From an uncultured Fidelibacterota bacterium (GTDB taxonomy: Bacteria; Fidelibacterota; Marinisomatia; Marinisomatales; UBA1611), in the NCBI GenBank assembly GCA_937893835.1, contig CALCSS010000042.1, positions 1-50,036 of the forward strand: 50,036 nucleotides of DNA. The letters run 5' to 3'. The position numbers were made by a program, and so were the translations under genes. Positions 1 through 50,036 of the stretch are shown in pieces. The notes under the pieces are model-generated. The model made no database searches, was not told the DNA's origin, and was given only the letters and a program-made list of their open reading frames with translations. Every line of letters begins with the position of its first letter. Positions within the stretch are counted from its first letter, which is position 1.

Positions 1-1392
1 TCCCGCGGCTTTAAGGGCTAAAGCTTTAAAATAGTTGAAATATATATTGTTCTCATTCCCTTTTAAAAATTTTTTAATGGCTCCCTCGTAGTTGCCCTCC
101 ATAAGGTCTGCCATACCAGACAGACCATAAAAGCCGTACATTGCCGTGGGGTCTTTTATCTCTTCTTGGTTTTTTTTCAGCTGCTCCAGATTTTTTCTTG
201 CTAGGTCATATTTGCCAAACAATATATTTACCCAAGCGGTTTGAAAGTGTGAGTCGCTTTTTGCTTCTCTGAAAACATTGTCGTCTTTTATTAGTTTGGC
301 TCGGCTTTGATCTTGTTCAATACTATTGGCCAAAGACTCGTAGGCCTCTTCTTCCATTTGATTGTGGGCGTAGCAAATCATTTTGTGCCAACTGGTTTGG
401 GATTTTACTTGCAGGAGACCTGCCTTGTCAAAGTCTTTTGTTTCAAGCTGGTTCTCTACCCTTAACAGTCTGTCGATGGCGCCAATGTAGTCGTTGTCAA
501 AAATATACGAGTAGGTTAAATAGAGATTAAGGATAAACCATCTGCGTGGTACGTCTTTGTTTATCTCTATTGCGCTTTTATATCTTTCCCTTGCTGTTTT
601 TAAGTCTCCTGAGAACATATAGTTGTGTCCAGAAACAATATATGCTGTACCTTCTGAAGAAAGACCTTTTCTTTTTTCAATAGATTTTTCATATAAGGGT
701 TTTGCTTTTTCAAATTCTCCCAACTGTCTATAGCAGTTTGCCTGAAGATGATAGGGCAACCCATGATCTGGTCTTATTCTTATCAACTCTTCGCCATACC
801 TCATTCCAATATTAACGTCTCTCTTTTCCTCTGGTAGCATCACCTGTGTACCCGCTGCTATATGGTGCCCCATTAAAAGAGAATATGCATTATAACTATC
901 AGGATTTAGTTCTATTGCTTTTTTTAAGGTTTTAATTGCATCGTCAAGTTCATATCTGTCGCTTTGTACTTGACCAAGCCAAACATACGAAAGGTAAGAG
1001 TCTCCATGATTTTCAACAAGCCACTTTGCGCTTTTCAGTGCTTCATCCATGTCTCCGTTTCTATATGATTCGTTTATTGTTAATATCTTCCTCTCGGCCT
1101 CAGATGCATTAACCACACTTTTTCTTGCTAGTTCTTGATGTTCTTTTCTTATTAAGGGGTCTTGTGACATGTAAAATTCTAGTGCCAGAACGAAATTGGG
1201 ATCAAGGGCCAGGGCTGAGTCCAGATGTTTTTTTGTCTCCGGACCATCACCAACATCAAAAGAGAGCATTGCCTTTTTATAATGAACTAAGGCATCTGGA
1301 GACGTTGTTGTTATGGGAAGTTCTATTATTATATTTTTTTCACACCCGAAAAAAGTTACAATTATTAAAAGGAAGTATATTGTTCTATTCAT
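1..1392 (-). CDS. TPR-repeat lipoprotein (3' end runs off the window)
   Basis: Not in the ORF track; translated by hand. Open frame from ATG at 1392 to position 1: MNRTIYFLLIIVTFFGC (lipobox-like), then TPR-like helices (e.g. HLDSALALDPNFVLA, AIKTLKKAIELNPDSYNAYSLLMGH). Confidence 0.8.
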   Translation of the reverse strand, partial: MNRTIYFLLIIVTFFGCEKNIIIELPITTTSPDALVHYKKAMLSFDVGDGPETKKHLDSALALDPNFVLALEFYMSQDPLIRKEHQELARKSVVNASEAERKILTINESYRNGDMDEALKSAKWLVENHGDSYLSYVWLGQVQSDRYELDDAIKTLKKAIELNPDSYNAYSLLMGHHIAAGTQVMLPEEKRDVNIGMRYGEELIRIRPDHGLPYHLQANCYRQLGEFEKAKPLYEKSIEKRKGLSSEGTAYIVSGHNYMFSGDLKTARERYKSAIEINKDVPRRWFILNLYLTYSYIFDNDYIGAIDRLLRVENQLETKDFDKAGLLQVKSQTSWHKMICYAHNQMEEEAYESLANSIEQDQSRAKLIKDDNVFREAKSDSHFQTAWVNILFGKYDLARKNLEQLKKNQEEIKDPTAMYGFYGLSGMADLMEGNYEGAIKKFLKGNENNIYFNYFKALALKAAG

Positions 1393-1429
1393 TATTCTTA
1401 TCCGTTTTGTAATAAAAGATAGCATTGTT

Positions 1430-1688
1430 TAATTAAACACATATTATATTGGTAGTATTATAAAATTAACTTCTTTTATATACTATATTATTTATATAGT
1501 GTGTGAGTTTGTGGAAAATTATTCTATTGATATGGGTTTGTTTGTTATTATTTGAAAATAAAAAAGAATCTTAAACCCATGCTTTATGTGGAAAACAAAA
1601 ACAAAGTGTTAATAACCGGCGTTTTTTGAACAAAACAAACCAAAAACACAAAAACGCAAACCAGAGGTTTTTTTGTGTGGAAAAACCC
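1430..1688. other. Candidate replication origin (oriC): AT-rich tract plus DnaA-box-like 9-mers
   Basis: Non-coding and very AT-rich at 1430-1500, followed by co-oriented TGTGGAAAA at 1510-1518, 1587-1595 and 1676-1684, and TGTTAATAA at 1607-1615 (1-2 mismatches to TGTGGATAA). Lies 5 kb from a parS site and 10.5 kb from dnaA. Confidence 0.55.
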
Positions 1689-2966
1689 CTACCCTTCCAT
1701 TATTTGTATAAAAAACCTATTCCTTGCTCTTTCAATCCAGTCCCTATACCAATCCATTTTCTTTTTGTTTAATGCCATCGCCTCTATGTCGGGCCAGTGG
1801 TCTGTTGTGTTAGGCCTCCCCCCTTTCTTAATCCCCTCAAACCACAACAAATGAAAACCGAGGGATGAGTTTATTGGCGCACTACAGGAGTCCATGCCTA
1901 TTATATTGATGGCTTGTCCTATTTCTGGAATAGAATAATTAGTGGGATCGATCCAGCCCAGGTCTCCACCTATCTTCCTTGTGGTCTCGTCAAAGGTATG
2001 TCTTTTAACGGCAATCTTAAAGTCTTCAACTGTCTTAATAGAGTCCTGTTTAAGTTTTGTTGCAAAATCAAAAGCCTTCTTGTTGTCGTCCATTGTTTTT
2101 TCAGGGATTGAGAGAATATGCCTAACTTTTATTTTCTCTCCTTGCTTTGCCATGGTTTCAAGAAGGTGAAAACCGAACGAGGTTTCAACAGGGCCAACAA
2201 CCTCTCCAATATCAGCGGTAAAGGCGGCCGTTTCAAAGCTTTTCACCAAAGAACCTCTTGTTACCCACCCGAGTGACCCTCCACTGTTTTTAGAACCAGG
2301 ATCTTGAGAGTGTTCACTGGCAAGAAGACCAAAATCCGCCCCACCCAAAACCTGTTCTTTTATTGAATCTAACAGAGAGACAGATTTGTTTTTGGAGCTT
2401 TCACTTGGAGATATGGGAATGAGAAGGTGTCGAACCTTGACCCTTGTTGGTATTGGTGGAAGACTGTCTCTATATGTTTTATAAAACTCAACGACATCAC
2501 CCCTTGTGACATTGATAGAGTTTAAGAGTTGTTGTTGGTATTTTTCTGATATTAGGCGATCTCTCATATCATACCAAAACTCTCGCCTAAAATCACTTAA
2601 AGACTGCCCCAGTATTTCAACGGCCCTTTTCTCGCTCCCAGCTTGGGCAACCAACATTTGAACCTGTTGTTCCAGGTTTTGATCAACCTCTTTTTCTTCA
2701 ACAAAGATTGAGTCAACCTCTGCCATTTCAAGTAAGATTTTTTGATCTACCATTGATTGCAACACAGATCCCTGAAGCCTCAAAAAAGACCCAGGGTCTT
2801 TGGAGGGGTCTAGTCCGTTTTGAACCGCGGTCATGTTGACCATCTGTGCAAGGTCGCTCTTTAGTACAATATGTTCCTCAATTACAGCAGCAACACCATC
2901 AATGTATTGAGGCTGTTCTTGTCCAACAAGAAAGGTCGTGAAAACGCAAAAAATAAATTTTTTCAT
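1689..2966 (-). CDS. surA: SurA-type periplasmic chaperone / parvulin peptidyl-prolyl isomerase
   Basis: Signal peptide, SurA N-domain start (IDGVAAVIEEHIVLKSDL) and two rotamase domains (VRHLLI...SQDPGSKNSGGSLGW...GFHLL; IGGDLGWI). Confidence 0.85.
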   Translation of the reverse strand: MKKFIFCVFTTFLVGQEQPQYIDGVAAVIEEHIVLKSDLAQMVNMTAVQNGLDPSKDPGSFLRLQGSVLQSMVDQKILLEMAEVDSIFVEEKEVDQNLEQQVQMLVAQAGSEKRAVEILGQSLSDFRREFWYDMRDRLISEKYQQQLLNSINVTRGDVVEFYKTYRDSLPPIPTRVKVRHLLIPISPSESSKNKSVSLLDSIKEQVLGGADFGLLASEHSQDPGSKNSGGSLGWVTRGSLVKSFETAAFTADIGEVVGPVETSFGFHLLETMAKQGEKIKVRHILSIPEKTMDDNKKAFDFATKLKQDSIKTVEDFKIAVKRHTFDETTRKIGGDLGWIDPTNYSIPEIGQAINIIGMDSCSAPINSSLGFHLLWFEGIKKGGRPNTTDHWPDIEAMALNKKKMDWYRDWIERARNRFFIQIMEG

Positions 2967-2967
2967 A

Positions 2968-3708
2968 TTATTGATACTCTGGGTTTATAAAAATGTTCGT
3001 TGTTTTTTTAAGACTGTCTAGTAGTAGAAGGTGTTTTTTCGAGGCCTCAGTTTTATATATTCGTTGGTAGATCTCATCAAAAACTTCATCAAGTCCTTTT
3101 TGTGAACCCTTTGGATGTCTATTTAAAACCTTTAAAACAGAGATCTCACCACCCAAAACAATGGGGCCAACTGCGCGTTTTTTACCTAAAAAAAGTTCGT
3201 TGTCTATGTTTTTTGAAAAAACACCCCGCTCGACAATGTCAGACAACACCCTTATTACTGAAAAACCATTAATGTCCGGGTTTTTTTGAGACCTAAAAAT
3301 AGAGGCAATCCTTCTACCTTCTTTTTTGGTTGCTACTACATACTGCTCTATTCGCACCTCGTCCCGCACCCTTTTAAAATGGTCTTTGTTTTTTTCATAA
3401 TAAGACCTTATGTCTTCGTTTGAAATGTTTATTCCTAAAGATGCCTCACTTTCAAGAAAAGAAGAAATCAAAAGCTGGTCATAGTAGAGGTCTCTTTTTG
3501 TTAGTAGCTCCAGATCTTTTTCAAACCCTCTTTTCTTTGCCTCTAAAAGAAGAACGGTGTTGTTTACCCAGTCTTCAGTGCTTGTTTGGCGACGATCCTT
3601 TTCTTTAAGCTCAACCACGCCAACCCTAGCGTAGACACCGAGATTGCCGTCTTTATTTTTTGAACAAGACACCAGAACAAACAAAAGAAAATAAACAACG
3701 ATACGCAT
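2968..3708 (-). CDS. PpiC/SurA-like lipoprotein (peptidyl-prolyl isomerase-like)
   Basis: Start moved to ATG 3708 (MRIVVYFLLFVLVSC lipobox). Contains 'ISNEDIRSYYEKNKDHF', typical of PrsA/PpiC-like proteins, and sits between mfd and surA. Confidence 0.7.
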   Translation of the reverse strand: MRIVVYFLLFVLVSCSKNKDGNLGVYARVGVVELKEKDRRQTSTEDWVNNTVLLLEAKKRGFEKDLELLTKRDLYYDQLLISSFLESEASLGINISNEDIRSYYEKNKDHFKRVRDEVRIEQYVVATKKEGRRIASIFRSQKNPDINGFSVIRVLSDIVERGVFSKNIDNELFLGKKRAVGPIVLGGEISVLKVLNRHPKGSQKGLDEVFDEIYQRIYKTEASKKHLLLLDSLKKTTNIFINPEYQ

Positions 3709-3724
3709 AAAAACAGACTGGAAG

Positions 3725-6700
3725 TTAGTCCTCGCTTGATGCAGTAAACAAACGAACAAAAGAAAATAACAAACCAAAAAGGTCCCCCTCTTTGACCAGG
3801 TGAAGAACAATTCGCAAGGCGCTTGAGTCAACTTCTTTGAATTGTATGTGGTCTAGGTTTTTGTCTTCATAGCGCCCAACAGAGGACAGAAAATCAAGCT
3901 CTTTTTGTTTGTCAACCTTTCCAACCAGAAACCCCACAGATGAGGACTGAATATCTAGCTCCAAGACAGGTGTCTCGGTGTATAAAATGCGAACCTTTGC
4001 TACATAGATCAGGTTTTTTGTTGGTTTTGGAATGGGTCCAAAAACATCGACAAGACTTTTTTCAATTTTAGACAATTCTTCTAATTTTATTGCGCGACCA
4101 ATTCTATAGTAATAGTCAACTCTCATAGACATATTTTCAACATACCCCTCCTCTATACTTATTGGTATCCTTGTGTTTATTTGCGGTTGAAAACAGGCTG
4201 TTTTCTCGGAGGATCTTTTTTTCTGTATTTCTACGTTTAACAGATCACAATATAGTTGAAACCCAACAGACGATATGTGCCCACTTTGTTTGTGACCAAA
4301 GAGGGCTCCAGACCCCCTAATTTCAAGGTCTTGCATTGATATGTTGTACCCAGACCCAAGGGCCGTATTTTGTTCTAGGGACCTTAGTCTTTTAAAAGCA
4401 TCTTTTTCAAGTTGTTTTTTTGGTATGAGAAGGTGGCAGTAGGCCTGCCTGTCGCCTCGTCCAACCCTGCCGCGTATTTGATATAATTGAGCAAGTCCAA
4501 GATTTTGGGCGTCTTTGATTATGATCGAGTTTGCGTTGGTTACATCAAGACCAGACTCTATTATTGTCGTACAAACAAGAATCTCAATTTTTCCCTTAAA
4601 AAAAGACAAAACAGTTTCCTCTAGCTCTTTTGACTTCATTTTTCCACTTGCACCAGCTACAACACTATTTGGGAATTTATTTCTTATTTTATCAACAGTC
4701 GACGGGATTGAGGCTATGTCGTTGTTCAATAAATATACCTGACCAGAACGAGAAAGCTCAAAACGTATTCTCGAAAAAACCAAAGACCAGTCAAAATACT
4801 TAACAGATGTCAAGATGGGCCTCCTTGTTTCTGGGGGCGACATCATAAGGCTTATATTCTTAAGGCCCACAAGCGATTGTTGCAGCGTTCTGGGAATGGG
4901 GGTAGCGGTCAGAGTTAGCACATCAACGCCCCCCCGAAGGTTTCTAATGGTTTCTTTGTGTTTAACCCCAAATCGATGTTCTTCATCGATGATCAAAAGT
5001 CCAAGGTTTGGCAGGTTGACATCGCTTGATAGAATTCGATGAGTACCAACAAGAATATCAACGTTGCTATTTTGTAGTTCCTTTATGGTTGAGCTTTGGT
5101 CTGCGCGACTCTTAAATCGAGATAAAAGACGAATCCTTACACCAAAAGCGCCCAAGCGCTCTTTACATGTTATATAGTGTTGGTCTGCAAGGATAGTTGT
5201 TGGGCAAAGAAAAACGGACAGGCGGTCCGATAGAAAGGCCTTGAACATTGCCCTGATTGCAACTTCTGTTTTTCCAAACCCCACATCACCACAAACAAGT
5301 CGATCCATCGGTTTGTCACCATTCATTTCACGGAACACCTCGTCAATGGTTGTTTTTTGGTCAGTGGTTTCTATAAAAGAAAAGGACCCTGAAAGAACAC
5401 CGTCAAGGTCGTTGTCTTCCAAATACCTAAACGGTCTTGTTTTGTTTTTATTTGAATATCCCATTAGAACATCCAGAGCCACACTTTCTGCGGCATCTTT
5501 TGCCTTTTTTACCTCAGATGCCCATTTTTTAGACCCCAGCCTAGAGACCCTTGGTTTTCTTCCAGAGCCAATGTATCGGTGGACAAGGGAGATTTGGTCA
5601 AGGGAAACATATACGAGGGTATTATTTTCGTATTCAATCTCAATGTTTTCTTTGTTGTTTTTTGTCCTTATCCCCTTATATATGCCAACACCAAAGGTCC
5701 TATGAACAACGTGGTCACCTACGCTTGTTTTGCTTATGGAAGCCCGGTCAAAAACGACCTGCTCTGCCCCGGTGCTCGGTGACCATTTTTTTATAGTGTT
5801 TCTAGTAGAAAAAATATCGTTTTCAGAAACAATAAGAATAGACACCTTGTCAGACACGAGGTTACTGTTGATCGAACCGTGTATAGTTGATGAGAAAAAG
5901 TCATTAGAAAACAGGCTCCTTACCCGGCCGCCATCCTTGGCGACGAGAATTGTCTTTTTTAATTCAAGACCAGCGTCAGTTAGCTTATTTGCTCTTTCCT
6001 TTGGTGTTTTACCCGAAAGAGAAACCTCTTTAAGGCCGAGGTGTATCACGCCACCACCCAAACCACTACAAAGAACAATCCCCCCAGGTTCCATTAAAAC
6101 CTTGATTCTTACAAGAGAGTTAAAACGGTTTATAATATCAATATTATCAACAACTTGTGGAGAGTCATTATAGTCGTCAAGATGTAGTTTTTTTGTGTTT
6201 TTTATCGAAAGCTGGGTGCTAGGGTCATAAAGCGCAATGTTTTCAATCTTGTCATAATCAAAAGATATCCTAAAGGGGTTTTTGAAGTGATGTGGATACA
6301 CATCAAGTACGTCACCTCTCAAGGAAAAAAACCCCGGTTCGGTTGCCATGTCGGATCTTTCATAGCCAATGGAAAGAAGGTTTTCTGATACGAGACCAAC
6401 ATCAACAAACTCCCCTCTCGTGAAGGTGTTTTTTTGAAACTCCTTGTTTATGTTTTTCGATAAAGATTTCTCTTTTAATGAGTGTGTTGACCCAACACAA
6501 CAATAGCCCGGACCCGAGCCTAGCCGAACCACGGCCTCTTTTCGAAACCTGATGTTATCAAGGCCAAACCCAGGTATTGCGCCCACCTCTTTTTGAGGAG
6601 GGTAAAATAAAAAAATGCGGTCATCGTGCTCAAGGCATGAATTATAAAAACTAAAAGACTCATTGTCGTTATCAAATTCTAAAAAAAAACTTTTATTTGT

Positions 6701-6838
6701 GAACAACAAATGTTCTTTTAAAAAAAGAACGGCTGAGTCCGTTGTCAGGCCACCAACCCCACCACCGTCACACAAAGAAAGATGTGCCTCATTGGTAAAA
6801 ACACACGAGAGGTCCCTATGTTGTTCCACGTGAAACAC
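3725..6838 (-). CDS. mfd: Transcription-repair coupling factor Mfd
   Basis: RID/CarD-like domain (GDHVVHRTFGVGIY), helicase motifs (DRLVCGDVGFGKTEVA, DEEHRFGV, TATPIPRTL, QIRGRVGR, DLEIRGSG) and C-terminal TRCF domain. Exact start uncertain because it overlaps parS. Confidence 0.95.
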   Translation of the reverse strand: MFHVEQHRDLSCVFTNEAHLSLCDGGGVGGLTTDSAVLFLKEHLLFTNKSFFLEFDNDNESFSFYNSCLEHDDRIFLFYPPQKEVGAIPGFGLDNIRFRKEAVVRLGSGPGYCCVGSTHSLKEKSLSKNINKEFQKNTFTRGEFVDVGLVSENLLSIGYERSDMATEPGFFSLRGDVLDVYPHHFKNPFRISFDYDKIENIALYDPSTQLSIKNTKKLHLDDYNDSPQVVDNIDIINRFNSLVRIKVLMEPGGIVLCSGLGGGVIHLGLKEVSLSGKTPKERANKLTDAGLELKKTILVAKDGGRVRSLFSNDFFSSTIHGSINSNLVSDKVSILIVSENDIFSTRNTIKKWSPSTGAEQVVFDRASISKTSVGDHVVHRTFGVGIYKGIRTKNNKENIEIEYENNTLVYVSLDQISLVHRYIGSGRKPRVSRLGSKKWASEVKKAKDAAESVALDVLMGYSNKNKTRPFRYLEDNDLDGVLSGSFSFIETTDQKTTIDEVFREMNGDKPMDRLVCGDVGFGKTEVAIRAMFKAFLSDRLSVFLCPTTILADQHYITCKERLGAFGVRIRLLSRFKSRADQSSTIKELQNSNVDILVGTHRILSSDVNLPNLGLLIIDEEHRFGVKHKETIRNLRGGVDVLTLTATPIPRTLQQSLVGLKNISLMMSPPETRRPILTSVKYFDWSLVFSRIRFELSRSGQVYLLNNDIASIPSTVDKIRNKFPNSVVAGASGKMKSKELEETVLSFFKGKIEILVCTTIIESGLDVTNANSIIIKDAQNLGLAQLYQIRGRVGRGDRQAYCHLLIPKKQLEKDAFKRLRSLEQNTALGSGYNISMQDLEIRGSGALFGHKQSGHISSVGFQLYCDLLNVEIQKKRSSEKTACFQPQINTRIPISIEEGYVENMSMRVDYYYRIGRAIKLEELSKIEKSLVDVFGPIPKPTKNLIYVAKVRILYTETPVLELDIQSSSVGFLVGKVDKQKELDFLSSVGRYEDKNLDHIQFKEVDSSALRIVLHLVKEGDLFGLLFSFVRLFTASSED

Positions 6839-8684
6839 TCTCCTTCACCGCGTGAATCGCAAGAACAGCCATGTCTGACGGTGTTATTCCAGAAACCCTC
6901 ATTGCCTGGCCCAGATTTTCAGGTTTTATGGTTGAGAGTTTTTCAATGGCCTCACTAGACAGACCCGGAATTGCGCCATAGTTTAAATCGTTTTGTAGTT
7001 TGATTTTTTCATTTTTACGCAATGAACGCATTTCAACGATACACCTTTTTATGTATCCCTCATATTTTATATCTGATTCAACGTCGTATATGGTGTCATT
7101 CACAAGCCAAGCTGGATGTTCTGGCGGATATTCTAAATATCTTTTTGGAAGGTCCCAGATTGAGACCTCGTTCCTTTTTAAAACATCCTTTGCTGGTGCT
7201 GAGTGTTTAAGGTGGGTTATTTTTTTAATCTCATCAGGCGCCATCGACCCCCCTAACCCCTCTCTCATGTTTTGTTTTTGCTTAATTACGCTCAAAAGAA
7301 GGTCTTCAAGGCTTTTTCTAATTGACCCACACTCTACAGCTTTTTCAAGTAACCTGTCTGGTGTGTTTGAATATCGAAGAGCCAATCGAAACTCAGCTCG
7401 TGAGGTGAACATTCTGTAGGGCTCAAGAGTGTCTTTGGTTATTAGATCATCAATCATAACCCCAATGTAAGAGGAGTCCCTAGTAAGAACAAGTTGCTCT
7501 TTACCTAAAACCTTTAATGAGGCATTTATTCCACAAACTAAGCCCTGTGCAGCGGCCTCTTCGTATCCCGAGGTACCGTTCATTTGACCCGCAAAAAAGA
7601 GACCGGAAACATCTTTCGTTTCTAGAGTGTTCTTCAGTTGCGATGGAGGGAAAAAATCATATTCTATCGCATAACCAGGTCTAAAAAAATCGACATTTTC
7701 AAGACCCGGAATAACCCTTAAAGACTCAATTTGTGTTTCTTCTGGTAGGCTCGTGGAAAAGCCATTGAGGTAAATTTGATCCGAGTTTGTCCACTCAGGC
7801 TCTAAGAATAAAAGATGGGAATCCCGGTCTGGAAATTTAAACACCTTGTCTTCTATCGACGGGCAATACCTTGGGCCCACCCCACCAATGTCACCAGAAA
7901 ACATTGGGGACCTGTCTCTGTTTTTTTTTATGATTTGATGTGATTCGTCGTTTGAATATAGGGTGTGGCAAGGTTCGTTTGTTGGGTTAAATGTTTTGGT
8001 TGAATATGAAAAAGGAACCGGGTTGGTGTCTCCAAGAGAAAGGTCTGCCTTGCTCCAGTTTATTGATTTTCTATTTAACCTGGGTGGGGTTCCTGTTTTT
8101 AGTCTACCCGATTTAAAACCAGCCGATTCGAGGTGTTGTGTAAGTCCCTCTGCTCTTTCCTCACCCATTCTACCCGCATTAATTTTTCTCTCTCCAATGT
8201 GGATCGTTCCTGATAGAAAGGTACCCGCCGTTAAGATGACGGTCTTTGAATAAATCTGCTCAAGACTCCTTAGCGTAACCCCAGCGACTCTATTCTTTTT
8301 ATATAACAGAGAAACTACCTCGCCAGTGATTATTTCAACGGAGCTTTTTTTAATCTTTTCAAGAACAAGTTTTTCGTAGCACCTCTTGTCTACCTGTGCC
8401 CTAGGAGACCAAACCGCCCTACCTTTTTTCTTGTTTAGAATTTTAAATTGTATTCCAGAGCTGTCAGTGGTTGCTGCCATTTGGCCACCTAAGACATCTA
8501 TCTCTCGAACCATTTGTCCCTTGGCCAGTCCGCCAATTGCGGGGTTACACGACATTCTTCCGATTGCGCTAGGGTCCATTGTTATAAGTAGGGTTTTGAT
8601 TTTATAGTGGTCACATATTAGCGCAGCCTCAACACCTGCGTGCCCACCACCAACAACAACAACATCAACCCTATGGTGTTTCAC
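6816..8684 (-). CDS. mnmG: tRNA uridine-5-carboxymethylaminomethyl modification enzyme MnmG (GidA)
   Basis: VVVVGGGHAGVEAA, MSCNPAIGG, GPRYCPSIEDK, GQMNGTSGYEEAAAQG, YRMFTSRAEFRL. Confidence 0.97.
   Translation of the reverse strand: MKHHRVDVVVVGGGHAGVEAALICDHYKIKTLLITMDPSAIGRMSCNPAIGGLAKGQMVREIDVLGGQMAATTDSSGIQFKILNKKKGRAVWSPRAQVDKRCYEKLVLEKIKKSSVEIITGEVVSLLYKKNRVAGVTLRSLEQIYSKTVILTAGTFLSGTIHIGERKINAGRMGEERAEGLTQHLESAGFKSGRLKTGTPPRLNRKSINWSKADLSLGDTNPVPFSYSTKTFNPTNEPCHTLYSNDESHQIIKKNRDRSPMFSGDIGGVGPRYCPSIEDKVFKFPDRDSHLLFLEPEWTNSDQIYLNGFSTSLPEETQIESLRVIPGLENVDFFRPGYAIEYDFFPPSQLKNTLETKDVSGLFFAGQMNGTSGYEEAAAQGLVCGINASLKVLGKEQLVLTRDSSYIGVMIDDLITKDTLEPYRMFTSRAEFRLALRYSNTPDRLLEKAVECGSIRKSLEDLLLSVIKQKQNMREGLGGSMAPDEIKKITHLKHSAPAKDVLKRNEVSIWDLPKRYLEYPPEHPAWLVNDTIYDVESDIKYEGYIKRCIVEMRSLRKNEKIKLQNDLNYGAIPGLSSEAIEKLSTIKPENLGQAMRVSGITPSDMAVLAIHAVKESVSRGTT
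6822..6837. promoter_or_regulatory. parS centromere-like site
   Basis: TGTTCCACGTGAAACA matches the parS consensus TGTTNCACGTGAAACA. Confidence 0.9.
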
Positions 8685-8692
8685 GTGAAACT
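8677..8692. promoter_or_regulatory. parS centromere-like site
   Basis: TGTTTCACGTGAAACT, a 15/16 match to the palindromic consensus. Overlaps the mnmE stop and the mnmG start. Confidence 0.85.
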
Positions 8693-10013
8693 ATTTCCCA
8701 ACACAGAAACTCGAGAAGACCTTGTTTAAAATGTCGTCTGTTGTTGTTTTCCCCAAAAAGGAGTCAAGAGAGCCAATTGCCGTTTTTATTTCATAAGCCA
8801 CTATCTCAACAACGGGGTTTTCTTTTTTTAATAGGGCCAACGATTTTAAGATGGATGATTCACACGACATAACGGATTGTTTTTGTCTTTCGGTGTTTAT
8901 AAACACATCACCACTAAACGAACCGACATCCAAAAGAGCGGCCATTAAGGCTTTGTTTAGTTTTTCCAGGCCCGTTCCATGAAGGGCAGAAATGCAAATA
9001 TCTGAACCTGAAAGCTTTTTGTTTTTGTGTAAATCAGCTTTATTATAGACGTTTATTTGTTTTTTAACATCAATATTATCAACCGGTTTGGTGTCGTGTG
9101 AATATAGGGATAAAACAATATCTGCCCTGCCCATCTCACAAGTGGTTCTTTGTACCCCCTCTGCCTCTATGTTGTCATATACCTCCCTGACCCCGGCCGT
9201 GTCAATCATGGTTATCGGGTACCCATCAATGATAAGGTCATGGGTTACGGTATCACGCGTTGTTCCGGCTGCGTCACTAACGATGCTTCTGTTCAGCCCA
9301 ACCAAGGCATTCATCAGTGTTGACTTGCCAACGTTGGGTCTGCCAATAATTACAACCCTAAAACCAGAGGAATACGCTACGCCAGCGTCAAAAGAGCTAA
9401 TCAAACTTCTGCATAGTAAGTTGTTGTTATTTAATATTTTAACTACATTAGATACGGTTTTGTGTAGAGTGTCTTCTTCTTCAGATATGTCTAACTCATA
9501 TTCTATGGCAGATAGCGCACTAATGAGCCCTTCTTTGATTGTGTTTATGCTTTCTGTGGATGCGCCCTCAATGTTCTTGTTGTTGTAATAGATTGCGTTC
9601 TTAGATTTTGATGCGATCAATGCCCCAACAGACTCTGCCTGTGACAAAGACATCTTACCATTTAAAAAGGCTCTTTTCGTGTATTCCCCCGGCTCAGCAA
9701 GTCGGGCTCCCAAAAATAAAGAGTGGTTCAGGATCATTTTTACAATAAGAGGATTTCCGTGACAAGAAATCTCAACGACATCCTCCCCAGTATATGACCT
9801 GGGGTTTTTAAAAAAAGTGAATATTCCAGAGTCTATTCTCTTTCCGCCCTCATCAAATATAGGTAAAAGCACAGACTCCAAGTGTTTCCTGGGTGTTGAT
9901 ATGTTTGCAAGGCCACTGGCGAACAAAAAAGCATGCTCGCCACTCAGTCTAATAACGGCAATACTGGAATACCCAAAGGGTGTAGCCTGGGAGACTATGG
10001 TCTGGTTTTCCAA
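8691..10013 (-). CDS. mnmE: tRNA modification GTPase MnmE (TrmE)
   Basis: SYTGEDVVEISCHG, GRPNVGKSTL, GTTRD, DTAG, NKAD and C-terminal FCVGK. Confidence 0.97.
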   Translation of the reverse strand: MENQTIVSQATPFGYSSIAVIRLSGEHAFLFASGLANISTPRKHLESVLLPIFDEGGKRIDSGIFTFFKNPRSYTGEDVVEISCHGNPLIVKMILNHSLFLGARLAEPGEYTKRAFLNGKMSLSQAESVGALIASKSKNAIYYNNKNIEGASTESINTIKEGLISALSAIEYELDISEEEDTLHKTVSNVVKILNNNNLLCRSLISSFDAGVAYSSGFRVVIIGRPNVGKSTLMNALVGLNRSIVSDAAGTTRDTVTHDLIIDGYPITMIDTAGVREVYDNIEAEGVQRTTCEMGRADIVLSLYSHDTKPVDNIDVKKQINVYNKADLHKNKKLSGSDICISALHGTGLEKLNKALMAALLDVGSFSGDVFINTERQKQSVMSCESSILKSLALLKKENPVVEIVAYEIKTAIGSLDSFLGKTTTDDILNKVFSSFCVGK

Positions 10014-10022
10014 ATTGTTTTA

Positions 10023-11669
10023 TTACGCGGTTTGCGTGTCTGGTGGAATTAGTTTTTGCTGGGCAATTGTAAGAACGTTAAAAAGTGTATAATAGAGATT
10101 TAGACCAGAAGGAAACCCGTTGAACATTAAAAAGAAAAAACCGGTCATAAAATACTGCATGGTCTTTTGTTGGGGTTGTTGCGCTGCGCCTGCCATCATT
10201 TTTTGTTGGACAAACATCGATATGACCATAAGTATGGGAAGAACGGCCACGTGGTTTCCATAAATTGGAACATTAAAGGGAAGGAGAAAAATAGTGTCTG
10301 GAGAAGACAGGTCGGTTATCCACCAGATAAAAGGCTCAGACCTCAGTTCAATTGTTGTTCTAAAAACTTGAAAAAGCGCGAATAACAACGGCATTTGTAA
10401 CAACATCGGCAGGCAGCCACCGAGGGGGTTTACACCCCTCGCCTTATAGAGCTCCATTGTGGCCTGGTTTAGTTTCTGTGGGTTAGACTTGTATTTCTCT
10501 TTCAGCGAGTTGATCTCTGGTGCAAGGGCCTGCATGGCCGACGTTGACTGGTAGCTTTTTTTAGTAAGAGGATAAACAATTAGTTTTACTAAAAAAGCAA
10601 AAACTATCAACACGAAACCATAGTTGGGGATAAACCCATGCATTTTCTTAAGTGCATATAAAACACCCTTAGATATGGGCCTAATGAACGACCAACCAAA
10701 ATCCATGATGGCCTCTAGTCCAACACCAAGGGATTTTATTCTATCATATTCAAGGGGCCCAACATACAGACGAAAGTCTGTTTTGTTTGTTGGGTCAAAG
10801 ACAAAAGAGGCACCATAGACCTCAACCGAGTCTCCACGACCAGAGAGGTTAGCACTCTCGATGTGGTCCGGTGTTTTTGGGATAATGGCCATTGCAAAAT
10901 ATTTTGTTCTAAGGGCGGCCCAATCGGCCTCACCGTTAAATCTTTTGTTTTCAGAGTCTCCGGTATCAACCTTAAGGTTTTCCAGCTCACCACCCTGGTA
11001 TACATAGGAGTTGAAATAATAAAGGTCATCGCTAAGGTTTTTCTCAGTGGGGGAGAGCCCACCACCCCAACCAAAAGAAACATCCCTATAAATATTGTTG
11101 GCAATCCCAGAGAGGTCTAGTCCAACATCGATAAGGTAGTTGTCTTGGTAAAACGATATGTTTTTATATATAAACTGACCGTCAAAGACCTCTTTTTTGT
11201 ATATGAGTTCTTGGGTATTGTTTGTACGATTTTTATTGTGGGTAATCAGCTCCCAGGGGCCTAAGAGGGAGAGGGGTTCACCATCAAGGTCTTTGCCGGC
11301 GAGAACAAGGTTGTTATTGTTGTTAATTAACTCAACGGCCTGACTGTCTGATGTAAAATATTTATTAAGCTTAAATGATTTAATGGTTCCGCCACCAGTG
11401 GACGACACCACCATACTGTAGAGGTCTGTAATGATCTCTGTTGATTTTTCTTCAGAATATGAGTTGTTTAAGGGGTTGGGCGCTTTGTTTATAATCTCAA
11501 TGGGAGCGACGTTTGTTTTGATAGCGGTCGGCGTGGCTGTTGTGTCAGGGGAGGGTTCGTTAATAGTGGAGACTCGGTCAGGGGTTGGAGATACGAGTTC
11601 AATATATTTAGGCGTAAGAACCAAAACTATAGAAATTAGAAAAAAAGCTAAAAGAGTGTTTCTATCCAT
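10023..11669 (-). CDS. yidC: Membrane protein insertase YidC
   Basis: N-terminal TM segment, periplasmic domain, DFGW, NPLGGCLPMLLQMP, PSGLNLYY. Confidence 0.97.
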   Translation of the reverse strand: MDRNTLLAFFLISIVLVLTPKYIELVSPTPDRVSTINEPSPDTTATPTAIKTNVAPIEIINKAPNPLNNSYSEEKSTEIITDLYSMVVSSTGGGTIKSFKLNKYFTSDSQAVELINNNNNLVLAGKDLDGEPLSLLGPWELITHNKNRTNNTQELIYKKEVFDGQFIYKNISFYQDNYLIDVGLDLSGIANNIYRDVSFGWGGGLSPTEKNLSDDLYYFNSYVYQGGELENLKVDTGDSENKRFNGEADWAALRTKYFAMAIIPKTPDHIESANLSGRGDSVEVYGASFVFDPTNKTDFRLYVGPLEYDRIKSLGVGLEAIMDFGWSFIRPISKGVLYALKKMHGFIPNYGFVLIVFAFLVKLIVYPLTKKSYQSTSAMQALAPEINSLKEKYKSNPQKLNQATMELYKARGVNPLGGCLPMLLQMPLLFALFQVFRTTIELRSEPFIWWITDLSSPDTIFLLPFNVPIYGNHVAVLPILMVISMFVQQKMMAGAAQQPQQKTMQYFMTGFFFLMFNGFPSGLNLYYTLFNVLTIAQQKLIPPDTQTA

Positions 11670-11671
11670 GT

Positions 11672-11911
11672 TTAAATAACCGGGTCTTGCCCACCCTTAA
11701 ATAGTGGATTACACTTCAAAACTCTTACCACGATCAAGAAAACACCCATTGGAAGGGTTTTTTTTTCAAGAGCCTCGATAGCATAGTGTGAACACGTTGG
11801 GTGAAAACGGCAGACAGGCCCTAGTATGGGGGAAATGGTCATTTGATATGTCTTTATAAAAAATAAAAGTGATCTCCTGAGAATACACCCAAGAGATTGA
11901 AGTAAAAACAC
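11672..11911 (-). CDS. yidD: Membrane protein insertion efficiency factor YidD
   Basis: YQMTISP...CRFHPTCSHYA...KCNPLFKGGQDPV, directly upstream of yidC. Confidence 0.92.
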   Translation of the reverse strand: MFLLQSLGCILRRSLLFFIKTYQMTISPILGPVCRFHPTCSHYAIEALEKKTLPMGVFLIVVRVLKCNPLFKGGQDPVI

Positions 11912-11917
11912 TGGGTG

Positions 11918-12052
11918 TTACAGCGCCAGGCGTTTTCGTCCTTTTTTTCGACGACGCCTAAGGACAGAGCGACCACCGACACTTGCTTTTCTTGCTCGAA
12001 AGCCGTGCTTATTTCTTCTTTTTCTTTTACTGGGTTGATATGTTCGCTTCAT
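11918..12052 (-). CDS. rpmH: 50S ribosomal protein L34
   Basis: Below the ORF-track cutoff; translated by hand as [44 protein letters not shown] (44 aa). Confidence 0.97.
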
Positions 12053-12207
12053 TGTTAAATATTATATTTCTTTTGTTGTACAGGGCGCAAAAATACAAAC
12101 ACAAACCACTCTTAACAAAAAATATAATCAATATTTTATTTGTACACACACAACTGTTTTCCTTAGTTTTTTTTATTGTTTTTTGTAATTTAAGGCCGGC
12201 GTTAGCT

Positions 12208-12227
12208 TGTGGATAACTTGTGGATAA
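12208..12227. promoter_or_regulatory. Two tandem perfect DnaA boxes upstream of dnaA
   Basis: TGTGGATAA (reverse complement TTATCCACA) at 12208-12216 and 12219-12227, 11-bp period, 8 nt before the likely dnaA ATG. Confidence 0.9.
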
Positions 12228-12235
12228 CTTATAAA

Positions 12236-13573
12236 ATGAACTATAAAGACATATGGAAGAGCGTATTTTGCGTTTTAGTTGAGTCACTTCCTAAGCACGC
12301 AATGGACGCTTGGTTTGAACCAATGAAGGCCATTGGAGTAACTGATGGAGAGGTATTGTTAGAGGTTCCAAATCAGTTTTTCTGTGAATGGATAGACTCA
12401 CATTATAAAAAAGAACTCGTGACCGCTATACGATCAGCTGACGATACGCTGACCGGTTACCGGTTTAGTATAGGTGCCGTATCCAAGGAGTTTGAAGAAA
12501 GTGGTCTAGTTCAAAAACAAACGAAAGTTCCCCAGGTCCACCAAAACAACCTAAACAGGCAATATTCCTTTGAAAATTTTATTGAAGGATCAAATAATGA
12601 ATTTGCCAAAAACGCAGCTAGGTCAGTCGCTGAACACCCGGGGGAAAACAACTTTAATCCATTGATAATATATGGAGGAGTTGGGCTTGGCAAGACTCAC
12701 CTGATGCACGCCACAGGCAATGCCGCAATTATAAAAAACCCAAACCTTAAAGTGGTTGTTGTTACAAGCGAAAAATTCACACTAGACTTTGTTAACAGCC
12801 TAAGAAAAAACAAAACAATCGAATTTGCCCAACAATATCGATCCGCAGATATTCTCTTAATAGACGACATTCAATTTTTTCGAGGCAAAGAACAAACACA
12901 AGAACAGTTTTTTCACACGTTCAACGTTTTACACCAGGCGGGCAAACAAATTGTAATGACCGCAGACAAATATCCAGGAGAAATGAAAGGGTTGCAAACC
13001 CGTTTATTATCGCGGTTTCAGTCAGGGCTTTCTGTTGATGTTCAGCCACCAAACTTTGAGGTAAGGGTTGCAATACTTTTAGAAAAGGCAGAACAAAACG
13101 GGGTCTCCCTTGATTATGATGTAATAGAGTTTGTCGCTAGACATATTAAAAACAACATCAGAGACCTAGAGGGCGCGATAATTAGAATTTTGGCCAAATC
13201 ATCTCTCTTAAATAAAGAAATTGATCACGCTCTGGTTCGGGATGTTATAAGAGAACGAATAGGCGGTCAATTAAAGACAGATATTACCATAGAAGAAATA
13301 GTGAAAAAAGTATCAGAGTATTCTACGGTCTCCGAAAAAGACATTGTTGGGAAAAGTAGAAAAATGGAGATAGCCGAAGCTAGACAGGTCTCAATGTTCT
13401 TGTGTCGCGAGATCATGGGAACCTCTCTGAGCGGCATTGGTCTGTTTTTTGGTGGAAGAGATCACACGACGGTCATGCACGCCATTAAATCAATCGGCAA
13501 AAAGTTTGAATCAAGCAACAACATAAAAAAATCAGTTACAACACTTAGAAAAGAATTGACCCAATCTCTTTAA
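12236..13573 (+). CDS. dnaA: Chromosomal replication initiator protein DnaA
   Basis: NPLIIYGGVGLGKTHL, LLIDDIQF, QEQFFHTFN, GGRDHTTVMHA. Start placed at ATG 12236 because the GTG at 12209 lies inside the DnaA boxes. Confidence 0.97.
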   Translation: MNYKDIWKSVFCVLVESLPKHAMDAWFEPMKAIGVTDGEVLLEVPNQFFCEWIDSHYKKELVTAIRSADDTLTGYRFSIGAVSKEFEESGLVQKQTKVPQVHQNNLNRQYSFENFIEGSNNEFAKNAARSVAEHPGENNFNPLIIYGGVGLGKTHLMHATGNAAIIKNPNLKVVVVTSEKFTLDFVNSLRKNKTIEFAQQYRSADILLIDDIQFFRGKEQTQEQFFHTFNVLHQAGKQIVMTADKYPGEMKGLQTRLLSRFQSGLSVDVQPPNFEVRVAILLEKAEQNGVSLDYDVIEFVARHIKNNIRDLEGAIIRILAKSSLLNKEIDHALVRDVIRERIGGQLKTDITIEEIVKKVSEYSTVSEKDIVGKSRKMEIAEARQVSMFLCREIMGTSLSGIGLFFGGRDHTTVMHAIKSIGKKFESSNNIKKSVTTLRKELTQSL

Positions 13574-13685
13574 ATATTCCAACACAAACTACTTGCAGAA
13601 CAATCTGTTTTTTTACAAAATAAATGTACTCGGTTGATAGATAATCACACTTTACTTATAAAGATTAAAAATAGGGAGTTGCACT

Positions 13686-14096
13686 ATGCAAAAAAACAGC
13701 GTTAATAAAGTAATAATCGTCGGAAACCTTGGTCAAGACCCTGAAAGTAGGTTTACCCCACAGGGGACAGCGGTAACAAATCTAAGTGTCGCAACAAACG
13801 AATCCTGGAAAAACCAGAATGGTGAACTACAAGACAGGACAGAGTGGCACAAGGTCGTTATGTATGGAAAGATGGCAGAGACCGCAAACGAGTACATGAG
13901 AAAGGGGCAAATGGTTTATGTTGAAGGCAGGCTGCAAACCAACGAATGGGAAGACCAAAACAAAAACAAACGCAGAACAACAGAGATAAGATGTGACAAT
14001 TTTACCATGTTAGGAAGACGAACCGATGGTTCGCAAACCAACACAACCCCAAACCACGAAAAGACAGACGAGCAAGACGACGACCTACCGTTTTAA
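13686..14096 (+). CDS. ssb: Single-stranded DNA-binding protein
   Basis: VNKVIIVGNLGQDPE, TEWHKVV, VYVEGRLQT, acidic tail DDDLPF; GGGAG ribosome-binding site. Confidence 0.97.
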   Translation: MQKNSVNKVIIVGNLGQDPESRFTPQGTAVTNLSVATNESWKNQNGELQDRTEWHKVVMYGKMAETANEYMRKGQMVYVEGRLQTNEWEDQNKNKRRTTEIRCDNFTMLGRRTDGSQTNTTPNHEKTDEQDDDLPF

Positions 14097-14120
14097 CCTC
14101 CTAACAACAAATAATATACC

Positions 14121-14885
14121 TTGAAAACCTTTGGTCCTGAGTTTCTGGGGTCGCTAACACCGCGTCCATACTATTGGAGGTATCTATTAACCTATGTTGC
14201 GCTCCTAATGGGCTCTACGTTGGCACGCATAAAAATTAAAGGTCGCCAAAACCTACCCCAAAGAGGGCCGTATGTTTTGGCGTGTAACCACTTTAGTGAT
14301 TATGACCCTCTTTTTTTGAGTTATGCAATTAGAAAACCTATAAGCTTTATTGCTGCAAGTGACCAAGAGGTCGAGTGGATGTTTGCTTGGGCCCCATACA
14401 TATACGGATGGATACCAGTTGATAGGAAAAGGCTTTCTCCATCTACCATTAAACGATCCCTGGCGGCTTTAAAGAGCGGACACGTTCTTGGAATCTTTCC
14501 TGATGGAGGTGTCAGCTACAATCTATTAAACAAACCAAAAAACGGAGCTGTGTTTTTATCAACCCTAGGCAATGCGCCAATTGTTCCAATATCTATATAC
14601 GGTGCTGAAAGAGCTTGGGAGGGAGCGTTCAGGGGTATACGGTCCCGTGTATGTATTAATATAGGTAAACCGTTTGGCCCACATAAGATAGCGAGTGATA
14701 AAAAAGGCAAAGAAGCTCAATTGGAAGTAATTGGCCATGAAATGATGTGTAGGATAGCATCTTTGTTACCAATAAACAGGCAAGGACATTTCAAAAACGA
14801 CAGAACCATAAGAGACCACCAAAAAAACAATAGACTCGTTCCAGACCACCACTATTTTTTTAAAAAAAGACCAGAACAGCCTTAG
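14121..14885 (+). CDS. 1-acyl-sn-glycerol-3-phosphate acyltransferase family (PlsC-like)
   Basis: NHFSDYD (HX4D), PVDR, GIFPDG, PIVPISIYG. Confidence 0.85.
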   Translation: MKTFGPEFLGSLTPRPYYWRYLLTYVALLMGSTLARIKIKGRQNLPQRGPYVLACNHFSDYDPLFLSYAIRKPISFIAASDQEVEWMFAWAPYIYGWIPVDRKRLSPSTIKRSLAALKSGHVLGIFPDGGVSYNLLNKPKNGAVFLSTLGNAPIVPISIYGAERAWEGAFRGIRSRVCINIGKPFGPHKIASDKKGKEAQLEVIGHEMMCRIASLLPINRQGHFKNDRTIRDHQKNNRLVPDHHYFFKKRPEQP

Positions 14886-15739
14886 TTTTTAACTGAGTTT
14901 TTGATAATTAGGGCGAGACCTACAAAGATAAAAGGCCCTCCATATATAGCCCCAGGAGGAACACTCTCTAAAAAAAGAAGATACCCCAAAATAGACGCAA
15001 TTATAGGTTCCCCCAGGGGGACCGAAGCAACAGCGGTTGGGGACAGGTATTTAATCGAATAGTTTAACATATTGTGCCCCAAAATAGACGGCACTACCCC
15101 CAAAAACAAAAACCAAGGAATATCAACCTTTTCAAAAGAGAGCAAAGCCCCATCAGAAATAAACACAATGATGGCTATTGTAATGGACGCAACCAAAAAG
15201 ACCGACCGCCCATAAATTGAATTGTCCGTGTTTTCTCGAACCTTGGATGCAAACATATAAGTGACAGCAATACAAAACCCGCTCAATAGAGACAAGATGT
15301 TTCCCCGCGTGCTGTCGTTTCCGTCTCCTACTTCTGAACCTTGAACAACAACCACACCAACAACCGCTATCACCAGACCAATAAAGACAGCCCGCGACAT
15401 CTTTTGCCCACTGAACCACGACAGGGTGGCAGTGAACAATGGCCCAGTGTTGGCAAGTAATGTTGCGCTTGCAACCGACGTGTTTCTAACGCCAATAAAG
15501 AAAAGAGCAAAGTGTAAACCAAGAAAAAATCCGGCAAAAACAATTCGCATGCGATTTTCTTTCTTGATAAGACCCTGTGGTTTTTTTGCACTAAAGACCC
15601 ACAAGATTACACCGGCGGTGAACATTCTCCAAAAGGCCAAGGTAAGAGCAGGGACAAGAGAGACGTGCCTTATAACAAGAGATGTTGAGCTTACAGACAC
15701 CAATGCCAAAAAAAGAACCAAATAGATCCTTGAGGGCAT
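14882..15739 (-). CDS. DMT/EamA family transporter
   Basis: About 10 hydrophobic helices in two repeats; TSVASATLL, LGEPIIASILG. Confidence 0.88.
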   Translation of the reverse strand: MPSRIYLVLFLALVSVSSTSLVIRHVSLVPALTLAFWRMFTAGVILWVFSAKKPQGLIKKENRMRIVFAGFFLGLHFALFFIGVRNTSVASATLLANTGPLFTATLSWFSGQKMSRAVFIGLVIAVVGVVVVQGSEVGDGNDSTRGNILSLLSGFCIAVTYMFASKVRENTDNSIYGRSVFLVASITIAIIVFISDGALLSFEKVDIPWFLFLGVVPSILGHNMLNYSIKYLSPTAVASVPLGEPIIASILGYLLFLESVPPGAIYGGPFIFVGLALIIKNSVKN

Positions 15740-15741
15740 AA

Positions 15742-17142
15742 CTATTGAAAGTCGTTTATGATCGAGGCTATACAGCAGGTAAGTTTTTTTGCATAGGGTA
15801 TGTGTAAAAACTCATTAGGTCCATGTGCATTAGACCCGGGACCCAACACACCGGTTATTACGAATTGTGCATCGGGAAACCTCTCTCCCAACATTGCCAT
15901 GAAGGGAATTGTCCCTCCTTCACTCATTGAACAATCTTGTTCTTCAAAATAATCAAGAGACGCCTTGTTTATGGCCTTTACCAACCAGGCTGAGGTTTCT
16001 GGTGCGCTCCAACCAGAAGCAGCTTCCTCACACTCAACAACAACCGTAGCCTTATGTGGAACATTTTTTGATAGAGCTCTCACAACGACCTCTTGAGCAA
16101 GGTCTTGGTCAACCATTGGAGGTATTCTAATTGATAGTTGTAATTTTGTGTATGGCCTAAGAACATTACCAGCGTTTTCAGAAGGAGGGAGGCCATTCGC
16201 ACCCACAACAGATAGGGCAGGCCGCCACGTTCTGCGCAAAACACCCTCTACCAGGTCATCTGTGGATGGTTCCATATCGTCTTTCCAGGGAAACTCATCG
16301 ACAACCTCCCGACCAAGAATATCAACAAACCTTTCTGTCTCAGATACCCGATAGTCTGGAATGGTTGTGTGTAGTTCATTTAATTTTATTTCTCCCGACC
16401 TCTCATCTTCCAACCTGGAAAGAAGTAGCCTTGCAATTCGAAAAGAGGAAGGTACGTGCCCACTTGCACCCCCAGAATGAACACCTTCTTTTAAAACTCC
16501 AACCTCTAAGGAACAACCAATCAACCCCCTTAGTGAGGTTGTGGTCCAAAATCTTTTATAGTCTCCCGCACCAGAGTCTAGGCATATGACAAGCTCCGGT
16601 TTCCCAATCAAGTCTGAACAAAGTTCAATATAATGAGGCAGGTCAGGTGAACCACTTTCCTCACTAAACTCGATAAGTATCAAAATCCTTGGGGTGTTCA
16701 ATCCTTGATTAAGAAGAGCTTTAATTGCACACATTGATGCGAAGAGAGCATATCCGTCATCTGCGCCACCTCGACCATACAATTTTCCATCTTTTAATAC
16801 TGGGTCCCAAGGTCCAAGACCATTGTTCCAACCTTCCATCTCGGGTTGTTTATCTAGGTGTCCATACATTAAAATATTTCCATCTTTTGTTCCTGCTATG
16901 TCAATAAGTAACAAAGGGGTTTTTTCTGGTGACTCTTTTATTATTAACTCTGCGTTTTTCGGTAAGTGTTCCTCTGCCCATTTCTTTGCCATGTGCAAGA
17001 CCTTGTCCATGTGCCCGTTTTGTTTCCAGTTCACATCAAAGGAGGGAGACTTGTTTGGTATTTTTATATATTCAAACAATGTTGGGATAATGTGTTTTTC
17101 CCAAAAGACACCAACCTGATCAATCAATAGTTTATTATTCAT
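15742..17142 (-). CDS. M20 family metallopeptidase (dipeptidase/DapE-like)
   Basis: YGHLDKQP, GRGGADDG, EESGS, HSG, NAHGPNE. Confidence 0.9.
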   Translation of the reverse strand: MNNKLLIDQVGVFWEKHIIPTLFEYIKIPNKSPSFDVNWKQNGHMDKVLHMAKKWAEEHLPKNAELIIKESPEKTPLLLIDIAGTKDGNILMYGHLDKQPEMEGWNNGLGPWDPVLKDGKLYGRGGADDGYALFASMCAIKALLNQGLNTPRILILIEFSEESGSPDLPHYIELCSDLIGKPELVICLDSGAGDYKRFWTTTSLRGLIGCSLEVGVLKEGVHSGGASGHVPSSFRIARLLLSRLEDERSGEIKLNELHTTIPDYRVSETERFVDILGREVVDEFPWKDDMEPSTDDLVEGVLRRTWRPALSVVGANGLPPSENAGNVLRPYTKLQLSIRIPPMVDQDLAQEVVVRALSKNVPHKATVVVECEEAASGWSAPETSAWLVKAINKASLDYFEEQDCSMSEGGTIPFMAMLGERFPDAQFVITGVLGPGSNAHGPNEFLHIPYAKKLTCCIASIINDFQ

Positions 17143-17183
17143 TCAAAAAATCCCTTAGTAAAGTTTTTAATCTACCACTGTGG

Positions 17184-17987
17184 TTATTTTAATTTTAGAG
17201 CAGCGCTCTTATAGATCAGTTTTCCAGATAAAAAGGCATCGTTAACACTACCGCCTTTTATACCGGCATAAGACTCGAAAACACCACGAAACAAACTAGG
17301 CACATATGTATTGATCTGATTTTTTCTTTGTGGTGTCAAGATATTTAATGCGCGCATTATGTTTGGGGTGATATCCTTTTCTTTTTCAATAAAAAACCCT
17401 GCAGATGAAAACGCCTGGAACAACTTCTCCATTTCACTAACTGTCCTAAAATCACACCAAAGAAAGGAGCCCGTTCTTTTTAATACACGAACCACCTCAA
17501 AAAGAAATATATCAATGTTTCCATAGCAGTGAGACGATTCGACATTCAGGACCACATCAAAAACATTGTCTTCAAAAGGGAGGTTTTCAGAATCACCCCG
17601 TACAAATGATAGACCAGGCTCATCAAAAGATGCCACACATAGATCGACAGCATCCGACGAAACGTCTAAACCGGTAACTGTTTTAGTGTTTAAACAAGTT
17701 TGAATATATGAAGCGCCGCCACCGCGGCCAGACCCAACTTCTAATAGGTTTGCATTAGAAAGACCAACCTGGGTTGCCGTATGGTGATATAGTTGAACAG
17801 AGTACCTCTCGTTATCATATGCTTCTGACATCGCCGGGTGGAATCCATCCTCATCATAACCATAATTCATAAACCTGAAGCTGTGTTGGTGGGATTTTCG
17901 TGCAAAAACATTATACCAAAACCGCCAAAACCATTTTTTTGAAGATGGGGAAAACTGTATAAACCATACAATTATCTTTTGTATCAT
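17184..17987 (-). CDS. Class I SAM-dependent methyltransferase, resembling mycobacterial lipid O-methyltransferases (phthiotriol MTase type)
   Basis: FMNYGY, QLYHH, LEVGSGRGGG, GDSENLPF, NVESSHCY. Confidence 0.8.
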   Translation of the reverse strand: MIQKIIVWFIQFSPSSKKWFWRFWYNVFARKSHQHSFRFMNYGYDEDGFHPAMSEAYDNERYSVQLYHHTATQVGLSNANLLEVGSGRGGGASYIQTCLNTKTVTGLDVSSDAVDLCVASFDEPGLSFVRGDSENLPFEDNVFDVVLNVESSHCYGNIDIFLFEVVRVLKRTGSFLWCDFRTVSEMEKLFQAFSSAGFFIEKEKDITPNIMRALNILTPQRKNQINTYVPSLFRGVFESYAGIKGGSVNDAFLSGKLIYKSAALKLK

Positions 17988-17988
17988 T

Positions 17989-18792
17989 TTACCTTGGTTT
18001 TTCTACGACCTGGTCAGCCCTAAACTCCAAATACCATCGCCAAAAGGCTTTAAAAAAAGGTATTAGTCGTAGTTTTAGTGGAATATATGTCGTTCTCCAA
18101 TCCCTTTCGATTGCATATAAGATTTTTTGAACACATCTATCAAGACCCATAGACTCCTTACTGTGTTGTTTTGGTGGTTTTTTGTGTACTTTTCCATCTG
18201 GACCGAATGCATTTCCGCGAAGGTTTGTATCCTTGATCCAGCCCAAGATGGCCTCTAAGACTGTTATTTCTTTTTTATTTTCAATCGCCAAAGTGGATAT
18301 AAAACCATGAAGTGCGTGTTTTGAAGCCGCATAACCAGAATGCCTTGGAAAACCCATAAGGGCTTGACCCGTAGAGCAACTAATGATTTTTCCGCGAGTT
18401 TCTTTTAAGTGAGGCAAGGCAGCATGAACACAGTTCACGGCACCTAAATAATTCACATTTATTAGATCTTTAAAAAAATCAAGGTCAGTTATTTCATCAA
18501 AGCGAGCCCACATGCTTACCCCCGCATTTAACACCAACCCATCAACGCGACCAAAGGCCTCGATAGTTCTGTTTACCATGTGTTGACACTGCTCTAGGAC
18601 CGTTATATCTGTTTGTACAGGAACAGCCTTTCCACCAGAGTCTGTGATATGATTGCAAACCCTTTCGATCTCATCAAGCCTTCGTGCGGCACAGACAACC
18701 ATAGAGCCAGCAACAGATAACTGCCTACAAAGCTCTTCACCGATACCAGAAGAGCCACCCGTTATAATAAAGACCTTGTTTTTTAGAATCAT
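17989..18792 (-). CDS. SDR family oxidoreductase (DHRS7/DHRS7B-like; candidate acyl/alkyl-DHAP reductase)
   Basis: TGGSSGIG, AARR (NADP preference), LNAG, VNYLG and catalytic YAASKHALHGF. Confidence 0.85.
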   Translation of the reverse strand: MILKNKVFIITGGSSGIGEELCRQLSVAGSMVVCAARRLDEIERVCNHITDSGGKAVPVQTDITVLEQCQHMVNRTIEAFGRVDGLVLNAGVSMWARFDEITDLDFFKDLINVNYLGAVNCVHAALPHLKETRGKIISCSTGQALMGFPRHSGYAASKHALHGFISTLAIENKKEITVLEAILGWIKDTNLRGNAFGPDGKVHKKPPKQHSKESMGLDRCVQKILYAIERDWRTTYIPLKLRLIPFFKAFWRWYLEFRADQVVEKPR

Positions 18793-18814
18793 AAAGAAAG
18801 ACCCGGGAAATAAT

Positions 18815-20572
18815 TCAATCTAGCACTATATTGTTTTTTACCCCAAAAATATTATCGGGGTCTTGTGATTTTTTTATTCCCCTAACCATATCTATACTGC
18901 CCTCCGAGATGGTGTCAGACATAAAATCCTTTCTCAATTTTCCCACGCCGTGGTGGTGTGATATTGAGCCCCCGTTCTTTATAAAGTTTTCTCTCATTTT
19001 GTGCTCAATCTTTGTGAATACATCCTCCGGATTTTCAATACCATCAAAACTCATGGCTATGGTGTTATACATACAAACACCAGTGTGATATATTTTTGAT
19101 ATCCGTGATGTAAAAAAAGGTTTTCCCGGCAGACCGTTTTCTTTGTGAAGTTGATTTACTAGTTTAAAGGCCTCTCCTTTAACCTGGTTTATCTTTGACC
19201 AAGGAACCGCTGTTTCCATTGTTTCTCCAAGAATGTTTTGGGTGAATATCAGCTCCCTTATATAGGCTATTACCATTGTTGCAAGATATCCACTTTCTCC
19301 GGTGCTTTCACCCGCAAGGATACCACCATGTTTTTTTGCAAGTATAGTGAGATTGTCTCGTTGGTTTTTTACCTCAGACAGAGACCCCTCTATTTTAAAA
19401 ACAGCTGCTGTAAACCTTTCGGGGTCAACACCTTTTATATTAAAAAGGATGTATTTTTTTAACCGATCCAATGCCCCAGAAAGGCCTTCTTTCTCTTCTT
19501 TTAAGGCGTTTCCAAGTCGAATCTGTAGATTGTCTGCCAGCCTAGCACTTGCCGGAACCATATTGGAATGAAAAAGGTCATACATAAACCGGACCCCCGT
19601 TTCCCAATCGTTGAATATTATAGACTCATAGGCAGAAGACTCTGGTAGTCGATGTATTTTTAGGGTGGCCTTTGTTATAATACCAAGGTTTCCTTCGGAC
19701 CCAAACAATATGTTTTGTGCCTTGATCCCAAAAGAGGACCTTGTGAGTGGTTTTATCTGATTTATTGTACCAACAGGTGTGATCATGGTCAGGTTCTGAA
19801 CGATGTCTTCAATATTTCCATATCGATGTTTTTTCATACCTGCAGCATTGGTGGATATCCACCCACCCACGGTCGAGAATTCATAACTATCAGGTTCGTG
19901 CCCAACGGTAAAGCCTTCTTTGTTTAGCGCCTCTTCTAATGCCTTTCCTGTTATACCAGCCTGAACGGTTGCCATAAGGTTTTCTTCATCTATGGATTCA
20001 ACAGCGTCCATTCTTCTAGTATCAACAGAAACGACCATTCGGCCTTCCTGTTTGGGTGGCCTAAGGGCGTTGGTGACGTTTGTTCCGCCGCCATAAGGAA
20101 TTAGGCAGACGTTGTGTTTTTTTGCAAGTAGGATCAATTTGGTCGTATCGTCCTCACTCTCAATATAGAAAACGAGGTCGGCAAAGGTTTCTAGTTTGTT
20201 ATACAGAACCTTATACACCTCATCGGTAGAGTGTTGTCCGTGGCTGTGTAGTACCCTCTCTTTTTCTTCGTTAGTAAATCGGTCCTTATCAAACACTTCT
20301 TTCAATTCTGCCATAAAGGGCTCATTGATTTTTGGTTTGACAATATGTTTTTTGTCTAATTCTTTAATTTTTGGTTCTAGTTTAAAATCCACCCCAAGTA
20401 TTCCTTCGACAAATGGAATGAAATTAGGAAGCCTCTTTCCGCAAATAGGATATCTGTTTCCTGAGAAAGATACAGACATGTCCTTGTTTATAATGAAACC
20501 TGAATCCCTGTAGCCCCACTTATGGCCCCAGTTAGAGTCGTTGATGCCAAAAAACTTTTCTTTCTTACCCAT
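18815..20572 (-). CDS. agps: Alkyl-dihydroxyacetonephosphate synthase (FAD-linked, ether-bond forming)
   Basis: KWGY, HSHGQ, IPYGGGTNV, GHEPDSYEFSTVGGW, GMKKHRYGNIEDIV, GSEGNLGIIT, IAYIRE, ETAVPW, ISHHHGVGKLRK. Start set at ATG 20572, an 8-nt overlap with the upstream gene. Confidence 0.9.
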   Translation of the reverse strand: MGKKEKFFGINDSNWGHKWGYRDSGFIINKDMSVSFSGNRYPICGKRLPNFIPFVEGILGVDFKLEPKIKELDKKHIVKPKINEPFMAELKEVFDKDRFTNEEKERVLHSHGQHSTDEVYKVLYNKLETFADLVFYIESEDDTTKLILLAKKHNVCLIPYGGGTNVTNALRPPKQEGRMVVSVDTRRMDAVESIDEENLMATVQAGITGKALEEALNKEGFTVGHEPDSYEFSTVGGWISTNAAGMKKHRYGNIEDIVQNLTMITPVGTINQIKPLTRSSFGIKAQNILFGSEGNLGIITKATLKIHRLPESSAYESIIFNDWETGVRFMYDLFHSNMVPASARLADNLQIRLGNALKEEKEGLSGALDRLKKYILFNIKGVDPERFTAAVFKIEGSLSEVKNQRDNLTILAKKHGGILAGESTGESGYLATMVIAYIRELIFTQNILGETMETAVPWSKINQVKGEAFKLVNQLHKENGLPGKPFFTSRISKIYHTGVCMYNTIAMSFDGIENPEDVFTKIEHKMRENFIKNGGSISHHHGVGKLRKDFMSDTISEGSIDMVRGIKKSQDPDNIFGVKNNIVLD

Positions 20573-21296
20573 ATAGGGTCTCAACCTTTTCTTTTATGCT
20601 TTGTTCAAGCGTTGTGGTCATGTTTTTTATAGCCTCTGCAGCCTCAGTGTCAGAACCGCTGGAGTCTTTCAAAAAGGACCGGGGATAAATTGGTTCAAGA
20701 ATGTAAACATTTATTCTGGTTGGTAGACCAAAAAAAACTCTACCTCGTGGCCAAATTTTATGGGAACCATGAATTACAGCTGGAAGAATAGGCTTGTTCA
20801 GGTTTAAGGAAAAGGTAGCTGCCCCTTTTTTAAAAGGGAGCATTTTACCAGGTTCCCCACGAGTTCCCTCTGGAAACAAAATAAGATTTCGCTGACCATA
20901 GTCCATAAACGCATTACAAAGAGCCTCCGAATCCTGTATTGATAATTTTTTATTTTCATTGGACTGTCGATCAACAGGTATAAGGTTCATAATTGTATTT
21001 ACAGCGCCTCTTTTGATCCAGTTTTCAAACCAATAATCTCGGGCCGCCAACATTCCAAAATGATTGAAACTCTTTTTTGATGCAACAGCAAGAAGAGCAA
21101 CGTCCATATGGCTATTATGGTTACTACAAAAAATAAACGATGAGTCTGGAATATTGTCTCTGCCAAACACCCTTAGGGGGGCGTAGGTTTTAAAAACAAA
21201 TTTTGAATAACAATAAAATAAAGTTTTGAATATCTTATAAAAAAGGGGCTGCTTCCCCAAAAGATATGAATATTTGGGGTTTTGGAGCACGTCCAT
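20565..21296 (-). CDS. Lysophospholipid/DHAP acyltransferase (PlsC family)
   Basis: NHNSHMD (HX4D), AARDYWF, PVDR, LFPEGTRG, PFKKG. Confidence 0.88.
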   Translation of the reverse strand: MDVLQNPKYSYLLGKQPLFYKIFKTLFYCYSKFVFKTYAPLRVFGRDNIPDSSFIFCSNHNSHMDVALLAVASKKSFNHFGMLAARDYWFENWIKRGAVNTIMNLIPVDRQSNENKKLSIQDSEALCNAFMDYGQRNLILFPEGTRGEPGKMLPFKKGAATFSLNLNKPILPAVIHGSHKIWPRGRVFFGLPTRINVYILEPIYPRSFLKDSSGSDTEAAEAIKNMTTTLEQSIKEKVETLYG

Positions 21297-21304
21297 GGTT
21301 TTTT

Positions 21305-22465
21305 TTATTTTCTACCATATTTCATATGAGCATCGGTAAAGGTGTGGGAACCAATGGCACAGACAAGGGAGATATCTAGGGCCAGTGTTGCGCCCGCAAT
21401 TATTTCTGCAAGCTTTCTAGATGAATGTTCACCCTCAGCACACTCCAAGAGTTCTAGGTTCTTTTTTTGCATTTTAAGCCTTGTTCCACCGCCGACCGTT
21501 CCAACCGTAAGAGAGGGGAGTGTAAGTTTGAACTTTAGCGCATCTTCTTTTTTTTCTATTGCAAAATGAGCAATGCTATTTTCTGATGCGCAAGCAGCAT
21601 CTTGACCTGTTGCTAAATAAATAGCGGTAAGAGCATTAGACTCGTGAATTCCGTTACCATGAATTCCAGCCATGCTTGAAATGGTTGGGTAGTACGGCCA
21701 CGCCTCAAAAAGAATGTCCGGGTCCACCTTCAAAACCTTCTTCATAACGCTGTTTTTTATTGTGGTTTCAGCTGCGACTCCATGACCCCGACCCAAGAGC
21801 ATATTTCTAACAGATGGTTTTTTATCGCTGTTTATGTTTGATTCAAGAAAATAATTATATCCAGTTTCTTTACGAATTAACTCACAAGCAACCTTTGCCG
21901 CCAATGTGACCATGTTTTGACCAGCGGCGTTTCCGGTATCCATGACAATATCCAAAACAACATAACCCTGAACAGCATATTGGTCTATTCTTAACACCTT
22001 GCCATAGTTGGTAGTGCTTTCAGCTGCGTCAACAATGGCCTCTTTGTTTTTATTTACCCAGGTTTGAAACTTTGCGCTTTCGTCTAAGTCGTCAAAAATA
22101 AAAACAGGCGCCCTAGAGAGTTCCTGTCTAAAGTGCCTTACCTTTGTTCCACCGCTTAGATAGGAGGCCAACATGCCCCTGTTCATCGACATTGCCAACG
22201 TTCCCTCTAATGTACAAACAGGAACACAATACTCACCCTTGGCGTAAAGACCATCAAGAAGCACTGGGCCAACGACGGCCATTGGAACCTTCATGAACCC
22301 AACATGGTTCTCAATTATGCCTCGTAGTTCTTCTGGGCTATCTTCTGAGGTGTCGCCTAGGTCAATATCGGCATAGCTTTTGACCCACTCAACTCGAGCA
22401 GCCGAGTCTTCAGGTTTAAACCCCCTAGGAATAGAAGAGCTTTTCCCGTTTTTTTCTTCAGTCAT
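21305..22465 (-). CDS. Hydroxymethylglutaryl-CoA reductase homolog (class I type, soluble)
   Basis: IENHVG, TLEGTL (catalytic E), TGNAAGQNM, SDKK, ATGQD, GTVGGGT and C-terminal AHMKYGR (catalytic H). Confidence 0.9.
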   Translation of the reverse strand: MTEEKNGKSSSIPRGFKPEDSAARVEWVKSYADIDLGDTSEDSPEELRGIIENHVGFMKVPMAVVGPVLLDGLYAKGEYCVPVCTLEGTLAMSMNRGMLASYLSGGTKVRHFRQELSRAPVFIFDDLDESAKFQTWVNKNKEAIVDAAESTTNYGKVLRIDQYAVQGYVVLDIVMDTGNAAGQNMVTLAAKVACELIRKETGYNYFLESNINSDKKPSVRNMLLGRGHGVAAETTIKNSVMKKVLKVDPDILFEAWPYYPTISSMAGIHGNGIHESNALTAIYLATGQDAACASENSIAHFAIEKKEDALKFKLTLPSLTVGTVGGGTRLKMQKKNLELLECAEGEHSSRKLAEIIAGATLALDISLVCAIGSHTFTDAHMKYGRK

Positions 22466-22665
22466 TAATGATCTTTTATTGTGTGTTTTTGGTTATTCGG
22501 TATCGGGGATGGACCCGAGCCATATATTTAATGTCGGTATATCATTGAAATACACGGGAAGGTACAAAGCGTTTTAAATAAAAACACTTAAAAAAAAACA
22601 AATAAAAACCTAATGTTTAAACTCGCATTTAAACACTATATTATCTAATTAGTAATATAAAAAAC

Positions 22666-23190
22666 ATGATACTAAATAAAACAATTGCCCTTGTTCTTTT
22701 TATTGGTCTTGCATATCCGCAGTTTAAACCAAGCTTTGTCAAAAACCCTGAAAAAGAATCAATTTATGAAGCTGATGATGAAAACGATCAGGAAGAAACT
22801 GATGGTAGGTTCAACCATAGGCAAATGTTTTCTGCGATGTTCTCGATACATAAAGGGGCCCCTGTTACCATGTATTCATATACAAACATCTTCAGTTATG
22901 ATGTTCGAGAAGACCTCGTTGCTGACGTTAAAGTACATGGGCGATTTTTAAATAGTGCATACCACGATACCTGGGGAGGGGGCATTTATGGCCAACCTCA
23001 CCTGGCGATGGATGCGGGAATAAAATATTCACCAATGAACAATGGATTATTTGATATTCAGGCAAGAACCTTTCATGATGAGTGGTGGAGCGGACAATCT
23101 ATCTATCTCTCCTTTTTAGGCATACCGATCAAGAGATTATATAAATCAAAATCTTTTGACCATTATTTTGGACCAAACCTTTGGGACTAG
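22666..23190 (+). CDS. Hypothetical exported protein
   Basis: 174 aa with an N-terminal signal-like segment, an acidic linker and aromatic/beta-rich remainder; no motif recognised. Confidence 0.65.
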   Translation: MILNKTIALVLFIGLAYPQFKPSFVKNPEKESIYEADDENDQEETDGRFNHRQMFSAMFSIHKGAPVTMYSYTNIFSYDVREDLVADVKVHGRFLNSAYHDTWGGGIYGQPHLAMDAGIKYSPMNNGLFDIQARTFHDEWWSGQSIYLSFLGIPIKRLYKSKSFDHYFGPNLWD

Positions 23191-23230
23191 TCCAGAAAAA
23201 ACACCCCCGACCAACCAAGGCAAGACCAAA

Positions 23231-24286
23231 ATGAAACGAAGAGAAATGCCACAATCGTTGCTTGTGCTGTTTGTTTTTTCAGCAGCGCTGGCCACAGAAA
23301 GCAAAGTTTCCCTAATAGAAAAAAAAGAAACAAGATTTCTGAACATTCGACAGCTAACCTTTGCCGGTGAGAACGCTGAAGCGTATTTCTCTTTAGATGG
23401 AAAAAACTTGATATTTCAAGCACACGAGGGTGATTCTCTATGTGACCAGATATATACAATGGAGCTTTCAACAGGAGAGACCAAGAGGGTTTCAACTGGT
23501 AACGGTGTAACCACATGTGGTTATTTTGAATATCCCGACTGTAAAAACATCCTCTATGCCTCCACACACCTTGGTGGAACGGATTGCCCTCCAAAACCAG
23601 ACCATGCTCAGGGTTATGTCTGGAAACTATACCCAGACTATGATATCTTTCACTCAACCAAAGAGGGTGAGAAGATAAAGAGATTGACAGATTCTCCCGG
23701 CTATGATGCCGAGGCCACAGTTGCATTCGATGGAAGCAGGGTGCTTTATACCTCGATGGTGAGCGGCGACCTAGATATATGGTCAATGAATATTGATGGT
23801 TCAAATAAGACCCAACTAACCGACCGCATGGGTTATGACGGAGGAGCTTTTTTCAATTCACAGGCAACAAGGATCGTCTGGCGAGTTTACCATCCAAAAA
23901 CACAGAAAGAGGTTGCGGAATATAAGAGTCTATTGTCAGAAAACACAATTCGCCCAATGGCTCTTCAATTATGGACAATGAACACAGATGGAACAAACAA
24001 ACAACAGGTTACAAATAACGATGCTGCAAATTTTGGTCCTTATTTTTTTCCTGATGGAAATAAAATTATTTTTTCATCAAATTTACATGACCCAAGCGGT
24101 AGAGATTTTGATCTTTACGCCATTGGAGTTGAGGGTACAAACCTAGAGAGAATCACCTTTTTCAATGGATTTGATGGCTTTCCGATGTTTAGTCCAAACG
24201 GAAAGTTTTTAGTTTTTGCCTCTAATCGAAATCAGGCAAAAAGAGGAGACACAAACTTGTTTATTACAGAATGGAACTATAGATGA
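23231..24286 (+). CDS. TolB-like PD40/WD40 beta-propeller protein
   Basis: Repeats GENAEAYFSLDG, GYDAEAT, GYDGGAFF, NFGPYFFPDG, FDGFPMFSPNG. Start trimmed to ATG 23231. Confidence 0.85.
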   Translation: MKRREMPQSLLVLFVFSAALATESKVSLIEKKETRFLNIRQLTFAGENAEAYFSLDGKNLIFQAHEGDSLCDQIYTMELSTGETKRVSTGNGVTTCGYFEYPDCKNILYASTHLGGTDCPPKPDHAQGYVWKLYPDYDIFHSTKEGEKIKRLTDSPGYDAEATVAFDGSRVLYTSMVSGDLDIWSMNIDGSNKTQLTDRMGYDGGAFFNSQATRIVWRVYHPKTQKEVAEYKSLLSENTIRPMALQLWTMNTDGTNKQQVTNNDAANFGPYFFPDGNKIIFSSNLHDPSGRDFDLYAIGVEGTNLERITFFNGFDGFPMFSPNGKFLVFASNRNQAKRGDTNLFITEWNYR

Positions 24287-25083
24287 AAGACCTTATTAAG
24301 ATTTTATTTTTAACTATTTTTGTTTTTGCTCAAAAGGTTGATGATGACCTAGCCTATCGACTTGTGATAGAAAAGCTTGATGGCGCAATACCTGAGGCGT
24401 TTGTCAGAGAGGCCTTTTCTAGTGGAGAGGTCAAGATACACAAGGAAATTGCCGATAGATTTGCAAAGCCCTATGAAAAAAAACCCTGGTCAGACTACAG
24501 AAAGATATTTGTAAAGGAGTCACGCGTATCTGCCGGCTCAAGGTTCTACAAGGACAACCTAAATTTAATTACCTCAGTAGCTGAAAAATATGGAGTTGAT
24601 CCGTTCATAGTTGTGACCATTGCAGGGGTTGAGAGTAATTACGGTGTTCACCATTCGCAGTTTTCTGTTTTTAATTCATTGTATTCTCAGATTCACGATA
24701 TTCCACGAAGGTCAAAGTGGGCAACCAAGGAATTGGCAGAGTTTTTAAAGTATTGTTACAACGATCAACTAGACCCACAAGAAACAGGGGGATCTTATGC
24801 TGGAGCTTTTGGATATGGACAGTTTATTCCATCCAGCTTTACCAGATACTCGGTTGATTTCAACAAAAATGGTGTCCGCGAGCCATACAGTTGGCCAGAC
24901 GTTTTAGGAAGTATCGCGAACTATCTTCGGTTAAATGGATATTTATCAAATAGCAAGGACTACGGCAAGGGTGGCGATATATATAAATCTATCTACGCCT
25001 ACAATCACGCAGATAATTATGTAATGGCGGTTTTAGAGCTTACAGAAAAGATACGTGAGCGCGTTGGTGACAATAAACAATAA
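24283..25083 (+). CDS. mltB: Lytic murein transglycosylase B family
   Basis: IAGVESNYG (catalytic E), GSYAGAFGYGQFIPSSF, EF-hand-like DFNKNG, SIANYL, YNHADNY. Confidence 0.88.
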   Translation: MKDLIKILFLTIFVFAQKVDDDLAYRLVIEKLDGAIPEAFVREAFSSGEVKIHKEIADRFAKPYEKKPWSDYRKIFVKESRVSAGSRFYKDNLNLITSVAEKYGVDPFIVVTIAGVESNYGVHHSQFSVFNSLYSQIHDIPRRSKWATKELAEFLKYCYNDQLDPQETGGSYAGAFGYGQFIPSSFTRYSVDFNKNGVREPYSWPDVLGSIANYLRLNGYLSNSKDYGKGGDIYKSIYAYNHADNYVMAVLELTEKIRERVGDNKQ

Positions 25084-25086
25084 CCA

Positions 25087-26883
25087 CTAGAAAGAGACAT
25101 CAAGGGTCATTTCTTCCCCGTCTCTTTCTATGGAGACAGATACGGTCATACCCCTTTTTAGGTCACCTAGCCTATCCATGTATTCATAGATGTCCTTTAT
25201 TGGTTTTCCATCAATCGATTTGATAATATCGCCTTTTTTTATACCAGCTCTTGAAGCAGGGCCATCCATTTTTGAAATTGCATCAACCTCAACACCCACC
25301 TCAATGCTTCCGTAAGACGGCATAATACCGAAAGTGACCTTGAACCTTCTGCCTGTTGCGGTTCCTGCTTGTTTTGGTCCAGCCTCAGAAAAAACGGGCG
25401 CGCGCGTTACCCGCGTTAAATGATATGCCACATCATACACTAGATTGACAATGTCTGTTGTTCCTTGAAGGTTTATATGTTTCCAAGTGTCATCCGGGGT
25501 GTGATATTCATTGTGAAACCCTGAAAAGAAAAACAAAACAGGAACATCGTCAGAATAAAAAGCTGCATGATCACTAGGGCCAAGGCCTGGTTTTGACATT
25601 GAAAGGTTAAAACCGCGACCAGACCTTAAACTATCTAGAAGTGGCTCAAAAACAGAAGAGGTTCCAACACCACCCACAGTTACGGTTGAATCCTTCATTC
25701 TTCCGATCATGTCCATATTGATCATTGTAATGATCTTATCGATTTCCACCGTCGGGTTTTTGACAAAGTTCTTTGCGCCAAGGAGCCCCTTTTCTTCAGC
25801 GTCAAAACCAATCAATAACACACTGCGTTTTAATTTACTCTTCTGGGTTGCTAGTTTTTGTGCGATCTCCAAAAGACCCGCGGTGCCAGATGCGTTATCA
25901 TCTGCACCCGGATGAATGGCATCCTGGTCTGGTTTTCTAGAGCCCGATCCCGGACCCCCCTTTCCAACGTGGTCGAAGTGTGCCCCAACAACAACATATT
26001 CGTCTCTATATTCCCTGTTTCCACTTCTAATTTCACCGATTACATTTGCTGCACGTGTTTTTATATGTTTTAGCCCGATGTTTGTTTTTAGTGTTTTACC
26101 CCTAATATCAAAATTTATTGATTCAAGAGACCTGTTCATTGTTTCTTGTAGGCTTTGTCGTGACCATCCAAAACCACCAAGTAGCTTGTCGGCAACCTTA
26201 TTAGATAGGTGTATTGCCGGTATTCCAACGTTATTATATCCCGCCACATAGTTTAGTGGATAAAGACTCGAGTCCTCTATTTGTGATATGAAGACTATTC
26301 CTATTGCGCCCTTGTCCCTTGCCACTAGCATTTTTTTATGTAGAGGGGAGTACGATGAGTACGGTGAGTGATTGTTTCCCCTTTCGGGACTGTGTCGCAT
26401 CACCACAGCCCATTTTCCATTAACATCCAACCCATCATAGTCATTCCACCTAAGGCTCTCTTCATCAATATTAAATCCATAACCAGCAAAGACAAGACCC
26501 CCCACTGTTTCTCCGTTTGATGAAAAAGAAAGGGGAATATATTCTTGCTCTATTTCAAGAGAGTCTTCATCGATGAGTGCATAGTTATCACCACCCAACC
26601 CTATTCCAGTGGTTATGTCAAATGGTTGTATGAAAGAGTTGTTTGCTCCAGGGCGCACTCCATAGGATTTCAACTGCTTGATTAGGTACGCAATGACGTC
26701 CCTCGACCCCCTTGTTCCAGGGTGTCTACCGGACCTGTTCTCATGGGATAAATATCGAATATGACCCATGATCTCATTGTTGGTTATTTCTGAAGAAGGG
26801 CCCGTCTTTTTGGTTTGAACAAGCAATCCGCCAAGCGCGATAATAAATGCAAAAAGGTATAACGCTCGATTGTTGTCATTCAT
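25087..26883 (-). CDS. M28 family peptidase with PA and PDZ domains
   Basis: GAHFDH, GADDNASG, AEEKGLLG, NMDMIG, SDH, YHTPDD and a C-terminal PDZ domain (FGIMP...GPASRAGIKKGD). Confidence 0.92.
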   Translation of the reverse strand: MNDNNRALYLFAFIIALGGLLVQTKKTGPSSEITNNEIMGHIRYLSHENRSGRHPGTRGSRDVIAYLIKQLKSYGVRPGANNSFIQPFDITTGIGLGGDNYALIDEDSLEIEQEYIPLSFSSNGETVGGLVFAGYGFNIDEESLRWNDYDGLDVNGKWAVVMRHSPERGNNHSPYSSYSPLHKKMLVARDKGAIGIVFISQIEDSSLYPLNYVAGYNNVGIPAIHLSNKVADKLLGGFGWSRQSLQETMNRSLESINFDIRGKTLKTNIGLKHIKTRAANVIGEIRSGNREYRDEYVVVGAHFDHVGKGGPGSGSRKPDQDAIHPGADDNASGTAGLLEIAQKLATQKSKLKRSVLLIGFDAEEKGLLGAKNFVKNPTVEIDKIITMINMDMIGRMKDSTVTVGGVGTSSVFEPLLDSLRSGRGFNLSMSKPGLGPSDHAAFYSDDVPVLFFFSGFHNEYHTPDDTWKHINLQGTTDIVNLVYDVAYHLTRVTRAPVFSEAGPKQAGTATGRRFKVTFGIMPSYGSIEVGVEVDAISKMDGPASRAGIKKGDIIKSIDGKPIKDIYEYMDRLGDLKRGMTVSVSIERDGEEMTLDVSF

Positions 26884-26945
26884 ATTGAATGAAAATTTAT
26901 ATGGAATAAATCGTATGGCAAAGATAAAGGAATTAATATTATATC

Positions 26946-27317
26946 GTGCATAAGCAAATTCTTATTACCGTTGACTCGCACTATGTGCCCGATCGCTCCA
27001 GTCCGACCCAGTCTTATTTTCTTTTTTCATATTCTATTCGCATACACAATGATTCCAAGAGTCCGATAATATTAATAGGTCGGTATTGGCACATTACAGA
27101 TGGGTCTGGTATCAGTGAGGATGTATATGGCCCAGGCGTGGTCGGGAAAAAACCAACCATAGAACCAAACAGTTTTTTTGAATACACAAGCTTTTGTCCT
27201 CTTAGAACCCCCGTGGGCTTTATGGAGGGTTCTTACAGGGTTCTAAATAAAGAAGGCAAAGAGTTTAGTGTTAAAATAAAAAAATTTCGCCTACTGGCCA
27301 GTCAGGTTTTAAATTGA
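26946..27317 (+). CDS. apaG: ApaG protein
   Basis: FSYSIRIHN, RYWHITDG, GPGVVGKKP, FEYTSFCPL.TPVGFMEGSY. Confidence 0.92.
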   Translation: MHKQILITVDSHYVPDRSSPTQSYFLFSYSIRIHNDSKSPIILIGRYWHITDGSGISEDVYGPGVVGKKPTIEPNSFFEYTSFCPLRTPVGFMEGSYRVLNKEGKEFSVKIKKFRLLASQVLN

Positions 27318-27359
27318 ATTGATTCAGTGAATTGATTTTATATAGTCCTAATTTTTATT

Positions 27360-28766
27360 ATGAATAAAACCAAAATAATAGCCACCATTGGCCCAGGATG
27401 CGATGATGAATCCACACTACAAGAACTCGTTGATCTAGGTGTGTGTTGTTTTCGTATCAATCTTTCACATGGGTCAAAAGATCAAAAAAACAGGTATTTT
27501 GACCTCATAAGGTCGTTAAGGACCCCGCTTGGTTTACGACCAACTATTCTAGCAGACTTAGCGGGTCCAAAAATTAGAGTAAGAAACCTGGAAAAACCCC
27601 TACGCATAAAACAAGGTGACTCTATTGTCATTAGCAATGATCAAGTAGGCCCAGGAAAGATCTCAGTGACCAGTGGCGTCAGGTTTGAAAAGATCAACCC
27701 CGGGGCTCAAATTCTTATTGATGATGGTAGGGTTTCCCTAGAGGTCAAAGACCTTTTATCAGACCAGGCCCTTGAGTGCGTCGCTCTGGAAGATGGAGTC
27801 ATTGAAAACAGAAAAGGGGTTAACTTTCCAGGAATAGCACTAAATGTTCCAGTTTTAACAGAACAGGATGAGGTAGACCTTCAAACCTCCCTGTCTAAAG
27901 AAGCGGATTGGATAGCGTTGTCTTTTGTTCGGTCCCCATCCGACTATGACCTGGTCAGGGCCAAGGTCAGAGATGCGGGATACACAACTCCAATAATGGG
28001 AAAGATAGAGAAGTGGGAGGCTGTCCAAAATCTTGATGGTATCATTGATTCATTTGATGCGGTTATGGTTGCTAGGGGAGACCTTGGTGTAGAAACACCC
28101 ATAGAAAAAGTTCCCCTAGTTCAAAAAGAGGTTATAGAAAAGGCAAACCAAGCAGGTAAACCCGTTGTCATAGCCACTCAGATCCTTGATTCAATGGTTG
28201 ACAGGCCGGTACCGACCAGGGCCGAAGTAAGCGACATTGCAAATGCCATACTAGACGGAGCAGATTCTTTAATGGTAACAGGTGAGACAGCAATTGGGAA
28301 ACATCCAAAAAAGGTCATAGGGGTATTGTCACGAGTTATTGAAGAAACCGAATCGTCAATTGACTATGAAAAGTATTCAAACGAGCCTATGGATAAAAAA
28401 ATCAACACAGCAAACGCCATCAGTCATGCAGCGTGTTCTGTTTCTGGAGACCAGGGGATTGATATATTGGTTACAATGACGCACAGTGGAAGCACTGCTC
28501 GTATGGCTGCCAGATATAGACCAGCTGCGAAAATAATTGCAATGACCCCCTTTAAAGAAACATGTAGAAGGCTGGCCATCGTGTGGGGCGTAAACCCATT
28601 TTTGGTTGATAGTTACAAATCTGCCGATGAGATTCCGGAGATTGCAAATAAGGTTCTTGGCAAGATGGGGTTAATTGAGGAGGGTGAAAGATTTGTTGTT
28701 ACGGGAGGAGTACCCGTTGGGGTTCCTGGAACAACAAACTACCTATCTGTATTAAAGGGAAACTAG
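27360..28766 (+). CDS. pyk: Pyruvate kinase
   Basis: TKIIATIGP, RINLSHG, DLAGPKIR, KIEK, MVARGDLGVE, ATQILDSM, PTRAEVSD. Confidence 0.97.
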   Translation: MNKTKIIATIGPGCDDESTLQELVDLGVCCFRINLSHGSKDQKNRYFDLIRSLRTPLGLRPTILADLAGPKIRVRNLEKPLRIKQGDSIVISNDQVGPGKISVTSGVRFEKINPGAQILIDDGRVSLEVKDLLSDQALECVALEDGVIENRKGVNFPGIALNVPVLTEQDEVDLQTSLSKEADWIALSFVRSPSDYDLVRAKVRDAGYTTPIMGKIEKWEAVQNLDGIIDSFDAVMVARGDLGVETPIEKVPLVQKEVIEKANQAGKPVVIATQILDSMVDRPVPTRAEVSDIANAILDGADSLMVTGETAIGKHPKKVIGVLSRVIEETESSIDYEKYSNEPMDKKINTANAISHAACSVSGDQGIDILVTMTHSGSTARMAARYRPAAKIIAMTPFKETCRRLAIVWGVNPFLVDSYKSADEIPEIANKVLGKMGLIEEGERFVVTGGVPVGVPGTTNYLSVLKGN

Positions 28767-29302
28767 GAGCTTTTTGATTCTTTGAGTCGTCCTAGTTTTT
28801 CACAGACATAAGGGACGCCCCTGCGGTCAGGGGGGTGGGCATCCTTACACTCGTCATTACAGACATAATATGTTTCTTCTAGGTTCTTTTTACCATTTAT
28901 ATCATAATAGTTCCAATTGCCACTCTGGAAACCCAGCTCATAGCTTCCTTCATATTTCTTTTTCCCATTTATATGAAAACCTGTCCATTTTCCATGGGCC
29001 TTTCCCTTTTTATATTCTCCAACGAATTTTTTATTTCCTTCTTTGTCCCAACCCGTCCAGGCCCCAGACCTGAATCCATTTTTTAGGTTGCCCTGTTCTC
29101 TTTTTTCACCGCTTCTAAAACGAATGAACCCTGGTCCGTTGTATACCTTTTGATTATAGAAAAAACCAATAAAAGAGGTGTTGTAATTGTCTCCTGTGAT
29201 ATATTGTCCAGATCGGTCATAAAGAACCCCTTTCATATCTACAGGTTCTTTAGATGAACACGCCATTACAGCCAATAAAAGGATAAGTGATAATTTTTTC
29301 AT
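28763..29302 (-). CDS. MORN-variant/YwqK-like repeat lipoprotein
   Basis: Lipobox VMAC and repeats of the form G.W..W...G.KK..G.Y..G. Confidence 0.75.
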   Translation of the reverse strand: MKKLSLILLLAVMACSSKEPVDMKGVLYDRSGQYITGDNYNTSFIGFFYNQKVYNGPGFIRFRSGEKREQGNLKNGFRSGAWTGWDKEGNKKFVGEYKKGKAHGKWTGFHINGKKKYEGSYELGFQSGNWNYYDINGKKNLEETYYVCNDECKDAHPPDRRGVPYVCEKLGRLKESKSS

Positions 29303-29394
29303 TAAAGTCTCAATATCTTTGTTAAAATCTAATAATCACCAAGGAGATTAACAAAAATCACCTTTTTAGCATTAGAAGGTTTTTGCAACCGTGG

Positions 29395-31722
29395 TCACTC
29401 TATTACAATCTCATCTGAGAATATCCACGTCTTTCCACCAGCGCCGGGATGCCAATCTGGACAAACACCTCGATTCACGGCCTCTACTCTTATAAATCTA
29501 GCAGAAAGGTTTAGGTCCTGACTTTCCAGTTCAATTCTGTTTGCCGAACCGCTCCGTATACCATCGTCAATTTTTATTTCTACTTTTTGGTTGAACGACT
29601 CACCGTCATTTGAGAAAGAAACAATGGCAAGCGTTGGTAGGAAGATCCAGGACCCATGCGATTCAAGAAATCCAATGGATACCTTTGATATTTTTTCGAT
29701 ATTTAACAGGTCAATGGTGACATCCATGTTCTCTTTTTGCCACCCTTGCCAGTAATTATCGTTGTGTGCTATTGAACCGGTAAGCCCATCGACCAAGGTT
29801 AGAGGACCAGAGCCAGAATACCTCGCCTTGTAGATGGTGTTATATTTTACCCTCTTTCCGATTGCCTTGCTAAAGTGAACGATTTTCTCAGATGTTTTCC
29901 CTTTTTGCTCATTGTTGATGAAAAGAGCTGCCTTGATCATCGTTCTACCATTAATGACTATAGGGGAACCATAAAGTTTAGACTCATTGGTTGGCTCAGA
30001 CCCATCCAGGGTAAACCTTATGGTTTCGCCGGGTTTTTCAGATGACAGGGTTATTCTGTGTTCTTGATTGTTGCTGCTGGGATCAACATTTATTGATACA
30101 ATGTATGAGCCGGGTGCGTAGTTCCAACCTAGAACATCGAACCTATCTTCAAGACTGTTCAACCTATGATAAAAATCATCATATGTGTTACTTCCTGGCC
30201 CAGACCACAAGACCTCCGATAGAGCAGACATTCTAGGTAAGACCCTATATTGTGCTCGTTTTGGAGTTTGGACATATTCTGTCCAGAGATTACCTTGTCC
30301 ACCCAGTATGTGTTTTTTCTCTGGGTCTGAAAGTTCATTTGGGATAGGGTTGAACGAGTAGACCTTTTTTAGCGTGGTGTATCCCCCAAACGCCGCCGGT
30401 GACGTTTCGGGATTTGCCTGGTAGTAGTCAAAATAACAGTGCGATGTTGGACACATTATAACGTCGTGCCCTGCCTTTGCAGATTCGATTCCTCCCTTCA
30501 TTCCTCTCCAGCTCATTACGGTCGCGGTTTTTGCGAGACCCCCCTCAAGTATCTCATCCCACCCCAAGAGTTTTTTGTCATTTGAAATAATGAATTTCTC
30601 AATTCTTTTTATAAACCAACTTTGTAATTCGTGTTCATCTGCTAGCCCCTCATTCTGTATTCTTTTTTGGCACTTTTGGCAAGTCCTCCAATGTAGCTTG
30701 TCAGCCTCATCTCCACCGATGTGAATGTAGGGCCCAGGGAACAATTCCATGACCTCATCAAGAACGTTCTCGAGAAACTCAAAGACCTCATCCTTACCAG
30801 CACAAAAAATATCAACATTGGGCCAATAAGAACCTGGGTTTACAGGTATGAGACTCCCTTTGCACGAGAGCTCTGGATAGGCTGCAAAAACCTCTGATGT
30901 GTGACCAGGCATCTCGATTTCAGGTATAACCACAATATTTTTACTGGCGGCATATTCCACCACCTCTCGTATTTCCTCTTTGGTATAGTAACCACCATAT
31001 GTGGCCTTTTCCTTGCCATTGACCGGTGATTGTTCTTTCCATGGTTCATTGGTTCGGTCAACTCGCCACGCGGATCTTTCAGCAAGTAAGGGGTATCTGT
31101 CTATTTCTATCCTCCATCCGTTGTCATCTGTCAGATGCCAATGGAAAACATTCATTTTGTGCAAAGCTATCATATCAATATATGTCTTTATAAAATCGAT
31201 ATCAAAAAAATGCCGGGACACGTCCAAATGCATTCCTCTATATCCAAATGTTGGTGCATCTAGGATGTCGACATTTGGTATAAAGGATGTTTTGGGGATG
31301 TTGCCAATCTCAAGTTCAGGCCCACACAATTGCCGTAGTGATTGATATCCATAAAAAAGGCCCGAATAAGATGAAGCCCTTAGCTCTATTGTGTTTCCAT
31401 CGCCAATGGCAAGAGAGTAGCCCTCATTTGTCAGGCCGCTTTCATCGTTGAGAACAACAAAGATAGAGTTGGGTGTCTTGGATTGTGACATTTCAATGGA
31501 TAGATCTTTGACTGGAGACAATAATTTTTGGATCATCCTTGCTATTTTAATCTCAGATTCATCATTGGTTGACACTAAGATCTTTTCAATTAAAGCCACA
31601 TCGGTATTACCGATTCCGGGCACCATTTTTGTAGGTTTTGGAACTATGCTTGTATTGTTCATGTTCATATTTGAGCTATTGTTGTTAATGGTACAGTTTA
31701 AAGATAGGCAAAAAACCAACAC
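29395..31722 (-). CDS. Beta-N-acetylhexosaminidase (GH20) with Fn3-like and F5/8-type C-terminal domains
   Basis: RGMHLDVSRHF, HWHLTDDNGWR, PEIEMPGH, catalytic HIGGDEA, GWDEI, NLWTEY, IRFTLDGSEP. True start may lie further upstream. Confidence 0.93.
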   Translation of the reverse strand: MLVFCLSLNCTINNNSSNMNMNNTSIVPKPTKMVPGIGNTDVALIEKILVSTNDESEIKIARMIQKLLSPVKDLSIEMSQSKTPNSIFVVLNDESGLTNEGYSLAIGDGNTIELRASSYSGLFYGYQSLRQLCGPELEIGNIPKTSFIPNVDILDAPTFGYRGMHLDVSRHFFDIDFIKTYIDMIALHKMNVFHWHLTDDNGWRIEIDRYPLLAERSAWRVDRTNEPWKEQSPVNGKEKATYGGYYTKEEIREVVEYAASKNIVVIPEIEMPGHTSEVFAAYPELSCKGSLIPVNPGSYWPNVDIFCAGKDEVFEFLENVLDEVMELFPGPYIHIGGDEADKLHWRTCQKCQKRIQNEGLADEHELQSWFIKRIEKFIISNDKKLLGWDEILEGGLAKTATVMSWRGMKGGIESAKAGHDVIMCPTSHCYFDYYQANPETSPAAFGGYTTLKKVYSFNPIPNELSDPEKKHILGGQGNLWTEYVQTPKRAQYRVLPRMSALSEVLWSGPGSNTYDDFYHRLNSLEDRFDVLGWNYAPGSYIVSINVDPSSNNQEHRITLSSEKPGETIRFTLDGSEPTNESKLYGSPIVINGRTMIKAALFINNEQKGKTSEKIVHFSKAIGKRVKYNTIYKARYSGSGPLTLVDGLTGSIAHNDNYWQGWQKENMDVTIDLLNIEKISKVSIGFLESHGSWIFLPTLAIVSFSNDGESFNQKVEIKIDDGIRSGSANRIELESQDLNLSARFIRVEAVNRGVCPDWHPGAGGKTWIFSDEIVIE

Positions 31723-31778
31723 CCAATAAAAAGAAGAAAAATAAAGTGAATTATTTAAATTGATTGTTCCAGCCTCTT

Positions 31779-33215
31779 TTATTTGAGAAAGACAGTTTTT
31801 TTGGATTTAGATATGCCACCAGACGATATGGAGAAGAGGTAAACACCCGATGGACATGTTTCACCAAGATCATTTTTCCCATCCCAGGAGAAATAATGCG
31901 TACCGGCGGCTTTTCTCACTGTGTTGTTTTTTATGATCTTTCTTCCAAAAAGGTCTACCAATTCAAGTTCGACAGTAGCATCGTTTTTTAATTCATACCC
32001 TATAACAACAGTAGAGTTAAAGGGGTTTGGGAATGCGCTGCTCAAACTTACAACTTCAGGGATTTGAAAATTTGTACTCTCTGTATGAATTTCGGATGTG
32101 AGGTTTGGATCAACCTTGATAGCATCAAAAATCACGTTCGAGCCACTTGCATCATTGGTAACAAGGTCTCTCAATATGATCCCAAGGCTCTCTCCCTCAT
32201 TCAGTGTAATTGTTTCTATGAACTTGAAGTCCCCTCGTACCGCGCTCTGGTCTACGATCACATCTGACCTCGTACTTACGCCGTCCTCGTTTTTTACATA
32301 TAGTTCATATATGGCCCCGGTCGTACCAGATACTCCATCAGGAATAAAAGCCTCGACGTTGTATTCACCCACACCCTCAATACTTGGAACCCAAATAGCG
32401 TAGTGTCGACTTTCCTCGGGGTCTGTTGTTGTCGGTGAGATCCAACAATCGTTGTTATATCCCTGGTCAAGGTAGACCCAGTCGGGACCATGGAATCTTT
32501 GAAAACCGTTGTCTCCATCATCAACCAAGCTGTCTGATATCCAAAGCCAATCACTTCGATTACCACGCAATTCTTCAACCGGGTCAAGAAAGCCACCCCA
32601 CCAACCAAAGGGATTCACTGCATACGGTTCAACAGAGTCAAAGAACCAGTTTCCTCTACGAACCTCAAAGTGCAGATGGGTATTTGTTGTGCATCCGGTA
32701 TTACCCGCAAAGCCCAAAGTGTCTCCTGTTTCAACATTGTCTCCCACGGTAACATTGAGTGGCGGTGTCATGTGGAGGTATACGGTGAAATACTCATTTC
32801 CATGTGCAACTATGATGGTTCCCTGGTCTCCGTTGGGTTCTATTCCTCCGGGACAAGGGTCTGCTGGTGGCGAGAAAGAGGCCCAAAGAACATAGCCACC
32901 TGCAGGCGCAAGGATTGGGGTGTTGAAGGGCATATTGTAGTCAACACCGGCATGCCCATCGTAACAAGAATGACCAGACCTACAGTCTGGATAGACAACC
33001 TCATCAACCAATTCAATACCATCAAATCTTAATAAAAGAGAATCAATGACATTGGAACAGGGGCACTGGTGGTCTACGTGTGCCGATACAGGATACTGTT
33101 CAAATCCAGGTGGCTCAAAGGGTCTTAATTCTAAAAATGGTTCTTGACCCACTAACGCCACAGAACTAAAAACAATAAACATATTTATAAACGACATGAT
33201 GGATAATTTTTTCAT
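31779..33215 (-). CDS. M23 family metallopeptidase with golvesin-like domain and C-terminal T9SS/FlgD-like domain
   Basis: YDGHAGVDY (HxxxD), YLHM, HLHFEVR and a tail of FPNPFNS...SGVYLF...KKTVFLK. Start trimmed to ATG 33215 (MKKLSIM, signal peptide). Confidence 0.85.
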   Translation of the reverse strand: MKKLSIMSFINMFIVFSSVALVGQEPFLELRPFEPPGFEQYPVSAHVDHQCPCSNVIDSLLLRFDGIELVDEVVYPDCRSGHSCYDGHAGVDYNMPFNTPILAPAGGYVLWASFSPPADPCPGGIEPNGDQGTIIVAHGNEYFTVYLHMTPPLNVTVGDNVETGDTLGFAGNTGCTTNTHLHFEVRRGNWFFDSVEPYAVNPFGWWGGFLDPVEELRGNRSDWLWISDSLVDDGDNGFQRFHGPDWVYLDQGYNNDCWISPTTTDPEESRHYAIWVPSIEGVGEYNVEAFIPDGVSGTTGAIYELYVKNEDGVSTRSDVIVDQSAVRGDFKFIETITLNEGESLGIILRDLVTNDASGSNVIFDAIKVDPNLTSEIHTESTNFQIPEVVSLSSAFPNPFNSTVVIGYELKNDATVELELVDLFGRKIIKNNTVRKAAGTHYFSWDGKNDLGETCPSGVYLFSISSGGISKSKKTVFLK

Positions 33216-33285
33216 AGGGGTATAACTTCCACACAAATATACAATCATCATCTTAATGAATCGAAGCCTAATAAAGGATACAACC

Positions 33286-34968
33286 ATGTTAAAGAAAGAA
33301 GGTTTATTCATATTCATTTTATTTATAATGTTTTCGGTTGTTTCAGCAACAGAGGTGGACACCGCCTTTTCTGTGAAGTGGCACAACGAACCCTGGGGTG
33401 CAGGGGGGCTCATACCCGCAGGTCCCCCGTGGAACATGGTTGGGCCATTTGACTTCGACAACGATGGTTTTGGAGATTTTGTTGTCTCCAGTGCCTATGC
33501 AGGTGAATTCTGCAATGGTGTATATCACTACGAAGCCGCGAGCAATGACTCCATAGCATTAAAGTGGGTCTATACATTTTATGATCTTAGTTGTTCGTAC
33601 GATGCCTATTCCAGCGTTGCCGTGGGCGACATTGATGGAGACAACAATCAAGAAATACTATCTTTAGTTGACACAAGCCCTGGCGCTTCGGGTCAAAGGG
33701 GGCTCCAGGTTTTTGAGTGGGACCCAGATTCGATGTCCTTTTTGTCTCAACCAACGTTCACCTGGGATATGGGCCTTGACAGTGTTTGGGAAGCCGGTCA
33801 GATACATGTCGAAGATCTGGATGGTGACTCACAACAAGAGATCATCGTATCTGTGATGGATGGACCCTGGTCTGAGCTAGGGACCGGAGGCACGAGCCGC
33901 CTTATGATATTTGAACTTGATACAGTAATAAATGACTCTGCCATCTTTAACATAGAGTATCAAGACGAGGTCTGGTCAAACTGGAGCGGCTACAACATTT
34001 CAGTGGGAGATTTGGACAACGATGGGGCAAAGGAAATATATACTGTGGGCTACGAATATTTTCACCTTATTGTCCATGAAAATACCGGCGAAGACCAGTA
34101 CGAATACCAAACAGATTTTTTTATTTCTTCAGAGCTTTATCAAAGAGCCAACCAAGGTATTCTAATTTCAGACATTGACAACAATGGGGCAAATGAGATG
34201 ATTTGTTTGACGTCTGGTGTCAATTCTTTATCTGGAGACCTTGTAACACCTGGAAGTTTTTTTGTGGTAGATGGCGTTGATGATGTTAGCAGCCTATCAT
34301 ACTCTAATTTCAATTTGTTTTCAACCTATGCTGGTGGTCTTAGACAGGTCAGCCTAGGCGACGCAGATGGTGATGGCAATCTCAATATTTATCTTGCAGG
34401 TCACTATGATGAGGCCGTTTATGATTGGGAGTATGGTGGAGGTGACCCGACAAGTCCCGGTAGCTACGTAGAAAGAGTTATTTTTATGGATGACACAACG
34501 GACAATTTCACACCTGGAAACGACCAAGGTAAGGTGAGAGTAGCAAAACTATTTTCAGGAGACATAGATAATGATGGCGATGGTGATATTGTTTTTTCAT
34601 CTGCTAGTTTTGCTTCTGACAAGCCACATCTATATATGATAGAGCACAATGGAACACTTGGAACTGGAAACGACCAAGACCTTAACCCACAAAGGATCTC
34701 CATTGGACAAAATTATCCCAACCCCTTCAATCCTGAAACAAGGTTTCAGTACACCACCCACCAACCTGAGCATGTTTCATTAAAAGTATATGATATTTTA
34801 GGTAAGGAGATACGAACCGTGTTTGATGGGCACCGGGCACCGGGCACACATATTGAAAAATGGAAAGGGGTAGACAAGAGAGGCCAGGTGGTTTCAAGTG
34901 GTGTTTATTTTTATCAGCTAAAAACTGGACAGGAACGAATCACCAAAAAAATGGTTTTTGGAAAATAA
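33286..34968 (+). CDS. FG-GAP/VCBS-repeat secreted protein with C-terminal T9SS/FlgD-like domain
   Basis: AAGGA ribosome-binding site and signal peptide; about seven DxDxDG Ca-binding repeats (DFDNDGFGD, GDIDGDNNQE, GDLDNDGAKE...); QNYPNPFNP...SGVYFYQL...KKMVFGK. Confidence 0.85.
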   Translation: MLKKEGLFIFILFIMFSVVSATEVDTAFSVKWHNEPWGAGGLIPAGPPWNMVGPFDFDNDGFGDFVVSSAYAGEFCNGVYHYEAASNDSIALKWVYTFYDLSCSYDAYSSVAVGDIDGDNNQEILSLVDTSPGASGQRGLQVFEWDPDSMSFLSQPTFTWDMGLDSVWEAGQIHVEDLDGDSQQEIIVSVMDGPWSELGTGGTSRLMIFELDTVINDSAIFNIEYQDEVWSNWSGYNISVGDLDNDGAKEIYTVGYEYFHLIVHENTGEDQYEYQTDFFISSELYQRANQGILISDIDNNGANEMICLTSGVNSLSGDLVTPGSFFVVDGVDDVSSLSYSNFNLFSTYAGGLRQVSLGDADGDGNLNIYLAGHYDEAVYDWEYGGGDPTSPGSYVERVIFMDDTTDNFTPGNDQGKVRVAKLFSGDIDNDGDGDIVFSSASFASDKPHLYMIEHNGTLGTGNDQDLNPQRISIGQNYPNPFNPETRFQYTTHQPEHVSLKVYDILGKEIRTVFDGHRAPGTHIEKWKGVDKRGQVVSSGVYFYQLKTGQERITKKMVFGK

Positions 34969-35041
34969 ACGATCAAAGAATGTGTTTAGAGATCATTTTA
35001 TTTATGCTAGACACTTAATCTTGACTCAGATCAAAAAGGCA

Positions 35042-36589
35042 ATGCAGGGTAAGAAGGTGAACCTTTTTCTGTTGTTTGTCCTGTTTGTTGTTTCTTGTGT
35101 TGATCAGGTCAGAGATGACAACTCGTTCATCATTGCAACCTACGATGATGTAAAAGACTGGGACCCGGCCACGGCTTTTTCATTGGAGGTATTCCCAATG
35201 TCAAATATTTATGAGCCATTATTGTGGCACGACGCTGGTACCGCTCCGGGTCGATTCTTGCCGGGTCTTGCAACAACCTACACAAGTTCATCCGATGGTC
35301 TGACCTGGGAATTCATACTTCGAAAGGGGGTCACTTTTCACGATGGAAGAGCGTTCGACTCTGAATCGGTAAGGTATGTCATCGAAAGAAACAAGCGGAT
35401 GAATGGAGGTGGAAGCTATATTTGGGACTCTGTTGACCAGGTTATTACCGATGGTCCCCACAAGGTGATCTTCAAACTCTCGTCGCCCGTTCCCCTGGAC
35501 AAGATAGTTAGCTCTCAATACGGAGCGTGGATGTATTCACCTGAAATATCAGAGCTTTCTAAGGATTCTTTACAAAGTGGATATGGTAGTGGCACGGGGC
35601 CATATCAATTTAAAAAATGGACCAAAAATAAACATATCAAACTTCAAAGGTATGATGATTATTGGGCCGGATGGAACAGAGAGGATCACTTTGACTCAAT
35701 TATCATAAAGGTCGTATCAGAATCGTCAACTCGCCTACAGATGATAGAGGGCGGATTGGTTGACTATGCCCTATTAATCCCCGTACAGCTACTAGAAAGG
35801 TTGGACAACAACCCCTCCATAAGTGTATCATATCGCCCATCTTGGATCAATCATTTCTACTTACTAAACACCAAAAAACCACCCACTGATAATATTTGGG
35901 TTCGTCGAGCCATTGCCGCGATAATGGATCGAAAGACCATAGCTGACCATGTCTACCTTGAGGCTGGTAAAGAGGCAAGGGGCCTCATACCTGACAATAT
36001 GCCACTATTTGAGGCACCTGACAGCCTTGTTCCTTTCAGTCTGGATATGGGTAAGAGATTTCTTGATAGGTCGGGGATTACAACAAAAAACATCAGTGCC
36101 GACATCTCTTATGTTTCGACATCTGAAGAATATAGACTAACATCTTTTCTTTTGATGGACAACCTTAGAAAAATTGGACTGGACCTTGATCTAAAGCCCG
36201 GTCTTTGGTCGTCGAACTGGGACAAGGCCAGAAGGCTCGAAACCGCTTCCAATATAATTTCCATGGCATGGTGGCCAACACTATCGTCTCCATCTGATTG
36301 GTTTTTCGGGTTGTATAAGACAGAGGAGAGTCCACTTTTTAATCTTTCATACTACAGCAACCCCATTGTGGACTCACTTATCAACACAGCATGGAAAAAC
36401 GAATCAATATATCCTGAAAGGTCTAGGAATCTATACAAGGAAATACAAGAGAAACTCATCAATGATTGTGTTGTCATACCAGTAGTTGACATAAACGTTC
36501 AATCAGTGCACAAGAAAAACATAACAGGTCTAAGAAATAACCCAGCATATTCAACGCTTTTGATCTATCATCTTGGAAGGGGACAGTGA
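35042..36589 (+). CDS. Peptide/nickel ABC transporter substrate-binding lipoprotein (family 5)
   Basis: Lipobox VVSC, IYEPLL, LRKGVTFHDG, GTGPYQF, VRRAIA. Start trimmed to ATG 35042. Confidence 0.9.
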   Translation: MQGKKVNLFLLFVLFVVSCVDQVRDDNSFIIATYDDVKDWDPATAFSLEVFPMSNIYEPLLWHDAGTAPGRFLPGLATTYTSSSDGLTWEFILRKGVTFHDGRAFDSESVRYVIERNKRMNGGGSYIWDSVDQVITDGPHKVIFKLSSPVPLDKIVSSQYGAWMYSPEISELSKDSLQSGYGSGTGPYQFKKWTKNKHIKLQRYDDYWAGWNREDHFDSIIIKVVSESSTRLQMIEGGLVDYALLIPVQLLERLDNNPSISVSYRPSWINHFYLLNTKKPPTDNIWVRRAIAAIMDRKTIADHVYLEAGKEARGLIPDNMPLFEAPDSLVPFSLDMGKRFLDRSGITTKNISADISYVSTSEEYRLTSFLLMDNLRKIGLDLDLKPGLWSSNWDKARRLETASNIISMAWWPTLSSPSDWFFGLYKTEESPLFNLSYYSNPIVDSLINTAWKNESIYPERSRNLYKEIQEKLINDCVVIPVVDINVQSVHKKNITGLRNNPAYSTLLIYHLGRGQ

Positions 36590-37599
36590 TAGCATACTGC
36601 ACAAGGCGACTGATCTCAACGGTATTCGTTTTGATCATTGTGAGCACGATAACATTTTTTCTTTCTCATTCTCTACCGGGCGATCCGGCATCATTGTGGG
36701 TTGGTGACCACCCCACCAAAGAGCAACTAGAGACGGCAAAAAACAAACTGGGCTTTGACAGGCCCCTGATTGAACAATATGTCTCCTTTTTACAAAATGT
36801 AATTACACTTGATCTTGGTGTTTCACTAAGGACGCGCCAACCAGTGCTGACCGAACTGGGTCGTCGATTTTCTGCTACGTTTGAACTGGTCTTTTTTTCT
36901 ATGTTACTAGCTCTGTCTTTCGGTTTTTTTTTAGGGCTTAAAACGGCAATAGCTTCAAATACGAGACCCGATCAAATCATCAGAGGGGTTGGATATTTAG
37001 GATTGTCCTTCCCTGTTTTTTGGTTGGGTATGATCTTACAATTGTTGTTTTTTGGTATTTTACAATGGTTCCCCCTTCAAGGTCGGCACTCTGGTTTTAG
37101 TACGCTTGATATTGACCTATCTATTAATAGTGGTCTGTTTTTGTTTGACACCCTTGCCTCAGGAGAGTGGGAGTTGTTTTGCGATGGACTCACCCATATT
37201 TTTCTGCCAATGATGACACTGGCATTCGGGGTTTTTGGTCTCATACTTCGAACTACGCGCTCAGCAATGATGGAGACCATGTCAGAGCCCTTTTTTAAAA
37301 CATATCTGGCATATGGGTTTGAACCTGCAGAGGCAATTCAGCGATCAGCCTATAAGAACACGCTTGTTCCAGTGTCAACCGTTTCTGGGCTTAGTTTTGG
37401 TCTGATGTTGGGAGGAACCTTTCTCGTAGAATCAATTTTTGATTGGCCGGGACTTGGTCAGTTTAGTGTGCTCTCGATCTTGACGAATGATTTTCCTGCA
37501 ATTATGGGTGTCACCTTATTTTATACCCTAACATATGTTATAATAAACTTTTTTATTGATCTTTTATATCCGATGATCGATCCTAGAATTGGAAGATAG
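36586..37599 (+). CDS. Peptide ABC transporter permease (DppB/OppB-like)
   Basis: LPGDPA, GFDRPLIEQY, ATFEL, VESIFDWPGLG, DLLYPMIDPRI. Confidence 0.92.
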   Translation: MIAYCTRRLISTVFVLIIVSTITFFLSHSLPGDPASLWVGDHPTKEQLETAKNKLGFDRPLIEQYVSFLQNVITLDLGVSLRTRQPVLTELGRRFSATFELVFFSMLLALSFGFFLGLKTAIASNTRPDQIIRGVGYLGLSFPVFWLGMILQLLFFGILQWFPLQGRHSGFSTLDIDLSINSGLFLFDTLASGEWELFCDGLTHIFLPMMTLAFGVFGLILRTTRSAMMETMSEPFFKTYLAYGFEPAEAIQRSAYKNTLVPVSTVSGLSFGLMLGGTFLVESIFDWPGLGQFSVLSILTNDFPAIMGVTLFYTLTYVIINFFIDLLYPMIDPRIGR

Positions 37600-38446
37600 A
37601 CCAGTGATTAGTTTGGCCAACCTATTAAGAAAAAGATCCTCTCGCATCGCTCTGTCGTTTATAATTTTATTGATCGTCTCATCTGCGGTGGTACCTTTTC
37701 TTTCTCCATACGAAGAGGATCTTTCGGGAGCAGTTCATTTCGATATTGGGGGCCAGCCCCCTTCTTTGCGGCACTGGTTTGGAACTGATACTGCGGGGCG
37801 CGACCTATTCACATTGACGATTCATGCGGGACTATCTTCGCTGAAGGTGGCCTTTGGTGTTGTCTTTTTATCAATTTTCATCGGTGCCCCCATCGGTATG
37901 TTTTCAGGAATTTCAAGTAAGAGAACCGATGAGGTCTTTATGCGTATAACAGATGGCTTTCTTGCTTTTCCACCATTGATATTGCCGCTTGTGATAACAT
38001 CGGCACTGGGTCCATCATTAAACAATGTCATCATTGGAATATCAATTTCTTGGTTTCCTTGGTATGTTCGAATTGTTCGTTCACAGACACTGATAATATC
38101 CTCAATGGGCTACGTTTCAATGTCCAAGAGTATGGGAGCGGGGAAATTACATATTATGAAAAAACATATTCTTCCCAACAGCATTGGTCCTGTTCTTGTT
38201 CAGGGGACGATAGACGCCGGTTATGCGATCCTTACTGCCGCAGGGCTTTCATTCATAGGTCTTGGCGCGCAACACCCAGAGACAGAGTGGGGCCTACTTC
38301 TCACCCAATCACGTGCGCAGTTCATAAATCATTGGTGGGAGGTGTTCTTCCCTGGCTTGTTTATTGTCCTTACGGTCATTTCGTTCAATGTTCTTGGCGA
38401 TGATCTAAGAGGCTCTATTAATTCCAAGGGGCATAAAAAACAATGA
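37589..38446 (+). CDS. Peptide ABC transporter permease (DppC/OppC-like)
   Basis: HWFGTDTAGRD, KHILPN, LSFIGLG, EWG, FNVLGDDLR. Confidence 0.92.
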   Translation: MEDRPVISLANLLRKRSSRIALSFIILLIVSSAVVPFLSPYEEDLSGAVHFDIGGQPPSLRHWFGTDTAGRDLFTLTIHAGLSSLKVAFGVVFLSIFIGAPIGMFSGISSKRTDEVFMRITDGFLAFPPLILPLVITSALGPSLNNVIIGISISWFPWYVRIVRSQTLIISSMGYVSMSKSMGAGKLHIMKKHILPNSIGPVLVQGTIDAGYAILTAAGLSFIGLGAQHPETEWGLLLTQSRAQFINHWWEVFFPGLFIVLTVISFNVLGDDLRGSINSKGHKKQ

Positions 38447-40020
38447 GAGAGGTACTCTTGAAGATCTCTGATCTCAGCGTAACCAGCAACAAAGAGAACG
38501 AGACAACAACCATTCTAAACAACATTGACCTTACGATCCACAAAAACGAGACGGTTGGTCTAATAGGAGAGACCGGTTGTGGCAAGAGCATGTTGGGGTG
38601 GGCGCTTATGGATCTTTTACCAGACGGGTGTGTTTTATCAGGTGGAAACATAACATATGACACCACGCCCATATATGAGATGACCAGCCTAAGAGGCTCA
38701 AGGGTCACAATGATATTTCAAGAACCAATGCAGTCACTAAACCCAACACAGACCATTGGAAAACAAATGACAACCATAGTGGAGAAAAGAGGTCTCAATA
38801 TAGAGACATCGACAAAAGCATATGTAAAAAAATGGTTAGCAAGGGTTCAACTAGATTCTGTTTTCGATATAGGCTCCCGATATCCACATCAACTTTCAGG
38901 GGGGCAAATGCAAAGAGTGATGATAGCTCTGGCAATGTCCATGAGGCCAAAGTTTATCATAGCGGACGAGATAACAACGGGTCTGGATGCAAATATTAAA
39001 CTAGAGATGATGGACCTTTTGTTTTCACTACAAGACGAGTTGGGTGTCGCGGTACTGCTTATCTCACACGACCTTGCTACCATTAGGCGTTATTGTGATC
39101 GCGTGGCCGTTATGAGGTCTGGGGAGGTTCTTGTGGAAGGCAGAACGGACGAGGTCTTTCTCCATCAAAAAGACAAATATATAAGGACATTTATAGATGG
39201 CCAAGAAAGATCAAACAGAAAAATCAAAACGGATAACACAGAGGACCGTGATCATGCGATACTATCCATAAGAGGACTTCATAAATCATATGGAGACAAT
39301 AAAAGCAGACAGTCCGTGGTTAATAATGTATCAATGAACCTATATCGCGGTAAGACCTTGGGTCTCATAGGTGAGTCGGGTAGCGGGAAGAGCACAATTG
39401 CAAGAATGATACTGAACATATTGGAACGCGATTCGGGTAAGATGAAATTATCAATAGACGGGAGCACTACGAAAAACCTGACCTCTCCAAACAAGAAGAT
39501 CGGAGCGGTCTTGCAAGACAGTACGGGGTCGTTGAACCCTAAAATGAATATACAAAATATTCTATCAGAGCCGTTGGAGTTGGTTGGTGTTTCTAATGAA
39601 CGTAAAATAAGGTCTAAGATAAATAAAATGATCAAGAGTGTAGGGCTAAACGAAGATCTCTTAACTCGTTACCCATATTCACTTTCTGGAGGACAAAGAC
39701 AGAGAGTGTCCCTAGCCAGGGCGATGATGATCGACCCTAGAATCATTGTTTTGGACGAACCAACGTCGGCCCTGGATGTCAAGGTTCAGAAAAACATATT
39801 GGAGTTACTCAAATCACTACAAAAGCAGAAAAATTTATCATATCTTTTCATATCCCATGACCTGCCGGTTATATCAGAAATAGCAGATGATGTCGCAGTG
39901 TTGTATGGCGGGGAGATAGTTGAAGTTGGGACGGTCGAGAAGATTTTGAATAACCCAGAACAAGACTATACAAAAAAATTAATAAAGGCCTCCACATGGA
40001 CAGGCCCCCTCAATGCATAA
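38443..40020 (+). CDS. Peptide ABC transporter ATP-binding protein (fused DppD/DppF)
   Basis: Two nucleotide-binding domains: GETGCGKS/LSGGQMQR/ADEITT and GESGSGKS/LSGGQRQR/LDEPTS. Confidence 0.93.
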   Translation: MREVLLKISDLSVTSNKENETTTILNNIDLTIHKNETVGLIGETGCGKSMLGWALMDLLPDGCVLSGGNITYDTTPIYEMTSLRGSRVTMIFQEPMQSLNPTQTIGKQMTTIVEKRGLNIETSTKAYVKKWLARVQLDSVFDIGSRYPHQLSGGQMQRVMIALAMSMRPKFIIADEITTGLDANIKLEMMDLLFSLQDELGVAVLLISHDLATIRRYCDRVAVMRSGEVLVEGRTDEVFLHQKDKYIRTFIDGQERSNRKIKTDNTEDRDHAILSIRGLHKSYGDNKSRQSVVNNVSMNLYRGKTLGLIGESGSGKSTIARMILNILERDSGKMKLSIDGSTTKNLTSPNKKIGAVLQDSTGSLNPKMNIQNILSEPLELVGVSNERKIRSKINKMIKSVGLNEDLLTRYPYSLSGGQRQRVSLARAMMIDPRIIVLDEPTSALDVKVQKNILELLKSLQKQKNLSYLFISHDLPVISEIADDVAVLYGGEIVEVGTVEKILNNPEQDYTKKLIKASTWTGPLNA

Positions 40021-40855
40021 AGAAGAGAGTTTTATGAAAGAACAAATGACAGTTGCCTCGATCCAAATGTTTTCCCAGGGGGACAAAGAGAAGAACCTAA
40101 ACACCATAGAAAAACACCTTACTCACATAAATAAAACATTTTCAGATATCAAAATGGTGGTTTTTCCCGAGCTTGCGGCTCACGGTATAGTTACCGATGT
40201 GTCAAGCGAAGCAGAGGGGATACCGGGTGAACTGACCACCATTTTTTCCAAGATGGCAAAAAAATATGGTCTGTGGTTGATTCCGGGAAGCATCTATGAA
40301 CTATCAAGGGGGGAGGTATTTAACACTACCCCCGTGTTTTCACCCAAAGGCGAACTGGTTGGAAAATATCGCAAGAGATACCCCTGGTGTCCGTATGAAA
40401 AAACAACACCCGGCAAAGATCCCTTTGTGTTTCACATTGAAGGATTTGGGTCCGTTGGGGTCATGATTTGCTACGATATGTGGTTTCCAGAGGTTGCCAG
40501 AGACCTGGTTGGTCAAGGGGCAGAACTTATTATTGTTCCGACCATGACAACAACGGGAGACAGAACACAAGAGAAGGTCTTGGCAAGGTCGACCGCAATA
40601 ACGCAACAGTGTTATGTGGTCTCATGTAACGGTGTAGGCCTTGGTCGCGTAGGGGGGTCACTGATCGTTGACCCTGAGGGAGTCGTTTTACAAGAAAGTG
40701 GTGAGGGTCCATATATGCAAACCGCTGTCATTGATTTTAACAGAATACGTCTTATTAGGGAAATGGGAACCGCAGGGGTTACTACGCCCATAAAGGATTT
40801 TAAACAAAACAAACAAATCTTCTCAATATATAATGAACGAGAAGGCAAAGAATAG
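40013..40855 (+). CDS. Carbon-nitrogen hydrolase (nitrilase superfamily)
   Basis: E-K-C triad in VFPEL, YRKRYP and ICYD. Confidence 0.9.
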   Translation: MHKEESFMKEQMTVASIQMFSQGDKEKNLNTIEKHLTHINKTFSDIKMVVFPELAAHGIVTDVSSEAEGIPGELTTIFSKMAKKYGLWLIPGSIYELSRGEVFNTTPVFSPKGELVGKYRKRYPWCPYEKTTPGKDPFVFHIEGFGSVGVMICYDMWFPEVARDLVGQGAELIIVPTMTTTGDRTQEKVLARSTAITQQCYVVSCNGVGLGRVGGSLIVDPEGVVLQESGEGPYMQTAVIDFNRIRLIREMGTAGVTTPIKDFKQNKQIFSIYNEREGKE

Positions 40856-40863
40856 GATTTACC

Positions 40864-41931
40864 ATGTCTGATCTCAAAGAATATTATGACCTGACCGCAT
40901 CCAACCCCGCACTAAGGGGTTTGGTTTTGGTCTTTGCATCCATCATTACAGCAAAACTAGTAGACATGATGTTTACATTTATATTTAAACGCATGGTCAA
41001 AACCACAAAGACAACCCTGGACGATCGTATCCTTCAGCTACTTCACAAGCCCATATTTTACTCCATCCTTTTTATTGGATTTGTCCTATCAATAAAAACC
41101 GTAGCGCTTCCGGACCACATTGAATTTGCCCTGACCGGCACCCTTAAGACCATCACGATCATCATATGGTTATTTGTTATTTCAAAGATATTGGTGATGT
41201 CCATGGATTGGGCGTCAAGACAAACCGCATCAAACAAGATATTGCAAAAGAACACACTACCGCTATTCAACAATTTAGGTAAGATAGCAATTGGTATCTT
41301 TGGCACCTATCTCATATTTCTTAGTTGGAACATCAATATAAATGGTATTCTGGCCTCCGCCGGTGTTTTGGGTGTCGTTTTGGGTCTGGCGGCAAAAGAT
41401 ACGGTGTCTAATTTTTTTGCGGGAATATTTCTTATGGCCGATGCACCCTTCAAAGAGGGTGACTACATTCTTTTAGACACGGGTGAAAGGGGCTATGTCA
41501 AAAAGATGGGACTAAGGTCTACTAGGTTCATGACCCGGGACGACATTGAGATCACCATACCAAATTCAGTGATAGCCGCATCAAAAATAGTAAACGAGAG
41601 TGGGGGGCCGGGCGAGATTGAAAGAGTGCGCATCACCCTTATGGTTGCCTATGACTCTGACCTGGACGATGTAAGGAGTCTGTTGATAGATATTGCAAAG
41701 AAAGAAAACAACGTAATGACAGAGCCTGAGCCAAGGGTCCGGTTTAGAGAGTTTGCAGACCACGGATTAAAACTTCAGCTCCTTTTTTGGATTCACAACC
41801 CAGAGATTCGAGGAAGAACCATTGACGCTGTGAACACAGAAGTATATAAACAAATATCTAAAAGCAAGATCTCGATACCATATCCAACAATGAACGTCCA
41901 CCTATCAAGCGGAACAAATAACGACGAGTGA
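40864..41931 (+). CDS. mscS: Small-conductance mechanosensitive channel (MscS family)
   Basis: GLAAKDTVSNFFAG, PFKEGDYI, GLRST, IPNS, VAYDSD, IPYP. Confidence 0.9.
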   Translation: MSDLKEYYDLTASNPALRGLVLVFASIITAKLVDMMFTFIFKRMVKTTKTTLDDRILQLLHKPIFYSILFIGFVLSIKTVALPDHIEFALTGTLKTITIIIWLFVISKILVMSMDWASRQTASNKILQKNTLPLFNNLGKIAIGIFGTYLIFLSWNININGILASAGVLGVVLGLAAKDTVSNFFAGIFLMADAPFKEGDYILLDTGERGYVKKMGLRSTRFMTRDDIEITIPNSVIAASKIVNESGGPGEIERVRITLMVAYDSDLDDVRSLLIDIAKKENNVMTEPEPRVRFREFADHGLKLQLLFWIHNPEIRGRTIDAVNTEVYKQISKSKISIPYPTMNVHLSSGTNNDE

Positions 41932-43400
41932 CCTTAAAGCTAGTTGTTCTAGTTGTCTATTTTAGCATTCTTCTTGGCATAGGCTACTTCGCCTCAAAGA
42001 AGGTGTCTAACCTTACTGACTATTATGTTGGTGGGAAGAAACTTGGGTACTGGATAGCCGCACTATCAGCAAGAGCAACAGGAGAGTCTGGTTGGCTCTT
42101 GATCGGGGTCACGGGCATGGGTGCGGTCATGGGTGTCAGCGCACTATGGATCGTTGTGGGAGAGGTTCTGGGTGTTTGGGTGTCATGGCAGTTCATGGCT
42201 GTAAAGTTCAAGAGGCTTACCGACCGATACGATTCCATCACGATCTCTGATTTTCTCGTAAGTCACTTTCAATCTACGACACACCTAATGAGGATTGTTT
42301 CTGCAACGGCGCTCTCCTTGTTTGTCGTGATATATGTCAGTGCCCAGATCGACATAACAGGAAAGACCTTTGAGTCCTTTCTTGGTCTGAATTATTATAC
42401 AGGCATTGGTCTAGGATTTGGCATAGTTGTTTTGTATATATTTTTAGGAGGCTTTTTAGCGGTCGCATGGTCAGATCTGTTTCAAGGATCATTGATGTTT
42501 GTGGGGCTTATAGTATTACCTATTGCAACCTATTTAAGTCTTTCAGACCATGCTTCGATCATTGAAAATTTAAAAGACATAGACCCCTCTCTGTTAAGTT
42601 TTTGGGGGAGCGGTGGAGCTACACTGATGAACCTTATGGCAATCATTGGACTCATTTCAATAGGAATTGGGTTTATGGGGTCCCCCCAGGTTTATGTCAG
42701 ATTCATTGCCATAAAAAATGATTCAGAGATCAAAAAAGGAAAATGGGTAGCAATAGCATATACCCTATTGACAGATACTGCAGCGGTTATGATCGGCATT
42801 TTGGGTAGGGTTGTTCTTACAAAGGCGGGAGATTCCCCCGAATTGATCCTGGGAAACATGGGTGAGGATGTCTTGGCCCTGGTTTTGGCCCAGGTCATGC
42901 CCCCAGTAATTATAGGGATATATATCACAGCTGTTCTATCTGCTGTTATGTCAACAGTTGACTCATTGCTTGTTGTTGCATCAAGTGCGGTAACTAGAGA
43001 TTTTTACCAACAGATATTCAATCCAAAAATAGACGAACGATTGCTGGTGTCCTTATCAAAAAAGGTAACACTTCTTTTGGCAGTTCTTGCGCTAGGCGTT
43101 GCCTTAATTGTTTCGTTATTGTCTCCAACAAGGACGGTGTTTTGGTTTGTGATATTTGGATGGTCTGGAATAGCCGCAACCTTTTGTCCCGTTATCATCC
43201 TGTCCCTTTTTTATGAAAAATTTTCAGAAAAGGGAGCAATTACATCGATGGTCACAGGTTTCCTCTGTGTGCCTTTTTTCAAATTTATTGTGCCAAGGCT
43301 TGATGGCATTGGTCCATATATTGACAAACTTGATGTGATGTTTCCATCTGTTGCCCTTGCCATGTTTTGCGGTTGGTTGGTAAGTGCCTACTTGGAATAG
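41928..43400 (+). CDS. putP: Sodium/proline (solute:sodium) symporter
   Basis: DYYVGGKKLG, ALSARATGESGWLLIG, GGFLAVAWSDLFQG, GSPQVYVRF, SAVMSTVDSLL. Confidence 0.85.
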   Translation: MTLKLVVLVVYFSILLGIGYFASKKVSNLTDYYVGGKKLGYWIAALSARATGESGWLLIGVTGMGAVMGVSALWIVVGEVLGVWVSWQFMAVKFKRLTDRYDSITISDFLVSHFQSTTHLMRIVSATALSLFVVIYVSAQIDITGKTFESFLGLNYYTGIGLGFGIVVLYIFLGGFLAVAWSDLFQGSLMFVGLIVLPIATYLSLSDHASIIENLKDIDPSLLSFWGSGGATLMNLMAIIGLISIGIGFMGSPQVYVRFIAIKNDSEIKKGKWVAIAYTLLTDTAAVMIGILGRVVLTKAGDSPELILGNMGEDVLALVLAQVMPPVIIGIYITAVLSAVMSTVDSLLVVASSAVTRDFYQQIFNPKIDERLLVSLSKKVTLLLAVLALGVALIVSLLSPTRTVFWFVIFGWSGIAATFCPVIILSLFYEKFSEKGAITSMVTGFLCVPFFKFIVPRLDGIGPYIDKLDVMFPSVALAMFCGWLVSAYLE

Positions 43401-43517
43401 GGCACATCATAAAAAAAGCCCCCGGTTTCACTGGTCTTTATTTTCTTGAAGAAAACCTATCTATTGTTTATACTCATATTAACCGAAGTCTTTGAATAAT
43501 AACGCCTTGAGGTAAAT

Positions 43518-44711
43518 ATGAAGAAAACAAATTTAAAAACCCCGTTAACAATCATAATTTATTTTTCTTTTGTAGTGATCTCTTTTGCTCAGCGGCTTGA
43601 CCCACAACAAACCCCCTACGAAGAATTACGATCCATTGTTGAAACGGCATCACGTTCTCAGCAAAAAGTTTGGGTAGAGGACTTTACAGGCCTCAACTGA
43701 CCATACTGTCCATCTGCGAGTTTCGCACTAGACACGCTTTTAAGAGAGTTTCCAAACACACTATTCACTACAGAGATACACAGCCCAAGCTATACCCCAG
43801 ACGATAGTGACTTCGACATTCCATCTGCCTGGGAAACCAGAACAGAACTCTACAGCGTTGGTGGAATTCCCCACACCGAGTGGAATGGTCTCCTTTCTCA
43901 GGTCGGAGGATCTAGTGGTGGAAACTGGGAATCTATTTACCCCGGCTATTCTGAACTAGTTCAGACCATGGCCATTAATGAATCTCCCTGGTCTATTGGT
44001 ATTTCTGGTGGCTATGAACCTGGTCAAGATGTCAATTTTGACATAGAGATATTGATCGATGACATAGACTCAACGGTAAACACCTCAGACCTATACCTGG
44101 AAGTGTTTGTTGTGGAGGACAGTATCTACTCTTACTGGGGATCGGTAGACCAGTGGCACAACGCGCGCTACGTACTACGGACATACCTTACGAAATCTGA
44201 AAGCAATAAATATCCAATAAGTATTAGCAATGCCAATGAGTCGGAACTCTTTACTGGTACCTTTTCTCCTTCTGATGCCTGGGTAAGCGACAATCTTAGT
44301 ATCATTGCATTTATACAGAGGTTAGACGGGTGTTGTGAAGAACCTGTATATCAGGTCAACAGATCAAGAATAACCGACCTGCACCCCGACCCAGATGGTG
44401 ATGGTCTAACATACCTATATGACAACTGTACCTATGACTACAACCCCGACCAAGAAGACTCTGATGGAGACGGACTTGGAAATGTTTGCGACGGGTGTAA
44501 TGGATTGGTAAACATTGTGGGTAATATCAACCTAGACGCTGAAGGAGACGATTTTACACCGATCATTGGCGTTGAAGATGTTCTCGCCTTTTCGGATCTA
44601 CTAGAAAACAATGACCTGATCAATGACTGTCACTCTATTGATATGCTCGAGGATGGTGAAATCAATCAGTGGGACCTAATTGTTTTAGTTGATCTGGTCA
44701 TGGCAGACTAA
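43518..44711 (+). CDS. Secreted selenoprotein: thioredoxin-fold (Omp28-like) domain with UxxC, TSP type-3 repeats and dockerin-like tail (397 aa, Sec61)
   Basis: ORFs 43518..43700 and 43968..44711 share a frame, and 43701-43967 has no stop. Read-through gives WVEDFTGLN-U-PYCPSAS...EIH...YSVGGIPHTEWNG. GAGG ribosome-binding site and signal peptide at the 5' end. Confidence 0.85.
43701..43734 (+). promoter_or_regulatory. Putative bacterial SECIS hairpin
   Basis: TGTC-catc-TGCGA-gtt-TCGCA-cta-GACA (43707-43734) starts just 3' of the UGA at 43698-43700, with an apical-loop G 20 nt downstream. Confidence 0.65.
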
Positions 44712-44736
44712 GACCTGGAAGAGGCTGCCTAGAAGG

Positions 44737-45516
44737 CTAGCCCTTTATACCATCTAGATTGTTTCTAGATGCATGATAGTTCCACCCCCTAAGGGTAAGC
44801 TGTAGGTTGGTGTGTGGAGACTCTTCTGTTTCATCTTTTCCTGAATATAGTTGAATCAAAACGGTTTTTCTTGGTTTCTCTGATCTATTTGCATTGGAGC
44901 CGTGTATTGTGCAACAGTGAAAGAAAAGTACGTCACCCCTTTTTGCATTTATTGCAGTGGCAGAGTCCAGACTGTGTTTTCCATGAATTTTCTCTAATGA
45001 TGAATGACCATCGGATCCTTGTATCTTACCCGTTTTGTGTGACCCCTTGACAACTCTAATTCTTCCCATCCCCACACCCGCATCAGATAGATGAACAACC
45101 GCAGCTATCATAGAATTATTCTTGGTAGGAAAGTATGACCAGTCTTGGTGTAGTGGAAATGCAGAACCCCTCAGCGGAGGTTTTAAAAAGAGCTTTGTAT
45201 GGTGTAAGACAATGTTGTTTCCAATGATCGATTCTGTGGTATCTAGCAGTTGTTTGTCTTGCACCATCTTTAACATTTCATAGGAGTAGCTCTGTACATT
45301 GTGAGTGTGTAACACCGTAGAGTTTGGGTCTTCAATACCAGCCGTTAGATTACTGCCCCAACGGGCGTTTATGTCTTCACCACTATTTTTAATTTGATCA
45401 ATGATCCTGTCAAATTCTTTTTCTAAAAGTAGAATCCTTTTTTCATCAAACAATCCTCTTGCAACGTAGTATCCATTGTTGTTAAAACTGGGTTGAGGGT
45501 CTTGGCTCATACTCAC
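44737..45516 (-). CDS. Phytanoyl-CoA dioxygenase (PhyH) family Fe(II)/2-oxoglutarate oxygenase
   Basis: F.NNGY, KLFLKPP, PLHQD, GSHK, GDVLFFH...IHGS.ANRS..PR. Confidence 0.88.
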   Translation of the reverse strand: MSMSQDPQPSFNNNGYYVARGLFDEKRILLLEKEFDRIIDQIKNSGEDINARWGSNLTAGIEDPNSTVLHTHNVQSYSYEMLKMVQDKQLLDTTESIIGNNIVLHHTKLFLKPPLRGSAFPLHQDWSYFPTKNNSMIAAVVHLSDAGVGMGRIRVVKGSHKTGKIQGSDGHSSLEKIHGKHSLDSATAINAKRGDVLFFHCCTIHGSNANRSEKPRKTVLIQLYSGKDETEESPHTNLQLTLRGWNYHASRNNLDGIKG

Positions 45517-46298
45517 TCCCTATATATAATAGGTGTTATGGATGGGTCTTTTAGTTGGTCAAGGTAGTGTTCGTTGTCGCCCTTGATGACAATTCTTTCT
45601 GCGCTATCTGTACAAAAGTGAACCACCATGCCAACACGTGGTTTTTTGTCGAGATTGGCCTGAGATGAGTGATAGGTCAGAGATGAGTGTATACTAACTT
45701 CGCCTATTTTTAGGTTACCACTGACGATCTCTGCCCCCCCATGATGTTTTTCTAAGATCTTATCTTGACCGACAAGGTCCTTGTCAAAAAAATCAAGACC
45801 CTCCAACGCGCCCCAGTGATTAGACCCTGGAACAAACCTAACGGGGCCAGAGCTCAAAGACACATTAGACAAGGCTATCCAAGCGGTGAACAGGCCATCT
45901 TCTCCCCAAAATGGCCAATACTGTGCGTCCCTGTGCCATCCTGCATTACCACTGTTTCCTATGCTTTGAGGTTTCCAAACCACCTGAGAGTGCCACACCT
46001 GTATCTTTTTTGCGCGCGTTGCCTCAGCAAGAGCCCTGCCAAAATTATTATTTGTAACAAGACTCCACACCGCATCATTGCATAGGTGAGGTTTGTCTAT
46101 TTTTATGATTTTTCTTGGGTCGTCTCCAGTCTCCCAAAATCTTCTTTCTGGTTGTCTACCGGTAGCGTATTCACCATTTATAATATTCCACAGACCACTA
46201 CGCGCGGACTCTGAATCCTCTTTTGAAAAAATAGTTGGAAGAAAACAAAAACCATCATTGTCCAGATCATAGTTTTTCTCAGGGCCTGACATGCGCAT
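45513..46298 (-). CDS. Phytanoyl-CoA dioxygenase (PhyH) family Fe(II)/2-oxoglutarate oxygenase
   Basis: WKP, GWHRDAQYW, TAWIAL, FVPGSNHW, HSSLTYHSSQAN...PR. Confidence 0.88.
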   Translation of the reverse strand: MRMSGPEKNYDLDNDGFCFLPTIFSKEDSESARSGLWNIINGEYATGRQPERRFWETGDDPRKIIKIDKPHLCNDAVWSLVTNNNFGRALAEATRAKKIQVWHSQVVWKPQSIGNSGNAGWHRDAQYWPFWGEDGLFTAWIALSNVSLSSGPVRFVPGSNHWGALEGLDFFDKDLVGQDKILEKHHGGAEIVSGNLKIGEVSIHSSLTYHSSQANLDKKPRVGMVVHFCTDSAERIVIKGDNEHYLDQLKDPSITPIIYRE

Positions 46299-46302
46299 GT
46301 CT

Positions 46303-47277
46303 CTATTGAAGGTTTTGTGGTTTATACAAGGACATTACCCAGGAGCTATCCTCTTCACTCATTAGGTTGCCAAGCGAAGCTGCAACTTCAACCTGCCTGG
46401 TGTTTCTCTGGCCAAGAAGCACACAACCAGATGACACACCATTAAAAAGAGCATCAACGATTCCATGCATCGTAGGGTTACTGTGGTTTGCAAACCTTTG
46501 GTCCAAGAGAGCTTTGTTTTGTTTCATTTTATGAACTATTGTTTGGCTTGCAAAATCCTTTATCCCGGATCTGTGGTCTCCACTTTCAAAACTTGTTGGT
46601 TTATCATACTTACCCGTTAGAAGACCATGTTTTAGTGGAGAGAAAAAGCAAACTCCTATATTGTTTATGTTAACATATGACGAAAGACCCGACTCAATAT
46701 AGTTGTCATCCATTACGTTTCTGTATGGTTGTATAACATCAGGGTCACACCTTTCAATATATTTTAAAATGTTATCACTAGACCAATCTGATAGACCAAT
46801 GAACCTTGTCTTTCCTTGATCTTTGAATTTTCTAATAACCTCTAACGCACCATCAAAATACTCCCCATTTTTACCAAAGTTACAATGATGGAGATAGACA
46901 AGGTCCACGCAGTCTGTTTTTAGGTTATTCAATGAGCGATCCAAATTATGTAACATATGTTTCGGGTCATACCAGTGAGAGTGTGGCCCCCTATCCCAAC
47001 CAACCTTTGTTGCTAAAAAAATATCTTTTCTTGGGACCTTGTCCCACATGTTCCCTATTATGGTCTCCGACCTTCCCTCACCATAAACATCTGCTGTATC
47101 CCAGTGGTTAATGCCGTGTTGCCACGCGCTTAGTAAGGCCTTTCTTGAGTCTTCGTCACTCTGACCAGCCCAACCCACTGAAAACTTGCCAACCGTGTTT
47201 GCGCCACCATAGGCCCATGTTCCAAGGCTTATGGCAGACACCTTAACATTAGTGCGACCCAAAACTACTTTTCTCAT
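46303..47277 (-). CDS. Aldo/keto reductase
   Basis: LGRTNVKVSAISLGTW, WDTADVYGEGRSE, LATKVG, SLNNLKTDCVDLVYLH, SPLKHGLLTGKY. Confidence 0.92.
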   Translation of the reverse strand: MRKVVLGRTNVKVSAISLGTWAYGGANTVGKFSVGWAGQSDEDSRKALLSAWQHGINHWDTADVYGEGRSETIIGNMWDKVPRKDIFLATKVGWDRGPHSHWYDPKHMLHNLDRSLNNLKTDCVDLVYLHHCNFGKNGEYFDGALEVIRKFKDQGKTRFIGLSDWSSDNILKYIERCDPDVIQPYRNVMDDNYIESGLSSYVNINNIGVCFFSPLKHGLLTGKYDKPTSFESGDHRSGIKDFASQTIVHKMKQNKALLDQRFANHSNPTMHGIVDALFNGVSSGCVLLGQRNTRQVEVAASLGNLMSEEDSSWVMSLYKPQNLQ

Positions 47278-47335
47278 TAAGTTCCTTATAATTGGATTAT
47301 AAAGTTAAAAAAAGGGACTAACTTTCCCCAACACT

Positions 47336-47671
47336 ATGAAGAATCAAAAATTAAAGGTCGTGGACATTGGTCACTCAAAATTAAATATAGAGAGCGCAAG
47401 GTCGTTACTTGAGACCACAGTTAGTCAAACGCTATATGAGGGAAGAACACGAGCGGTCAAGGTTATTACGGGCCACGGTTCTGGTCGTTTGCGTGGTTCA
47501 GTGCGAGAGTGGTGCAGGGAACAAGAGGGACGCTTTCAGGCAGTAATATATGGCGAGGATTATCATATGTTTAACAAAATTGCTGCAGATATGAGAGCAG
47601 ACTGCAACATTAACCATGATTCAGATTTTGGACGACAAAATAGTGCGGTCACCTATATTTGGCTGTGGTAG
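47336..47671 (+). CDS. Stand-alone Smr/MutS2-domain protein
   Basis: VDIGH, VKVITGHGSGRLRGSVREW, NSAVTYIWL. Confidence 0.75.
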   Translation: MKNQKLKVVDIGHSKLNIESARSLLETTVSQTLYEGRTRAVKVITGHGSGRLRGSVREWCREQEGRFQAVIYGEDYHMFNKIAADMRADCNINHDSDFGRQNSAVTYIWLW

Positions 47672-47679
47672 GGGGCTGG

Positions 47680-48492
47680 TCAGATATTATTAATAAAGGT
47701 AAAAACTCCATCATAGTATGCAGGAAAAGACTCAAATGAAGACATTCTATGCTTTCCTTGAATTTCTATCAGGGTCTTATTTTGTCTTTTTAGATTACTA
47801 TAAAAATTAAAAACCTGGGGAAACGGGATGACGTTGTCCTCTCTGCTATGGATTAAAAGTAGAGGCGAAGCGGAGTCGTTAATATGGTCTTCAATATCAA
47901 AATCAAACTTGTTTATTATTGAAAAGGGCAAGAGCGGATGAAGTGTTTTTGCCAATTTATTTACGCTTATAACAGGCGACTCTAGAACTAGCCCAAGAAT
48001 GTTTTTTCCGCTGGCCAATTCTGTTGCGATTGGAGCACCCAATGAATAACCCCAAAAGATCATGGAGTCTGGTGGTATGCCCAAACTGTCTACCATGTAA
48101 TTGTATGCTACGGCACTACTTTCAAAGAAGCTTTCCTTCGACTTTATAGAGCCCGTGCTTAACCCATACCCCTTATAATCAAACATCACCGCATTTATTC
48201 CCAGTTGATTAAAAACATCCACATGAAATAATCTGTGAGATATATTAAATGCATTGCCACTAAAATATAAAATCGTCTTTTTATTTTTATTATTAGTTAT
48301 TTGCCAAGCGTGAAGACTGTCATTGGCGTTGAAGGGGATATGTTTTTGAACAATATTGAACGACCTTGGAGGGGGGTGATAGTGAGGAGATGGAGACAAA
48401 ACAATATTATGTTGGTTTAGGTACACGTATCCGACAACAATTAGATATGTTGAAACAACTACAGCCAATGTCCAAGACGCAGCCTTATTCAC
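47680..48492 (-). CDS. Alpha/beta hydrolase (ABHD/Bem46-like) with N-terminal membrane anchor
   Basis: LYFSGNA, FDYKGYGLS, nucleophile GYSLG, LIHSREDNVIP, GKH. Confidence 0.88.
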   Translation of the reverse strand: MNKAASWTLAVVVSTYLIVVGYVYLNQHNIVLSPSPHYHPPPRSFNIVQKHIPFNANDSLHAWQITNNKNKKTILYFSGNAFNISHRLFHVDVFNQLGINAVMFDYKGYGLSTGSIKSKESFFESSAVAYNYMVDSLGIPPDSMIFWGYSLGAPIATELASGKNILGLVLESPVISVNKLAKTLHPLLPFSIINKFDFDIEDHINDSASPLLLIHSREDNVIPFPQVFNFYSNLKRQNKTLIEIQGKHRMSSFESFPAYYDGVFTFINNI

Positions 48493-48507
48493 TTATTATC
48501 CCCAAAA

Positions 48508-50034
48508 TCAAGAAACTACGCTCTGAATTTTTTTATGTATTACTATATTGTTTAAAAATAGAGTCCGATCCTCATCTGCTAACATATCAGCAATCCTATT
48601 CATTTCAGTCGCGGCCCTTTTAATGTAGGCCCTTGACCGATCACTCTCTCCAAGCGCGCTATAGGCCATCCCTATGTTGTATAAGATTTCCACAGAACTT
48701 TCATAAAACAACCTGGGTTGTGTTTTTATCTCGGTTTCTATTGAGCGAATAATATCTAATGATTCTATCTTATTGTCTAGTCTAGCATGGGTCAATGCCA
48801 ACAACGATTTTCCGGCCATCCTTTTTCCTGTGACCACCCAATGGTGAAATTCATTATCAGATTTTTCTTCAACAATATTATTAAAAAGGGTATTAAACGA
48901 TTCTAGGTGTGCGATGGCCTTATTATTCTGGTCCAAACCAGCGTGTGCCAGCGCAAGTAAATAATGATAACTTGAACCAATGTCCAAACCAGTTTTTGTA
49001 ACAGATTTATAATCATCCTTTACTTCATTGAGAATATCCACGCCCACTTTGGCCTCACCCATTTGGATGTAGTTACTTGCGATCAACATTTTTGATAACA
49101 AAAGCATTCTGGGTGTTTTGATTTGATTGTGCAATTTTTCATACTTAAAAGCATAATCAATAGAAGATTCATAATTACCAATTAGTTGTAAGACCATAGC
49201 GTGACTGAAGTATGCCCTTGAAAGTCTTTCGTACTGCTTGTCTTTCAAGTTTATTTTTTCTAGTTCACCATAATACCGGATTGAAGAAGAGTAGTCTGAA
49301 TAGGTTTGTTGAAAATAGGCCAAGTTGTTTAAGCCCTCTTCATATATGTTTTTTATCATTGGGTCAGAAATATTGTTCTTTATCGCGTTTCGTGTTTGCT
49401 CTATGGACAAAGAAAGATATTTTACTGCTAATTCATAGTCAGAATCGCTAGAAATCGCAGCCATCCTGGCTTTTAGCCTATGATAGATTCCCTTTACAAA
49501 ATTTGACATAAAATCATCTGGATATTTTTCTCTAAACTCATTTACCTCCACAAGCGCTTTCCTAGCGGTAAATATTTTTGAGGTAGCAGAGGGAAGGGTC
49601 CAGAGAGAAACAAGATGTGCAACTGGGAGGAAGGCTAAACCCATCCTATTGTTTGGGTCATGTTTCAAGGATGTTTCAAGGTCGAGAAGACAATTGTTTA
49701 ATATGTTTTTTCCTGTGTCTGAATCAGATTTCATCCAATAACCCTGATACCAAAATTTTAGAAAAAGGTAAAATCCTCTCGTACTCAGTGCGTCTGCGTA
49801 TGTTGTGTCTTCAGCAACAATTTCATTAAGGGTGGCAATCATGTTATCGATACCACCATCAGAGGTCCTTAGATTATATGCCTGAGCCTTCGCCTTTGTT
49901 AGTCTATCATAAACACCGGCATTCGAAGAGGGGTCCATTATGACAGATTCCCTATCAGAGGAAGAGATCTTTATGTCCAGGTTGTTTACAATGTTTAGGG
50001 CAACCTCGTCCTGTACAGAGAAAATATCTGTGAC
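48508..50034 (-). CDS. TolB-N-like/TPR-repeat protein (5' end beyond the window)
   Basis: The frame stays open upstream of 49938 to the window edge (VTDIFSVQDEVALNIVNNLDIKIS). This motif is typical of the TolB-like domain in adenylate-cyclase/kinase-TPR proteins. The rest is helical repeats. Confidence 0.75.
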   Translation of the reverse strand, partial: VTDIFSVQDEVALNIVNNLDIKISSSDRESVIMDPSSNAGVYDRLTKAKAQAYNLRTSDGGIDNMIATLNEIVAEDTTYADALSTRGFYLFLKFWYQGYWMKSDSDTGKNILNNCLLDLETSLKHDPNNRMGLAFLPVAHLVSLWTLPSATSKIFTARKALVEVNEFREKYPDDFMSNFVKGIYHRLKARMAAISSDSDYELAVKYLSLSIEQTRNAIKNNISDPMIKNIYEEGLNNLAYFQQTYSDYSSSIRYYGELEKINLKDKQYERLSRAYFSHAMVLQLIGNYESSIDYAFKYEKLHNQIKTPRMLLLSKMLIASNYIQMGEAKVGVDILNEVKDDYKSVTKTGLDIGSSYHYLLALAHAGLDQNNKAIAHLESFNTLFNNIVEEKSDNEFHHWVVTGKRMAGKSLLALTHARLDNKIESLDIIRSIETEIKTQPRLFYESSVEILYNIGMAYSALGESDRSRAYIKRAATEMNRIADMLADEDRTLFLNNIVIHKKIQSVVS

Positions 50035-50036
50035 GT

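Follow-up and report, generated by a model that had tools for sequence, protein, structure and literature searches.

The HMG-CoA reductase (HMGR) homolog described here is likely, as judged from its sequence, to be an FcrA-type enzyme that heads a module for alkyl-DHAP ether-lipid synthesis and takes a long fatty acyl chain in place of HMG. Its gene lies within a stretch of 50,036 nucleotides (the window) from a Marinimicrobia (SAR406) MAG that is 71% complete, and is followed by genes for a PlsC-family acyltransferase, an alkylglycerone-phosphate synthase (AGPS) and a classical SDR (Table 1). In the pathway that we propose, the reductase would retain the four-electron, NADPH-dependent reduction of a thioester to a primary alcohol, with a substrate pocket re-lined for a long acyl chain, and would convert acyl-CoA, or possibly acyl-ACP, to a fatty alcohol. 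The PlsC-type acyltransferase would supply 1-acyl-DHAP, AGPS would exchange its acyl group for the alcohol to form the ether bond, and the SDR would reduce the 2-keto group to yield 1-O-alkyl-glycerol-3-phosphate. We infer the substrates of the reductase, the acyltransferase and the SDR, as well as the lipid product. An initial annotation of this DNA had suggested a repurposed thioester-to-alcohol reductase supplying AGPS, and the pocket residues, the separate clade, the pathway context and the linkage to AGPS all argue for that suggestion. Neither the idea of an HMGR homolog reducing acyl-CoA to alcohol nor its connection to AGPS is new (Grossi et al. 2025, PMC11948995); the contribution of the present analysis would be to place this member of the known FcrA family in a conserved gene module for the synthesis of ether lipids by the alkyl-DHAP route.

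Table 1. Features of the reductase locus within the window.
Feature	Coordinates	Strand	Remarks
AT-rich 200-nt region	22466..22665	.	presumed promoter region, shared with divergent ORF
FcrA-like class-I HMGR homolog	21305..22465	-	ATG-started ORF, 386 aa
PlsC-family acyltransferase	20565..21296	-	243 aa; Pfam PF01553, 68.6 bits
Alkylglycerone-phosphate synthase (AGPS)	18815..20584	-	589 aa; Pfam FAD_binding_4 and FAD-oxidase_C
Classical SDR	17989..18792	-	267 aa; Pfam adh_short, 156 bits
SAM-dependent methyltransferase	17184..17987	-	267 aa; Methyltransf_11
M20 peptidase-like gene	15742-17142	-	Pfam; tightly spaced, co-oriented
EamA transporter	14882-15739	-	Pfam; tightly spaced, co-oriented

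The reductase is a full-length member of the HMGR fold family. Its open frame extends for nine codons in all beyond the ATG, and residues 23-385 of the translation span positions 4-368 of the 368 in the Pfam HMG-CoA_red profile (PF00368; 317.2 bits, E 1.8e-94). Assignment to class I follows from the scores of the two NCBIfam models, 268.3 bits for the NADPH-type TIGR00533 against 38.4 bits for the class-II TIGR00532, and the best solved relatives are class-I HMGRs as well, with 6hr7 (E 1.4e-64) ahead of the plant and human enzymes. An AlphaFold2 model (pLDDT 90.6, pTM 0.91) superposes on 6hr8 and 1dqa with TM values of 0.82-0.84, the fold alignments giving 28-36% identity. The protein consists of the catalytic core alone, with neither an N-terminal Lad domain (PF25653) nor an ACP domain. 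Public records name it hydroxymethylglutaryl-CoA reductase, and its TIGR00533 score falls below the equivalog cut-off for HMGR (268.3 versus 441.8 bits).

Residue-level comparison revealed an intact catalytic apparatus within an altered substrate pocket. The description of the protein in the initial annotation, as a class-I HMGR homolog with an intact catalytic E/K/D/H set and several variant segments, was borne out: E87, K215 (in D214-K215-K216), D289 and H380 match the catalytic positions of the solved enzymes and do not vary in any of the groups aligned, and the variant segments correspond to TLEG at residues 85-88 (TTEG in solved HMGRs), NAAGQNM at 179-185 (DAMGMNM in solved HMGRs) and HESN at 274-277. 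The change from DAMGMNM to xAAGQNM is common to all of the non-canonical groups. At the three HMG-pocket positions, Ser is replaced by E208, the conserved HMG-binding Lys, which we take to be human Lys735, by Y258/Y259, and Leu by F376 in HMMER alignments to 6hr7 and 8ecg. We relied on these alignments because two MAFFT runs placed the loop around the Lys position differently; residues 257-260 of the window protein contain no Lys.

These same three positions, given in human numbering as Ser684, a conserved Lys (printed as Lys795) and Leu862, are the HMG-pocket sites that differ in FcrA according to the accessible text of Grossi et al. 2025 (PMC11948995). The window protein thus carries all three replacements of the FcrA signature on an unchanged catalytic tetrad, and deviates in having Tyr at the Lys position, where the accessible text describes the FcrA residues as 'generally small' (PMC11948995). 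Canonical enzymes are uniform at these sites, with S, K and L in 9/9 rows of a first alignment and S8 at position 208 and L8 at position 376 among the eight canonical rows of the comparison by group. Position 208 is E20/D2 in the 22 AGPS-linked rows and E53/S7/D1 in the 61 rows of the wax-ester clade, and position 376 is F16/W6 in the former and W61 in the latter. Since the window protein has Tyr rather than a small residue at the Lys position and Phe rather than the wax-ester Trp at the Leu position, its pocket may differ from that of FcrA.

Phylogenetic placement agrees with this separation. Our tree (IQ-TREE, quick mode) comprised 94 non-canonical and 8 canonical sequences, 102 rows in total, with Pb-FcrA and Natronomonas FcrA outside the set, and divided canonical from non-canonical proteins with an SH-aLRT of 99, the window protein falling on the non-canonical side. 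The initial annotation had raised the question of whether AGPS-linked HMGR homologs form a clade of their own, and they do group in this way: the window protein belongs to a strongly supported clade of 31 rows (SH-aLRT 99, stem length 1.18) that contains all 22 AGPS-linked rows and stands apart from the FcrA clade with wax-ester partners and Lad domains. L060 and L064, also in the 31-row clade, lack an AGPS gene within 9 kb of the homolog. Holophagaceae loci served to identify the wax-ester clade; they encode a PF25653 N-domain and have a WS/DGAT gene two genes downstream, an arrangement matching the description in the accessible part of PMC11948995. The window protein, in a different subclade, is about 40% identical to members of the wax-ester clade. 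Acyl-thioester substrates would fit the domain architecture of some related non-canonical proteins, in which the HMGR domain is joined to AMP-binding and phosphopantetheine-binding domains. Of 10 homolog clusters, two carried organism names, Alcanivorax sediminis and an ACP fusion from Ozemobacteraceae.

The position of the reductase as first gene of a lipid operon, as initially annotated, was confirmed in that it heads a tight, co-oriented run on the minus strand. Upstream of it lie a 200-nt intergenic stretch and then a divergent ORF; downstream, 8 nt separate the first pair of genes and the next pair overlaps by 20 nt, followed by gaps of 22, 1, 41 and 2 nt. Neither sigma-70 consensus promoter sites nor terminator matches were more frequent than in shuffles, and the DnaA-box count was no higher than chance.

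The proteins encoded next to the reductase would supply the remaining steps of the proposed pathway with differing degrees of certainty. AGPS is the clearest case, as it is predicted from its FAD-binding domain, its catalytic loop and its full-length homology to the mammalian enzyme to be a true AGPS. Residues 19-584 align with 93-656 of mammalian AGPS (4bby; 455 bits, E 4e-135), the Dictyostelium enzyme (2uuu) scores 275 bits, and the alignment to 4bby conserves the HHH loop together with one Arg and one Tyr that are presumably catalytic. The acyltransferase shows HX4D-type and FPEGTR motifs in its translation, and its sole solved relative is PlsC (5kym, E 2.2e-14); from the position of its gene we infer a DHAP (glycerone-phosphate) O-acyltransferase that makes 1-acyl-DHAP. 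The SDR exceeds the cut-off of NCBIfam NF004825 (235 bits against 215) and, given its position and the need of the pathway for a ketoreductase, would be the acyl/alkyl-DHAP reductase that produces 1-O-alkyl-glycerol-3-phosphate. The methyltransferase falls short of its nearest NCBIfam models, scoring 213 bits with phthiotriol/phenolphthiotriol dimycocerosates methyltransferase, for which the cut-off is 300, and 199 bits with the fatty-acid O-methyltransferase Mtf2, for which it is 400. Apart from the window, locus L042 alone has this gene after the SDR, and it is an accessory gene outside the conserved core. It is doubtful that the M20 peptidase-like and EamA genes belong to the lipid operon, and they are conserved downstream only in L042, the closest relative, and in none of the other loci.

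Conservation of gene content and order extends well beyond the window. Reductase homologs of at least 48% identity occur in 18 of 151 genomes of the phylum. An AGPS that reaches the same identity threshold is found in exactly these 18, encoded on the contig and strand of the reductase at a distance that leaves space for a single gene. The order reductase, acyltransferase, AGPS is kept in all 10 of the phylum loci examined and, among 80 named loci, in 21 that represent about eight phyla, the taxa being Marinimicrobia, Calditrichota, Planctomycetota, Spirochaetota, Bacteroidota, Ignavibacteria, Gemmatimonadota and Halothiobacillaceae. An SDR directly follows AGPS in 16 of the 21 named loci and in 8 of the 10 from the phylum, where contig ends truncate the remaining two.

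The metabolic context is that of the MEP pathway rather than of mevalonate metabolism. The initial annotation had noted no HMG-CoA synthase, mevalonate kinase or IDI gene in the window, and no mevalonate-pathway family was matched by any of the 39 ORFs that reach 110 aa without overlapping one another, or by one overlapping ORF (560 aa, 31779-33461, minus strand). The genome, which is 71% complete, was searched for HMG-CoA synthase, mevalonate kinase and diphosphomevalonate decarboxylase: the window protein is the single HMGR homolog, HMG-CoA synthase (mvaS) and diphosphomevalonate decarboxylase were not found, and the MEP genes IspH, IspG, Dxr and Dxs are present. Mevalonate kinase gave a single match, at 110.8 bits against a cut-off of 163, to a GHMP kinase that scores similarly with galactokinase models and was rejected as a member of the pathway; its gene adjoins a nucleotidyltransferase-like gene (one weak NCBIfam match) and a sodium/solute symporter, a sugar-type context. 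HMG-CoA synthase was likewise found in none of the 18 phylum genomes with an HMGR homolog other than the window's own (11 of them at least 90% complete), nor in any of the 17 relatives that hold a close reductase homolog, and IspH occurs in all 18 genomes with a close homolog (the window's own and those 17).

Several further enzymes bear on how such a module could operate. Four AMP-binding enzymes are encoded in the window's own genome and could supply acyl-CoA. AGPS requires a fatty alcohol; the FAR-type family NAD_binding_4 has no match in this genome, a result used cautiously, as the family is too unspecific elsewhere: PF07993 matches 14 of 14 control genomes and 17 of the 18 genomes at low scores (best per genome at most 59 bits, except 95.9 in G137), and it cannot show whether any of the relatives has a FAR. 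WS/DGAT gave no match in the window's genome, and the control genomes were silent too, so that this blank carries little weight. A PEDS1/CarF-like desaturase was not found in the window's order; the only genomes in the phylum with a match were 8 of the 10 from a different genus, so that plasmanyl rather than plasmenyl lipids would be expected from the window's order.

Given that public annotation calls the protein hydroxymethylglutaryl-CoA reductase, it is reasonable to ask whether it is a genuine HMG-CoA reductase making or degrading mevalonate, placed beside lipid genes by coincidence. The full-length domain, the intact catalytic tetrad and a genome only 71% complete speak for this reading, but the TIGR00533 score lies below the equivalog cut-off, none of the HMG-binding residues Ser, Lys and Leu is retained, HMG-CoA synthase turned up neither in the own genome nor in 18 relatives, 11 of them with a completeness of at least 90%, the MEP pathway is present, AGPS linkage is seen in 18 of 18 genomes, and the protein falls outside the canonical clade, which together make it very improbable. 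The initial annotation had also raised the alternative of isoprenoid alcohols entering a hybrid, archaeal-like ether lipid. This idea found no support and was rejected because an HMGR-type product would be mevalonate, not a prenol, and because no downstream mevalonate genes were found. Some HMGRs act in the oxidative direction, and the module might then be catabolic, with the enzyme oxidising fatty alcohols from scavenged ether lipids or wax esters to acyl-CoA; in one Parachlamydiales relative (L064) the homolog indeed adjoins an FA_hydroxylase-family gene and a FadL-type porin. Acyltransferase, AGPS and ketoreductase conserved together nevertheless form a biosynthetic sequence, the core holds no ether-cleaving enzyme, and the one FcrA assayed in the accessible text of PMC11948995 is an NADPH-consuming reductase, so we regard this as the least probable of the readings.

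Closer to the preferred reading of a long-chain FcrA-type reductase, and unlikely rather than implausible, is the proposal that a reductase of the same fold and chemistry serves AGPS, or some other step of lipid metabolism, but acts on a substrate that differs from that of characterised FcrA, such as acyl-ACP, a branched or 3-hydroxy acyl thioester, or acyl chains in another length range. A long, well-supported branch parts the AGPS-linked subclade from the wax-ester FcrA clade, and the two differ in pocket-region residues (N179 versus D, F376 versus W, Ala versus Ser at 379, and at 275 Val/Ile in 18 of 22 AGPS-linked rows, with Glu in the window protein, versus Ser). The bulky Tyr of the window protein, where the accessible part of the FcrA paper (PMC11948995) has small residues, and the fusion of relatives to ACP domains point the same way. 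Against this, plain long-chain fatty alcohols are the AGPS substrates in eukaryotes and Myxococcus, the signature of E208 with an aromatic residue at 376 is common to FcrA, and the conserved core includes no hydroxylase or other tailoring gene.

The characterised systems closest to the window protein include canonical HMGR and FcrA. With the class-I enzymes of Methanothermococcus thermolithotrophicus (6hr7/6hr8) and human (1dqa) it shares the fold, the catalytic tetrad and the predicted four-electron reduction, and it differs from them in the replaced pocket Ser/Lys/Leu, the NAAGQNM segment, the sub-cut-off score and the lack of a mevalonate context. It resembles FcrA in its class-I HMGR fold, its catalytic Glu/Lys/Asp/His, Glu at Ser684, loss of the HMG-binding Lys, an aromatic residue at Leu862 and occurrence in genomes without a mevalonate pathway. 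In contrast to the wax-ester group, which is paired with WS/DGAT, it is linked to AGPS within a tight operon; it also lacks the PF25653/Lad and ACP domains, belongs to another subclade, and has Phe instead of Trp and Tyr instead of a small residue. The accessible text of Grossi et al. (ISME J 2025, PMC11948995) shows HMGR-like FcrA to reduce long-chain acyl-CoA, not HMG-CoA, to fatty alcohol, with Pb-FcrA of 'Ca. Promineifilum breve' and the Natronomonas pharaonis protein as examples; activity is reported there for Pb-FcrA, which is NADPH-dependent, acts on acyl-CoA of C14 or longer and is described with the Lad-domain wax-ester group, and some FcrA are already suggested to feed AGPS or PlsC-like ether-lipid synthesis.

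The overall route also recalls the eukaryotic peroxisomal sequence of FAR, GNPAT, AGPS and alkyl-DHAP reductase, in which fatty alcohol and acyl-DHAP give alkyl-DHAP and then alkyl-G3P. ElbD of Myxococcus xanthus, a FadD-ACP-FAR-PlsC multidomain enzyme for alkyl ether lipids, similarly couples acyl activation, reduction and a PlsC-like domain, and some non-canonical HMGR-like proteins are fused to AMP-binding and ACP domains as well, whereas the window proteins are separate polypeptides with another reductase fold and with AGPS forming the ether bond. In the MXAN_1676-1675-1674 operon of M. xanthus, as given in the accessible part of a PNAS 2026 paper (PMC13012113), an acyltransferase gene adjoins agps, just as it does in the window. 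Unlike the eukaryotic and M. xanthus routes, the window would use an HMGR-fold enzyme in place of FAR (NAD_binding_4) for the alcohol step, and all of its proposed steps lie in one compact operon. A literature search on FcrA, fatty acyl-CoA reductase and ether lipid matched only Grossi et al. 2025, one on SAR406 and ether lipid returned nothing on topic as judged by titles, and one joining Marinimicrobia and HMG-CoA reductase found no match, although the supplements of PMC11948995 may list Marinimicrobia FcrA or this gene order.

A nearly identical population is present in seawater metagenomes of 11 studies. Contigs from four metatranscriptome runs (two studies) cover the reductase, the acyltransferase/AGPS junction, AGPS and the SDR; they constitute weak evidence of expression, because DNA carry-over may contribute, and as contigs they carry no readable strand, ends or level and come with no silent control stretch. 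RNA-library contigs extend up to 22537, inside the upstream region, a weak hint; none among the four runs lies on the methyltransferase gene, from which no inference is drawn.

In summary, this work outlines how an HMGR-fold reductase could be integrated into ether-lipid synthesis in a Marinimicrobia bacterium. To call this protein hydroxymethylglutaryl-CoA reductase would falsely suggest mevalonate metabolism in an organism that has the MEP pathway. More tentatively, and with chances that we would put slightly below even, the AGPS-linked stand-alone subclade may represent a self-contained, horizontally mobile module of four genes (reductase, DHAP acyltransferase, AGPS and alkyl-DHAP reductase) in at least eight phyla, with the HMGR fold replacing FAR in a eukaryote-like route and serving as a SAR406 source of 1-O-alkylglycerol in the ocean. 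A supply of AGPS by FcrA was only floated in the accessible text of the 2025 paper (PMC11948995), and the tight, widely kept gene order is the strongest genomic argument for it so far; a four-gene construct would be directly testable in E. coli. Agps homologues have been reported in 49 of 134 Black Sea Marinisomatota MAGs, the alcohol source being unnamed in the accessible part of that report (PMC11868695), and a GTDB survey was queried, according to its accessible text, with eukaryotic FAR, GNPAT, AGPS and PEDS1, so that an HMGR-fold reductase could not be counted there as FAR (PMC13012113). The module would account for this missing alcohol and indicates where bacterial alkylglycerol lipids in seawater could come from; if the proposal is true, part of SAR406/Marinimicrobia would be a previously unassigned ocean source of non-isoprenoid 1-O-alkylglycerol lipids.

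The 386-aa reductase homolog heading the gene run retains the architecture of a class-I HMGR, as it matches the Pfam HMG-CoA_red profile over its full length (317 bits), has class-I enzymes as its closest solved relatives (Methanothermococcus thermolithotrophicus 6hr7, E 1.4e-64, ahead of the plant and human enzymes) and yields an AlphaFold2 model (41-row input alignment; pLDDT 90.6, pTM 0.91) that superposes on 6hr8 and 1dqa with TM-scores of 0.82-0.84. These data confirm the HMGR homolog recognized in the initial annotation, and the motifs quoted there are all seen, with catalytic Glu87, Lys215, Asp289 and His380 intact. The protein scores 268.3 bits against TIGR00533, whose cut-off is 441.8, and HMMER alignments to 6hr7 and Arabidopsis HMGR 8ecg place E208, Y258/Y259 and F376 at the HMG-pocket positions. 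The conserved pocket lysine that Grossi et al. print as Lys795 is presumably Lys735 in human numbering.

In the available portion of Grossi et al. (ISME J 2025, PMC11948995), FcrA is described as a set of 'class-I HMGR' homologs that form a large clade, are carried by bacteria without the mevalonate pathway, reduce acyl-CoA of at least C14 to fatty alcohol with NADPH, do not reduce HMG-CoA and are not inhibited by simvastatin. Their catalytic tetrad is kept while three HMG-pocket residues are changed, Ser684 to Glu, the conserved Lys mostly to small residues and Leu862 to a bulky one. The window protein resembles this description in its tetrad, its Glu at the Ser684 position, the loss of the Lys and the bulky F376, but differs in placing Tyr at the Lys position. 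The same portion suggests that some FcrA may supply ether-lipid alcohols, citing an AGPS nine genes from Pb-FcrA of 'Ca. Promineifilum breve' and a PlsC-like gene beside Coxiella fcrA. Because the enzyme class and the AGPS suggestion were printed in 2025, the central idea of the initial annotation, an HMGR homolog repurposed to make alcohol for AGPS, is already published; the AGPS linkage is what the present analysis adds.

Features of the window and of homolog loci
Feature	Sequence	Position	Strand	Remarks
Reductase homolog	window	21305-22465	-	386-aa ORF; Pfam HMG-CoA_red
PlsC-family acyltransferase	window	20565-21296	-	second gene of run; HX4D and FPEGTR motifs intact
AGPS, full-length	window	18815-20584	-	455 bits to mammalian AGPS 4bby
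SDR	window	17989-18792	-	fourth gene of run
SAM methyltransferase	window	17184-17987	-	fifth gene of run
M20 peptidase-like gene and EamA transporter	window			end of run, after methyltransferase
Second PlsC-family acyltransferase	window	14121-14885	+	254 aa; convergent with end of run
Chromosome-origin neighbourhood	window	10023-14096		yidC, mnmE, mnmG (-), then dnaA, ssb
dnaA	window	12209-13573	+	
ssb	window	13686-14096	+	
Two perfect DnaA-box nonamers	window	12208-12227		start of dnaA
Two adjacent PhyH genes	window	44737-46298	-	phytanoyl-CoA dioxygenase family; beside aldo/keto reductase
SAM methyltransferase	L042, closest relative	10281-11075		follows SDR
Region of an AGPS-linked-clade member	L064, Parachlamydiales MAG	8995-12405		not beside AGPS
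ABC1 kinase-like gene	L084, Holophagaceae	10115-11821		between Lad-type FcrA and WS/DGAT
ABC1 kinase-like gene	L081, Holophagaceae	7035-8975		between Lad-type FcrA and WS/DGAT
Two HMGR-like (FcrA-type) copies	L087, Deltaproteobacteria/Myxococcota MAG	6038-7207; 9001-10167		within 3 kb, one contig

Querying 1.84 billion cluster representatives returned 2622 matches to the homolog, and in a first alignment of 151 rows (142 of the 150 listed representatives, each covered over 300 residues or more, together with P0001 and eight picked Marinimicrobia proteins) the Ser/Lys/Leu pocket is confined to nine rows forming one group. In a quick IQ-TREE tree under LG+C20 (102 rows: the window protein, 22 picked representatives, eight of them canonical, and 79 of the 80 named loci, L066 being dropped because it is frameshifted), canonical and non-canonical rows separate with an SH-aLRT of 99, and the alignment carries xAAGQNM in all non-canonical groups versus DAMGMNM in canonical rows. 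A 61-row clade is anchored as Lad-type FcrA because two of its loci, both from Holophagaceae, combine the PF25653 N-terminal domain with WS/DGAT two genes downstream, a likeness to the available portion of PMC11948995 that is one of description, the assayed sequences lying outside the tree. All 22 AGPS-linked proteins fall within one 31-row clade (SH-aLRT 99, stem length 1.18), separate from the wax-ester clade, and thus form a clade of their own, as the initial annotation had proposed to test. The linkage label changes three times on the tree, a count that leaves out context-less rows (the 22 representative proteins and four loci ending at contig ends), with one Planctomycetaceae and one Parachlamydiales locus as exceptions. 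The window protein, whose function is predicted, is best placed in the FcrA family as a new member rather than among the HMG-CoA reductases. Within that family its subclade is distinct, has no added domains and is linked to AGPS.

At L064, lpxD lies upstream of the homolog, which is followed by a gene of the FA_hydroxylase family and one for a FadL-type outer-membrane transporter; the lipid context of the AGPS-linked subclade differs here. Kinase-like partners recur among FcrA-like reductases, as seen in the Holophagaceae loci and in numerous large (800-1500 aa) non-canonical HMGR-like proteins (P0140, P0141, P0142, P0185, P0196), which bear a C-terminal EcKL/APH kinase-like domain, often together with N-terminal AMP-binding and PP-binding domains.

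Named close homologs come from 'Candidatus Marinimicrobia/Neomarinimicrobiota' MAGs. Among 151 evenly chosen genomes of the phylum the homolog occurs in 19, at 48% identity or more in 18, and those same 18 encode, one gene away from it on that contig and strand, an AGPS that also reaches 48% identity; the remaining AGPS-query matches in this sample are three weak ones (30-31% identity). The order reductase, acyltransferase, AGPS is found in all ten fetched phylum loci, with the SDR next in eight and the other two ending at contig ends, and again in 21 of the 80 named loci from GTDB species genomes (SDR too in 16), spanning Marinimicrobia, Calditrichota, Planctomycetota, Spirochaetota, Bacteroidota, Ignavibacteria, Gemmatimonadota and one Halothiobacillaceae gammaproteobacterium. 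The initial annotation's 'first gene of the lipid operon' is an apt description of the window, where the reductase precedes these three genes in a co-oriented, closely packed run. The methyltransferase, M20 and EamA genes are treated as accessory or unrelated to the module because, among the named loci, they recur only in L042. The methyltransferase, whose nearest models are of lipid O-methyltransferases (phthiotriol/phenolphthiotriol dimycocerosates methyltransferase and Mtf2) and both score under cut-off, may carry out a lineage-specific modification of the ether lipid.

The reading of the protein as a thioester-to-alcohol reductase feeding AGPS, as initially proposed, is supported by the pocket residues, the tree and the AGPS linkage, and we regard it as quite probable that it makes the fatty alcohol for AGPS; the doubt that remains concerns the exact substrate, given Tyr and Phe in the pocket and the choice between CoA and ACP. 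The other proposal, that isoprenoid alcohols enter a hybrid ether lipid, is not supported. No other window ORF comes from a mevalonate-pathway family, as had been remarked, and the genome check extends this to the 71%-complete assembly (1.99 Mb, 250 contigs, the window being contig 42). Our mevalonate-gene search, covering HMGR, HMG-CoA synthase, mevalonate kinase and diphosphomevalonate decarboxylase, found neither HMG-CoA synthase nor diphosphomevalonate decarboxylase there, a single HMGR homolog, and one GHMP kinase that is under the mevalonate-kinase cut-off and adjoins a nucleotidyltransferase-like gene (one weak NCBIfam match) and a sodium/solute symporter. Each of the MEP enzymes IspH, IspG, Dxr and Dxs is encoded and scores above its cut-off. 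Because this assembly is incomplete, relatives were queried too: none of 18 other phylum genomes with an HMGR homolog (11 at least 90% complete) yielded an HMG-CoA synthase, and IspH was detected in all 18 genomes with the close homolog (the own genome and 17 relatives).

Around the identified AGPS and the observed gene order, we infer a scheme in which the HMGR-fold enzyme would reduce acyl-CoA to fatty alcohol, the PlsC-type enzyme would acylate DHAP, AGPS would swap the acyl group for the fatty alcohol and the SDR would convert alkyl-DHAP to 1-O-alkyl-G3P. Acylation at sn-2 could follow through a general PlsC; the second PlsC-family gene could encode this enzyme, completing an alkyl-acyl lipid, or simply a housekeeping PlsC. 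The four AMP-binding enzymes of the own genome could be the acyl-CoA source, and domains for AMP binding and phosphopantetheine binding occur in fusion with related non-canonical HMGR domains, which independently points to acyl-thioester substrates. No FAR-type enzyme was matched in the own genome; PF07993 was dropped as a FAR test in relatives as too unspecific. The PEDS1/CarF-type Lipid_desat (PF10520) occurs in eight of ten genomes of a different Marinimicrobia genus, likewise equipped with the reductase-AGPS module (G048, G076, G088, G096, G108, G112, G116 and G120; e.g. loci L126 and L127), and this genus might perform aerobic vinyl-ether plasmalogen synthesis. Alkyl rather than vinyl ethers are expected in the window organism because PF10520 was found in none of seven module-bearing relatives in its order, nor in its own genome.

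The 5.5-kb stretch is present nearly whole (0.91-0.98 of sampled words) in 15 marine/seawater DNA runs from 11 studies; one of these runs may be the source. Metatranscriptome contigs at least 93% alike (four runs, two studies) include nine pieces of the reductase, six of AGPS, one acyltransferase/AGPS junction and four of the SDR, a weak sign of module expression, as strand and level are not readable from contigs and DNA carry-over is possible. Elsewhere in the window, the GC skew flips its sign near 10 kb, and the DnaA-box count across the whole window is no higher than chance.

In the available portion of a 2026 PNAS study of aerobic plasmalogen synthesis (PMC13012113), an M. xanthus AGPS-acyltransferase operon is described and GTDB is surveyed with eukaryotic FAR, GNPAT, AGPS and PEDS1 queries; 'HMG' and 'FcrA' are absent from that portion. 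From the Black Sea, Agps homologues are reported for 49 of 134 Marinisomatota MAGs (2025 study, PMC11868695), with HMG unmentioned in the available portion, and a 2026 sponge-symbiont preprint mentions neither HMG nor FcrA. Our literature search found no paper joining 'Marinimicrobia' with 'HMG-CoA reductase', although the supplementary trees and tables of PMC11948995 may already hold the lineage or gene order. The enzyme class itself is not new, but the conserved module of four genes, like its occurrence in an abundant marine lineage, can be tested directly and sets right a misannotation that is widespread.

Follow-up and report, generated by a model that had tools for sequence, protein, structure and literature searches.

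Is the TGA at 43698-43700 a stop codon that separates two ORFs, or is it the selenocysteine (Sec) codon of a single gene? The question arises on the forward strand of the window, by which we mean the whole stretch of 50,036 nucleotides that was analysed. A frame that opens at ATG 43518 runs for 60 codons to this TGA, continues through 336 open codons (43701..44708) and closes at TAA 44709-44711. The preliminary description had proposed that an in-frame UGA in a UxxC motif joins the two ORFs into one selenoprotein. This proposal is borne out by the conserved TGA, the Cys forms found in relatives, a covarying hairpin, the genes selA, selB and selD, and independent assemblies. We conclude, with a probability of about 0.93, that 43518-44711 is one Sec-decoded gene for a 397-residue exported selenoprotein of Marinimicrobia (SAR406).

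The reading frame and its in-frame TGA

The coordinates were re-read and found to be correct as previously given, that is, a 60-aa ORF (43518..43700) ending in the TGA of EDFTGLN*PYC with the frame open for 336 codons further. The wider context of the codon is ...VWVEDFTGLN-TGA-PYCPSASFA. Within the 397 codons this is the single TGA, and neither a second stop nor a frameshift was found. Taken as a complete selenoprotein gene (43518..44711, forward strand), the locus comprises 397 codons including Sec61 and a terminal TAA, as indicated by the translation and by a match to the NCBIfam profile NF045500. The UGA (43698..43700, forward strand) would be read as U61, the first residue of U-P-Y-C (43698-43709), an assignment that draws on TGA conservation, CPYC relatives, and DNA and RNA contigs.

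The surroundings of the gene were examined as well. A putative Shine-Dalgarno-like GAGG (43509..43512, forward strand) is located 5 nt before the ATG. A motif scan gave a candidate promoter-like site (TTGAAG, 17 nt, TATACT; 43446..43474, forward strand), which is at chance level, as 3 such sites occurred in the region and 3.0 were expected from shuffles. Scans for promoters and terminators near the gene yielded nothing above chance. The gene stands alone between an upstream same-strand sodium:solute symporter gene and two convergent PhyH-type dioxygenase genes; this neighbourhood offers no clue to function. From the translation, residues 1-24 (MKKTNLK...SFA|Q; 43518..43589, forward strand) form a predicted, hydrophobic Sec-type signal peptide, and the structural model has a low-confidence helix at residues 8-24 of this region. 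Since residues 1-60 include zero Cys, the signal peptide would be one without a lipobox.

The conservation of the TGA was determined in 62 distinct homologous frames, which were obtained by translating the whole genome and the retrieved loci through TGA codons and by keeping the matches to the read-through protein (P0001) at E <= 1e-10. These frames share 21-77% identity with the query, and Cloacimonadota MAGs are among their sources. TGA occupied the same codon of the motif F[T/S]GxxUxxC, or F/M-[TS]-x3-U-x2-C, in 59 of the 62 frames. The three exceptions were two fragments in which the site is not covered (L040, and L031, which begins at a contig end just past it) and one TlpA-like protein with a UxxC of its own. 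Among the 59 are a second Marinimicrobia subfamily (...TNETUP[Y/G]CG...) and the members from Cloacimonadota MAGs (...FTQTWUGYCP...) at 21-30% identity. At the DNA level, the 44 strongest matches (E <= 2.4e-59; 41 related genomes) contained exactly one TGA in 43 cases, and the sole exception starts at residue 63, at a contig end. Over-cut-off matches to NF045500 numbered 16, found in 7 of the 151 genomes sampled from the phylum, and all 16 carried one TGA; no match of this type was found in the 14 control genomes. In addition, two relatives of one genus carry Cys at the site (G024:C16 and G010:C69, ...FTGAH[L/Y]CPYCG...). Both comparisons that the preliminary description had proposed, for Cys opposite the UGA in homologs and for a conserved UGA in relatives, therefore came out in favour of the selenoprotein.

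The downstream hairpin and the Sec machinery

On the basis of folding and covariation, we assigned a SECIS-like hairpin to 43707..43734 (forward strand) within the coding sequence. Its core stem pairs 43715-43719 with 43723-43727 around a GUU loop at 43720-43722; the loop opens with G-U, and the spacing from the UGA to the loop is 19 nt. An outer stem (43707-43710 / 43731-43734) is present in the source copy and in only some of the copies overall. The stability of the source-copy hairpin was unexceptional (RNAfold, -9.1 kcal/mol, z -0.29), with 72 of 200 shuffles folding as well. Because the single-copy fold is no better than chance, the significance of the hairpin comes only from its conservation and covariation among homologs.

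Alignment A2 consists of 47 distinct 54-nt stretches of the main homolog group, and RNAalifold applied to it predicted exactly the 5-bp stem and the GUU loop. Among the 47 sequences, pair 21-33 was CG in 31, UA in 13, AU in 1, UG in 1 and unpaired in 1. Pair 24-30 was GC in 40 and AU in 7, pair 23-31 was CG in 38 and UG in 9 (G-U wobble changes), and pairs 22-32 and 25-29 were almost invariant. Compensatory changes were counted in 14+1 sequences for pair 21-33 and in 7 for pair 24-30. Covariation occurs at synonymous third positions of codons, those for Ser/Ala in pair 21-33 and those for Ala/Phe in pair 24-30. The loop G26 U27 U28 does not vary; its U27 occupies the third, synonymous position of an AGT Ser codon that is itself invariant. 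Since the covarying sites and the invariant U27 are synonymous, the constraint is on the RNA and not on the protein. The covariation score of the 7-pair helix was reached by none of 500 shuffles, and every slid register scored lower. A stem extended by two outer pairs (columns 19-35 and 20-34) was rejected as a general feature, these pairs being unpaired in 33 and 40 of the 47 sequences, respectively. In the distant subfamilies, the hairpins are of another, longer type with GGA loops, placed about as far from the UGA, and all five source-genome paralogs keep both the TGA and the hairpin. The hairpin noted earlier after the UGA is thus present, and it is conserved with compensatory changes across homologs.

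Like the bacterial SECIS of the E. coli fdhF type, this hairpin lies in the coding sequence soon after the UGA and has an apical loop that starts with G-U. It differs in being very small, with a 5-bp conserved stem and a 3-nt loop. The bSECIS model of Zhang and Gladyshev from 2005 reportedly places the loop 16-37 nt from the UGA. The 19 nt found here lie within that range, and the loop fits the published description. In the proposed mechanism, SelB and Sec-tRNA would decode UGA 43698-43700 as selenocysteine, and the small in-frame hairpin (5-bp stem and GUU loop, 19 nt downstream) would direct this decoding.

The source MAG (G000; 1.99 Mb, 250 contigs) is 71% complete. On its contig C244, selA (503 bits) is adjacent to selB (342 bits), and contig C103 has selD (394 bits), which contains a TGA of its own in GSGUACK; all three genes score over cut-off. 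The search for Sec machinery proposed in the preliminary description thus succeeded for selA, selB and selD, while selC was not found in this 71%-complete MAG. With Rfam RF01852, the best score for tRNA-Sec in G000 was 38.4 bits against a cut-off of 47. ARAGORN identified no SeC tRNA among the 19 tRNAs assembled, and blastn-short with the tRNA-Sec of three relatives returned nothing. An Rfam scan and a DNA search did not find tRNA-Sec in five further MAGs of the same genus either; the MAGs of the genus are 68-93% complete. On a wider scale, tRNA-Sec scored over the RF01852 cut-off in 18 of the 26 scanned genomes, a set that includes G000, and in three relatives that were examined with ARAGORN, tRNA-SeC(tca) was confirmed. 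In these three, selA, selB and selD do not adjoin tRNA-Sec. The gene that does adjoin it there matches C197:11534-11779 of G000, where the neighbouring tRNA is tRNA-Met(cat); this synteny neither explains nor settles the absence of tRNA-Sec. Given that the MAG is 71% complete, we read the missing tRNA-Sec as an assembly gap, and its loss in assembly or binning is the most likely cause. As to earlier work on the lineage, the available text of PMC5029168 puts three SAR406 single-cell genomes under 'orphan SelD', and that of PMC8318568 mentions a Marinimicrobia bin and is silent about the selenoproteins of that bin.

The failure to find tRNA-Sec in all six MAGs of the genus would also fit a genus that may have lost this tRNA and reads the UGA through as Cys or Trp. 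We consider such a read-through very unlikely. Besides its presence in G000, selA is over cut-off and stop-free in four of the five other MAGs of the genus, with a partial copy in the fifth. Moreover, the genome has an intact selB and a selD that encodes Sec itself, and each of the five G000 paralogs retains the SECIS hairpin. The loss of tRNA-Sec is disfavoured because the sel genes and the SECIS would not be maintained without it. The incompleteness of the MAGs of the genus and the small set of 19 tRNA genes assembled in G000 argue in the same direction.

Termination, assembly error and the genetic code

A further alternative to Sec decoding is that the UGA terminates and the locus gives two products, a 60-residue peptide and a separate protein that starts at ATG 43968. 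This ATG opens a 247-aa ORF, and its product is the entry for this locus in the protein collection (P0002). Bacterial Sec insertion is usually inefficient, and some termination at the UGA is expected as a by-product. However, the stretch from the TGA to ATG 43968 (residues 62-150) shows strong protein-level conservation, and both the thioredoxin fold and the NF045500 profile run across the TGA and ATG 43968. A protein starting at 43968 would lack the signal peptide and the active site. Two separate products are thus highly improbable, and we return to the single Sec-decoded gene.

The entries in protein collections illustrate how such a gene is handled by annotation. The read-through protein P0001 has about 74 close homologs in a collection of 5.8 billion proteins, and nearly all of them are shorter and start at varied points downstream of the TGA site. 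These scattered starts are the signature of gene callers that restart after a stop. The only full-length entry (P0061) has W printed at the TGA site. The preliminary description had called the gene hidden, and expected standard annotation to split and miss it. Gene callers do split it, as is evident from the collection homologs that start after the TGA, but the gene is not missed by the curated profile NF045500.1 ('Omp28-related selenoprotein'), which detects it at 553.7 bits against a cut-off of 200 and aligns residues 14-395 with profile positions 4-376 of 377. The locus illustrates cleanly how Prodigal-type callers cut a selenoprotein gene in two. Almost all of its close homologs in the protein collection are truncated at the N-terminus, with the signal peptide and the active site lost, and re-calling such genes with NF045500 would restore the full-length proteins.

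We compared the stretch with independent assemblies. It is present nearly word for word in marine or seawater runs of 13 studies, RNA libraries included. Four runs were compared in detail, represented by DNA contigs X10 and X12 and by RNA-library contigs X14 and X15, and none of the four contigs had a variant at 43698-43700. Both RNA-library contigs (X14, 43497-44581; X15, 43579-44752) bridge the TGA. They end near the ends of the gene, while the DNA contigs continue past them. This gives a weak hint of a monocistronic transcript that spans both halves, X14 and X15 being from one study and RNA-library contigs being able to include DNA and not proving transcript ends. The start of X14 at 43497 falls just downstream of the candidate promoter at 43446..43474, also a weak hint.

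These assemblies bear on the possibility that the locus is a pseudogene whose TGA arose by a recent nonsense mutation or through an error of assembly or sequencing. Standard ORF finding does split the locus, and gene callers split its homologs likewise. Nevertheless, a pseudogene is barely credible, considering that 59 of 62 homologous frames, some as low as 21% in identity, keep the TGA at this codon, that the 397 codons hold no further stop or frameshift, and that X10, X12 and the RNA-library contigs agree at 43698-43700. TGC or TGT in reads had been named beforehand as the sign of a sequencing error; the independent DNA and RNA assemblies all have TGA unchanged.

TGA is also an ordinary stop in this organism. 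It closes 11 of the 43 frames of >=150 codons in the window and 315 of the 983 frames of >=250 codons in the genome, and it ends the ApaG/DUF525 ORF (26946..27317) at 27315-27317; selA and selB of the source genome have no internal stop. The earlier statement that TGA is a normal stop here, as in apaG, and that the code is not reassigned holds on these counts, and code reassignment is therefore excluded. That all TGA codons encode an amino acid in this organism (code 4 or 25), which would make the present one nothing special, finds a trace of favour in the W printed in P0061 and is hardly conceivable beside these stops, the absence of any internal TGA from selA and selB, and the occurrence of exactly one TGA per homolog, always at the UxxC position.

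The predicted protein and its known relatives

The structure of the protein was predicted with AlphaFold2 from a 44-sequence alignment. The mean pLDDT was 83.8, with block means of 89-97 over residues 51-290. The model and the Foldseek search point to a thioredoxin-fold domain at about residues 48-153 (43659..43976, forward strand), in which strand 51-57 is followed by U61..C64 and then by helix 64-77; this order implies the thioredoxin arrangement. P118 of a GIPH loop is invariant in homologs. We take P118 to have cis geometry and the loop to be equivalent to the GIPT loop of E. coli thioredoxin. Foldseek ranked HBP35 of P. gingivalis first (5y1a; 256 aligned columns, E 3.4e-13, TM-score to target 0.59), ahead of 2axo, the 2r2c Omp28 domain (E 1.9e-5) and numerous thioredoxins. 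An Omp28-like beta-sandwich is predicted at about residues 158-285 (43989..44372, forward strand) from the match to 2r2c and from PF11551, which aligned with residues 182-285 below its cut-off (23.8 vs 34.9 bits).

The remainder of the protein is a tail of two parts. Residues 286-330 (44373..44507, forward strand) probably form Asp-rich, thrombospondin-type-3-like (TSP3) calcium-binding repeats, as suggested by NF047638 (residues 291-345, E 2.8e-9, below cut-off) and by the Foldseek thrombospondin matches 1yo8, 2rhp and 1ux6 (E 0.09-0.5). D291, D293, D295 and the DNC motif (D302 N303 C304) are invariant in homologs. When only the tail was searched against Pfam, TSP_3 reached E 0.1 and no dockerin model matched. 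Residues 331-397 (44508..44708, forward strand) are modelled as a dockerin-like tail of two loop-helix units. In a separate model of residues 286-397 (pLDDT 86.2), helices were formed by residues 352-363 and 384-396, and the top Foldseek matches were type I dockerins (2vn6_B, 6kgc_B and others) with TM-scores to target of 0.66-0.82, rmsd of 1.7-2.9 Å and weak E values of 0.08-0.5. The Pfam model Dockerin_1 (PF00404) had no match to the protein.

From these features we infer the following route. The protein would be exported by the Sec pathway, with its signal peptide cleaved after SFA24. The mature protein would consist of the thioredoxin-fold domain (U61-P-Y-C64) fused to the Omp28-like beta-sandwich, with the calcium-binding repeats and the dockerin-like module as its tail. 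In a putative redox cycle, Sec61 would attack and Cys64 would resolve the resulting selenenylsulfide intermediate, while the dockerin-like tail may tether the protein to the envelope in a calcium-dependent manner. We give an even chance to this view of the protein as an extracytoplasmic selenol/thiol-disulfide oxidoreductase, with Sec61 attacking, Cys64 resolving and the tail tethered to the envelope. To our knowledge, there is no family member in which the incorporation of selenium has been measured.

The family is present in several copies. G000 has five Omp28-related paralogs (on contigs C42, C5, C24, C51 and C63), two TlpA/ResA-like 'FTSWUPxC' frames in the same genome have the same tail, and relatives have tandem arrays of family members. 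A cohesin profile, with a cut-off of 24.1 bits, gave marginal matches of 24.5 and 21.5 bits in the genome; the cohesin-like candidates lie at C115:137-463 and C47:9812-10129. It is conceivable, and in our view doubtful, that the SAR406 lineage builds an extracellular array of UxxC selenoenzymes, assembled by cohesin-dockerin contacts through the shared TSP3 and dockerin-like tail. The observations on which this idea draws are the five paralogs, the two TlpA/ResA-like proteins, the tandem arrays of relatives and the weak cohesin-like matches. In the literature on selenoproteins with Omp28, Marinimicrobia or SAR406, we found no description of a shared-tail selenoenzyme array or of the paralog arrays.

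The gene is a member of a known, curated selenoprotein family, NF045500 (GOS_C, reported in 2008). A table in a 2026 review (PMC13188914) equates NF045500 with the GOS_C of Zhang and Gladyshev 2008, and the equation rests on this table. According to the available text of PMC2398784, GOS_C was then a new family with a Trx-like fold, a UxxC motif and a SECIS-like element. There is little new biology in the gene itself, because the family, the UxxC motif and the SECIS were reported in 2008 and have been curated. We did not find the TSP3 and dockerin-like tail, the multi-copy arrays of Marinimicrobia or the excess of Sec over Cys forms described in the available text of PMC2398784 and PMC13188914; the text of the latter includes neither 'dockerin' nor 'Marinimicrobia'. 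The residual novelty is the shared anchoring tail and the paralog arrays. With a multi-copy family and an apparent anchoring tail, Marinimicrobia are a good place to ask what roles exported selenoproteins have in the ocean.

Comparison with known systems places the protein as follows. The preliminary description had expected Omp28-like homologs. The fold supports this in part, as the beta-sandwich resembles 2r2c and the profile NF045500 matches, whereas the Omp28 family models match weakly and stay below their curated cut-offs (PF11551, as given above; NF033782, 45.7 vs 150 bits). The protein also differs from the Omp28 lipoproteins in having no lipobox Cys in its signal peptide and in carrying Sec in place of the first Cys. 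Because of the sub-cut-off scores and the absence of a lipobox Cys, it is Omp28-related and not an Omp28 lipoprotein. HBP35 of Porphyromonas gingivalis, for which haem binding has been reported, is the closest structure and is an exported protein, but it shares only 14% identity with the protein described here. It combines a thioredoxin-like domain with further domains, and it uses Cys where the present protein has Sec and a T9SS C-terminal domain where the latter has its dockerin-like tail. Type I dockerins from cellulosomal enzymes resemble the modelled tail in having two units of calcium loop plus helix, and differ in that the tail has no match to Pfam Dockerin_1 and was not seen in a polysaccharide-degrading context. 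The closest counterpart is the NF045500/GOS_C family itself, with which the protein shares a full-length match, the UxxC motif, the Trx-like fold, the hairpin after the UGA and an origin in marine metagenomes, and from which it differs in no family-defining feature. Sec forms far outnumber Cys forms among the relatives studied here, whereas the available text of PMC2398784 counts 74 Sec sequences and 312 Cys homologs of GOS_C in the GOS data.

Multiple copies of the family and frames with a common tail

The Omp28-related family is multi-copy, with five paralogs in the source MAG (G000), an incomplete assembly. Besides the selenoprotein gene of the window, copies lie at C5:1470-2699, C24:41335-42486, C51:3185-4447 (minus strand) and C63:4681-5883 (minus strand). 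In two related genomes, four to five copies stand in tandem on one contig (G013:C52:3507-10964 and G022:C22:3459-11031). Every copy, whether a paralog in the source MAG or a member of these arrays, carries a single TGA. A full-length homolog from a large protein collection, P0061, has W printed at the Sec position (LNWPYCP), where a gene caller apparently read the TGA as Trp.

In two TlpA/ResA-like frames of the source MAG, both on the minus strand, the motif FTSWUP[S/Y]C likewise contains an in-frame TGA: C63:3662-4576 (equivalent to L128:1163-2077) and C10:264-1112. Both have the thrombospondin-3 and dockerin-like tail in common with the Omp28-related selenoprotein, and the C63 frame directly adjoins the C63 paralog. 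A second TGA appears to be the true stop of the C63 frame. We also found marginal matches to the cohesin domain (PF00963; cut-off 24.1 bits) in the source MAG, at C115:137-463 (minus strand, 24.5 bits) and C47:9812-10129 (plus strand, 21.5 bits). These cohesin-like matches are possible partners of the dockerin-like tails.

Sec machinery of the genus

The source MAG encodes selA, selB and selD, and selA was above the cut-off in four of the five other MAGs of the genus. The SelD (selenophosphate synthetase) of the source MAG is itself a selenoprotein, with a TGA in GSGUACK (C103:11649-12575, plus strand; locus L001). Across all six MAGs that belong to the genus (the whole genome of G000, and G001-G005), tRNA-Sec was not found. 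In G000, a tRNA-Met(cat) lies at C197:11337-11410, beside a gene that flanks tRNA-Sec in relatives.

A possible transcript and neighboring genes

Contigs from RNA libraries (two runs of one study) covered the selenoprotein gene alone, at window positions 43497-44581 and 43579-44752, whereas DNA contigs ran past it on both sides. This difference weakly hints at a monocistronic transcript. Convergent with the gene are two tandem PhyH (phytanoyl-CoA-dioxygenase-family) genes (44737-46298, minus strand), after which comes a gene for an aldo/keto reductase (46303-47277).

Distant UxxC relatives

The TGA was kept in distant UxxC relatives of 21-31% identity, from Marinimicrobia MAGs (L063-L066) and Cloacimonadota MAGs (L067-L069 and L074). 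Several of these belong to far longer frames (587-735 codons). The hairpins of these relatives are different from that of the main group, being longer and having GGA loops.
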